A stretch of DNA of 64,000 bases from Eledone cirrhosa (lineage: Eukaryota): positions 9,052,001 to 9,116,000 of the forward strand of contig OZ024748.1 in the NCBI GenBank assembly GCA_964016885.1, given 5' to 3'. The translations under genes were made by a program, and so were the position numbers. How positions within the stretch are numbered: the stretch's first letter is position 1; every line of letters begins with the position of its first letter. Positions 1 to 64,000 of this stretch are shown piece after piece. The notes beneath the pieces were generated by a model, which had not been told where the DNA came from, did not search any database, and saw only the letters and a program-made list of their open reading frames with translations.

Positions 1-1619
1 ATTATTATTATTATTAAGATATTCCCAATATTTAAAAGAATGCAGTAAAATAATAGTGACTATAAATGCTTTAGACATATATTAGCAAAAGGTCATCGTT
101 GATGGAATTGGAATATCCATCATTATTTTGATACCACCTATATTACAGATTAATACTCTCGCTGTTTCTATATTGGCATCATATTGTGTCCTGGAAAATA
201 GAATTAGACGAAACCATCAAATGTCATTTCAAAGGTTTAAGATAAATCTGGTGGAGATACAAAAGATATTTGAGAAATTGCACTTATAAATTCTTTTTAA
301 GCGGTTATGAAATCGGTAGGATCTCTCTTCTAACACTTCATCCAAGTTCTACTGAAAACCACCACAGGACACACAGAAATCTATGGTAAACACAGCGTAT
401 TTTAATTATATCAATAATGTAATAATATATAAAACAAGTAGGATTAATTGTGTGTTGTGATTTCTTAAAGATTGGAAACTATATCAATAGTAACCTGAGG
501 GATGGGGAATCAAATTTACATTATTGAAATCGAAATCTCATCTTATTAGTTAGACACTCAGAAACATATTTTTAAAAGTGTCTGTGTTACAAAGGTTTTA
601 AGAGGTTTTAACGGCCAACACTCCGTTCCAGGGACTATGAGGAATATGTCCCCTTGATAAGATTGCAACCTATCACTATAAAACGTTTCAAGATTGTATA
701 TTAACTATTCTGCAACTCCATTGACCGCCAAGTGAAGGAGAGTAACATACAAATGTCCAGGCCACGGTGATCGAACAAGCAGCTGTTCAATAGTTAGAAG
801 TGATAGAACTGTGGTAATTTAAACATTTCAATTCCACATCAGTTTATAAAGAAGAATGAGTGTTTAAAGTTCGTGTATTTCTCTGGGATATGAGCAATGA
901 CATTGAATTAAATTAATTCTTTAAGAGATGACCTAATGTTCTTTGGCGTTCACCATATTGCATTTTATAGCTTAAAACCACCATAGCCAGTCAATTACAT
1001 AAGCCTTATCGATAGAACGGAGTATTTGAATGTTAAAATCTTAACAATAATCAGAAAGAAAAATGTTCTGAGAGATGAATGTGTAAAATATTTGATAATA
1101 ACTGGAAAGTTTTGCAGGTTTTTTGTAACGCTGTTGTGCTTTTTGAGATATTTTCAAATTTTACATAATGTGAAATCAACAAATCACAATAGGCGAATGT
1201 CTTTGAGGTTAAACAGTCTTCGAAACAAAAAAACAAAAAACAAAAAAAATCTCTTGAAATACAAAACATTTGTAATTAACCAAGGGACACATTTTACGTT
1301 ATACAAGAAATATTTTGGCGAGGTCAACAAATTGGAGAGTTGAAAAAATAAACTAAATTTCACTTCCAGATCACAGTTCAGGAAACAGCAGAAAAGTACA
1401 CAATGTTTAACTTAAACAAAATCTATAAATAAATAAAACCTAGCCAACCAACATCATCGATAGAGTTTCCTCCTCCCCTTCCTCGTTCTCATCGTCATCA
1501 TCACTATCATCAGCAAGAACAACAAAAACATCACCAGCAGCATTATTGTCACCATTATTATAATTACCTTCATAAACATTTTAAGACGTCAACATCATCA
1601 CCAACATCACCAATAACAC

Positions 1620-1660
<41 letters not shown>

Positions 1661-2008
1661 AATATCTGTGTATATGTATATATAAATCATTGTAGAGATG
1701 CATATGTCAGATATTTGTTTATACTAGAGTTTGACAATATACACTTCCATATCTACCTTCCAGAGATCTCTGACAAAGAAGCTCAATGACATCAATAATG
1801 ACAGTTGACAGTGTGATTCAGACACAAGGAGAGAATAATTAGCTGTTTTAAGATAAACACACATCAACAATATAATTGGTGACATTCAATACACCTGAGC
1901 GACGTCATTAGTGTTGTTATATTAAACACACCTGAACGGCGTAATTAACTGTGATATTACAAAGACACCTGTACGTTACACCTGTGATATAATAATCACA
2001 TTAAACTA

Positions 2009-2060
<52 letters not shown>

Positions 2061-2184
2061 CAGTGAAAATAGAAATATATCTGTTATATTTAACATAACT
2101 TAACCATTTAATTAACAGAGATGCATTATTTCCACGTGAACGAAACAGCACTAATATATATATATATGTATATAATATATTAAC

Positions 2185-2286
2185 TGTTTCTACTTTTGGC
2201 ACAAGGCCAGCAAATACCCAGTGCATTACTGGTACTTTATTTTATCGACCCCGTAAGGATGAAAGGCAAAGTTAACCTCGGCGGGA
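2185..2286 (-). mobile_element. SINE fragment (3' part), dispersed family A
   Basis: Reverse complement matches the + copy at 27660-27840 (cccgccgaggttaactttgcctttcatccttacggggtcgataaaataaagtacca...ggccttgtgccaaaagtagaaac). Confidence 0.75.
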
Positions 2287-2287
2287 T

Positions 2288-2710
2288 ATATAATATATTA
2301 ACAAATGGAAACTATATTTATAAAACCATATTTATTTCATTATACATATTTATTTCGTTTCTGAATTTGGTGCGTGTGTTTCTTATTGGCAACATGACCC
2401 TCCCAAAGTATAACCATATTTATTTCATTATACATATCCGGGAGCTTCCAACCGACATGGTCGCATTCTTTAAGGGTATGTCAATATTTGTTTATAAAAC
2501 TGATCTATATTATATTTCATCTGATGAAAGCGCACCATAATTTACTTTGGTGTCCTTGAAATATGATAATGAAATAAATATGGTTTTATAAATATAGTTT
2601 CCATTTGTTAATATATTGTATTTTTACTCCAATAATTTGTTGAGTGCTTTATATCAGTTATAAAAATATTTGCTTGTTGTATCCCAACAAATTAAATATA
2701 ACTTCTACAT
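2288..2710 (+). mobile_element. Short non-autonomous fold-back PLE-terminus element (family H1) with hammerhead
   Basis: Inverted arms ~2292-2351 / ~2559-2617, hammerhead core, and a ~90 nt tail (actccaataatttgttgagtgcttt...ttctacat) ending in (TA)n. Homologous to 22052-22334 and 29153-29805. Confidence 0.8.
2513..2576 (+). ncRNA. Type I hammerhead ribozyme motif
   Basis: tatttcat-CTGATGA-aagcgcacca...tggtgtcctt-GAAA-tatga-TA-atgaaata. Stem I is 8 bp. Stem III has lost one base relative to the sister copies. Confidence 0.7.
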
Positions 2711-2737
2711 ATATATGTATATATATATATATATATA

Positions 2738-4118
2738 TCTTAGTCTTAGATTCTTCCGCGCCGTTTGGCCCATCGAGCAGTAAGTAAGCGGCAACTTTTT
2801 CGAGACCGTGCCAGGTGATGTTGGCTGCCATCAGGTCCTTCCGGAACATTCGTCGCCAGGTGATCCTTGGGCAACCCCGCCTCCGTTTACCGCCAGCCGG
2901 AGTCCAGTTCATCGCTGTTTTCGAATGCCGTTCATTTGGCAGACGCAGAATATGGCGGCCAGCCAGGCGGCACCGACGCTCCGTCACCACTCTCTGTAGC
3001 GTCCACGACTCGGCTCTCCGCAGGATCTCCTCGTTTCGCACTCGGTCGCACCAGGACACACGAAGGATCTTTCGCAGGCACCGCTGGTGGAAAGCATTCA
3101 GCCGTCTCTCTATTTTTGCCGTACTCTTCCAGGTCTCGCTCACATAAAGCACTGTCGGCAGCACTGTGTTCTTGTACAGGCGAAGCTTGATCTTGGTGCT
3201 AATGCGTGAAGACGACCAGGCTGGGCACAGCCGCTGGAAAACCGCAGCTCCTTTGCCGATCCGACAGTTGATGTCGAGCTCCGCGTCGCCGCTGCTTGGC
3301 AGGATGCTGCCCAGATAAGTGAAGTGATCGACTTCCTCGAGGTCCTGCTGGTTGATTCTGATCACTGGACCTGTGTTGCTGGCCCTTCTCATGACGTTGG
3401 TCTTTTTGGTGTTGATTCTCAGGCCGATCTTTTCTGCACTCTCTTGTGCGGATGTTGTTAGGGCCTGCAGATCTGCACTGTTTTCAGCGATCAAAGTGAT
3501 GTTGTCGGCGAATGCCAGGTCCCTCAGCCTCAACTGCCCTCTCCATGGGATTCCTCGACCGGGTCCTTCATCCTTAGTACGAAATCGGCTGCCAGCAGGA
3601 ACAACAGTGGAGAGAGAATGCAACCCTGTCTGACTCCGGAGACAATGTCAAAGAACTCCGTCACGCCGGACTCAGTCTGCACGCAGCAGCTGGAGTTTTC
3701 ATACAGGGCCTTGAAAATGGCGATGAATCTTGCAGGAATGTCGTACAGTTGCGCAATATTTCACAGCGACTCCCGGTGTACACTGTCGAATGCCTTCTGG
3801 AAATCAATAAAATTGACCGCCAAAAGCTGTTGTAGCATTGTTCGAGAATGTTGCGTAGTTTAAAGATCTGTTCCGTGCAAGATCGATTTTTTCGGAGTCG
3901 ACGCAGCAGCACAGTGCAGAACTCTTTGAGCAGCTCAGCAGAGATCTCCTCCAGTTCGCCTGCTTTGCCGTTCCTCAAGTGGCTAATGGCATCTCTCGTC
4001 TCTTGCTTGGTGATATGCCCCTCGCAGATTTTGAGTACCTCAGTGGTTGCTGGAGTCTCTACGGTCAAGTCTATCAGGGTGACCGGATTTGGTAGGTTCA
4101 GCGTCTCCCGGAAGTGCT

Positions 4119-4120
<2 letters not shown>
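2738..4120 (-). mobile_element. RTE-clade LINE, 5'-truncated and decayed (RT region and 3' end)
   Basis: Translations contain SGVRQGC, LAFADNITL (decayed FADD), HFTYLGS, LRLYKNTVLPTVLY, LNAFHQRCLRKIL and WTPAGGKRRRGCPRITW. The 3' end is a short (CTAAGA)2 tail. It has frameshifts and internal deletions, with (TA)n on both sides. Confidence 0.92.
2745..3623 (-). pseudogene. RTE reverse transcriptase C-terminal remnant
   Basis: Part of the 321-aa ORF-track entry. The catalytic DD is changed to DN and the frame is broken upstream. Confidence 0.85.
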
Positions 4121-4162
<42 letters not shown>

Positions 4163-4729
4163 GAGTGACACAACACAAGTATATTACACACCCGACACAA
4201 CACAGGTATATTACACAAACCTGTTAGAAATCGCTATCAAATCTCCCTCAAATCAGCAGATTTCCTCCAGAAAACGAGATATTGAGTGAGAACAGAGAAA
4301 GAGGAAGAATCTACCCGAGTACTAGTCGAAACAACTACCACAAAGCCTTCTATTTAATATTCTAACTCTGCCAATTTGCTGCCTGTTTTTAACGTTATGT
4401 ATAAGATTGACTAGAACGTGCCAAGACCATTCAAAGAATTTAGAACAATCTTCTGCAAGTCGGAATTATATCTCACAACAGAATCCAAACAATCAATACC
4501 TCGTACATAGGTCACTGTCCAGTCATCCGTTGAGCGGTTCAGTGGAACGAAAACTGGGTCTTTTGGTATTTTCTCTTTGAGGTACGAACTTGGTATATTG
4601 TACATAAATATATTTATAGCTATAGAATATTAAAACTATACTACACTGATCTATTGATTTGTCCTAATTAATGGACGGTGGGATAGTCGGTCGAATAGTG
4701 CAAACCCACCCCCTAAGCATAGTCTATTG

Positions 4730-5047
4730 AACCAATAATGATGAAAGGAAAAACTACGAGCAAAATATAGTGAATCTTAACTTGCAGCGAGGGGGTGAGT
4801 GATTGATCCAGCTTGATTTGAACTCAGAATCAATAGTTTCATCTAAATATTCTACAGGATTGTTCCTCCACTGTGTTTATATATATATATATTTATATAA
4901 ATTACTGCATTTATGTGATACTGTGTCTCTTTGTTTTACTTCCGAAGACGGGCTAAAGCCCGACACGTTGAACGTTTTTCCCCCTTTTGCATATAAAGCG
5001 TGAAACTAATAAGACTTTTTGTACCTCTGTTTTGTCATTTCTTTGAA

Positions 5048-5050
<3 letters not shown>
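4730..5050 (+). mobile_element. Probable decayed PLE 3' end with degenerate minimal hammerhead
   Basis: 4942-4969 reads CCGAAGA-c-gggct-aa-agccc-GACA-cg-TT, two changes from the CTGAAGA...GAAA core. It ends in (TA)n. Upstream ERKNYEQNIV weakly resembles a GIY-YIG C-terminal helix. Confidence 0.35.
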
Positions 5051-5091
<41 letters not shown>

Positions 5092-6465
5092 CTTGCTTAC
5101 ATACATGCGTACGCGCACACATAAATATATACATATATATTATACTTATGTGCATACACTCAAACAAATATATACACATACAGTCAAACATATATAGACA
5201 TGCATAATACATTCATACATACATTTATTCAATCATACGGCATACACACGTTCATACATACACATATATACATGCATACCTACATACAAACATGCATATA
5301 TACAAACATATATAGAAACATTCATGTACACATAACATATATACACACACACAACAGAAAATTCAGATTAATGATTGCCTGTTCTAAGCAATTTTTTACT
5401 TTCAGTGAGAACGAGGTATTTTTTTGTTGTTTTTTTTTTAATATGGGAAGCCATTTTGGAAATATATTTTTTTACTGTGTCAAAGTTACAAAGGTATGTA
5501 ATTAGTACTTTATTACCTGATTTCAACAATTAGTACTTTTATTAGATTCATTAAACAAAGCGCAAATTCACCATACACACCACACACCAGTAACAACAAT
5601 AATGGTGACAACAATAACACCAAAAAAAAAAGAGAGATTATAAAGAGAGTTGACAAGTAATAATGGAAAAAATATTTGAAAAGAAGAAATTTAGAAAAAG
5701 AAGACAGCAATAACAATTCAAAAAATCTATCATAAATAAAACCAACAAAAAAAATATGGAAGCTGGTCTGAAATAATGGTTGTTGATTGATCAGGTGTCT
5801 TTTGTAACAGTTTTATTGTTGTTGTTATTCTTGCTATCGATGGTTTAGATATTGTTGTTGTTGTTATTGTTTTCTTGGTCATTTTTTTTTTTGCGTTCAT
5901 ATTTTTTTAGGGTTTTTTGTGTTGTTGCAACTATTACTGTTTTTATTTTTTTTCCTTCTCGTTATTGATTCACGTATTCCTTCCTCTCTACTTCTCTCTC
6001 TCTCTTTATCTTTATCTCTCTCTCTCTCTCACATATATATATTTATCTTTCTATCTCTCTCTCACACATATATACATATATATCTCTCACACATATATAC
6101 ATATATATTTCTCTTTCTCTCTACCTCTATATCTCTCTCTCACATATATATTTATCTCTCTCTCTCTCCTCCCACTGGCCACATATCACTCAGTCTGTCT
6201 TTACACCTGCTAACAACAACAACAACAACAGAGAGTGGAAGACACCGTGTCGGTAATTTATCATTCTGTTTGCAGTCCCTAACGAGCTCAGAAATCGTTA
6301 GTTTGGCTTTTAGTTGTACGTTTCTTTCTTTTGCTTTTTATGGGGGGGGGGCACCGTTCTTTATAACACTCATATATATTATATATATACATACATATAT
6401 ATAGACATTGTTTATAATGAGCATGAGAAAAAGTGCTCAATACATGGTATAGAGTCTAATTAAGC

Positions 6466-6529
<64 letters not shown>

Positions 6530-7784
6530 ATACATACATTTATACACATGTATACACAAACATACATACATAGACATATAACTAAAGAGAGCTGTAACCA
6601 TGTCTAACAAATACCACACATCTCATTTTATTTCTTCATTTATTTTCAACATGTACAATGTCTATTTTGCAATAAGCTGTTTAAATTAATAAAAATCTCT
6701 TTATTGTTGTTTTCTAGTTTTGTTTCTATCAATTTTAATTGCTTTTATTTATTTTTTGCTTTTGCTTTTTTGTGTTGTTGTTGCCGTTGTTTTTTCCAGT
6801 TAGATCTAGAGATCTTGTCTGTGAACAGATTCAGTGAAACAGTTTCAATTCCTACATGGAGCCACCTCGCTTTCTACTATTTCTTAAATACTAGGATGTT
6901 ATGGTTCCCCTTTACACCCACTTTAGCTACTATAAAAGACACTCTAGCTACGACCATCCCAACATTATATCGTATGATTTTGAGATATGTGGCTGTTATA
7001 TCTTGCAGGTCGAAAGACCAGGTAGAAGTTTCCCTCTTGGTTCCTGTATGTAAAGATACCCATCCTATCGTCTTAAATGTAGGATACAGTGACCTATATA
7101 CCCATAGATAGGTTTGTCACTGTTAGAGTCTTGTGTTCTTGTTTTAATAGGTTTGGTCTAAATAGTAATTTTTGTAATATCAAGGAGTATTTATTGACAT
7201 TTCTTTTTATTTCAAAATTATATTGTTCTGCCCCCGCCTCTCATAGGGGTCTCCGTCAGTAGGAATATGATGATCGTATGAAAAATAAACAAAACTCTCT
7301 TGTGTCATGTCTCAAAAATGTATAATTTAATTCCAAGGTTGCGACTAATGGAATGTTGTCTAAGTCAACCCCGCCTTGGAAAAGTTAGCTACTTTCTCTT
7401 CGTATATTTTTGGTAAAATGCCATCTAAACCTCATTTGGCTTGTTTTTTGGTTTTTTTTTACTTACAAAGTTTAAGAATTTTTTTCTACTTAAAATGTTT
7501 CCTAACCCAGCCACCCACAAATAAGCTAGAAATGTGATGGAATGCCTAACTTACCCAACATACACCTCCTCCAGCTATCTTCCGTAATTTAGGTACTCCA
7601 TCTGTTAAACCTTATTTAGGGGTAGGTTAATTAAATGTTGTCAATGAGACAGGGGCTGTTGTTTACCCTTGTTACCGCACAACTTAATTATCGCTGGAGT
7701 TCTATAACTTTATATAGTGTTAAACAATAACGTTATAGAAAGTTGGTGTATAACACTATACAAAGTATATAATGCTATATGGAT

Positions 7785-7942
7785 AGCTATAAACTGATGT
7801 ATAGGATTATCATATTAGGTCTATAAACTGGTGTATAGGACTATCATACTAGGTCTATAAACTGGTGTACAAGACTATCATGTGGGGTCTATGAAGTTAG
7901 TGTATATCGACGTATATAACCTGGTGTATAAGACTATCATAT
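7785..7942. repeat. Degenerate ~31-bp minisatellite
   Basis: ctataaactggtgtataggactatcatattaggt, about 4-5 copies. Confidence 0.75.
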
Positions 7943-8764
7943 TTTATTTTGTAATGTTTCGCGTGGTGTGGCATATTAGCAAAGCTGATGTAGATAAATA
8001 TCGTGTTCCCGTGTATAAGACTTCAGAACATTAGTATAAGTGAAATTGAATAGATAATCGATAATATAAAATACGGACACTCGATCAAAATATTGTCTTT
8101 ATAGTATCATCATTCTTGTTTATCTCCAAGTGAAGATGTTCATGATGTCTCACATAAACATCTACTTGAACCAATAAATCAAATTATACAACACTCAGCA
8201 AAACATAGACAAAAAAATACGTTCCTTCTTGAGAAAAATGACATTGTCGTAACCACTTATTACTACTTCTAATATTTGGCTAGAACAATTCACTTTTCTC
8301 AATTTCTTTGATAAAAATATCAAAATATTCTAAACTAAGTATACTGGTATTCGATTTATCATACTGTATTTATTCACACACACGATTAAATGGTATAACT
8401 ATAGGTTCTTATAATCTGCTCACGATTGTTTACAAAATACATCAGGAATCTTGGTTGTGAGTAGTTTAGCATGAGAAGTCTGTTTTGAAACTTGTAGAAA
8501 TCATTTCAAAAGTTTATCTGGAGCTTGTTCCTATTTCACGAGTCTTTATGTGCTTGAGAGTAAAACAAACCCTGGTGAACGGAATCCCAGTTCGCCTCTA
8601 GGTTAACCCCCAACGGTTTATGAAGGTATTGTGACAAGGTAGATTGTAATGCCTTGCTCAAAACCACACTACACAACCCAATTTTTGAAAGTTGTGGTTT
8701 ATAAAAAAATATTTTATTGTGTTTGGTAAAAAGCATATGTTACGTACTCATATTTAACTTCAAA

Positions 8765-8890
8765 TAAGGTGGTGAATTGACAGAGTTACTGGGTCATCAG
8801 ATTAAAAAAAATGCTTTGCAGTATTTAGCTACGGCCCTTGGCGTTCCGATTCCAAATCCCACCGAGGTGGGCCTTGCCCTTCATCCCCAC
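8765..8890 (+). mobile_element. SINE fragment, family A
   Basis: tacggcccttggcgttccgattccaaatcccaccgaggtgggccttgcccttcatcc is similar to 27710-27766. Confidence 0.6.
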
Positions 8891-9622
8891 GCCAATATTG
8901 TGCGATTCTGAGCCCAACAGTTTAATCGCTGTGTTACAAAACTTCCCTGGCAGAAACTATACAGGTGGTACTCTGTCTTGTCTTGCTACATTTGGAGTCA
9001 AAATTATACTCGTGTTCAATTTGTCATCTTACTCAAATTTATAGAATAAGTCTAAAATTGAGACATTGTCTCAAATTTGTGTTGTCTTACAAGCATGGAA
9101 CAACTTATCTAGATTTTATTTCAAAAAGCAACACTTAACCTCATATCTCAGATAAAAGAATACTAATTTATAGTTCAAAAATATCAAAAGTTCAATGTTT
9201 TGCTTCGCTACAGATTTCATAAACTGAAAATATTAATTAATTAAAAGTTACTTGTTTTGTTTTTTCATAGCTTTCTGTAGCTGGTTCCCTGCCACCCTCC
9301 TCATAGATTCATAACAACCTTTCAGATGTTTAGAGTACACAATAAAGAGTTCCGTTTAAAAAAAAATTAAACATTTTAACATTTTACACATATTTTTGCA
9401 TACATTTTAATTTTCTTTTTCCTATTTTGTTAGAGAAAAACATTGTTTTACAAATTTGTTTCAAGTTAACTACTTTAAATATTTAAAAAACAATCGTAAA
9501 CATAATTTCTGACCATTTTACTTTTTACTTTTTTTTTCTTCTTCTTCTTCTTTAGTTCGTGACAGTTTAAATTGAACTATTACAGAACGTCTGCAACTCA
9601 TTTTTTCTTTACATAACATTTC

Positions 9623-9671
<49 letters not shown>

Positions 9672-11913
9672 GTACGTCGTAAACTTCTAGTTTTCGTTTA
9701 TGATATTTCACATTTTTAAGGTGAAATTTTTTTCTGCGATTATTTTAATAATTTTTTCTTGTATTTCGTGGAGTTTTCTTCTATCAATTTTTTTTCTTTC
9801 AGGATTATTTTTAGTAGTATTTTTTCTGAAGAAGTTCTTTTACTCCTGTTTTTCTAAGATTTTTTTCCTTAAATTCTCTTCGTGGATTTTTACCTGTTAT
9901 CAAGACACATTTGTAGTAGTATGGCTATTTCTATCATCAATAACAAAGAAGCTCTGTATCCAATTGGTAATTTTTTTTCTTCTGTCGCAGCGAAAATGAC
10001 AGTGGGTTAGTTCCATGATAAACATGACCTCAGTGAGATTGATGCAATGGAAGCTTCACTGTGAAAAGCCTATAGCAACACTGTCAATAGCTATATTTTC
10101 AATGGCAGTAACAATGAATCAGGTGTTTCGCCATATGCTGTGTTCCGGCAGCCATGACGCTGTGACAAAATCAAATACTATTTTACAATCAAGAAATATT
10201 GTGACTGGTTTCTTTTAGAAATGTTAGATGGCATCGGTTTATTCGTTGAATGTTCTTCAATCTCTATCCTCAGTTTGTTTTCTTCCTGCTTTCCCATAAA
10301 CCTTGGTGGATTTGTATTGCTCTTATAGAAATTGATTCACACATGATGAGTTTGTATGTTATTCAGACGTGGAACCAGACTAATGTTTTCTGACAAATAG
10401 ATGCTGAGATTTTAACTAAACTATGACACGCCTGTCAAATACATTGATATTGTCATCTATGTCGAAACTCTAGAATTCCTTCTTCCTAACCAGTGGAATA
10501 ACAACTAACTTAACACAACTTTTGTTTTACTGTAGAACAAATCGTAAGAAGTGGGTGAGCTACAGATTTATTTATAATACATATATCAATCTAGAGCATC
10601 GGTGTGATTAAGTATACAACATCCACAGACACCTACACATAAACCACATTCATACACATTAACCACACATATGTATAACTACAGATAGGAGTATATACAC
10701 ATATTCAGATGGATTGTATGTGGGATTTGGGTGTGTATAATAGAAATAATTCCTTTGGGAATATTTTCGTATGAATTTCATTTAAATTGTTCTATGAAAT
10801 CGTATGTTTTATAGTATATCTAATTAGCTTTAATTAGATATAAAGTCTCATGCAACTCTCTTTATTTATAAAATTTCATCGTGGTCAAAAAATGAGGGAC
10901 GAACTGAACTAGTTTCAGTCTTTATTAAAAGTTCATCAGGAACTGGTTAACATTGTTTATCGATTACCTAAAATATTATACAATACAGAAAATATGTACA
11001 AGAATTAATTATTGATGTTTTGGTAGTATCTTGTTTTAATACTATACTACACAATATACATGTTAGTATTAATCAGCAAAAGTATATAGTCTCTATATAG
11101 AAATACAAGGTGTTTACACCTGCCTGACATAAACAATGTTAAAATCTAAAGAAATATTCAACAATTGTAATATAAAATTGCACAAGAGCCGTAATTTATT
11201 TATCTTGATTTATGCCAAGAATCGTTGTCCAAATATACTTAAGTCCTCAGCATTAATGAGAGTATTACAGGGGGAAGCATTTCTAAATTGGGGGAGGGGG
11301 GGGGGGGGGCAAATTGGGTAAATTTACTTGTAGTGATTAGTTAAACTGTTATTAAATATCAACCAAGATATCTAAAAAAAAATTCGATACGAGATAAACA
11401 TAACATGTACATAAATTGTAGCGAATATACAAATGGATGTGTTTTGGTAGTTTGGGGAGAAAAATATATAATTATTGGTCCCCTGTGCCCCCCCACCCCC
11501 ACCCACCCACCCCCACCCCCACCCGCTCACAGTTGTACCGCACCTGATTAGACATTTGTGATGAATTAAAGAGGATATTCGTTCACTGATGAAATCCCAA
11601 TACAGGATTAAACCTATTTCAGTTGATCTTTCTTGATTTGTCCACAAATAATGTATATAAATGTTTACCTTTATATATAAAACTATATGTAATAGACAAA
11701 GACAAGAGGTTTACATCTGTCTATAAAAGTTTTATCTATATAGACAAGGGGTTTACATCTGTCTATAACAGTTTTATATAGAGAGAGACAAGGGCTTTAC
11801 ATCTATCTGTATATAGTTTTTTTTCAAAAATCGATAAATATATTTTGCAGTTCAGTCTACTAATTGTTTCAATATGTACGCTTTTTTTAATTTCCCTGCG
11901 GCTTAACGTTGCT

Positions 11914-12000
<87 letters not shown>

Positions 12001-12400
12001 ATTTACAGAGAATACATCTATTTAGACAACTCACATTACACTTTTTTTAATCTATTAATGATTTTAAGTTTTAGTAAAAGCTGGACTAAATTTAGAAGTT
12101 AGATAAGAGAGGTAAGATATATATGTGTGCATATATTTCTATATGGGTATGTATGTGTGTGTATATATGTTTGTGTATATGTTTGTAAACTGAGATTGAG
12201 ATGGCGAAGTGAGAGAATTAGAGAGAAAGAGAGAGATTGGAAGAAGATAATTGAGAGAAAGAGAGGGAAAGAGAGGGAAAGGGGGAGAGAAAGAGGGTGG
12301 GGGTGTAAATAAACAAATCCACAATTTAGTTGACTTATATTTTTGTGATGATACAGATTAGAGATATGGTGACGTAGATGACATACCTGTAACTTCTAGG

Positions 12401-12464
<64 letters not shown>

Positions 12465-12499
12465 AAAAACATGAAAATTAAAGAAATAAAAAGAAAAAG

Positions 12500-12897
12500 A
12501 ATGAACTAATGCTAGAAGGAATGAACTAATGGTAGAAGGAATGAACTAATGGTAGAAGGAATGAACTAATGGTAGAAGGAACGAACTAATGGTAGAAGGA
12601 ATGAACTAATGGTAGAAAGAATGAACTAATGGTAGAAAGAATGAACTAATGGTAGAAGGAACGAACTAATGGTAGAAAGAACGAACTAATGGTAGAAAGA
12701 ATGAACTAATGGTAGAAGGAATGAACTAATGGTAGAAGGAACGAACTAATGGTAGAAAGAATGAACTAATGGTAGAAGGAATGAAGTAATGGTAGAAGGA
12801 ACGAACTAATGGTAGAAGGAATGAACTAATGGTAGAAAGAACGAACTAATGGTAGAAGGAATGAACTAATGGTAGAAAGAACGAACTAATGGTAGAA
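12500..12897. repeat. 20-bp minisatellite
   Basis: (aatgaactaatggtagaagg)n, about 20 copies with t/c and g/a variants. Confidence 0.97.
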
Positions 12898-13245
12898 TGC
12901 TAGACTTTATCTAAACAGACATTAGCACCAAATAAATAAACGACGACATTTTGTTTTTTGTTGTCGTAAAAACTGCGATGTTTCAGCTTTTAACTGAGGG
13001 ATTCCATGAAAGAAATAAAAATACATAATATTGGTGATTGAATGGGGGCGGGGTAGATAATCGATATTGGTTGATAGGGAGGGGAGGGTAATGAAAGTAT
13101 AAGTGGTCACGTGGTTTACATACAGTGATGATGTTTGTGGTAAGAGTCAATGGAGGGCAGTGAATTGGAAACAGTGTATGTACCTGTGTGTCTGTATGTG
13201 TGTGTATGTGTATGTGTGTAAGCGAATATGTGTGTGTATGTGTGT

Positions 13246-13333
<88 letters not shown>

Positions 13334-13689
13334 TGGTGAGTGAGTGAATGCACCAAAGAACGTGTATTGGTTGTTTTTTTCTATTTTGTGTAAGAATGTG
13401 AGGGTTGTGGTCTGTATGTGTGTGTGTGTGTGTTTGGTGGTATGTGTGTGTGTTTGGTGGTATGTGTGTATGCGTGTTTGGTGGTATGTGCGTATGTGTG
13501 TTTGATGGTATGTGTGTATGATGGTATGTGTTTATGTGTGTTTGATGTTATGTGTGTATGTGTGTATGTGTGTATGTGTGTTTGGTGGTATATACACGTG
13601 TGTGAGTGAGTGTGTGTAATATTGTGGTGACTAGTGTCATGTAGTGGGGTGGGGGTGTCATGAAGTGGGGTGGGGTTATAGAAACTGTA

Positions 13690-13985
13690 GAATGGGTTGA
13701 GGCAATTACAAATATTAGTTCGTTTAGGGAAACCAGTTTCTCTCGGTCCTGGGGTCAATGGCTGGAGATCCATGATATAGAATGATGCCAGTGACGGGGG
13801 CGTTGGGTTGAGTGATTTGGAGAACAGAAATATGATGGAGGTATGTACCTCAAGTGATCTGCGGAATCGGTCAGGCGGCAGCTTGTTTGTCCAATGTATA
13901 CGGAGACCCTAAATCGAGCAGTGGAGGACATAGACAATATTTGAAGGAGTGTATGTGAAAGGAATGGTTCGTACCTGGGAGTAGG
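13690..13985 (-). pseudogene. Decayed GIY-YIG endonuclease of a third PLE family
   Basis: Joining frames on the minus strand gives FTYTPSNIVYVLHCSI*GL / VYIGQTSCRLTDSADHLRYI / YFCSPNHS. This fits the NIVY..C..C..YIGQT.R.L....H pattern of PLE endonucleases, with a stop and a frameshift. Confidence 0.75.
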
Positions 13986-14227
13986 GAGTGACCTAGTGTG
14001 TGCTCTTATATATGATTGAAGTCCAGTGTATTTCAGTAAAATTACCCCTCATCAGCCACTGGTGTATTAAAGGCAGTTACTGGTTTACTAATATAATAAT
14101 ATACCTGTTGTGAGATATTGGGAATGGTAATGTGACGAGGAACAGCCAAAGGAAATAATAAAAGCAGGTAGAAACATGTACAGAGAGAGAGAGAGAGAGC
14201 GAGCGAGAGAGAGAGAGAGCGAGAGAG

Positions 14228-14261
<34 letters not shown>

Positions 14262-14368
14262 GAAGTGCGACAGAAATGAAACATGTATTACATGTTAAAA
14301 TATAGTCTAGATAGATGAGAAACAAAACGAGGATGTAGTTTATGGAACACCCAAATTATTTAATTATT

Positions 14369-14736
14369 TAAGAAAGACATGAACGACACCACAACACTTT
14401 GGTTTGAAAATTTATAAGTATGAATTTTCAACAGATTTTCGTGGCGGACTCAGTGGCCTAGCGGTAGGTATTAGAGACGGTGGAGATCCTGGTCTTGGGT
14501 TCAATCCTGGTCAAGAGGTACACGTAACCTTTTTCAGTTTTTATTTTACAACCAATAGAAATAAACTGAAAAGGTTTATCGAGAACCCTACTCCCGACCA
14601 GGATCGAACTCCCGACCATGACCACCACCGTCTATGACTCCTCCAACTAGGCCACGGAGACAACTACTAAAGTATAATGAAAATTGATAATTATAAACCT
14701 ACTTTCAAAATCAAAGCTAAAATCTGGAGATATGGT
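14369..14736. mobile_element. Fold-back MITE-like element with two convergent tRNA-like units (copy 1)
   Basis: Homologous to 61128-61511. A box tggcctagcgg and B box ggttcaatcc on +, mirrored on the minus strand. The right terminal repeat is lost. Confidence 0.75.
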
Positions 14737-15504
14737 CAATACTAGGTCCGAAATATGTTATGTCACACACACTTGTATATGTATGAACATACACACACAC
14801 TACATATATACACACACACACAGTGTGTGTGTGTGCGTGTCCAGACAACGTTTCATGAATAAGAATTTTTACGATATTTAATATTTTCGAGGAAAACACA
14901 GAAAAAGAGGGATGTTTATATATAAATATATATCGGAATTATTTTGATAACTCAATAAATATGAGTGTGAGGTATATATTTCTCTTTAACATTGGAAGGG
15001 TGTTGTAGGTAGTAATTTCTAGTGAAATTGCTCGTTGATTATGCAGTAATTATACTGGAAATGATCAACAGTTCTGCAGAGAGAACCATTTACCATTTAC
15101 TTTCACTCTAAAGAGAATTTTAATTAGTATTTATTTTAGATAGAATTCCACTTCAAAAGCAAGATTTAAAGAGAGAGAGAAAGGACGAAGAGAAAGTAAG
15201 GACGACAGAAAGAGAAATACAAAGTTAGATAAATAGACAGAGAGAGAGGGGGAGAGAGAGAGGGGGGGGGGGATGAAAAAGAAAATGAATAAAGAAAACA
15301 AAACAAACAAAAAAGAGAAAGAAAGAAAGACTGAATGAATGAAAGACAGGAAGAAGGAAGGAATGAAAGGAAGAAAGGAAGAAGGAAAGAAGGAGGTGAA
15401 TTACAGAGACAAGAAAGACTCCCAGATTCTTCACTCCAATATTTAAACAACAATAAAAACAAATATAGAAAAAAAATGCGTGATTTTTTAAATTCTGTAA
15501 TTAT

Positions 15505-16405
<901 letters not shown>

Positions 16406-16478
16406 TTACATTGCCCATTGAGTGCGCTGAGATACAACCGGTACTGGCATTGATAAATATGCTGGGTCCGCCAACCCT

Positions 16479-16538
<60 letters not shown>

Positions 16539-17714
16539 CATACAACACATATATTCATACACGGAAAGTCTCGCTTTAAATATTGAGATGTAAAATTCTT
16601 GTTTAATATCACGACTGTGACTGTGTGGTGTGTGTGTGTGCTTGCGTGTGTGTGTGCTCGCGTGTGTGTGCATGTGTATGTAACTTTGCGTGTGTGAATG
16701 TATGGTGTGTGTGTGTGTGAATGTGTAATGTGTGTATGTGTGTGTGCGTGTGTGTGTGCTCGCGTGTGTGTGCATGTGTATGTAACTTTGCGTGTGTGAA
16801 TGTATGGTGTGTGTATGGTGTATGTATGTGTGTGTGTGTGAATGTGTAGTGTGTGTATGTGTATGTGTGTGTGTATGTGTGCATGTGTGTGTTCATGGGT
16901 CCAGTTAATTGAAATAGTGTGAAATGACAGGTTCTCTAATTATTGTTAAGTAGAGAGTTTGTGATGATGGTACCACTATAATATATATTACTAGTGATCT
17001 TAGGTTTGTATGAATACTAGTGTGTGTGTGTGTGTGTGTGTATGTGCGTATGTGTGTATAGGTAGGTGTGTGTGCGTGTGCGTGCGTGCGCGTGTGCGTG
17101 TGCGTGCGTGCGCGTGTGCGTGCGCGTGTGCGTGCGTGTGTGTGTGTGCGTGTGTGTATGTGTGTATAGGTAGGTGTGTGTGCGTGCGTGTGCGTGCGCG
17201 TGTGTGTGTATGTGTGTATAGGTAGGTGTGTGTGCGTGCTATGTGGTGTATGTATGTCTAGGTGTGTGTCTATGTATTAATGCTAGCTTGTGTATGTGTA
17301 GGTTTAGGTTAGTGTGTGTATATATATGTGTGAATGTCTAGCTGTGTGTGTATGTCTATAAATGTAATGCTGTGTGCCTTACTGTTAATCTGTGTATGTG
17401 TGTCTGTATGAATGCTATGCTGTTTATGTGTGTATATGTCTAGGTATGTGAGGTGTGTATGTCTGTATGGATGCTAGTTTGTGTATGTATGTGGGTGCAT
17501 ATGTATGCGTGAGTGTATGAATGGTATGATCTGTATATGTGTATGTGTGTGCATGAGTGTGTGTATGTGTGTGTGTGTGTGTGTGCATGCGCGTGTGTAC
17601 ATGTGTGCGTGTGCGTGTGTGTGTGTGCATGTATGTGTGCATGTGTGTGTCTGTGTGTCTGTGTACATGTGTGTGTGCATGTGCGTCTGCGCGTGTGCGT
17701 GTGCGTGTGCGTGT

Positions 17715-17750
<36 letters not shown>

Positions 17751-18195
17751 GTGTGCGTGTGTGTGCGTGTGTGTGCGTGTGTGCGTGTGACTGCAGTGGC
17801 ACAGCAAGCAGTAGATGGAGTTGACCATCTGAACTAGGTGAGAAAACAGCTTGCGGCGTCAGTCGACCTTAACAATAACAGATGAAGACATCTACCTGAA
17901 TGAGAGAGGGGGGCACAGAGATGGACAGAGAGAGATAAACAGAGAGAGAGAGAGAGAGAGAGGGACAGAGAGATAGAGGGACAGAAAGAGACAGAGTGAG
18001 AGGGACAGAGAGAGAGAGAGACATAGACAGAGAGAGAGGGGGGGGACAAAGAGAGAGAGAGGGAGGGACAGAAAGAGACAGAGTGAGAGGGACAGAGAGA
18101 GAGATATATACATAGAGAGATAGACAGAGAGAGCGAGAGGGAGACAGAGAGATAAAGGGACAGAGAGAGGCAGAGTGAGAGACAGAGACTGAGAC

Positions 18196-18237
<42 letters not shown>

Positions 18238-18677
18238 GAGAGAGAGAGTTGACTATTATATGAATGTCGGAGTAGAGAACCTCTCTGAAAAAGTGTCTTA
18301 AGGGTTCTAAACCAACGTATATGGTGTGAAAATATCAATCTGGCATTTCAAGAATTGCATGGAAATATCAACGATGCTGGCTACGATACGAGCCTCTGAT
18401 TTAACAGATTCTGTTGTCTATGTTCAGGAAGGAGGTTTAGAATTGGTTTGCCAAGTAGAGAAAGTATTCAGCTAAAGATCGAAGTATCCCCGGATTCAAT
18501 GTTTAGGTTACTATGTGTTACAATCGGTTGGTCAAGTGGATAAGTTATTCGGCTAATGGCCGAAGTAATCCTAGATTCTACCCTTTCGTTATGCTAAGCC
18601 TATAACCCAGACATGTGGCTCTCAATTGGTCCACAAACACACAGGCACACACACAGAGGCACACACACATGTATATA

Positions 18678-18778
18678 CAGGGTGTTCCCCCAAAATATAT
18701 ACACACTTTGGTTACCTCTACAGGCAATACTTATTAGAATGCTGTTGAAGTATATATACATTTTTTGAGGGGACAGTG
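18678..18778. mobile_element. Tc1/mariner-type MITE
   Basis: TA|cagggtgttcccccaaaa ... ttttttgaggggacagtg|TA, imperfect TIRs with TA on both sides. A second copy is inverted at 52792-52876. Confidence 0.7.
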
Positions 18779-18870
18779 TATATACATACATGTCAATACG
18801 GCCCCTGTACGACTCCACCAGGAATTAAAGGTCAAAGAGGAAGATAAAGACATTACATTTGATAAATACC

Positions 18871-19326
18871 AGACACTCCACCAGACAGACACTTCAACTA
18901 GACACACACTCAACTAGACACACACTCAACTAGACACACACTCAACTAGACACACACTCAACTAGACACACACTCAACTAGACATACACTCAACTAGACA
19001 TACACTCAACTAGACATACACTCAATTAGACATACACTCAATTAGACACACACTCAACTAGACAGACACTCAACTAGACAGACACTCCACCAGACACACA
19101 CTCCACCAGACACACACTCCACTAGACACACACTCCACTAGACACACACTCAACTAGACATACACTCAACTAGACACACACTCAACTAGACACACACTCA
19201 ACTAGACATACACTCAAGTAGACATACACTCAACTAGACATACACTCAACTAGACATACACTCCACTAGACACACACTCAACTAGACACACACTCAACTA
19301 GACATACACTCAACTAGACACACACT
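18871..19326. repeat. 16-bp minisatellite
   Basis: (ctagacacacactcaa)n, about 27 copies. Confidence 0.97.
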
Positions 19327-20072
19327 GTACACAGCATTATGTTCTCTGTTTTCCTTGCACTAGTTTCATTAAAGATAACTTATATTTTGTTTGTCTAATC
19401 ATCAATGTTTAGCCTGGACACAGCAATGTTGTCTGGTAAATAAACCTTCTTGCTTGTGTGTACAACTCTATGTTGTTGTTGTTGTTGTTGTCTAATAAAC
19501 TAATTCCTCCTTCAGAAGAATATTATTAGGTACGAGTAAATAATGACCTCATTGAAAAATAATATTCACTTTGAGGGCAGCGGCCATTCATCTGTAGCTT
19601 TCGTTTAACGCATTATCTCAGTAGATTATACAAATATTTCTACTTGCCGGTCTATTTAGCAATATCATTGCCAGACATTCAAGTATTGATTTTTTACTCT
19701 GAGCTGCTCTAGCAATATTTTAGCAAAGTTAACAGAGATACGTCGTATCTGGAATGACAATAAGGTTCACACTTTGGTTGATGGGGGATTCTTCCGAAAA
19801 CCAAAGAAAAATCAAAAACAACTGACACAAAATGTTTTCTCTGTGAAAGGTGACTTTTCCGGTCTTTTCCGGTCTTGTCCGCAGAGCACAGCCCCAACAC
19901 CCCCCCTGTCCTAGACCTTCCCTTCCCATTCTTCTGTGACTCCAGAGCCATTGTCCTTCCCTTCATTTTCCGCCTTTAAACATCTGTAGTGTTGTCGTTA
20001 TATGAAACAGATTTGTTTATCGTTTTTATTTTCATTAATAAAACGTTTTATACAAAAACCTGTATGTCTGTC

Positions 20073-20243
<171 letters not shown>

Positions 20244-20460
20244 TAATATGCGTAGTGTTTTCATACTTTCATGTATTTTATTGTGAACATTTGCTTATGT
20301 GTTGTTCTTTTTCCTTTTGAATTTCTTTGGGTGTAACCTGCAAGAGTTTTATTATTTAGGCCAGTTAAACAAAGCAAGTTCTATGAGCCAGCAAAGGGTC
20401 ATATATATAATAGCTAGACCTACTACAATTAGCAGCCAATTCTCCCTCAAATAATATTTT

Positions 20461-20630
20461 ATTCCCTTGAAGTGAAGAGCCACATGTCTTGGTTATAGAC
20501 ATAGCATGACGACAAGAGGTCAGCCGTCGGGGTCCCGACTCTTTATAACATAACCATACTCTACTACCCCAAGTATTGAGTACTCTGTTGGGTAATGGCC
20601 TAACTAGTTTCAAACTGAATCCATCCTTAT
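20461..20630 (+). mobile_element. Diverged member of PLE-terminus family H2
   Basis: cagccgtcgggg...actctactaccccaagtattgagtact matches 62065-62124 and runs into (TA)n. Confidence 0.6.
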
Positions 20631-20643
20631 ATATATAGATGTA

Positions 20644-20968
<325 letters not shown>

Positions 20969-20998
20969 TTATATATATATATATATATATATATATAA

Positions 20999-21040
<42 letters not shown>

Positions 21041-21041
21041 T

Positions 21042-21090
<49 letters not shown>

Positions 21091-21091
21091 C

Positions 21092-21128
<37 letters not shown>

Positions 21129-21615
21129 CGTGTGTGTGTGTGTGATAAGAAAATGCGAAGTAGTCCTTTATTGATAAGGCTGTGATACATATTTCAATGA
21201 CAACAGTGGTCACGTGATTCTGCCTAACCAGTGCCATGATCTCATCAGACAGCTTCTTACTTAATGAGGTTACATTCTCGAGGCAATCCAAATTAAAACA
21301 AGGGAACGGACAAAGATGATGTTCTTGAACCCGTCAGCCGTTCCCTTGTGAACCCTAATATAAATACACACATTAATGACCACAAATATTTATATCGCCC
21401 CACCCATATATAAATATATATATATATATGGGTGGGGCAATATATATATATATATATAACCACCCACACCCGGATATGTCTCCGCAAACAGTAATTCTCT
21501 TCTCGAATGGGCCATGGTGCCCAAATCCTGAATTGAAAGACTTCGCCAGGTGGTGCTATTAAGTTAGACATGGCCTGGGCCAATACTGGCCAAAACATTT
21601 CAAAGTTATTCAAAG

Positions 21616-21677
<62 letters not shown>

Positions 21678-22016
21678 GTGGAGCGATATAAATATTTGTG
21701 TTTATTAGTGTGTGTATTTATATATTTATCGTGTTTGATGACTTTCACAACCATATCGAAAGTGGAAATTTGATTCCATCTAAGATTCTATGAAAGCGAT
21801 GTTAACAAGCCGGACAAGGTAATACAATAAATCATTAATAGGGGAAAGGTTCTTGGTTCTTAATATCTTGTTTGCCCTTTCCTCCTTCGATATTCTAAAC
21901 TTCAGTTATTTCTCTACAACGATTCTAGGAAAACTTGTAGAGGAAATGGTGTTGCAAACCAAGCTGGTCTCTTTATTACAAACGACTGAGAAATAGATTT
22001 TTCTGAGAATATGCCA

Positions 22017-22051
<35 letters not shown>

Positions 22052-22057
<6 letters not shown>

Positions 22058-22330
22058 ATATTAATAAATGGAAACTATATTTATAAAACCATATTTATTT
22101 TATTTTACATATTTCAAGGGCCACCAAGGCCTGTATTTTATCTGATGAAAGTGCACCATAATTTGCCTTGGTGGCCCTTGAAATATGTATAATAAAATAA
22201 ATATGGTTTTATAAATATAGTTTCCATTTATTAATATATCGTGTATTTCCTCCACTAAACTGTTGAGTGCTTTATATCAGTTATAAATATTTTTAAGCTT
22301 GTTGAATCCCAACAAATTAAATATAACCTC

Positions 22331-22334
<4 letters not shown>
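22052..22334 (+). mobile_element. Short fold-back PLE-terminus element (family H1) with hammerhead
   Basis: Arms ~22056-22130 / 22165-22239, tail 22240-22334 (cctccactaaactgttgagtgcttt...), (TA)n on both sides. Confidence 0.85.
22134..22199 (+). ncRNA. Type I hammerhead ribozyme motif
   Basis: tattttat-CTGATGA-aagtgcacca...tggtggccctt-GAAA-tatgta-TA-ataaaata. Perfect 8-bp stem I and near-palindromic stem III. Confidence 0.8.
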
Positions 22335-22375
<41 letters not shown>

Positions 22376-22499
22376 TTATATATTTATTAAAATAACAGAT
22401 TAAAGTTTAAGCAAAGAATCGCTGGTTTATTATTATTATTATTAATATATATATATGTTTATATATATATATATATGTTTATATATATATATATATGTT

Positions 22500-22534
<35 letters not shown>

Positions 22535-22804
22535 TATGCCAGTATATGTAGATGTATGTATGTGTGAACGTGTCTGTATGTGTATGGGTTAGGCTGGACA
22601 AACATCTGTTTGCCTTTACGTCTGTGAGTGTGTTTTGGTGAGTGTTTGTGTGAGTGTTTGTGTGAGTGTTTGTGTGAGTGTGAGTGCATGGTTATGTGTA
22701 TGTTTGAGTATACGTATATATATATATATATATATATCTTCCTTTCTGACTTTCTCTGTGTGTGAGTGTGTGTGTGTGTGTGCATGGTTTGAGTATAAGT
22801 ATCA

Positions 22805-22835
<31 letters not shown>

Positions 22836-22921
22836 TCTATCTATATATATTTCTCTGTCTGTTACTATGTGTCTGTGTGCGTGTGTTTGTTGCTCTCCCT
22901 TTGTGTGTGTGTGTGTATGTG

Positions 22922-22961
<40 letters not shown>

Positions 22962-23020
22962 TGTGTGTATGTGTGCGTGTGCGTGTGCGTGTGTGTGTGT
23001 GTGCGTGTGTGTGTGTGTGT

Positions 23021-23559
<539 letters not shown>

Positions 23560-23869
23560 CTTCAAACCTCTACACAGAGGATTACTTTAGAAGATTAACG
23601 TCTCCTTCATAAATCCATCACCACCACCACCCCTCTCTATCTCTCTCTATCTATCTCTCCCTCTCTCCCTCTCCCTCATCTCCTCCACCTGCTGCCTTTT
23701 CTGAAAACCTTATCTTCTCTATGGATACAAACATATATCGATCTATTGGTGGCCAGCTACCTCAGTAGATACTACTGCCAGTACGGCCTGGTGAACACTT
23801 AAATCTTGACCCTTCTAGCTCTATTTCACCTTTCCTTTTGTCCTGTATTCCATTTAAACAAGCTTCGTT

Positions 23870-24675
23870 ACAGCAACAACTACCACCACAACTACCACTA
23901 CACCCACAGCTACAACTACCACCACAACTACCACCACAACCACAGCAACAACTACCACCACCACCACAGCTACAACTACCACCACAACTACCACCACAAC
24001 CACAGCTACAACTACCACCACCACAGCTACAACTACCACCACAACTACCACCACAACCACAGCTACAACTACCACTACACCCACAGCTACAACTACCACC
24101 ACAACTACCACCACCACCACAACTACAACTACCACCACAACCACAGCTACAACTACTACTACACCCACAGCTACAACTACCACCACAACTACCACAACAA
24201 CCACAGCTACAACTACCTCTACAACTACCACCACCACCACAGCTACAACTACCACCACCACCACAGCTACAACTACCACCACAACTACCTCCACAACCAC
24301 AGCTACAACTAGCACCACAACCACAGCTACAACTACCACCACAACCACAACTACCACCACCACAACCACAACTACCACCCCCACAACCACAGCTGCAACT
24401 ACCACCACAACCACAACTACAACCACACCTACCACCACAACTACCACACACAACTACAACCTCAACAACCACAACCACAGCCACAACCACAGCCACAACT
24501 ACAACCACCACCACAACCACAACTACAACCACCACAACTACCACCACAACCACAACTACAACCACAACCACAACTACAACCACACCTACCACCACAACTA
24601 CCACACACAACTACAACCTCAACAACCACAACCACAGCTACAACCACAGCCACAACTACAACCACCACCACAACC
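23870..24675. repeat. Complex CCA/CAA/CTA/CAG trinucleotide satellite
   Basis: Higher-order units such as ccacagctacaactaccaccacaacta. Confidence 0.95.
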
Positions 24676-24769
24676 TTGAGATATTTCCGCCATTCCTTGA
24701 AATAATTCTAGACTCCTCGCCAATCGATTTTATTTCTGTTGGTTCTTCCTCAGAACACTGTCCATGGTG

Positions 24770-24864
24770 GTCGGGCCGTAGCTACTCCCGCCTGTGACAG
24801 AGACTAAAGAACACAGTCTGTGACGGTCGGGTCGTAGCTACTCCCGCCTGTGACAGAGACTAAA
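24770..24864. repeat. ~39-bp direct repeat pair
   Basis: ggtcggg(c/t)cgtagctactcccgcctgtgacagagactaaa occurs twice. Confidence 0.85.
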
Positions 24865-25721
24865 ACCTAACACATCTATTTCATTAACACAGACTAAACT
24901 AACAATACCAGTGGTATTATACGTTCATACATTAACACAACAAATAGCACTTCGCTGGTTACGGCGATGAGTGTTCAGTTGATACGATCAAGGAAACAAC
25001 GTCCTCGTGAAATTAACGTGTAAGTGGTTGAGTATTTCACAGACACGTGTACCCCTAATCTTAGTTTGTTAAAGAAGACACTGAGTACTGTTGTCCTTGA
25101 TGCACTAATTAAGATTTTAAAAAACAGAACAGGAATCAGAAGTGGGATTCTTTGATCTTCGATCTGTTCAATCAGAACTGACCTCAGGCTTAACAATAAT
25201 CCAGTCGGAGCCAATGTTGCCTTCACATTTTTTCATGGGTCGATGAAATAACTGCCAATCAACTATTATAAATTGATCTAATCGATTGCTCCTTCTCCTA
25301 AAATGTGTGACCTTCGGTTAATATTAGAAATCAATATTTTCGTTATGAGAAGCAAGGTGAAAGGTCAGTGAATGCCAGAAATGTTATCACGAAGGATTTA
25401 CTGCCAAACAATATTTTGTTTCGTTCCTTTGTTTTAATTTCAAATCCCAGTGAGGTATTTTATCCTGAAGGTCAATTTTTAACAAAAGATGGAATCATGA
25501 TAGAGTTGACTATATACCTTCCCTAAAAATGCGTGTTCGTCTGTCAATAATCAATAAAACGAAAACCAATTCGAGGTAAAGGGTGATTGAATATTGATCA
25601 TACGATTAGAAATTGAGATCTGCGTGAAATCACAGCTGGGCAGACGACACTACACTGCCAATCAAAGTTAAATACCAGTCAAATACTCGACTCGATATGA
25701 TTCTGCCTTTCGTCAAACACA

Positions 25722-25770
<49 letters not shown>

Positions 25771-25953
25771 CTTTGAGATCTTAACTGTTGTGTCACACGG
25801 TGTTTCTGTGTCATTGAAGTGTGGTGGAGTGCATCCTGTTCCAGGTTTGACCTTAACCAATGTATGAACTCAAAGTTGAAACCAGAGTCGGAATCAATAG
25901 CGAAATATATGTATATAAATATTCACACACATACACACACATATATATATATT

Positions 25954-25984
<31 letters not shown>

Positions 25985-26004
25985 AAATATATATATATAT
26001 ATTT

Positions 26005-26156
<152 letters not shown>

Positions 26157-26879
26157 ATATATTTATTTATTTATTTGTTTGTATATAAACAGTAGTATTT
26201 CACTATTTTCTTTGGTAAGATGAGAGAAGCTCAATATATAATTTTGAATTATATATACATTTATATATATATGAAGTAATAAATAAACTGCCTATAGATG
26301 TGAATAGAACGATGTGTATATATATATGTGTGCGTGATGCTATAGAGTGTATTTCTGCGTGACCGGGTATATATAGTGGTGTATATAGAAAGAAAATATC
26401 CATCTAGTGGTTTTATTACTATGAAATAATTATTAAACACAACACGGCATCTGTTAAGACCTTTCACGTTTTATTTCCCATAATGCTTTGTTCCACTTGA
26501 CTGACTTCCTTCACTACATCCTCATTGCCCCCCCCCCCTACCCCTCTCAGTCTCTTTGTCTCTCTCTATGTGATAACCAAACCTCTCTAATTTCTCACCT
26601 CTCTCTATTTTTATACCCTTTCTTCCACTATCTTCTCTCCTCTTCTCTCTCTCTCACACACAATCTCACTATTCTCTCTCTCTCTCTCTCTGTTTAACTA
26701 TACTTTCTCTTAACTCTTCTCTCCAATCCCTCTCTCTATATATATATACTCTCTTCACTCTATCTCACCCTATCCCCTCCCCCTCTATATTTATTCCACC
26801 ATTATTTCTCCCCATCCCTCCCTCTACTTCACTTCTGTATTCTCTACGCTACGTGAATATGAATCACTACACAAACACA

Positions 26880-27455
26880 CTCACACCACCACCTCTTACA
26901 CCAACAACACCACTCAACACCACCAACACCATCACCACACCACCACCAACAACAACAGCAGCACCATCACCACACCACCACTAACACCACTCAACACCAC
27001 ACCACCAACACCATCACTCACAACACCAACAACACGACCACCATCAACGTCATCAACAACACCAACGCCGCCATCACCACACCACCACACATCACCACCA
27101 CTCACAACGCCAACTCACATCACCACCAACATCACCACCATCATCATCATCACACCATCACCAACACTGAAACCACCACCACCAACAACAACAACAACAC
27201 CACCACCAACTCACATCACCACCAACATCATCACACCATCACCAACACTGAAACCACCGCCAACAACAACAACAACAACAACACCACCACCACCACCACC
27301 ACCAGCACCACCAACAACACCACCAACACCAACAACACCACCACCCACAACAACACCACCACCACCACCAACACCACCACCAACACCAACGCCAACAACA
27401 ACAACAACACCAACAACAACACCACCAACACCACCACCACCAACACCAACAACAC
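26880..27455. repeat. (CAC/CAA/CAT)n low-complexity tract
   Basis: Direct inspection. Confidence 0.95.
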
Positions 27456-27659
27456 TTGTGGAGTAATTCATTTTCCTCATAAACTACTTTAATGGAATTT
27501 TAAATATTTTTCATGAAAATATTAATCAGATTCTTTGTGAATGTTCGATTCCAGGGAATAACCCGACCCCAAGGAATAACCCTAACCCAGGGAATAACTC
27601 GACGCCGAGGAATAAACACTTCTTTCCCTCACACCAAATAATGTTTACTGTTCTTCATT

Positions 27660-27842
27660 ATTGGCAGTATCGGTAGAGGGTCGGACGCCATGCTTTGACG
27701 CATAGAGTTACGGCCCTTGCCATTCTGTGTTCAAATCCCGCCGAGGTTAACTTTGCCTTTCATCCTTACGGGGTCGATAAAATAAAGTACCAATAATGTA
27801 CTGGGTTAATTGATGGCCTTGTGCCAAAAGTAGAAACAATTA
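27660..27842 (+). mobile_element. tRNA-derived SINE, family A (central domain resembles the Meta domain)
   Basis: A-box-like tggcagtatcggtag, B-box-like gttcaaatcc, then gcctttcatccttacggggtcgataaaataaagtacca. Many copies occur in the window. The domain name is from memory and needs a library search. Confidence 0.75.
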
Positions 27843-28279
27843 TTTACTTTCATATTTGTTGTATTATTAAATGTGGAGAGAGAAGGAGAGAGAAGGAGAG
27901 AGAGAGAAGGAGAGAGAGAGAAGGAGAGAGAAGGAGAGAGAGAGAAAGAGGGAGAAAGAGAGAGAGAAAGAGAGAGAGAGAAAGAGAGAGAAGGAGAGTG
28001 AAGGAGAGAGGAAGAGATATGTTTTCCTAACGTATATTTTATTTCCTATTTACAACATATATTGCTTTCATAATGTTTTTATTGTTGCTATTGTTATCGT
28101 TTTTATTGTTGTTGATAGCGTTTTTATTGTTATTTGTGTTGTTGCTATTGTTGGTGGTGTTATTGTTGTGAATGTTGCTGTTGCTGTTATGGTTGTTATT
28201 ATAGTCGATATTGTTGTTGCTGCTGCAATTGTTGCTGTTATTGTTGCTATAGCGACGTTACAACTTATTTCTACAACTG

Positions 28280-28390
28280 GAGCAACGTAAAATAAAGTGT
28301 CTTGCTCAAGGACACAAACTATCGCCCACTTCGGAAACCGAACTCACAGCCTCATGATTGCTAAACCAACTCTCTAAACACCAAACCACG
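28280..28390 (-). mobile_element. tRNA-derived SINE fragment, family B (CORE-like)
   Basis: ggagcaacgtaaaataaagtgtcttgctcaaggacac matches 35094-35130. Confidence 0.7.
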
Positions 28391-28993
28391 TTATCAATTC
28401 AACAGTTTACTGAACCTTACAAAACTTGGAGGAATATTACAACGGTGTAATATTATCGTAGAGATGTAAGTAATGTTTACTATGGCGTCACAAGATGATA
28501 AACTAAATATGTTAAAATCTAACTTCTACGTGATATCACTAGGAGGATACAACATGATTAAGGCGTTATATTAATGTTGAGACAATGTCAGTATGGCACT
28601 AGGGTGGGGCTAACATCTTAGGGGGCTACAAACAAATATTACAAAAAAAAATATATATAAAATATGGCTGCCAACTGTAAACATTCTTTGATTAATATTT
28701 CTGTTCTGGTGGGAAAGGAGGATATTTTTTTCCTACAGACTTTTTTAAAATACTTCTTTTGGAATATTCCTGATGATTTACAATACAATATTACGGTAAA
28801 TATTGTTTGTTGTGGCAGCTTCAAGCTAGAATATGTTGTTTTCATTTAATAATTTCTAAACCCTGACGAGATTCTCTTTTTCTTTTATCTCTCTCTCTCT
28901 CTCTTGTTAGGAGGCAACTACCTTCAATAATATTTGTTTTTCTTCATAGACAAATTTGTTAAGTTTGGAACTAATAGATAAGTACAGACACAC

Positions 28994-29060
<67 letters not shown>

Positions 29061-29118
29061 TTGCTCAACGAAGCCGGAGTCATTCTAACCCACCGACCCC
29101 AAAGCATCGTCGTGCTGA

Positions 29119-29157
<39 letters not shown>

Positions 29158-29285
29158 AAAGTTTTATTTAAAATTGTTGGGTTACAACGAGTAGATATTT
29201 TATAACTGATATAAAAGCACTCAACAGGTTTTGGAGTAGGTTTACGATATTAAACAAATGGAAACTATATTTATAAAACCATATT

Positions 29286-29351
29286 TATTTCATTATATAT
29301 ATTTCAGGGATATCATATTAAAAATATGGTATGCCTTCCTCAGACAAAATA
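29286..29351 (-). ncRNA. Type I hammerhead ribozyme motif (mirror copy)
   Basis: Reverse complement of 29499-29564. Confidence 0.78.
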
Positions 29352-29498
29352 CAATATATAAACCGTTTTATAAATAAATTTGACATACCTTAAAACAGTG
29401 CAACTTCCATTTAAAAAGTTGATTTGGTAGTTGATTTAAATGGAAGTTGCACTGTTTTAAGGTATGTCAAATTTATTTATAAAACGGTTTATATATTG

Positions 29499-29564
29499 TA
29501 TTTTGTCTGAGGAAGGCATACCATATTTTTAATATGATATCCCTGAAATATATATAATGAAATA
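29499..29564 (+). ncRNA. Type I hammerhead ribozyme motif
   Basis: tattttgt-CTGAGGA-aggcataccatat...atatgatatccct-GAAA-tatata-TA-atgaaata, with palindromic stem III. Confidence 0.78.
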
Positions 29565-29630
29565 AATATGGTTTTATAAATATAGTTTCCATTTGTTTAA
29601 TATCGTATATATATATATATATATATATAT

Positions 29631-29802
29631 ATGCAAAAGTTCTATTTAAATTGTTGGGATACAATAAGCAAATATTTTTATAACTGATATAAAGCACTCA
29701 ACAAGTATTTGGAGTAAACATACGATATTAACTTGGTGTCCTTGAAATATGTATAATGAAATAAATATTGTTTTATAAATATAGTTTCCATTTGTTAATA
29801 TC

Positions 29803-29805
<3 letters not shown>
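29631..29805 (-). mobile_element. Second family H1 insertion in the same TA array
   Basis: Minus-strand tail (~29631-29732) is joined to a plus-strand piece that begins inside hammerhead stem II (ttggtgtccttGAAAtatgtaTAatgaaata) and ends at ttaatatcgta|(TA)n. Confidence 0.82.
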
Positions 29806-29837
<32 letters not shown>

Positions 29838-30069
29838 GAAAAGTTAGAGCTTATACAACATCCTTGTTTCATAGATTCAATAGAAAACTCTGTGACATAA
29901 TTGTGACATAATTGTGAACATACTCTCCAATATTAACAAGAGTGGCTACATCAGGCTCCATTATCTCCACAGGTTACTTTCTACGAAGGTTTGGGCATTT
30001 TAGTAAAAATCAACGACGAAGTTTTCATCGAGGTATCCAAACAGTGCAAGAAGTGTACCAAGGAAATAT

Positions 30070-30330
30070 ATGACAGATTACTACTGGAAACTTCAGTAGG
30101 ACTGGTTTGGTTTTATAAATCACACTCTAGAACGTCCTTTAAAAGATAGATACCAGGAAAATTGGGATACATATATTGATGACATATTACTACTGGAACC
30201 CTCAGGAGGACTGGCTTGGTAAATAATATCTTAGAAAGTCAAAGAAAGTGGAATATATATATATCGATGACAGATCTCTGCAACCCTCAGACGGACTGAC
30301 TGGTCTGGTAAATAACTCTTTAGAAAATCC
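30070..30330. repeat. Three degenerate ~90-110 bp direct repeats
   Basis: gacagattactactggaaacttcagtaggactggtttggt-like motif at ~30072, ~30181 and ~30269. Confidence 0.65.
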
Positions 30331-30737
30331 TTTCAAATTTGTTTCTTAAATATTTAACGACTGATCAATTTATATGGTTTATGTTTATATTTACAGTTAC
30401 TATAGATTTTAATGTATTGAACTTTTCACCTAGAATAAACTGATTATATTTATATAGCATGTAATATTATAATATCATATATATTGTTATAGTATCAAAA
30501 TAACAAATCATTAATTAATTAGAACTGATATGGCACAACTGATGTCATATGGAGTGGGGGGGGGGGGTCACTGACCTAAATATACCCTAAAATGGGTCTA
30601 ATGTGTAATGTTATTTAACAAATACACATATAGACCTACCTACGTGCACCGTTACAGAGAGAGAAAGCGAAAGAAAGAGAAAGAGAGACAGACAGACGGA
30701 GAGAGGGGAGAAAAGAAAGAGAGAGAGAAAGAGAAAG

Positions 30738-30779
<42 letters not shown>

Positions 30780-31134
30780 TCTCAGCGTAGAGAAAAACGG
30801 TCGAAGACCTGCAGACCTCTCTCTATGTAAAGAATTATCAGACCAGTCTCCAGCAGGCGATAGATTCTCGCAATGATATTGACATAGAAGTGAGTTGTGT
30901 TGTTTGTTTTCTTATTTCTGCTGATTACATTAAATAGAATTCGTTGTTGTCCTCAGCTAAATGATGCCAACCAAACTAAACAACCAATCATTAAAAACTA
31001 ACAACAAAACTAAATAAAAAAAAACCCACAGAGAAACACTAGAAAACAACAGAAATAATCATTACAAACAATGTTTCATGTAAACCTCTACTTACACAAA
31101 CAACATTTTTCTATGTCTAATGTGTTTACCGTTT

Positions 31135-32162
31135 TTATCATCATCATCGTCATCATCGTTGTCGTCGTCGTCGTTGTCGTCATTGTCATCACCACCAGTG
31201 CCATCGTCATCATCGTCATCATTGTCGTCGTCATTGTCATCACCACCAGTGTCATCATCATCATCGTCATTGTCGTCGTCATTGTCATCACCACCAGTGC
31301 CATCGTCATCATCGTCATCGTCGTCGTCATTGTCATCACCACCAGTGCCATCATCATCATTATCATCAATATCGTCATCACCACCATCATTATCGTCATC
31401 ACCACCATCATCATCATCACTATCATCATCGTCATCACCGTCGCCATCACCACCATCATCATCATCACTACCAGCATCATTGTCATCACTGTCGCCATCA
31501 TTGTCATCATCACCGTCGTCATTGTAACCAGCATCAGCATCCTAAAGATCGTCATCCCCACCCTCACAACCATCATCCCCACCCTCACAACCATCATCCC
31601 CACCCTCACAACCATCATCCCCACCCTCACAACCACCACCATCATCCCCACCCTCACAACCACCACCATCATCCCCACCCTCACAACCACCACCATTATC
31701 ATTTATTGAATAATGGATTATAGTTGTTATTGTTGTTGTTACTTTTACTGTTGCTCCTGTTGTTGTTTTATTTGTTATTAGTACTGTTATTGTTGCTCCT
31801 CCCACATCATCACCTCCACCACCACCCCATCACCACCACCACCACCCCATCACTACCACCATCACCACCACCACCACCTCCATCATCATCATCATCACCA
31901 CCACCACCTCCATCATCACCACCACCACCGTCATCACCAACTCCATCATCACCACCTCCATCACCACCACCCCATCACCACCACCACCACCCCATCACCA
32001 CCACCACTGTCATCACCACCACCACCATCACCACCACCACCACCCCATCATCACCACTGTCATCACCACCCCCACCAACAACACCATCACCACCACCTCC
32101 ATCATCACCACCACCATCATCATCATCATCATCATCACCACCACCACCACCACCACCACCAT
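31135..32162. repeat. (CAT/CGT/CAC)n trinucleotide tracts with 21-27 bp higher-order units
   Basis: Direct inspection, e.g. (atcatccccaccctcacaacc)n. Confidence 0.95.
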
Positions 32163-32371
32163 ATATGTCTTCCATATTGTTCTTTCCCCCCACAACATAC
32201 AATATCATTATTCAGTTATGTTTAGTTTGCTATCTTCTTCCTCTTACTACACCTCTTGCTATAGATGATAGAAAAAAATATCATCATCACCACCACCATT
32301 ATTATTACTCTTATTGTTAATGTATTATTCTAACTACTCTCGTAGATATTATAAAAAAAAACTATCATCGC

Positions 32372-32414
<43 letters not shown>

Positions 32415-32744
32415 TTTATTTATGGAGTTTTGTTTTTTTTTGTGTTATATTATTTTGTTGTTTTTTAATGGAGAACAGCTCTCCAGGCTGGGAAGATAGA
32501 AAAGACAATCTGTCTAGTTTTCTGAAATTTGATTTTCTTACAACAGAATGATGTAGAAAGATATTGTTCCACAGTGTTTGACACAGTTGCCATTGCACTC
32601 ACCACCAGCACTGACAGCAGCAACAGCAATAACAACAACAACAACAACTACTGGTCGTTCTGTTTTTTTTTCTCCCCTGCATAGAAACTTCGATCCACTC
32701 TAGGTGACGTTACCTATATGTACATATCAATATACACAAATGTT

Positions 32745-32837
<93 letters not shown>

Positions 32838-32929
32838 ATATGTCTGTTTGTGTGAGTATGTATATATGCATGCATATATGTATACATATATATAGACACT
32901 AACATGAACATATATATTAAAAAAAAAAC

Positions 32930-32962
<33 letters not shown>

Positions 32963-33038
32963 ATAGGTGTGTGCATGTGTATATATATATATATATATAT
33001 AGGTGTGTATATATATATATATATATATAGGTGTGTGC

Positions 33039-33091
<53 letters not shown>

Positions 33092-33143
33092 TGTGTGCGT
33101 GTGTATATATATATATATACATATATATAGATGTGTGCGTGTG

Positions 33144-33188
<45 letters not shown>

Positions 33189-34981
33189 ACACATATATAT
33201 AAAGTTTTTGGCGCCAATTACTGCTTACTGCCGAACGGTTCTCTATTGGAACAGCTTGCTTATTCACTTTGTTCCGTTGTTAACTTCTCATTGCCGAGTA
33301 GAGTTTTCTATTTTAACTGCAATTACAGCCAATCTCACTGCAAAATAGCTGCTAGGCTCTGCTTTTACTTTTACTTACTACATTTTTTCTTCTCTCGGTG
33401 GAAAATGTTGTCTAACGTAAGAGATATACACGTTAAGAGAGAAGTTTTTTTTAACACTTGTATCAGTCTTAGAATGTTGCTGCTATAGAGAAGCTTGACA
33501 ATGTTTTCAAGTAGGAAAATTGAATATGGAAGGTTTTGTATAATGTGTTGATAATTGTAGAATTAAAGGATGTAAGAGTTGATACAAAGAGGAAATTATG
33601 TTACAGTATAATGAGGTTAAGCTGAAATGTTAAGTTGTTTGTATGGGTAAGAAGTAGACAACTTGGTTTAAATAACATCGACCTTACTTGAATCACCACA
33701 CTGATTCCCAAGTTTTAAACAGTTGCTAAATTATATGAGTCAAGAACTGTGTTAAACCTTCTCAATGTTTTCTAATTTAAACTTAATTAAAGAATGCTCG
33801 GTAAATTGCTTCTTTTCTAATTGTCTTAATGAAGTAGATAATGAATACCTTCAAAAACAACGATATACTTGCTGTAGATTTGACCTCAATGAATTCTGCC
33901 ATAGACAGAACTTGGTCATTAGTTTAAGTCAACGATGGCGACCCTTTGTAGCTCAATATCTCAACATTTTAATTTCTTTAACTATTCTATTATTGGAGTG
34001 CCACTTACAGGTATAAATGTATTTTAGGGTTAGTAAATGTTTATATGGAAAAAAATGAAATTGAAATTTCATTTCTCACTGTTAGTACGACTGATACTTA
34101 AATATAAGTATGTATGCGTACATACATATATGTATACAGACGTACAGTAGTATGTATATACATACATACATGTACACATATATATATATATATGTACGTA
34201 TGGGTTTACCGAACATTTATTATCATGTTCAGTTTGTTTGTAAACAAACAGCCCAAATTAAGCCGTACAGTGTTCGGCAACCATCGTTGCCCTTTTGTTC
34301 AACACCGACAAAGGAACGATGAACTAGTTTCTAGCTTCTTAGCTGTCATCAGCACCGTATACCTTCCTGTCAATCGATTGAACGTTTGAAAGTATATACT
34401 TTCCTTATGCATATTAACGGCTGAGTAAATCAAACCAGTATTTTACTTCAAGAGAGGAAAGAATTGCTTGACAGATTTTACGGGCAAACCCAGCCGACAG
34501 GAGAACCAACGACACTACACTAACAAATAAAGTGATGTAGAATGACTTGGAACATTCTTTAATACTAATTCACTCGAGAAAACATTTTATGCTAAATGCC
34601 ACAAATAACAAAGACATCATTAGGGACTTTGAGAAATTTAAATTATGCTTTTGAAATGAAAATATATCTTAATACATTCTTTAATTGTAAAATTTATGCC
34701 CTCTTCCATCCAGTTGGTTAACCAACACTAATACCCTTGAGGAAAATAAAAAAAATGAGCCCTTATGACAAATAAATCTATCCGATACACATACCCGCTT
34801 GAAGTTATGAGAGATAAGACGTAACAACATTCTATTTCTCTCTTTTAGCATCAGACAATTTTTGGCGGTATTCGTTCTGGCTTTCTAAGTTAAAATCCTA
34901 TTGAGGTCATCATTGCCTTTCATCCTTTCGAAGTCGTTAAAAAAAGTACCAGTGGCATAATGAGGCCCATTCTCCCTTTAT

Positions 34982-35405
34982 ATATCTGTCAAAAAGGAAC
35001 GATCGACTTTCGTCAAATCGGACCGAGGGAACAATGTTTCCGTTGGTCTTTCCAATTGCTTATACTATCTATCGGTCGCAACTCCAGGTAGAAGGAGCAA
35101 CGTGAAATAAAGTGTCTTGCTCAAGGACATAACGCATCACCTGGTCCAGGAATCGAACTCACAACCTTACGATTGCGTGTGGCTGAGTGGTTAGAGAATT
35201 GGATTCGCAATCGTAAGGTTGTGAGTTCGATTCCTGGACCAGGCGATGCGTTATGTCCTTGAGCAAGACACTTTATTTCACGTTGCTCCTTCTACCTGGA
35301 GTTGCAACCGATAGATAGTATTACCAATTGGAAGGACCAACGGAAACATTGTTCCCTCGGTCCGATTTGACGAAAGTCGATCGTTCCCTAAAAAATATCT
35401 GTCAA
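34982..35405. mobile_element. Head-to-head palindromic SINE dimer (family B) with 11-bp target-site duplication
   Basis: Arms 34996-35177 / 35206-35387. The 28-nt loop holds the A box (tggctgagtgg), and the B box is gagttcgattcc. Direct repeat atatctgtcaa at 34982-34992 and 35395-35405. Confidence 0.88.
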
Positions 35406-35800
35406 TTACTCTCTATCACTTGCTCTCCCAACTTCCGGGGAAGAGATCAGCTGTCTTCAGACATGGAGAGGAGATGGGCTTCACCAGGTTTAAAAGGCCC
35501 AAGAAATGCCGTACGTCACTACGTGACTCCTCAATACCACCAGGAGTTAGGGCTACATACAAATTAAAGAAGTCAATGTAGTTAATTATAAGAAACTAAT
35601 TTATACTCAAACATACATTTTAACTATTTAGCCTCGTCTACTAGTGTTTCTTTCTGTCAGTTGTATGGTGTATATATCTATAGGATATATGGGGGGTAGG
35701 GGTAGGATGGGGACATAAGGTATGTGAGAGAGAGAGGGATGATATATTGTTGCTTGCCTCTTGCAATTAAGGAAATGGATATTGGAGAGTATAATGAGTG

Positions 35801-35872
<72 letters not shown>

Positions 35873-35902
35873 AGATCAAAAGATGGTTAAAGGAGTTCCA
35901 TA

Positions 35903-35973
35903 TATTTTATTATGCGCATTTCAAAAACAAACATCATCAAACAATAATATTTGCGTTTTCATCAGATAAAACA
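35903..35973 (-). ncRNA. Type I hammerhead ribozyme motif (inverted arm of PLE 1)
   Basis: Reverse complement of 39458-39528. Confidence 0.85.
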
Positions 35974-36589
35974 GGAGAACATGATATGAAGGCTAAAAAA
36001 CACTTGTTGATAGTGCAGTTTTAAATCAACATATGAAAAGTGGTTTTAGATTGATGTGTGATATTGGGAAAAATATTTTATTTAGAGAGGGGGGGGAGAA
36101 AAGGATGAAAAGGGAAGGAGATAAGAGGGAGAGATGGGTGATAGAGAGAAAGAGATAGTTTTTATAACTGAGAGGAGATATATTTTATATAGAGGGGTTG
36201 AAAACCGTTGGAAGATACTGTATAAATTAAAAATTTTGAAAATTAACGAAGGGAGGATATGTGCGAGGAAAAAATATTTTATTTAGGGAGGGGGGGGGGG
36301 TTGGAAACGATGAAAGAAAGGGGAGGAGATGAGAGTGAAGGTGGAAAGGGAGAGATGGGTGATAGAGAGAAAGAGATAGTTTTTATAACTGAGAAAAAGA
36401 TATAATGTTTTAATATAGAGAGGTTGGGAACCGTTGGAAGATAATGTATAAATTAAAGGAATTTGAAAATTAACGAAGGGAAATTATGTATGAAGATAGA
36501 GAGAAAAAAATAATAATTGTGGGTGAATATTCTAACGTCAATTTCAAAATTAGCAAAGAGAAAAAAAGGTTTATGTGTAGAAGGATTTG

Positions 36590-36713
36590 AGAATATTTAA
36601 GTGCGAAAGATAGAGCATTATTGAGAAGTGAAGGCGAAATGGAGGAATAGTAGCTGGCAATATCGAATTGAATAAATTTTAGTTTGTTTTTATTATCCAA
36701 TTTGTTGAACCAG
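36590..36713 (-). pseudogene. Inverted fragment of PLE 1 ORF carrying RT motif A
   Basis: The minus strand encodes WFNKLDNKNKLKFIQFDIASYYSSISPSLLNNALSFALKYS, which aligns to WFKNIRCKSSASFLQFDIDNYYSSISPILLNKALIFAKNRS of PLE 2 and continues at LKYS on the + strand. Confidence 0.92.
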
Positions 36714-36722
36714 CTACTATTC

Positions 36723-38276
36723 CTTAAATATTCTGACATCACCACAGATGAACTTCACATCATCCTCACCGCACGTAAAACCATCCTAGAGTTCAACAAC
36801 GAATATTGGACCAGAGCCGATACCTCTAACAACTTCGACATCACAATGGGAGCATCCGATTCATCCCAATTGACTGATTTAATTGGTATCTTCATTTTGA
36901 ACTCTTTGAGTCGGAAAATTCCTCAACTTCGCGGTGGAATTTATTGTGACGATGGACTCTTTACTATCCTAAATTGCAATATAGTTAAACTTAATATTAT
37001 TAAGAACAATATACGTAATCTCTTTAACCAACATAACCTAAAAATTGAATTTGATAATAGTATCAAACTAGCTAATTTCTTGGATGTATCTCTTAATCTT
37101 GACACTGGCCTATATTACCCTTACCATAAAAACAATGAGAATCTTAATTATGTTAACTTTAAATCTAACCATCCTACCAATATCAAGAATGCTATAGTTA
37201 ATAATATTGGAAATAGAATATCTAACATATCTTCTAATAAAAACATCTTTGATGCTAACGCCAATTACTATAATAACGCACTTTCTAAAGCCGGCTATCC
37301 AGATAAAATCAAATATAATAAAGAAACAAATTCTAGGAAAACTTACAGTAGAATATTTAATCATAACCATTCCAATAATTTTAATAAAAGACCTAGATAC
37401 AAAAACATAATCTGGTATAATGCTCCTTTCTCCATCTCTATTAATAACAATATTCCTAAATTATTTTTTAGTGCCTTAAATAAATGCTTCCCTCCCTCAC
37501 ATATCTATAGTAAAATATTTAACAAACACACCATCAAATTTTCGTATTCTACATCCTCCAATATTTCCAACATCATCTCTAAACACAACAACAAAATATT
37601 AAATACTAAATCTCTTCCTTCCAATATTGAATTTCATAATAACAGTAATAGTACTCCTGACGTCATTGTAAACCCTAGGCTAACTTCTGTAAACCCAAAT
37701 GCAACGTCAAACACAACTTCGCTAAATGTTCATAATCCAACTCTAAATCAAGAAACTATTATTCCTATTATTCCTATCGCAAACAACTTCTCCAATCCAA
37801 TTCCTTCTATAGATAACACTAGATCACTCATTAATAATCTCTCTAATTGCAACTGCCGCATTAAAAATAAATGTCCTCTCAACAACCATTGCCTCGATAA
37901 AAACTTAATTTATGAATGTAAAATTATAACTAGCACCAATTCCTTCACCTATTTTGGCTCCACTTCCACCTCTTTTAAAGCTCGTCTCTATAATCATCAT
38001 TCATCTTTCAAATACAAACTTAAAAGAACTAACACTGCTCTCTCAGAACTCATATGGTCCTTAAAAGACAAAAACATTAAATATAACATCTTTTGGAAAA
38101 AGATTTCTTCTGCATCCTCATACTTGAACAGCTCTCTATCTAAAATCTGTAATCTCTGCCTAAATGAAAAATTTACCATTATCTCTAACCTAGAATCCAT
38201 AATAAATAGACGCTCAGATTTGTTTTCTATCTGCCTGCATAAATTCCAGAGAACTTTTCACAAAGTATACAGTTAA
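36723..38276 (+). CDS. PLE reverse transcriptase (partial) - GIY-YIG endonuclease; open frame, N-terminus lost
   Basis: ITMGASDSSQLTDLIG, GGIYCDD, NFLDVSL, PYHK...SNHP, CNCRIKNKCPLNNHC, NLIYECK...TYFGSTSTSFKARL, CNLCLNEK. The TTG start at 36684 is a junction artefact. Confidence 0.9.
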   Translation, partial: LKYSDITTDELHIILTARKTILEFNNEYWTRADTSNNFDITMGASDSSQLTDLIGIFILNSLSRKIPQLRGGIYCDDGLFTILNCNIVKLNIIKNNIRNLFNQHNLKIEFDNSIKLANFLDVSLNLDTGLYYPYHKNNENLNYVNFKSNHPTNIKNAIVNNIGNRISNISSNKNIFDANANYYNNALSKAGYPDKIKYNKETNSRKTYSRIFNHNHSNNFNKRPRYKNIIWYNAPFSISINNNIPKLFFSALNKCFPPSHIYSKIFNKHTIKFSYSTSSNISNIISKHNNKILNTKSLPSNIEFHNNSNSTPDVIVNPRLTSVNPNATSNTTSLNVHNPTLNQETIIPIIPIANNFSNPIPSIDNTRSLINNLSNCNCRIKNKCPLNNHCLDKNLIYECKIITSTNSFTYFGSTSTSFKARLYNHHSSFKYKLKRTNTALSELIWSLKDKNIKYNIFWKKISSASSYLNSSLSKICNLCLNEKFTIISNLESIINRRSDLFSICLHKFQRTFHKVYS

Positions 38277-38332
38277 TATTCAATTCTTTATCAATTTAGA
38301 ATCTTTTCTCAAAGGCACATATACATACACCT

Positions 38333-38768
38333 CTTTAAAATATACCCATCTACCTTACTTTAAAGGGCATTATACACTCTATAATACTCGTTTACTCATT
38401 ACCCTCATTCTATCTTCTCGTAAAACAATAACATTTGTTTTTGACACTTTGAATATTCATCCGCAATCATTATTATTTTTTTTTCTCTCTATCATAAATC
38501 TTTTTAATCTCAATTTCATCCTTAATTTATTATTATATTTTTTTTTAATATATACTCATATATTCTTTAAAATATACCCATCTACCTTACTTTAAAGGGC
38601 ATTATACACTCTATAATACTCGTTTACTCATTACCCTCATTCTATCTTCTCGTAAAACAATAACATTTGTTTTTGACATTTTGAGTATTCATCCGCAATC
38701 ATTATTATTTTCTCTCTATCATAAATCTTTTTAATCTCAATTTCATCCTTAATTTATTATTATTTTTT
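38333..38768. repeat. ~233-bp tandem duplication in PLE 1 3' UTR
   Basis: ctttaaaatatacccatctaccttactttaaagggcattatacactc... at ~38333 and ~38565, nearly identical. Confidence 0.92.
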
Positions 38769-38949
38769 TCTCCCTATCAACGAACTCATTATTAATACAT
38801 ATGAATTCAATATACAAACTTTAACTTCACATTATTTTTCTCAAATCCTTCTACACATAAACCTTTTTTTCTCTTTGCTAATTTTGAAATTGACGTTAGA
38901 ATATTCACCCACAATTATTATTTTTTTCTCTCTATCTTCATACATAATT

Positions 38950-39362
38950 TCCCTTCGTTAATTTTCAAATTCCTTTAATTTATACATTATCTTCCAACGG
39001 TTCCCAACCTCTCTATATTAAAACATTATATCTTTTTCTCAGTTATAAAAACTATCTCTTTCTCTCTATCACCCATCTCTCCCTTTCCACCTTCACTCTC
39101 ATCTCCTCCCCTTTCTTTCATCGTTTCCAACCCCCCCCTCCCTAAATAAAATATTTTTTCCTCGCACATATCCTCCCTTCGTTAATTTTCAAAATTTTTA
39201 ATTTATACAGTATCTTCCAACGGTTTTCAACCCCTCTATATAAAATATATCTCCTCTCAGTTATAAAAACTATCTCTTTCTCTCTATCACCCATCTCTCC
39301 CTCTCATCTCCTTCCCTTTTCATCCTTTTCTCCCCCCCCCCCTCTCTAAATAAAATATTTTT
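38950..39362. repeat. Diverged ~225-bp tandem duplication inside the PLE 1 arm
   Basis: cccttcgttaattttcaaa...tcttccaacggtt...ctcagttataaaaactatctctttctctctatcacccatctctccc occurs twice and is mirrored at ~36070-36480. Confidence 0.85.
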
Positions 39363-39457
39363 CCCAATATCACACATCAATCTAAAACCACTTTTCATAT
39401 GTTGATTTAAAACTGCACTATCAACAAGTGTTTTTTAGCCTTCATATCATGTTCTCC

Positions 39458-39528
39458 TGTTTTATCTGATGAAAACGCAAATATTATTGTTTGATGATGT
39501 TTGTTTTTGAAATGCGCATAATAAAATA
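39458..39528 (+). ncRNA. Type I hammerhead ribozyme motif (PLE 1 pseudo-LTR)
   Basis: tgttttat-CTGATGA-[aaacgcaaatattatt gttt gatgatgtttgttttt]-GAAA-tgcgca-TA-ataaaata. Full core and palindromic stem III. Predicted cleavage after 39520. Confidence 0.87.
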
Positions 39529-39649
39529 TATGGAACTCCTTTAACCATCTTTTGATCTTATATTATGCATACTCCAGTCCCACAAACTGTAGAGTGCTTC
39601 TTATCCGATATCTGCATTGCTTTATTGTACTACAATAAAACTCACCTCC

Positions 39650-39718
<69 letters not shown>

Positions 39719-40529
39719 CCCGTGTCTTCTATGTATATGAAGCGTTAATTGTATAAACAATAATTTCCTCATTATAACGTGTATATAACGTGTATATAAG
39801 GTGTATATAACGTGTATATATGTGTATAGATGATGGAAAAGAGAAGTGGAAACGTAAAGAAAGATGATAGGAAGAACTAGTTATGAGATAATATGAAATA
39901 AAACTTAAATATTTAAAGAAATATTTTAGCAACGAAACAAAGAGAAATAAGACTTATTCTAACGAGACAAAGAGATGGTAATATATATATGGAAAACAGA
40001 AAATATATTTTAATAAGGAAATTTGAAATAATGAGAACTAAGAAAAATATAACGAAATATAGTGTGACATGAAGATTAAAAGAGACCAATTCTAAGAAGA
40101 TACAAATGGAAAAACTTGCATTTAATGGTTTCTCTAAATATATATAGATATATTCTGCTGCTAAGAATTACTTGTAATATGTGGTAAGGATTATTTGATG
40201 TTACATAAGTTAGAATAGCGATGTTTTCAAGGGAAATAATAGAATTATAAAGAATACTCACTTATGAATTCCTAATAATTTTCGGAAACTTTCTATTTGG
40301 CAGCTGCTCTAAGAAAAACATTGTGAATTAATAAATATCGAGAAATTAGCAACGAACTCTTGTTTCTGTTAGCTGTCTACTCTTTGATAATATTTGTATT
40401 GAAAAGAGGATAATTTATTAATCAATTAGTTAATAAGATGAAGATGGTAGCGGTGGTGGGGTTGGTATCACATGTTCCTGTTCTCAGATCAGCTTAATGC
40501 AGCTGAGAATTAGTTTCAAATACATCATA

Positions 40530-40820
40530 TGAAATCATGAGGTTGTGAGTTCGATTCTCAGACCGGTTGATGTACCGTGTCCTTGAGCAAGACACTTTAT
40601 TTCATGTTGCCCCAGTTTACTCAGCTGTAGAAATGAGTTGTGATGACACTGGTGTCAAGCTGTATCGGTCATTGCCTTTCCCCTGGACAACATCTGTGTT
40701 GTGGAGAGGAGAGACTGGTATACATGGAACACTGCTGGTCTTCCACAAACAAACTTGCCCCCCGGAATTGTGCCAGGTTCAAATCACAAGGTCATTCGTG
40801 ACCGAAGGGAATCTTTACAC
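40530..40820 (+). mobile_element. tRNA-derived SINE, family B (CORE-like)
   Basis: gaggttgtgagttcgattctc...gtgtccttgagcaagacactttatttcatgttgc, homologous to 35215-35290. Confidence 0.75.
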
Positions 40821-41238
40821 TTACATAGACAAGAATAGGCTAGGACCTAGGTGTTTTTGTGTAGATGATCATTTGCATATAGTGAGCATTTGACTGGTGA
40901 AATAGTAAAAAACATTAGCAGGAACATTGTTAACATTTAACATAGTCTCACCATGAAAGAGAAGTGGAGGGGTTGAGCAAGAAAACAATTCAAGTGAAGG
41001 TTCAATTCTGACAATAATACTCGCCATTGGCGGTAGAAGGGAAGTAGGAAAATTGGTACGGCCGTGTGAGTGTGTGTGTAGAGAGAGAGAGAGAGGGAGA
41101 AAGAGAGAGAGATAGAGAGAGAGAAAGAGTGAGAGAGCGAGAGAGAGAGATATGTATATAAATATAGATGTATAGGAAGATAGATGTATATATGTATAGA
41201 TGTATATATAGATAGATAGATGTATATATAGGTAGATA

Positions 41239-41361
<123 letters not shown>

Positions 41362-41460
41362 GTATATATGTATAGATATATATATAGAGAGATAGATGTA
41401 TATATGTATATAGATATATAGATATATAGATATATATATAGATATATATATAGATATATA

Positions 41461-41592
41461 TAACGAAGGAAATGTGGAACCAGGTGGACCATAACGCACC
41501 AAAGTACTCAATACTTAGGGTAGTAGAGTCCAGAACTAGCCGTCGAAACGGCTTGAGCTCAGCCGTCGGGGTTTTACCCACTCTACTACCCT

Positions 41593-41593
<1 letters not shown>
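41461..41593 (-). mobile_element. Short inverted PLE-terminus element, family H2
   Basis: Minus-strand tail 41461-41529 is joined to plus-strand ccagaactagccgtcGAAAcggcttgagctcagccgTCgggg. 14-bp IR at 41516-41529 / 41580-41593. TA-rich flanks. Homologous to 61979-62170. Confidence 0.78.
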
Positions 41594-41651
<58 letters not shown>

Positions 41652-42030
41652 TATAGATATATATAGATATATAGATAGATATATAGATAGAGATATATAG
41701 ATATATATATATATAGATATATATATAGAGAGATATATATATATATATATATAGATATATATATATATAGATATATATATATATATATATATATAGATAC
41801 ATATATAGATATATATATATATATATATATATAGATATATATGTAGATAAATCTACCAAGAGTTTACGGTAGTGTCCAATCCGTATGAAGAACTCAATGT
41901 ATTCCGGATATCATGGAAAGAAGAGATGTAATGAAAATCCACTTTCGGTGAAAGATAAACGGTATACAGAGTCAAGATAAAATATTAAACAAATAATGAA
42001 CAAACAATTCCTTATATTAAACAAAAAAAG

Positions 42031-42185
42031 TTCACTATTTAACGATCGTTTCTAGGGCATATATGTGTTATAATTGGTATGCATATTTAACAGATCTATG
42101 TACAAAATTATACAAAATTATACAAATTATCAAGATTAAATATACATACCTAACTCATATATACGCCGTCTTCAGAAATAATGAA
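42031..42185 (-). ncRNA. Hammerhead ribozyme motif (inverted arm of PLE 2)
   Basis: Reverse complement of 49435-49589. Confidence 0.72.
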
Positions 42186-42954
42186 GTATATTTATTGATA
42201 ATAACAACAATTCAAAATGTCAGTTCAAAATTGACCAATGAAAACACAAAGGGTAAAAAGCAGTTTGGTGTGTGTATATACATGCAAAAACCTTACACAT
42301 ATTTTACAATAATGTGTGTATATAATTTGTATGTGTATACTAAAAAGATGGATGTAAACACAAAATTTCAAGGTTAATATCTCTGTAAGCTTAATGCGCT
42401 GATAAGATACGCAAAGATACTTATGGAGTCAAGCATATAAATATATTTTTTTCATACTCACACATATCAGTATAATCACACATACATGTGCGTATATGCA
42501 TAAATATACACATAACCACGAACATACAAACACACACACTCCCCCACTCACATTTATATATGTGGATATAAAATCATAAGCAAATAGAAATTAAGTCACT
42601 CACATAAAAACACTGGTACACACATTTCAAGATCAAGATACAGAAATTAGGTGGGAGGGGGGGGGAGGGGTCAGTATTAGATTGTCAGACCAGACAGCCT
42701 AAAATAAATGTATCTATAAATTAAGAAAAATAAAAAAATAATAAAAATAAAAACAATAAAATATAATAAATGTACATACACATACAGATATACATACACA
42801 TACATACATGTACGCGCACATAGAGATATCTACACATACATACATACACACATACCTATACTGTCATACACACACATACATTTACACGAACATACACATA
42901 CACATATAAAAAGATATAAATACACACACACTCACACGCAACACATACACACAT

Positions 42955-42995
<41 letters not shown>

Positions 42996-43111
42996 TATAC
43001 ACACACACATAGACTCATATATATATATATATATACACATATACATATATATATACAAACATATATATCCCCACACTCATACCACCATAAATATACATAC
43101 AAACACCCACA

Positions 43112-43142
<31 letters not shown>

Positions 43143-43361
43143 CCACATACACACACGTACACATATATATATATATATATACACATATATACACATACAC
43201 ATATATATATACACACACATAAAAAACAGACATGCACATATATACACACACATATATATATATATTTCATTACCCTTATATATACACATAGTATATATAC
43301 ATACACAACCTCACTTATACACATATACACATAAGTTATATTACAATAATAATAAAGAATA

Positions 43362-43392
<31 letters not shown>

Positions 43393-43529
43393 TACACACA
43401 TATACATATATACATATACATATATATATACACACACATACATACACATACATACATACACCTAAACATATACATACATAAAAACACACATACGAATAAA
43501 GACATATATTCACACATAGATACCCATAT

Positions 43530-43569
<40 letters not shown>

Positions 43570-44321
43570 ACATATATACACATACATACACACATATATA
43601 TACACACATATATACACATACACACACACACACACACACAGACACACATACACACTCACATATACATATATATATATATATGTGTATGTGAGTGTGCGCA
43701 AATACATATATATATACACACACACACATACAAACACACACAAACACATACATATGCATATATGCACACACACACACATATATCACATAGATATGAAGAT
43801 AAACATATAAATAGAGAGACATACGAATATATACAGAACCCATATACACATACATACAACCACGCATATACATATATATACATATATACACATATATATA
43901 TTCCTATATACAAGCATACACATACACACACATATATACATATACATACACATATACATACCACACATTCACATACACATACATATATAATACATATATA
44001 TACATATATATACATACACATGTATGTACAATCATATATACACACTCAATCTTACATTCATATTTACATGCTCATATATGTATTTTTATATTTAGAAATA
44101 AATACCAAAACCTATATAGACACCCACCTACACATATATTCATACATATACTCTTACAAAAACAGATGATAATAGTATGGGGGAAAGGGGGGGTTTGGAG
44201 AAGGGGATCAAAGTAAATATATGTTTCAAGAAACATATAATATTTTCCGTATCTTAATTCAATGTATGTTCTTACATATTTTCAGTGCTAGGAAATACGA
44301 AATCTATGCATCCCAAAATAA

Positions 44322-46256
44322 ATTTGTGCATTGAAATGTCCACACTTCAACCTGAAAGATCACAAATCTAACTTTAACTCTAATCCTTCTATTAGACTTA
44401 TATGTCCCTCCAAATCAGATATTGGAATAATTAGCAAAAAAATTTTAGATAGAGTCATCCCACAAATAAGAAAATACGTTATTTTACCACTCTGGGAAAA
44501 CACCTCCCAGGTAATTAATTGGTTTAAAAATATTAGGTGTAAATCTTCTGCTTCTTTCCTACAATTTGATATAGATAATTACTATTCTTCTATATCACCC
44601 ATACTCCTGAACAAAGCATTAATATTTGCTAAAAATAGATCTAATTTAACTTCGGATGACATTAACATTATTACACATGCTAGACAAACACTTATTGAAT
44701 TTCAGAATGAATACTGGACCAGAAATACTTACAGTAATCTTTTTGATATTACTATGGGTTCAAGCGATTCCGCCCAAATTACTGATCTTGTGGGCCTCTT
44801 TCTCCTTTTCAACATAAATGCCTCTTTTCCCCACCTCAAAGGTGGTTTATATCGTGATGACTGTCTTCTTCTTTCTAACAACCTTAGCCTTTCAGAAATC
44901 GAAAAAAACAAAAAGCATATTAGAACTTTCCTTAAAGACTATTATAATCTTAATATTACTTTTGAAAAAACAAGTAAAGTAGTAAATTTCCTAGATATAA
45001 CTTTAGATTTAGCTACGGGTATATACCAACCTTACCATAAACCTAACCAAAACTTACATTACATACACTCACAATCTAATCACCCTAAATCTATCCTTAA
45101 AAACCTTGCATATAATATATCACTTAGAATTTCTAACCTTTCTTCTAACCAAGATGTATTTGATAAAAATGCGACCTTTTATAATGAAGCTCTAGATAGA
45201 AGTGGCCACAAAAATAGATTAGAGTATATACCTTCTACTAAAAATACTGAAAGCATACAGCATAATATTACCAACAAACACCAAATGAAAAGTACACACC
45301 TAAATGCCACCCACAGTATACCCCAAAATACTAAATCTTCTAATATAAAGTATAGTAACCCTCAAAAAACTACTCATCATACGACTATAATAAATATTAA
45401 TAATAAAACTCCTAATAAAAAAGATAAAACACCTAAATCTACAAATATAACTAAAAATAGTTGTGGTGAGATCATTAACATTAATCCTCCTAGTAAAAAT
45501 CATGATACAACATATAAAAATAATAAAAATAATAAACAACATAGAAACCGTAATAGACGAGTTACTTGGTATAATGCTCCTTTTAATTTACAAGTTAAGG
45601 ATAATATTGCTAAAAAATTTTTTTATATCCTTGAGAAAAACTTCCCGCCAAACCACAAATACCATCAAATCTTAAATAGGTCTACAGTTAAATTCTCATA
45701 CTCTACAACAAATAACATAAAACAAAATATAAGTGCATATAATGCATATAAATGTAAGAAAACCATAAGTATACCACCAGTACATCAAATTAACAATAAT
45801 ATCTCCTCAAATACAGAATTAACGAAAGGATGTAACTGTAGAAACAAAACAAACTGCCCATTAAAAGGGAATTGTCTTGTTAACAACATAGTCTATAAAT
45901 GTAATGTTAAAACTAAAGATTCTATTTGCTCATATATAGGAGCTACCTCTAACAATTTTAAGACAAGGTATAATACCCACAAACATAGCTTTAAAAATGC
46001 CGCACTGGCTAATACAACATCTCTAGCAGAAAAAATCAATAGTTATAAAAATAAAAATATAAAATATGATTTGACCTGGAGTGTGCTCAAAAGAGCCACC
46101 CCTTATCAAAATAATAGAAAGGAATGTAGATTATGTTCCCAAGAACTATTTGAAATAATGAAGTCTAGGGATATCTTATTAAATAAAAGACAGGAATTAA
46201 TTATATCGTGTAATCATAAACTAAAAAAAACATTTAAATATTATAAACCTAATTAA
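44322..46256 (+). CDS. PLE reverse transcriptase - GIY-YIG endonuclease; uninterrupted but lacking N-terminus and ATG
   Basis: LKDHK..RLICPSKS, QFDIDNYYSSI, ITMGSSDSAQITDLVG, GGLYRDD, VNFLDITL, PYHKPN..SNHP, CNCRNKTNCPLKGNC, NIVYKC...SYIGATSNNFKTRY, CRLCSQE, LLNKRQEL. The frame opens exactly at the inversion junction (TAA at 44319-44321). Confidence 0.93.
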   Translation: MCALKCPHFNLKDHKSNFNSNPSIRLICPSKSDIGIISKKILDRVIPQIRKYVILPLWENTSQVINWFKNIRCKSSASFLQFDIDNYYSSISPILLNKALIFAKNRSNLTSDDINIITHARQTLIEFQNEYWTRNTYSNLFDITMGSSDSAQITDLVGLFLLFNINASFPHLKGGLYRDDCLLLSNNLSLSEIEKNKKHIRTFLKDYYNLNITFEKTSKVVNFLDITLDLATGIYQPYHKPNQNLHYIHSQSNHPKSILKNLAYNISLRISNLSSNQDVFDKNATFYNEALDRSGHKNRLEYIPSTKNTESIQHNITNKHQMKSTHLNATHSIPQNTKSSNIKYSNPQKTTHHTTIININNKTPNKKDKTPKSTNITKNSCGEIININPPSKNHDTTYKNNKNNKQHRNRNRRVTWYNAPFNLQVKDNIAKKFFYILEKNFPPNHKYHQILNRSTVKFSYSTTNNIKQNISAYNAYKCKKTISIPPVHQINNNISSNTELTKGCNCRNKTNCPLKGNCLVNNIVYKCNVKTKDSICSYIGATSNNFKTRYNTHKHSFKNAALANTTSLAEKINSYKNKNIKYDLTWSVLKRATPYQNNRKECRLCSQELFEIMKSRDILLNKRQELIISCNHKLKKTFKYYKPN

Positions 46257-46710
46257 TAACATTATTCTAGAATTTAATTTAATTTAAATGTTAATTAACC
46301 TATAAATTTAATTTAATTAATATTTTATTACAGATGAGAAAATATTATGTAATCATAAATTTTGAAAAACCTTTAAATATTACTAATATATACTCAGTAA
46401 TTTAATTTATAGATTAATTTTAATTTATTTTAACCTTTTACTATAATTTTTTTTTATTATAATTCTTTTACAGATAAAATATAACAAAATAATATCATGT
46501 ATCCTATGACGGAGAAAGAATTTTTAGTATTATAGACCTAATTAATATACATTTTGGAAATATATTTATTATTTGGTTTTAGTTTTAATCAACCTAAAAC
46601 TTTAATTTTAATTTGCTTAAAATTAGTATCCTTGTACAGACGAATTGCAGAATGTCATGTAATCATAGAATGGGATGTGTTTTGGATATATACCTAGTTA
46701 ATATATTCTG
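46190..46710 (+). repeat. Four degenerate ~140-160 bp tandem copies of the ORF terminus
   Basis: acag...tgtaatcata...tatta...acctaattaata motif recurs at ~46207, ~46346, ~46496 and ~46655. Confidence 0.65.
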
Positions 46711-48050
46711 TGCAATTTTTTGAAAAAGATATGTATATCTATATGTATATGTATATGTGTGTATTGTATGTGTATCTATATGTATATTTATGTGACTATA
46801 TATGTATGTATGTGTATATATATGTATATATATATATATATGTGTGTGTATATGTATATATATGTATATGTGTATGTATATGTATATGTATGCGTATTAA
46901 TTTTGATTTTTATTTGCATATAATTATATTATGCTATTGATGAAATACAATATCTGCTTTATGTATTGTATACCTAATTAACATATACTAATTAACGTAT
47001 ACTATTGAAATAAATATATAATTTTTAATTTAGTTAACATATAATTTATATGCTACTACCGATGTAATACTTTATTTTATTTTTATTTGGGTTTCTTTTC
47101 CCTATTACTAAATTCATCTCCTAATATTGATACCATAACGTTATTAACTTTAATTTAGTTATAATGTAATTAATAATCTACTACTGTTTGACTTCATAAT
47201 TTTGCTTCAAATATTATAAACCTAACTAATTTACACCTTGGAAATCAATATGTTGGCTATCTTTGATTTAGTTAACATATGATTAATGGTATACTTTTTT
47301 ATTTTGGGATGCATAGATTTCGTATTTCCTAGCACTGAAAATATGTAAGAACATACATTGAATTAAGATACGGAAAATATTATATGTTTCTTGAAACATA
47401 TATTTACTTTGATCCCCTTCTCCAAACCCCCCCTTTCCCCCATACTATTATCATCTGTTTTTGTAAGAGTATATGTATGAATATATGTGTAGGTGGGTGT
47501 CTATATAGGTTTTGGTATTTATTTCTAAATATAAAAATACATATATGAGCATGTAAATATGAATGTAAGATTGAGTGTGTATATATGATTGTACATACAT
47601 GTGTATGTATATATATGTATATATATGTATTATATATGTATGTGTATGTGAATGTGTGGTATGTATATGTGTATGTATATGTATATATGTGTGTGTATGT
47701 GTATGCTTGTATATAGGAATATATATATGTGTATATATGTATATATATGTATATGCGTGGTTGTATGTATGTGTATATGGGTTCTGTATATATTCGTATG
47801 TCTCTCTATTTATATGTTTATCTTCATATCTATGTGATATATGTGTGTGTGTGTGCATATATGCATATGTATGTGTTTGTGTGTGTTTGTATGTGTGTGT
47901 GTGTATATATATATGTATTTGCGCACACTCACATACACATATATATATATATATGTATATGTGAGTGTGTATGTGTGTCTGTGTGTGTGTGTGTGTGTGT
48001 ATGTGTATATATGTGTGTATATATATGTGTGTATGTATGTGTATATATGT

Positions 48051-48090
<40 letters not shown>

Positions 48091-48227
48091 ATATGGGTAT
48101 CTATGTGTGAATATATGTCTTTATTCGTATGTGTGTTTTTATGTATGTATATGTTTAGGTGTATGTATGTATGTGTATGTATGTGTGTGTATATATATAT
48201 GTATATGTATATATGTATATGTGTGTA

Positions 48228-48258
<31 letters not shown>

Positions 48259-48477
48259 TATTCTTTATTATTATTGTAATATAACTTATGTGTATATGTG
48301 TATAAGTGAGGTTGTGTATGTATATATACTATGTGTATATATAAGGGTAATGAAATATATATATATATGTGTGTGTATATATGTGCATGTCTGTTTTTTA
48401 TGTGTGTGTATATATATATGTGTATGTGTATATATGTGTATATATATATATATATATGTGTACGTGTGTGTATGTGG

Positions 48478-48508
<31 letters not shown>

Positions 48509-48624
48509 TGTGGGTGTTTGTATGTATATTTATGGTGGTATGAGTGTGGGGATATATATGTTTGTATATATATATGTATATGTGTATATATATATATATA
48601 TATGAGTCTATGTGTGTGTGTATA

Positions 48625-48665
<41 letters not shown>

Positions 48666-49434
48666 ATGTGTGTATGTGTTGCGTGTGAGTGTGTGTGTAT
48701 TTATATCTTTTTATATGTGTATGTGTATGTTCGTGTAAATGTATGTGTGTGTATGACAGTATAGGTATGTGTGTATGTATGTATGTGTAGATATCTCTAT
48801 GTGCGCGTACATGTATGTATGTGTATGTATATCTGTATGTGTATGTACATTTATTATATTTTATTGTTTTTATTTTTATTATTTTTTTATTTTTCTTAAT
48901 TTATAGATACATTTATTTTAGGCTGTCTGGTCTGACAATCTAATACTGACCCCTCCCCCCCCCTCCCACCTAATTTCTGTATCTTGATCTTGAAATGTGT
49001 GTACCAGTGTTTTTATGTGAGTGACTTAATTTCTATTTGCTTATGATTTTATATCCACATATATAAATGTGAGTGGGGGAGTGTGTGTGTTTGTATGTTC
49101 GTGGTTATGTGTATATTTATGCATATACGCACATGTATGTGTGATTATACTGATATGTGTGAGTATGAAAAAAATATATTTATATGCTTGACTCCATAAG
49201 TATCTTTGCGTATCTTATCAGCGCATTAAGCTTACAGAGATATTAACCTTGAAATTTTGTGTTTACATCCATCTTTTTAGTATACACATACAAATTATAT
49301 ACACACATTATTGTAAAATATGTGTAAGGTTTTTGCATGTATATACACACACCAAACTGCTTTTTACCCTTTGTGTTTTCATTGGTCAATTTTGAACTGA
49401 CATTTTGAATTGTTGTTATTATCAATAAATATAC

Positions 49435-49589
49435 TTCATTATTTCTGAAGACGGCGTATATATGAGTTAGGTATGTATATTTAATCTTGATAATTTGTAT
49501 AATTTTGTATAATTTTGTACATAGATCTGTTAAATATGCATACCAATTATAACACATATATGCCCTAGAAACGATCGTTAAATAGTGAA
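49435..49589 (+). ncRNA. Type I hammerhead ribozyme motif with extended stem II (PLE 2 pseudo-LTR)
   Basis: ttcattattt-CTGAAGA-[~116 nt hairpin: ggcgtatat/atatatgcc, ggtatgtatatttaa/ttaaatatgcatacc]-GAAA-cgatcg-TT-aaatagtgaa. 10-bp stem I and palindromic stem III. The base of stem II is imperfect. Confidence 0.75.
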
Positions 49590-49857
49590 CTTTTTTTGTT
49601 TAATATAAGGAATTGTTTGTTCATTATTTGTTTAATATTTTATATAGATATATATATAGATATATATATATATAGATATAGATATATATAGATATATATA
49701 TATATAGATAGATATATATATATAGATATATAGATAGATATATATATATATAGATAGATATATATATATATATAGATATATATATATATATATAGATAGA
49801 TATATATATATAGATATAGATATATATAGATATAGATATAGATATATATATATATAT

Positions 49858-49896
<39 letters not shown>

Positions 49897-50091
49897 TATA
49901 TATATATATATATATATAGATATATATATAGATATATATATATATATAGATATATATATATATAGATAGATATATATATATAGATATATAGATAGATATA
50001 TATATATATAGATAGATATATATATATATAGATATATAGATATATATATATATATATAGATAGATATATATATATAGATATATATAGATAT

Positions 50092-50142
<51 letters not shown>

Positions 50143-50454
50143 TATATAGATATATATATATAGATATAGTAGACAGACAGATAGATAGGTCTATAATGCT
50201 AAACCTCGCCATAGCAGTGTAAAGCAGTGGTCAGTGTGAGGTTATTGAACCTCCCAATTCCAATAATAAATCTTTACTCTCCGTATTAGAGAAGAAATGT
50301 GAAGCATGCTTGGCTAAGCTTACACGACAGTAGGGACTGCAAGAACGCCAGCGCTATGTACATTCCAATAGAACTAGTCTCCAAGGAGACCAACAATGTC
50401 AGACTTATGCTACACCCTGCCTCTATCTCTATCTCTGTATGTATGTGTATTATA

Positions 50455-50479
50455 TATATATATATATATAGACATACAT

Positions 50480-50558
<79 letters not shown>

Positions 50559-50569
50559 TATATATACAT

Positions 50570-50604
<35 letters not shown>

Positions 50605-51255
50605 CACATATATATATATATACATACACACATATATATATATATATACATACTCATATATATACATACACACATACATATATACATACATACTCATATA
50701 CATACACATACATACAAATATACATACTCATATACTTACATACATACATACATACAGATATACGTACATACTCATATACATACACATACATACATACATA
50801 CTCATATATATACATACATACATACATACATACAAATATACATACTCATATACTTACATACATACATACTCATATACATACATACACATACATACAAATA
50901 TACATACTCATATACTTACATACATACATACAGATATACGTACATACTCATATGCATACACATACATATATATACATGCATACTCATATACATACAAACA
51001 CATACATACAAATATACATACTCATATACTTACATACACATACATACAAATATACATACTCATATACTTACATACACATACATACAAATATACATACTCA
51101 TATACTTACATACAGATATATGTACATACTCATATGCATACACATACATATGTATACATACATCCTCATATATATACACATACATACTCATATACATACA
51201 TACTCATATACATACATACTCATATACATACAAGCACATATTTATATATACATAT
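50455..51255. repeat. TA/CA compound microsatellite with ~40-60 bp higher-order units
   Basis: Recurrent catacaaatatacatactcatatacttaca. Confidence 0.9.
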
Positions 51256-51563
51256 ATCTTTCTTACTTTTGCTCCCCCTCTCTACATCTCTCTTCTCTCC
51301 TCCCCACCCACTCTACATTGACTAAGTCTTCTCTTATGTGTCTCTGTATAAAATCAGAATTATTTATCGTAATATAAATATATTTATACTGAACTTCCAA
51401 TAAAACACAAACAGAGCTTTATTAATTGATGTGTTTAGAAATGAATATTAAAGTAAATTAACCGAATGGAGGTGTGTTGACCTACACAATAAGGCGGTAA
51501 AACCTTCCATCGACAACTCACTGTCTTAAAAAGAAATGATAAGTGGGTTTCTTGTGTGGATAC

Positions 51564-51790
51564 AGACGTGGCCGAATGGTTAAGGGGGTCACTTCTCAAT
51601 CAATAAGTCTCTCGTTCGATCCCACTGTGTTACAGCTTGAAAAAAAATCTGATTTATCATAACCGTGGGTGAAACCAAGGATTGTGAATGAAATTGTGTA
51701 GAGTGAAAGTGTGTGGACGCTCCACCGATTGGATTGTACTTGTAATTCACATGACAAACCTTGTCACACAGAAAATCAGAAGTTTGCAGT
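51564..51790 (+). mobile_element. Decayed tRNA-derived SINE
   Basis: gacgtggccgaatggttaag (A box) ... cgttcgatccc (B box). No intact cloverleaf. Confidence 0.55.
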
Positions 51791-52791
51791 TCCATGTTTT
51801 AAATGACAAGTGGCTTAAATGATATTATGTGATAAAAATAATAAAGTACAGACATGTAAGGTATCATCATCATCGTTTAGATATAACATTACCTAAGTGA
51901 AGCTGGTAGGACTATTTGCTACACTCCAAATGGGACATCTCATTTTGACGTCATTTGAGAAGAGAGAGAAAAAATAGCTTGAAAAAAGAAGCAGATCAAG
52001 AAAAGTAGATATATAAAATACGAGGGAAAAAAAGTGAGGTTTAAAAAAATATCATCTAAAGAAAGACAGCATAAATGTAACCCATTATAGAAACTAGATT
52101 TCAAACTAATTGCTTGTTTACGATTTTTCCAACATTTTTACTAGTACCATCACCGATTTAACATAAATACATTTAGAAATTTAATTTTTATTTAGAAAAA
52201 AAAATATCGACTGAAAATAAATTAGCTAATAATAATGCTGCAGGGAAATACCATATACGCTTTGAGAGTATGCAGCTTGAAATACATTTCTTTTTCAAAA
52301 AAAAATGTATATAGAATAATAAAATATATAAATGAGAAAAAATGTTTTAAAGAACTCTATAAATCTATAAGCGAAGATATAAGAGAGAAAAAAGTACAAT
52401 ATACATTTATAGTCATTAAAATATTAAGGCGAACAACTCGACTGTTCTGAATTTCCGGCCTATTTCTGGAATACTTTCAGCAAAACTGAGGATATGTGTT
52501 CAGGAATAATTTAAAACCTGAACTACATTAGACATTTCTATTAGTTAATATTGATATTGGTGACAATCTATCATCCCTTTGTTGAGGTTCAGGACAATTT
52601 ACACTTCGATTTAATCGACTTTCTCCTCCCCAAAATTGCTGGCCTTGTGCTTCAATAAGAAACCATTATTATTGTTATCTGTGGCAGAAACATTAAAGCG
52701 TTAATGTTTATTGTCCTTAGGTACTGTGTTCAAATCCTACCCAGGACAACTGGGGTAATCGACTTAACTAAACCTTAAATTGCTGTCTTTG

Positions 52792-52876
52792 TACTTCAAC
52801 AGTATTCTAATAAATATTGCCTGTACAGGTAATCAAAATCTGTATACATCTGTATACATATTTGGGGGACACCCTG
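52792..52876. mobile_element. Partial inverted copy of the Tc1/mariner-type MITE
   Basis: Reverse complement is similar to 18678-18752 (cagggtgtcccccaaa...). Confidence 0.65.
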
Positions 52877-53099
52877 TGTGTGTATGTATATATATATATA
52901 TATATATATACTATCCTTGTTTCTGTTAGATTTAAGCTTTTGTTTAGTATTTAACGTCTGGAACGTTATCAGTCTCTCGGCTATTCTTGGTGTTGTTGTT
53001 GCTATTGCAAAATAATCCAGGATCAACCAGGAATATTGAGAACATGCCAAATCTGATTATCTCCTCTTTTCCTCAAGCATTATGCGACGATATTTTGAG

Positions 53100-53780
53100 G
53101 TTATTTTTTCATATCCTGCAGTGACAACGTAGAGACTCCATCGTTAACTCATACAAATGTGTTGCTTTCTGTAGAGGGTTAGTAACGGGTATAAACAAAT
53201 ATGGCCTCTGGGGGATGGTCAAATTAGAATGTTGGCATTCCCGGAAGACCTTCCAGTCGAGGATTGGGGACAATTTTTCAAAATTCCTTGCCCTTACAAG
53301 TGTTACCGAGGAAACATTGCAGGCTGGAGATAAGCTGTAGAGGCACAACTGGCTGGTTATCTGAAGCTGTTCTGTATACACGGAGAATAACACCGACCTC
53401 CGTTACACTCCTTCAGTGACCGAACATTGTTGACTGCCCGAAGAGACTGTTATCGCCTGTGGAACGGATCCAGCTGTCATCTAAGTATATTGTCATTATT
53501 ATCACCCCACCGCCTTCCTTTGGTAAGGAATGGCATACAGCAGCTTTCCTCTGTTCGGTGTCTATGGGGAAAAAGTGTTAGTGTGACGAACAACACCAAG
53601 AATGGCTGATGACGGAATGTTTTCTCTTCGACCAAAACTTCAATCCACTTCTTTAAGTAGCACTTGAAGTTGAATATGAAGGTGGGGAAGTGACAAGACC
53701 CTCCCTGTAGTATAGTTGTTGGAAGGTGCTTGAGATTTGAGGGCTTCCTGTCACTGATATTATCTATATCTAATAACATA
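53100..53780 (-). pseudogene. Possible DIRS/LTR-type reverse transcriptase remnant
   Basis: Minus strand IMTIYLDDSWI (YLDD at 53487-53476), preceded in another frame by LKKWIEVLVEEKTFRHQPF. GC-richer than the flanks and frameshifted. Confidence 0.4.
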
Positions 53781-53973
53781 TCAACTCATTGTTTGTGATA
53801 TGGTTTCGTTATATTCCTCATTCTCTGTCATCATAAAGAAACATCTTTCATTAGTCAAGCAGAATAATAAACGTGTTGTATAGAATTTCTCTGAATCCAA
53901 CCGATGTCAAATTTGAATTTCATCTTTCCGGAATCGATAAAATATAGTCGCAGTCAAATAGTGGGAGCGATTC

Positions 53974-54013
<40 letters not shown>

Positions 54014-54574
54014 TTGTATATATATATACTTATTCATATGTGTGTGTGCGTAAATTTATGTTTATGCGTATATCTTAATCACTGCGATAGAAGATCCACT
54101 TCCTGTACAATCCTTAGTTACTGTTGCTATTTACTAGGATGGTCTCTACACAGAAACCTATCTAGTTTCTATACCATAACATGTCTATTTTCTATACCAT
54201 AACGTCTCTATTTTCTATCTCAGAAGATGAGGAACTGGCAGAGTCACTCCGGCTCTCTGAGTTCAAATCCCTCCAAGGTCAACTTTGCTTTCTTCCTTTC
54301 GCGGTCTATAATCTATAAAAACAAAAATCGATTCCTCTCTCAAAGTATTTTCACTTTCAAAGTATTTTCCTATCATGCGAAGGTTTGGCTATATATAAAG
54401 GTACCCGAAAAAAACAGCGTATCTCGGGAACCCATTGTAACCCCCCCCCCCACACACACACACACACACTGTCTCTGTCTTTCTATTGTCTCCTATATGT
54501 AGGCCCTTGTGGCCAATAAATGAAATCATACTTCTATTTCTTTTTATTTATAATGTTACATTTTTTCTTCCACT

Positions 54575-55145
54575 CGTATTTTCAAATCATATTCACTTAA
54601 AAATACATTTTAATAATTAAAATATTGTCTGTTTAAAGGAAGCTGAAATATAAATACTCAGTGTACAAACAACTTGTATTTTTTAAGTCATTCTCACTTA
54701 AGAATATTTTTTGAATATGCCAAAATATATTTTTTTTAATCGTATTCATTTGAAAATGATTTTTTTTTTAAATTAAAATATTGTCTGTGTAAAGAAAGCT
54801 AAAATATAAATACTTACTGTACGAACAACTTGTATTTTCGAAATCACATTCACTTAAAAATATTTCTAAATAATTAAAATATTCTGTTTAACAAAAGCAA
54901 AACTATAAACATTTAAGGTAAAAGCAGCTCGTATTTTTCAGTCATATTCACTTTAAAATGTTTTTTTTTAATAATTAAAATATCGTCTGTTTAAAGAAAG
55001 CTGTAATATAGATACTTAAAGTACGAACAACTTGTATTTTTGAAATCATATTCACTGATAAATCACTGATATTTTTTTTTTTTTGTATTTTTTTAAATTC
55101 TATTCACTTAAAAATATGTTTTGAATAATGAAAATATTGTCTATG
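54575..55145. repeat. Degenerate ~80-90 bp tandem repeat
   Basis: tcatattcacttaaaaat...attaaaatattgtctgtttaaag...aacaacttgtattttt, about 4-6 copies. Confidence 0.8.
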
Positions 55146-55147
55146 TC

Positions 55148-55370
55148 CGATTTACGCCAAACTTTTATTCCGTTTGTATTCCCATTTCAGGGTTATGTTA
55201 CTTTCGGAGTATTTTCCCATTATGCACCGTTTTGGCTATTTATGAAGGTACCCAAAAAAAACCCATATCTTGGGATTTACGCGAAATCTGTTTTATTCCA
55301 TTTGTATTCCCATTTCAGGGTCAACTTCCTTTCAAAGTATTTTCCCATTATGAGCCCCTTTTGGCTGTAT
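55148..55370. repeat. Two diverged ~127-bp direct repeats
   Basis: gatttacgc...ttttattcc(g/a)tttgtattcccatttcaggg...agtattttcccattatg...tttggct occurs twice. A related piece is at ~54340-54430. Confidence 0.75.
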
Positions 55371-55920
55371 TACATTACAGGCAAGTAAGCAATCACAGAG
55401 TTTTAGCAGTATATGGTTGTCAATCAAATTCTATTATATATATATATAGGAAGGTATAAACACGACCTTGATGCATAGAGGTTTTCACTTGAATGTAGCA
55501 AGCCCTGGCCTTCTCAATTCTTGTTACATACAAGCCTAAACCGTCGGGCTTATCATACGATTATACCCACTCTGCTCCATCTCATGCATAGACTACTGCT
55601 TTTGATCGTGGTCTCCACATTGAAAACTTTCAATATATATATATATAGAGAATTCACAAGAATCAAAGCTATGTTCAAAGCATTTATTCACTTACAATTG
55701 TTTCATCCAAACCTAGGCTTGGAGTCTTCGGAGCATTTTTCAATGTTTGTACATATAATTGACCTCCTTTCCAACGCAAGAGACATACAGATACATATAT
55801 ATATATTGATGTACAGTGGAGTGACATATATTATACTATATTATTTCTGTATAGCAATTTAAAATATACATAACTATAAAAAGTTTTAGTATATACATAA
55901 CCATAAATAGTATCCTTAAT

Positions 55921-55954
<34 letters not shown>

Positions 55955-56574
55955 TATAAGACCGTTATCGCTTCTGTAAGTCATCTCCCCCTCAGTAAAT
56001 ACCCTAAACTGAACGCGGAAGGTAACAGAAAATGTGCGTGGGGAGAGAGAGGGGGAGAATTAGTTTACCGTGTCTTAGATTATCTAAACAATGTATTTCT
56101 CCAAAATTTTGGAACCGTTTCAAACGCTTTTTTAAATATATATTTTATCTATAAAATATACATAAATCATAGATTTCTTTCTCAAATTAAATATAGAAGT
56201 ACTATTTGTTTTTCTACTTATTTTCTTAGTAGCTTCTCTATTATAGATACATCTTAATATATTCTACGAGTGTGATTTGTAGCGTTAAAACTTGTACAGG
56301 AATTCAGTCTCACAAATTTTAAATTACGTGGTTTGATAATTCAAAACAAGAACATACAATTCCTATCACGATTTCATTTCATTATATCTCGACTTATCGG
56401 GTAGGTCAACTGACCCCAAAATATTTCCTCAAAATATTTTTACAAGGTGTTTTTATTTTTATATTTTTCATGCCTACATATTTATTTAATCTTAACTATC
56501 GTCATAGACTAGTTTTCCATTGTTTGAGATATGTTTGCTATTTTAAATTCAATATGTGTGTTACATTTTATATT

Positions 56575-56955
56575 TTAAATTCTGTACGTGTTATATTTTT
56601 TTTTATTTTTAGATTCTGTATGTGTGTTATATTTTTTTTTTTTTTAGATTCTGTATGTGTGTTATATATTTTTTATTTTTAGATTCTGTATGTGTGTGTT
56701 AATTTTTTATTTTTAGATTCTGTATGTGTGTTATATATTTTTTTTTTTTAGATTCTGTATGTGTGTTATATATTTTCTATCTTAGATTCTGTACGTGTGT
56801 TATATATTTTTTTTTTTAGATTCTGTATGTGTGTTATATTTTCTATCTTAGATTCTGTATGTGTGGTATACTTTCTATCTTAGATTCTGTATGTGTGGTA
56901 TACTTTCTATCTTAGATTCTGTATGTGTGGTATATTTTCTATTTTAAATTCTGTG
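56575..56955. repeat. ~30-bp minisatellite
   Basis: (tagattctgtatgtgtgttatattttctatct)n-like, about 12 copies. Confidence 0.92.
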
Positions 56956-57289
56956 CGTGTGTGTGTTTGTAATAAATAGTAACTTATTAGCCAACATAAC
57001 AACCATGACGAATCAACATCACAGAGAAAATACAGATGACAATTATTATACTGGTTCATTACACCTGCTCAGACCTTCACACGGGGAATCCAAGTGTAAA
57101 TTATTCCTATTAAAACACACATGATGTTTGCTTACTGAGATGGAACATTAGAAAGCAATATTTTCATGATATTTATATTTCAATAATTTATATTGGGAGG
57201 GTTTACATTGTTCAAGTTCATACAGGAGTCTAAAGCCCCCCAAATATTATAAATTTTACATTAATAAAAAAAAAAAAAAAAGCTAATAC

Positions 57290-57570
57290 GGTGGAGTAGC
57301 AGTATCTGTAGAATGTCGGACAAGGTTAGCTTTCACTTTCATCCTTACTGGGTCGATAGAATAAAATAAAGTACCAGTAACACACTGGAGTTGATTTAAT
57401 CGACTTTAATCTCCCTGGAAAGGAGATGGCCTCCACCAGGTTTTTAAAATATGCCCTAGAAACGCTGTATGTCAATACTGCGCCCCCACGACTTTCTCGG
57501 GAGTTACGGGATCATGTACGTACGCCTCTCCCTTCAGTGAGATGGCCTTGTGCCACAAGTAGAAACAATT
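57290..57570 (+). mobile_element. SINE family A with internal insertion
   Basis: ttcatccttactgggtcgatagaataaaataaagtaccag ... gatggccttgtgccacaagtagaaac. The insert ~57415-57520 resembles 35463-35555. Confidence 0.65.
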
Positions 57571-57967
57571 ATTAAAACTAATATTGAATAAAAAAAAAAA
57601 TAAAAAATAAAAAATAAAAAAAGCAACCAATATATTTGTTTTTAATCCGTTCAATTTTTTAGAAAAGAAAACCGTTTTCTGTGTTCACTAAGTTTCATTT
57701 GGGAGAATCATTCGTATACCCACGGTACCTATATCCCGGTAGCCCCCCCCCCCCCCCCCCCCTTCATATAAGCTCAGCTTATTACATGTAATAGGATTTG
57801 ACAAGTTATATATACAAATAAATGTTAAATGAAAGAAAAAACAAAAAACTGACAATACAGAAATGCAATGCGTAAATGTTAAATAAAAATATAATACAGA
57901 CATGTTAAATGATATATATACATGTTAAATGATATAATACATGTTAAATATTATACATACATGTTAA

Positions 57968-58011
<44 letters not shown>

Positions 58012-58992
58012 CATGTTAAATGATATACATTCATGTTAAACGTTATACATGAATATATTGACAAGTCAGCGCCAGTGCGACCACAGAGATTTTAAACAAA
58101 TAAACTAAAGGATTAGGTCAAAGTATGTTAAATACTTCTGTCAATATAAGACCTATATTACGACCTCAGTGGTTGTAATTTATTGGTGAGGGAAGACTTG
58201 CCTCCTATTAGTTTAGATACCCAGATAATATTTCATAAAATACCATTACAGTGTGATAGATAAATATATATCTAATCAAATAAATAAATACACGGAATCC
58301 TACCTGATGTATTTTGTCTTCCTCTCAAATTAATCTGTTTTGTAAACCTTTTCAATATTTTAGATTCCGAAACGATCTGACTTGTGTGGTTGTTGTTCGG
58401 TAATTAATCGAGATTCGCTCATTTCTTGTTTCATTATGTAAATGAGTGATATGCGTTTATTTGTTTTAATTTATTTCGCATTTTTTCACATATATACATA
58501 CACTATGTCTCATCCATTGACAATTTAAATTCCTAAATGTAATCATATATTCAATTCTGAAAGTCCCCAGCCCCTCACACATCTATCTCATGTTTTCCTA
58601 GCCTCTACAATTTGGAAAAAATTCAAAAGCAACATCAATCGTTATCTCCCCTCTCATTGGATTATATTCTTGTCCTTTTTCCCTTCTCGGTAACCCCTGG
58701 CATTTTACTGGCTTTTTTGCTTTGATTAGAGTGAGCAAAAAAAACTGACTGTATCTTTGTTCGAACGACTGGAACACTCATCTTCAGAACGACGGAGATC
58801 CAACACCCATGCACGCACTCACACACTCACTCTCTTCAGGTAAACACCGTGACAGAATGCTAATGATTTGCTTCAGACCAATGAAACTGGTCAGTTTAAT
58901 CATCATACCAAGCTGCTGCCAAACCTTCATACAGACATAAATTCGCTGGTCACACTAAATATGTCACAGAAGATTTATCTATCATTTTCATT

Positions 58993-59330
58993 TATTGGTT
59001 TTTGATTTAGGCACAAGACAAGCAAGTTTGGGGAAAGTCAATTAAATGTTCCCCAGTATTTGACTGGTACCTTATTTTATTGACCTAAGGTTAACCGAGG
59101 CAAGATTTGAACCGAGAATATAAAGAACTGTAACAAATGTTGGTTTCTGATTTAGACACAAGACCAACAATTTGAGGGGGGGTGATTAAATCGACCCAGT
59201 GCATTACTGGTACTTTATTTTATCGACCCTGTAAGGATGTAAGGCAAAGCTAACCTCAGCAGGATTTGAAATCAGATCGTAAAGAGCTGTAACTCTATGC
59301 CATAGAGTATGTTGTCCGACGCTCCACCGA
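58993..59330 (-). mobile_element. Two tandem SINE family A copies
   Basis: ttggtttytgatttagrcacaagac...ctggtacyttattttatygacc occurs twice. Another copy is at 59812-59905. Confidence 0.7.
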
Positions 59331-60819
59331 TTTTCATATATTTTTCTCAGTAAAGAGTTTCAGAAAATCTTTTTTTTTTCTTTTTATAAAAAATATATTC
59401 AAGATTTTCTATTATACAATAAACTGGAGAAAAATTGTTGTTGTTAACCTTCCTAGAGATCTAATCTATACTTGGTTGTTGTTGGAACTGAAGTTGCTTG
59501 ACTGTAAATTTATTTAATGCATTATTCAGCTGAATCTGTGGTTTGAATAATATTATATTACACGCTTATTAAATTATAGAATTCTGAGGCGTTTATTGAT
59601 TGTTGTGAAACAGTCTGTTGAGAAAAGAAGAAGTAAAATAATTTCATGGGGAAAACATGTATATTTTAAGATGATGTTGCCTTCCTTAATAGTTAAGTTT
59701 ATCTTTCTGTTGTGTCGTTGAGTTTATATTTAAGGAAAATATAACAATTCCAATATTTGTTTCACCATTTAAAGATTTGCAAACCGAAACAGGTAGGAAA
59801 AGAGGAGAAATATTGGTTTCTGATTTAGGCACAAGGCCAACAATTTTGGGAGAGGGAAAAGTCGACTAAATCGAACCCTGTGCATTACTGGTACTTTTAT
59901 TTTATAGTAAATCCTTCATGTAGTTACTCAAGAAACGGTAGTTTACCGATATCTGGATTAATAGGGAGTTTGTGATAATTACAACTACTTAATACAGACC
60001 TTACAACCTTTAAAAACCCAAACGGGGAGAAATGAGGGAAAATGGGGATATTTTACATAATGAAAGCTATACCCCTTTTCACAAGAGAAGACATCTTTCA
60101 GTCCCGCCCCCCCCCCCCCCCCCCCCCCGCCACACTCACACACACACCTTCTAGCTATCGAATAAATGAGAAATAATATGAAAAACATGATATCGGGAGA
60201 TAAGTGATTTAGTCAATATTGTGAAGAACATGATATCAGATGATATCAGATGATAAGTAATATTGTCGAGTAATTTCTTACAGTCTATGAATCAATCGAA
60301 TCAATTGCAAACTGATTGAACATCGGTTTTCGCTGGAGGATCGTAAATTTGTATTTATTGAAAAGTATTCGGAAATGTTATGGCAAAAGCAGGCCAATCG
60401 TCATGAGATGCCAAATTGTGACCTGTGTATTTTGCCGACTGTCACCTAGGTGTGGTGGAACTGGGGGAGAGGGGACGTCCCCCCACCCCCAGTAATTATA
60501 TCTTTCTCCCCAAGCTACCAAAACACACATCTATTTGTATATCCTCTACAATTTACGTACATGATATGTAGAGATAGATTGGAGAGGTAAATATAGATAC
60601 AGAGAGGGGGAGAGGTTGGTGATAATTGATATAGAGATGGGGGAGAGTTCGTTGTAAATTGATATAGAGAGGGGGATTGAAAGAGAGTTCCGTGTAGCAT
60701 ATATAGAGAGGGTGATGGATAGAGTGAGAGGGAATAAGAAAGAGTGTTGTATGGTAGATATAGAGAGAGGAAGATTTTATTGTAAATTGATATAGAGAGT
60801 GGGGTTGGAAGAGAGTTCC

Positions 60820-60928
60820 TATAGAATTATAGAATAGTATTCCTAGATAGAATTATAGAATAGTATTCCTAGATAGAATTATAGAATGGTATTCTAGATA
60901 GATAGCATTATAGGATGGTATTCCTAGA
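60820..60928. repeat. 26-bp minisatellite
   Basis: (tagaattatagaatagtattcctaga)n, about 4 copies. Confidence 0.88.
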
Positions 60929-61127
60929 TTGAAACCGTCTTACATCTCTGTTCAATCAACGAATTATGTAGAATCATTCTCACAAGGGTGAAGAATTCAT
61001 TGAATTGAGTGAGTGTGAAAGACCAAAGGTCATTATTGAAATTCTCTGGGTTTCGCAAAATACATAATATCTTATTGGAGAAGGTAAGATATTTTTAGAA
61101 GTCGACCTTAAGTAGGAGCGATAACAT

Positions 61128-61511
61128 TAAGAAAGACATGAACGACAACGTATGATTTTGTTTTGAAAATTTTGAAAGTAGGTTTATAAAGATGAATTTT
61201 CATAACATTTTCGGAGTTGTCTCCGTGGCCTAGTGGTAGGTATTAGAGACGGTGGAGTTGGGTTCAATCCTGGTCGAGAGGTACATGTAATCTTTTTCAG
61301 TTTTTTTATTTTACAACCAATAGAAAATAAATACTGAAATGGTTTACCAGGAACCCTACTGCCGACCAGATCGAACTTCAGACCAGGATCACCACCGTCT
61401 ATGATTCCTCCAACTAGGCCGTCGAGACTCTCACAAAAGCATAATGAAAATTAATAATTATAAACCTACTTTCAAAGTTTAAAAGATGTGGTGACGTTCA
61501 TGGCTTTCCTA
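61128..61511. mobile_element. Fold-back MITE-like element with two convergent tRNA-like units (copy 2, both termini)
   Basis: Left end taagaaagacatgaacgacaac; right end reverse complement taggaaagccatgaacgtcacc. Internal IR tttgaaagtaggtttataa / ttataaacctactttcaaa. A and B boxes on both strands. Confidence 0.8.
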
Positions 61512-61915
61512 GAGCTATTAGTCATATTTATGGTAGACTTGTCAATCTTCTGGTTCTTTGGTAATAACCTATTATTCCTGTGTCTTTAACTGTTGTTAAA
61601 TACAGATTTTTCATTGGAGAAGTTAAGATATTTTTCCGCAAAAATTTGATTGCAGTTTTATTTCCAATTATGTATTTTTCAAAATGATATTTATTCATTA
61701 TAAAGATTAAATGATAACATTCTATATGTAGGTGGGCCACCTTCACCTGGCAGCCAATAATTTTAGACCCAGTCTGCAACTGTATATATATATAAAGAGA
61801 GGGAGAGAGAGAGAGAGAGGGAGAGAGATTCTATTTATCTCTATACCCACTCACCATCTCCCCATGTATTGAGTACTCCTATGACTAGTGGTATCCTGAG
61901 TCTCAGCATCACAGA

Positions 61916-61978
<63 letters not shown>

Positions 61979-61982
<4 letters not shown>

Positions 61983-62168
61983 AACGAGTAGGACCCCGAC
62001 GGCTGAGCTCAAGCCGTTTCGACGGCTAATTAGTCCAGAATTAGCCGTCGAAACGGCTTGAGCTCAGCCGTCGGGGCCCTACTCGTTCCTATTACCCACT
62101 CTACTACCCTAAGTATTGAGTACTTTGGTGCGTTATGGTCCACCTGGTTCCTTACCATATTTCCTTCG

Positions 62169-62170
<2 letters not shown>
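61979..62170 (+). mobile_element. Family H2 fold-back PLE-terminus element with hammerhead 3' half
   Basis: Arms 61979-62031 / 62039-62091 with a 7-nt loop. GAAA-cggct-tgagctc-agccg-TC-gggg. Tail contains gtattgagtacttt. (TA)n on both sides. Confidence 0.82.
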
Positions 62171-62239
<69 letters not shown>

Positions 62240-62535
62240 CACATATATATACACTCATTTCTTGCTATGGAGATATCAAACGAATATTTAACAAAGAGAA
62301 GGTCAATTTATCAGTATTCTTTTAAATAAGTAGAGTTAAATATATACGTTTTCCTATGTATTTTATCGAATATTTGGTAGTAATATTCGGTAAGAAATGG
62401 AACTGTGGAGGCATATATTGCGGAATGCCATAGTTTTAAGAGTATCCAGAACTGTAAAGAATGAACAAGATAGAATAGGAATGGTCAGCTAATCCAGCGA
62501 CACAAATATTTCAAACAACTCTATTACCGATCAAT

Positions 62536-62580
<45 letters not shown>

Positions 62581-62624
62581 CTTTTGGTCTCTTTCTGTAT
62601 CAGTTATTCTCTCTTTCTTGCTCT

Positions 62625-63210
<586 letters not shown>

Positions 63211-63567
63211 TTCTTTCTTTAGGTTCTCAATTCCGTATTCTAAACATCACCTCCCCCTCCTCCACCTTTTCCTACATCTCCCCCTCCCCTTCCCCACTAC
63301 CACCCTCTACAGTTTCTCTTCCATTTCCGACATCAACCAGTGGAGAATTCACATCAATATACATATGTGTGTGTGTGTATATATATGTATCTGCATGTTT
63401 ATATATGTGTGTGTGCATGTGTATGTATATATATATATATGTGTGTGTGTGTGTATGTGCGTGCGTGCGAATATATATATATATATATATACATTCGCAC
63501 GCACGCACATACACACACACACACACATATGTGTGTGCGTGTGTATGTGCGTGCGTGCGAATGTATA

Positions 63568-63662
<95 letters not shown>

Positions 63663-63801
63663 CATATGTGTGTGTTTGTTTGGGCGTGTGTGTTTGTGTG
63701 TGTGTGTCTGTATATGAGTGTCTGTGTGCGTGTGCGTGTGTGTCTGTGTGTCTGTGTGTGTGCGTGTCTTGTATGAGTGCCTGTGTGTGTGCGTGTGTGT
63801 C

Positions 63802-63832
<31 letters not shown>

Positions 63833-64000
63833 ATGTGTGTGTACACTCATATACACACATAAAATGTGCGTAAAAGGATTTGGTGAAGATCAATGCGCAT
63901 GCGTTGTCTCCCTTCCCAATTTCACCAACGTACGTTTCTACAAAGTATCTGTTGTTGTATGTCTTTATAGTGGTTGCCTGAGGTCCAGAAAGTATAATTA

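What the first reader, a model, noticed from the sequence alone, without database searches (positions are those of the whole stretch)
39458..39528. Four unrelated hammerhead variants all have self-complementary stem III
Seen: the segment between GAAA and UH is tgcgca (PLE 1), cgatcg (PLE 2), tatata/tatgta (H1) and cggcttgagctcagccg (H2). The sequences differ but all are palindromic or nearly so. Established: minimal PLE hammerheads with palindromic stem III cleave as dimers. Inference: RNA dimerisation could bring two templates into one RNP, which would explain paired opposite-orientation cDNAs.
Basis: partly seen in the sequence, partly recalled or inferred. Interest (0 to 1): 0.72.

Follow-up and report, generated by a model that had tools for sequence, protein, structure and literature searches.

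The report
Palindromic hammerheads of Penelope-like retrotransposons
These are predicted self-cutting RNA motifs at the ends of Penelope-like jumping genes, with a self-pairing stem that is already described in print; copies across the genome show that the mirror-image insertions also form in a family without that palindrome, and they likely come from one RNA copied from both cut DNA ends rather than from two RNAs held together.

Summary
The four helix-III segments are in the window and are self-complementary beyond chance. They are not unrelated: all belong to Hydra-type Penelope-like elements (PLEs). H2 lacks its 5' core in the window and folds as a monomer. Palindromic helix III and dimer cleavage in PLE hammerheads are published (PMC4209133).

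The new inference, that a palindrome-joined RNA dimer supplies two templates, is not supported:
- A PLE family with a non-palindromic helix III makes head-to-head insertions too (28 pairs per first 100 hits, against 35 for PLE 1).
- In PLE 1, 45 of 47 insertions pair one long-end and one short-end arm.
- The arms share template class (2 mixed, 23 expected) and haplotype.
- Six long arms stop at the short site; 0 of 94 start at the ribozyme cut.

Best reading: one RNA is primed twice at two fixed sites. The palindrome likely serves a cis double hammerhead that cuts tandem RNA into units or circles: 30 of 37 second-lap arms run past the likely transcription start, none stops there. The scan noted two-sided priming before, on other DNA of this genome. 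No cleavage or RNA data exist here.

The parts
39458..39528 (+). PLE 1 type I hammerhead motif; helix-III segment TGCGCA 39513-39518; predicted cut after 39520
35903..35973 (-). Identical hammerhead in the inverted arm of PLE 1
36723..39652 (+). PLE 1 long-end (L) arm: 5'-truncated Hydra-type RT-EN ORF (frame 36672-38276), 3' UTR, hammerhead, tail ending at +132 from the cut
35865..36593 (-). PLE 1 short-end (S) arm, ending about +40 to +46 from the cut, in (TA)n
36584..36714 (-). Inverted piece of upstream ORF whose start abuts the 5' end of the L arm (non-overlapping inversion)
39397..39397 (+). Likely capped transcription start (-123 from the cut): hotspot of arm 5' ends, often preceded by a non-genomic G
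39558..39652 (+). One-sided tail between the S and L priming sites
49435..49589 (+). PLE 2 hammerhead motif with long helix II; CGATCG at 49572-49577
42031..42185 (-). PLE 2 hammerhead in the inverted arm
44322..49648 (+). PLE 2 S arm with Hydra-type ORF (44322-46256) and long 3' UTR
41845..44322 (-). PLE 2 inverted arm: 2351 nt fully complementary to 47298-49648, plus a likely tail 41845-41971 (tail not checked against other copies)
29154..29607 (.). H1 two-armed insertion: L arm (-) with motif 29286-29351, S arm (+) with motif 29499-29564, segment TATATA
29633..29806 (.). Second H1 insertion: tail-only L arm (-) that stops at the S site, and S arm (+) holding only the 3' half of the motif (TATGTA)
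22062..22334 (.). H1 insertion: S arm (-) cut inside helix II, L arm (+) with motif 22134-22199, segment TATGTA
41462..41594 (.). H2 insertion: tail-only L arm (-) and S arm (+) with GAAA 41545-41548 and segment 41549-41565; no 5' core
61980..62172 (.). H2 insertion: S arm (-) and L arm (+), both starting inside helix II; segment 62054-62070; no 5' core
21179..21253 (-).

Best explanation
The motifs are type I hammerheads in the terminal repeats of Hydra-type Penelope-like retrotransposons, and their palindromic helix III likely lets two copies on one tandem RNA fold together and cut it, while the mirror-image arms likely arise separately, from one RNA primed twice. Step 1 (shown): each insertion lies in (TA)n as two arms joined 5' to 5', one ending at a proximal site S (about +40 from the cut) and one at a distal site L (+132). 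Step 2 (inferred): the RT-EN protein, probably as a dimer, cuts both DNA strands, and each free end primes on the same RNA, one at S and one at L; the L-primed enzyme follows, displacing the first cDNA or stalling at S. Step 3 (inferred): short insertions come from uncut, capped linear RNA copied to its start at -123. Long ones come from RNA without that 5' end, most simply a unit-length circle made by double-hammerhead cleavage of a tandem transcript and ligation. Step 4 (from literature, not tested here): the unstable helix III keeps single motifs inactive, so multimers are cut and monomers, circles and short RNAs are spared as templates.
For: L+S in 45 of 47 typed two-armed PLE 1 insertions (63 insertions held the first 100 motif hits; p 1.6e-11). 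Also 10 of 11 GAAC pairs, 20 of 21 H2 pairs (query selected L arms) and 7 of 7 window insertions read by eye. Template class agrees between arms: 25 both short, 20 both long, 2 mixed against 23 expected; 0 of 21 insertions with a -123 arm have a long partner. Arms share segregating alleles: the +9 allele (32 of 88 arms) differs between arms in 1 of 41 pairs; arm differences are 0.66% per site within insertions and 1.9% between. Six L arms start at +15 to +60. The S arm reaches further 5' in 21 pairs, L in 8, with 16 ties (p 0.024). 4 of 20 long pairs end within 45 nt of each other (p 0.004). A non-genomic G precedes 16 of 35 run-off arms at -123 (p 0.006). 0 of 94 arms start within 5 nt of the cut. 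Of 50 arms that reach the ORF start, 13 stop between S and L of the upstream copy, 0 at the cut, 7 between cut and start, 0 at the start, 30 beyond. L428: both arms are laps of one 204-nt unit beginning 3-4 nt after the predicted cut. PMC11167929 (main text read): a PLE protein cuts and extends both strands, starts at two internal RNA sites, is predicted to be a dimer and uses uncut RNA.
Against: No RNA-level or biochemical data; no RNA holder was listed. Displacement of the first cDNA by the second enzyme is assumed. Allele agreement would also follow from two RNAs of one source locus or from conversion after insertion. In H2, 7 of 19 pairs read by eye differ at one C/T site. I attribute this to a query that carried the rarer C (1 of 42 arms) but did not prove it. 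8 of 45 pairs have the L arm longer than the S arm, and there is 1 LL and 1 SS pair. Tandem multi-unit copies exist (L425-L427), so read-through linear RNA can replace the circle. L428 is a single case and its junction is 3-4 nt off the cut. PMC11167929 found no strand difference in RT start site and no reads ending at the cut. Arm ends come from BLAST edges, curated by hand, and are blurred by microhomology.
Confidence: 0.62

Rival explanations
1. One reading: two RNAs pair through palindromic helix III, and this RNA dimer supplies one template to each DNA end.
For: Palindromes recur across families: 10 of 11 six-nucleotide segments in the survey are fully self-complementary. Whole-motif dimers are predicted to be strong for PLE 1, PLE 2 and H2 (-11.5 to -15.3 kcal/mol). 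H2 keeps GAGCTC across subfamilies while the flanking loop bases vary, although its monomer helix is stable. The non-palindromic family shows fewer pairs (28 against 35 per 100 hits).
Against: GAAC/GGAC family: helix-III duplex +2.4 and -1.7 kcal/mol, 23,834 motif hits, still two-armed. H1 dimers are predicted to be very weak (-4.9, -5.3) yet H1 is two-armed. A symmetric dimer does not predict 45 of 47 L+S, nor the absence of mixed template classes and haplotypes. An active dimer would cut S and L off the body, but 0 of 94 arms start at the cut. In H2, three insertions carry the same palindrome-breaking base in both arms (L219, L225, L236), and only 2 of 100 listed loop variants are compensated. 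Naiads lack canonical hammerheads but have inverted copies.
Confidence: 0.07
2. Two RNAs from the same source locus are held by an asymmetric protein dimer (or pair during transcription), one primed at S and one at L; stalls at S reflect bound protein.
For: It explains haplotype agreement and needs no strand displacement. A protein dimer is predicted for PAc. It allows the 8 pairs with the longer L arm and the LL and SS pairs.
Against: It does not readily give class agreement (2 mixed against 23), co-terminal deep ends (4 of 20), abutting non-overlapping inversions (window 36584-36714; L353) or the private junction shared by both arms in L428.
Confidence: 0.19
3. Self-priming or fold-back: one cDNA is made and copied back on itself, perhaps from an antisense template (PMC3846280, passages read).
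For: 16 of 45 pairs have 5' ends within 20 nt; junctions overlap by short palindromes; arms are near-identical. L319 shows a true fold-back piece.
Against: Fold-back needs the L arm to contain the S arm. The S arm is longer in 21 of 45 pairs, and six L arms hold only the tail, which an S-primed cDNA cannot supply. The cap-like G at -123 points to a sense template.
Confidence: 0.07
4. The palindromes are inherited passengers with no current role in these families; long templates are linear read-through transcripts and nothing is cut.
For: No arm starts at the cut. The youngest H2 subfamily has a mismatched core. Catalytic mutants did not affect PAc insertion in vitro.
Against: Different palindromes in many families imply selection. 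The L428 unit begins next to the predicted cut. No second-lap arm stops at the transcription start.
Confidence: 0.05

Closest known systems
Minimal type I hammerheads of metazoan PLEs (Cervera and de la Pena 2014, PMC4209133; abstract, results, discussion read)
   Same: Motif in the terminal repeat, long helix II, 1-2 bp helix III with palindromic loop, U3-A8 core variant, paired motifs on opposite strands 100-700 bp apart, proposed dimer cleavage and circular template.
   Different: PLE 2 has a 125-nt helix II. H2 has a stable 5-bp helix III with a 9-nt loop holding a palindromic hexamer. The paper has no analysis of arm pairs.
Hydra clade of C-terminal EN+ PLEs (Craig et al. 2021, PMC8557442; section 11 and passages read, metadata supplement searched)
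   Same: RW motif, DKT, CxCx5C linker, CxxC and CxH around the conserved E and N, no CCHH, (TA)n target, hammerheads, inverted 5'-truncated copy, one-sided tail.
   Different: Unit 3.67 kb (described as generally under 3 kb); tail about 90 nt rather than 30-40.
PAc Poseidon element in vitro (Frangieh et al. 2024, PMC11167929; main text read)
   Same: Two internal RT start sites bounding the tail, both strands cut and extended, uncut RNA as template.
   Different: There the sites lie inside the ORF and no strand asymmetry was seen. Here they precede the ORF and nearly every insertion uses one of each.
L1 twin priming (recalled; named only in search listings)
   Same: Second DNA end primes on the same RNA, giving an inverted segment; tail-only arms and abutting inversions fit.
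   Different: Here the second site is fixed, arms usually overlap in template, and two-sided priming is the rule rather than a minority product.
Animal non-LTR retrozymes (PMC7229834 passages; bioRxiv 10.64898/2026.07.22.740005 abstract, introduction, part of methods)
   Same: Type I hammerheads with palindromic helix III acting as dimers in tandem RNA, giving circles closed by a ligase.
   Different: Non-coding 170-400 nt tandem repeats; the four window families have coding partners.
Palindrome-driven RNA dimers of retroviruses and Ty1 (HIV-1 kissing-loop layout recalled; Ty1 papers seen as search listing and abstract starts)
   Same: H2's stem with a 2+6+1 loop resembles a kissing loop.
   Different: No compensated subfamily was found, palindrome-broken templates still gave both arms, and the other families have no such stem.

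Membership tests
Type I hammerhead ribozyme | Core CUGANGA ... GAAA ... UH | tested here: met
   PLE 1, PLE 2, H1 and the fifth family
Type I hammerhead ribozyme | Core present in the window's H2 copies | tested here: not met
   5' half absent; genomic copies U3-A8 or C3/A8 mismatch
Type I hammerhead ribozyme | Helix I closing the ends and helix II | tested here: met
   5-10 bp helix I; folds; base of PLE 2 helix II imperfect
Type I hammerhead ribozyme | Rfam hammerhead model at gathering score | tested here: inconclusive
   0 matches in the window; minimal variants may escape the models
Type I hammerhead ribozyme | Self-cleavage after UH | not testable with these tools
   Only indirect: L428 unit starts 3-4 nt after the site
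PLE minimal (dimeric) hammerhead | Short palindromic helix III, unstable as monomer | tested here: met
   PLE 1, PLE 2, H1: hairpin +2.4 to +4.7, duplex -2.2 to -10.5 kcal/mol
PLE minimal (dimeric) hammerhead | Short unstable helix III in H2 | tested here: not met
   Monomer hairpin -4.8 kcal/mol
PLE minimal (dimeric) hammerhead | Located in the terminal repeat of a PLE | tested here: met
   Downstream of RT-EN ORFs for all four families
PLE minimal (dimeric) hammerhead | Cleaves only as a dimer | not testable with these tools
   Needs a bench assay
Hydra-clade PLE | Single ORF, RT then C-terminal GIY-YIG endonuclease | tested here: met
   821-aa open frame in L425-L427, L429, L430
Hydra-clade PLE | RWK-type motif and DKT | tested here: met
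   RWT and RWR, DKT in PLE 1 and H1 partners; region missing from the PLE 2 and H2 copies read
Hydra-clade PLE | CxCx5C linker; CxxC and CxH; no CCHH | tested here: met
   Read from alignment A1; decayed in the H2 copy
Hydra-clade PLE | Insertion into (TA)n | tested here: met
Hydra-clade PLE | Tree placement with published Hydra sequences | not tested
   Reference sequences were not obtained
L1-type twin priming | Inverted segments do not overlap on the template | tested here: not met
   Most arms overlap; only tail-only arms, window 36584-36714 and L353 abut
L1-type twin priming | One RNA molecule templates both cDNAs | tested here: inconclusive
   Class and allele agreement favour it; same-locus RNA pairs not excluded
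Kissing-loop dimer initiation signal | Stable stem with self-complementary loop hexamer | tested here: met
   H2 only
Kissing-loop dimer initiation signal | Palindrome kept by compensating changes and needed for propagation | tested here: not met
   2 of 100 listed variants compensated; broken loop in both arms of three insertions

The most novel reading that the evidence does not exclude
Penelope-like elements replicate through unit-length RNA circles cut out of tandem transcripts by a cis double hammerhead. One RNA, circle or capped linear, is primed from both ends of a break in (TA)n at two fixed sites, which yields the inverted arms, the one-sided tail and the tandem copies in one mechanism.
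Probability: 0.42. Interest if true: 0.75.

Novelty: new member of a known kind. Interest (0 to 1): 0.44.

Why it matters
The palindromes themselves are ordinary for this class. The value lies in what thousands of young copies say about an open question: PMC8557442 names the formation of tandem and inverted PLE structures as unexplained, and PMC11167929 leaves the later steps unvalidated. The data separate two things that the finding joined. Two-armed insertion does not need the palindrome, and the arm statistics point to one template. They also give genomic support for the circular template proposed in 2014, and they name exact sites (start -123, cut, S, L) for a direct test with marked RNAs.

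Tried and rejected
Rfam scan: no match. Pfam on 12 window ORFs: no hit for the PLE proteins. The repeat finder was swamped by microsatellites. CGATCG at 35000 and 35378 belongs to a fold-back without a hammerhead core and was rejected as the PLE 2 motif. An in-genome Naiad control failed: one Pfam accession was not in the library, the five GIY-YIG hits with long frames that I read were C-terminal, Neptune-like, and a tblastn over my loci showed nothing I could call Naiad. The Naiad point therefore rests on PMC8557442. A compensated H2 loop subfamily was not found. One search had a wrong cut offset and was redone. One search used a private variant and gave 1 hit. No RNA holder listed; no reads were laid, since contigs cannot show ends. 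Lunse, Weinberg and Breaker (RNA Biol) is not held; I saw only its title and its citation in PMC6765202. The Hydra hammerhead supplement of PMC8557442 was not among the held files, so it may already show such palindromes. Dropped from the family survey as false positives or unclear: a TTGAAAA satellite, a second TTGAAAA cluster, one TTGACAA cluster with an unpaired closing base, and weak single hits. Dropped from arm counts: 16 of 63 insertions that were one-armed or unresolved. The second-lap test used 50 of 226 hits; several come in pairs from one insertion, three ends at -1063 are alignment breaks of a subfamily that continues, and one (L442) is misplaced by about 20 nt within its class. 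Searches that found no paper on twin priming in PLEs or on a two-template PLE RNA dimer: (open-access library only).

Full report
Observation. The window lies in a 3.0-Gb animal genome. A descriptor that leaves the segment between GAAA and UH free finds 9 type I hammerhead motifs in the window, against 0.03 per shuffle. H2 is only a 3' half in all window copies; full genomic copies have U3-A8 or mismatched C3/A8 cores. Rfam has no match.

What they belong to. PLE 1 and PLE 2 carry RT-EN frames in the window. H1 and H2 lie downstream of related frames elsewhere (L439, L437). All show the Hydra marks listed in PMC8557442 section 11 as far as the copies reach. The four are thus families of one clade, 43-53% identical to the PLE 1 protein.

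Is the palindrome more than chance? Yes. In 600 kb of evenly spaced samples and 1.74 Mb of all loci, 10 of 11 families with a 6-nt segment are fully self-complementary, in several different sequences; the chance per family is 0.15. The families are related, so they are not 11 independent trials. It is not universal: CCACTGG, CAATG and CCGTCGG have a central mismatch, and GAAC/GGAC, CCTCTGG, CCTTTGG and CAACAACAAGTTG have non-complementary loops. For PLE 1, PLE 2 and H1 the monomer helix III is unfavourable and the self-duplex favourable; H2 folds alone.

Prior art. PMC4209133 reports the palindromic helix III of PLE hammerheads, dimer-dependent low cleavage, paired motifs on opposite strands and a proposed circular template. 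PMC6765202 repeats this and ties the dimer to tandem copies on one RNA. So the observation and the 'established' step are known.

Testing the inference: the control family. A PLE of another clade (Cx4CxxC linker, L431) has GAAC in 37 and GGAC in 9 of 50 copies seen. Its 3' motif has 23,834 hits; among the first 100 there are 28 head-to-head pairs, against 35 for PLE 1 (8,115 hits). Ten of its 11 pairs read have one long and one short end. Its helix-III duplex is +2.4 or -1.7 kcal/mol, but the whole motif is still predicted to dimerise at -6.7, more than H1. The control therefore removes the palindrome, not every dimer. PMC8557442 adds that Naiads lack canonical hammerheads yet often carry the inverted copy.

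Testing the inference: arm anatomy. The first 100 PLE 1 hits on contig C1 fall in 63 insertions; 47 have two typed arms. Of these, 45 join an arm ending at L (+132) to one ending at S (about +40). Thirty of 94 arms start at -123 (window 39397), the A of a TCA, and 16 of 35 run-off arms there are preceded by a G that the element lacks, which fits a reverse-transcribed cap (recalled signature). Both arms are of one class: 25 pairs stay within -150, 20 both pass it, 2 are mixed where 23 are expected. A trans dimer should mix classes, and a cis dimer of the 5' and 3' repeats should make mixed pairs the rule. The arms share haplotypes: the +9 allele differs in 1 of 41 pairs. Six L arms contain little more than the tail and stop at S, and the S arm is the longer in 21 pairs against 8. 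This fits a second enzyme following on the same RNA and rules out simple fold-back as the general route. No arm starts at the cut. The window's own seven two-armed insertions are all L+S by eye, two with tail-only L arms.

Against this reading. Seven of 19 H2 pairs differ at one site. The query carried the rarer base, found in 1 of 42 arms of a sample not selected for it, so selection is my explanation, unproven. Twelve of 12 two-armed H2 insertions match in subfamily by eye. Two RNAs of one source locus, or conversion after insertion, could also give matching arms.

What the palindrome likely does. Of 50 arms that reach the ORF start (of 226 hits), 37 run through the upstream hammerhead; none stops at the cut or at -123, and 30 go beyond -150. 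Thirteen stop between S and L, four of them sharply at +34 to +39. A linear transcript from -123 should stop there, so long templates are circles or read-through multimers. L428 is an L+S insertion whose arms are about 2.4 and 1.9 laps of a 204-nt unit running from +4/+5 to about +207, with a private junction and two private bases throughout; the unit lacks the ribozyme. This single case suggests cleavage near the predicted site, circle formation, and both arms from one ribozyme-free template. The palindrome then likely acts earlier, in a double hammerhead on tandem RNA, as shown for amphibian retrozymes (PMC7229834 passages).

Mechanism and rivals. One RNA primed twice, with a cis double hammerhead making units or circles: 0.62. 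Two same-locus RNAs held by protein: 0.19. Palindrome-held two templates: 0.07. Fold-back (PMC3846280): 0.07. Idle palindromes: 0.05. PMC11167929 supplies the biochemical parallels: two internal start sites, both strands extended, predicted protein dimer, uncut RNA as substrate.

Novelty. The motif feature is known and these are new members. I found no paper proposing fixed-site twin priming for PLEs or a two-template RNA dimer (open-access library only; one key paper and one supplement unseen). Earlier notes of this scan describe two-sided priming on other DNA of this genome. They are unchecked AI notes, seen after my reading was set (note), and are not counted as support. The tests of the palindrome itself, of template class, haplotype, cap G and second lap were done here.

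Noticed in passing
L428 (G000:C2:216010501-216014000): Two-armed PLE 1 insertion made of laps of a 204-nt unit that starts 3-4 nt after the predicted ribozyme cut and lacks the ribozyme; a candidate mini-circle template.
   Followed up: partly
window 39397; PLE 1 copies: Sharp 5' end hotspot with an extra G in 16 of 35 run-off arms, a likely capped transcription start inside the terminal repeat.
   Followed up: yes
L034, L036-L038, L054, L055: The young H2 subfamily (99% identical copies) has a C3/A8 mismatched core yet is abundant; most H2 arms start inside the helix II loop.
   Followed up: partly
window 41549-41565 and H2 relatives: H2 helix III is a stable stem with a 2+6+1 loop; GAGCTC is kept while flanking loop bases vary between subfamilies, like a kissing loop. 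No compensated subfamily was seen.
   Followed up: partly
   Followed up: partly
window 36584-36714 (-); L353: Inverted upstream pieces that abut the 5' end of the other arm without overlap, as in L1 twin priming.
   Followed up: partly
L431 (G000:C1:2083001-2091000): Very abundant PLE of another clade (Neptune- or Nematis-like linker, about 4.15-kb spacing, Asn-rich upstream frame) with a GAAC/GGAC hammerhead; 23,834 motif hits.
   Followed up: partly
window 41972-44322 and 47298-49648: PLE 2 arms are 2351 nt and fully complementary, so the insertion is very young; the 3' UTR exceeds 3 kb and is rich in simple repeats.
   Followed up: no
window 34996-35387; related 28260-28389, 40533-40641: Fold-back element without a hammerhead core, also holding CGATCG; arms 92% alike.
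   Followed up: no
window 14368-14724 and 61099-61540: Two copies (about 80% alike) of another fold-back repeat.
   Followed up: no
window 2658-4233 (-): Broken non-LTR retrotransposon with an RVT_1 match, next to the decayed H1 motif at 2513.
   Followed up: no
L425-L427, L429, L430: Tandem and double full-length PLE 1 copies with intact 821-aa frames; L430 has both arms ending at -557 of a second lap.
   Followed up: partly
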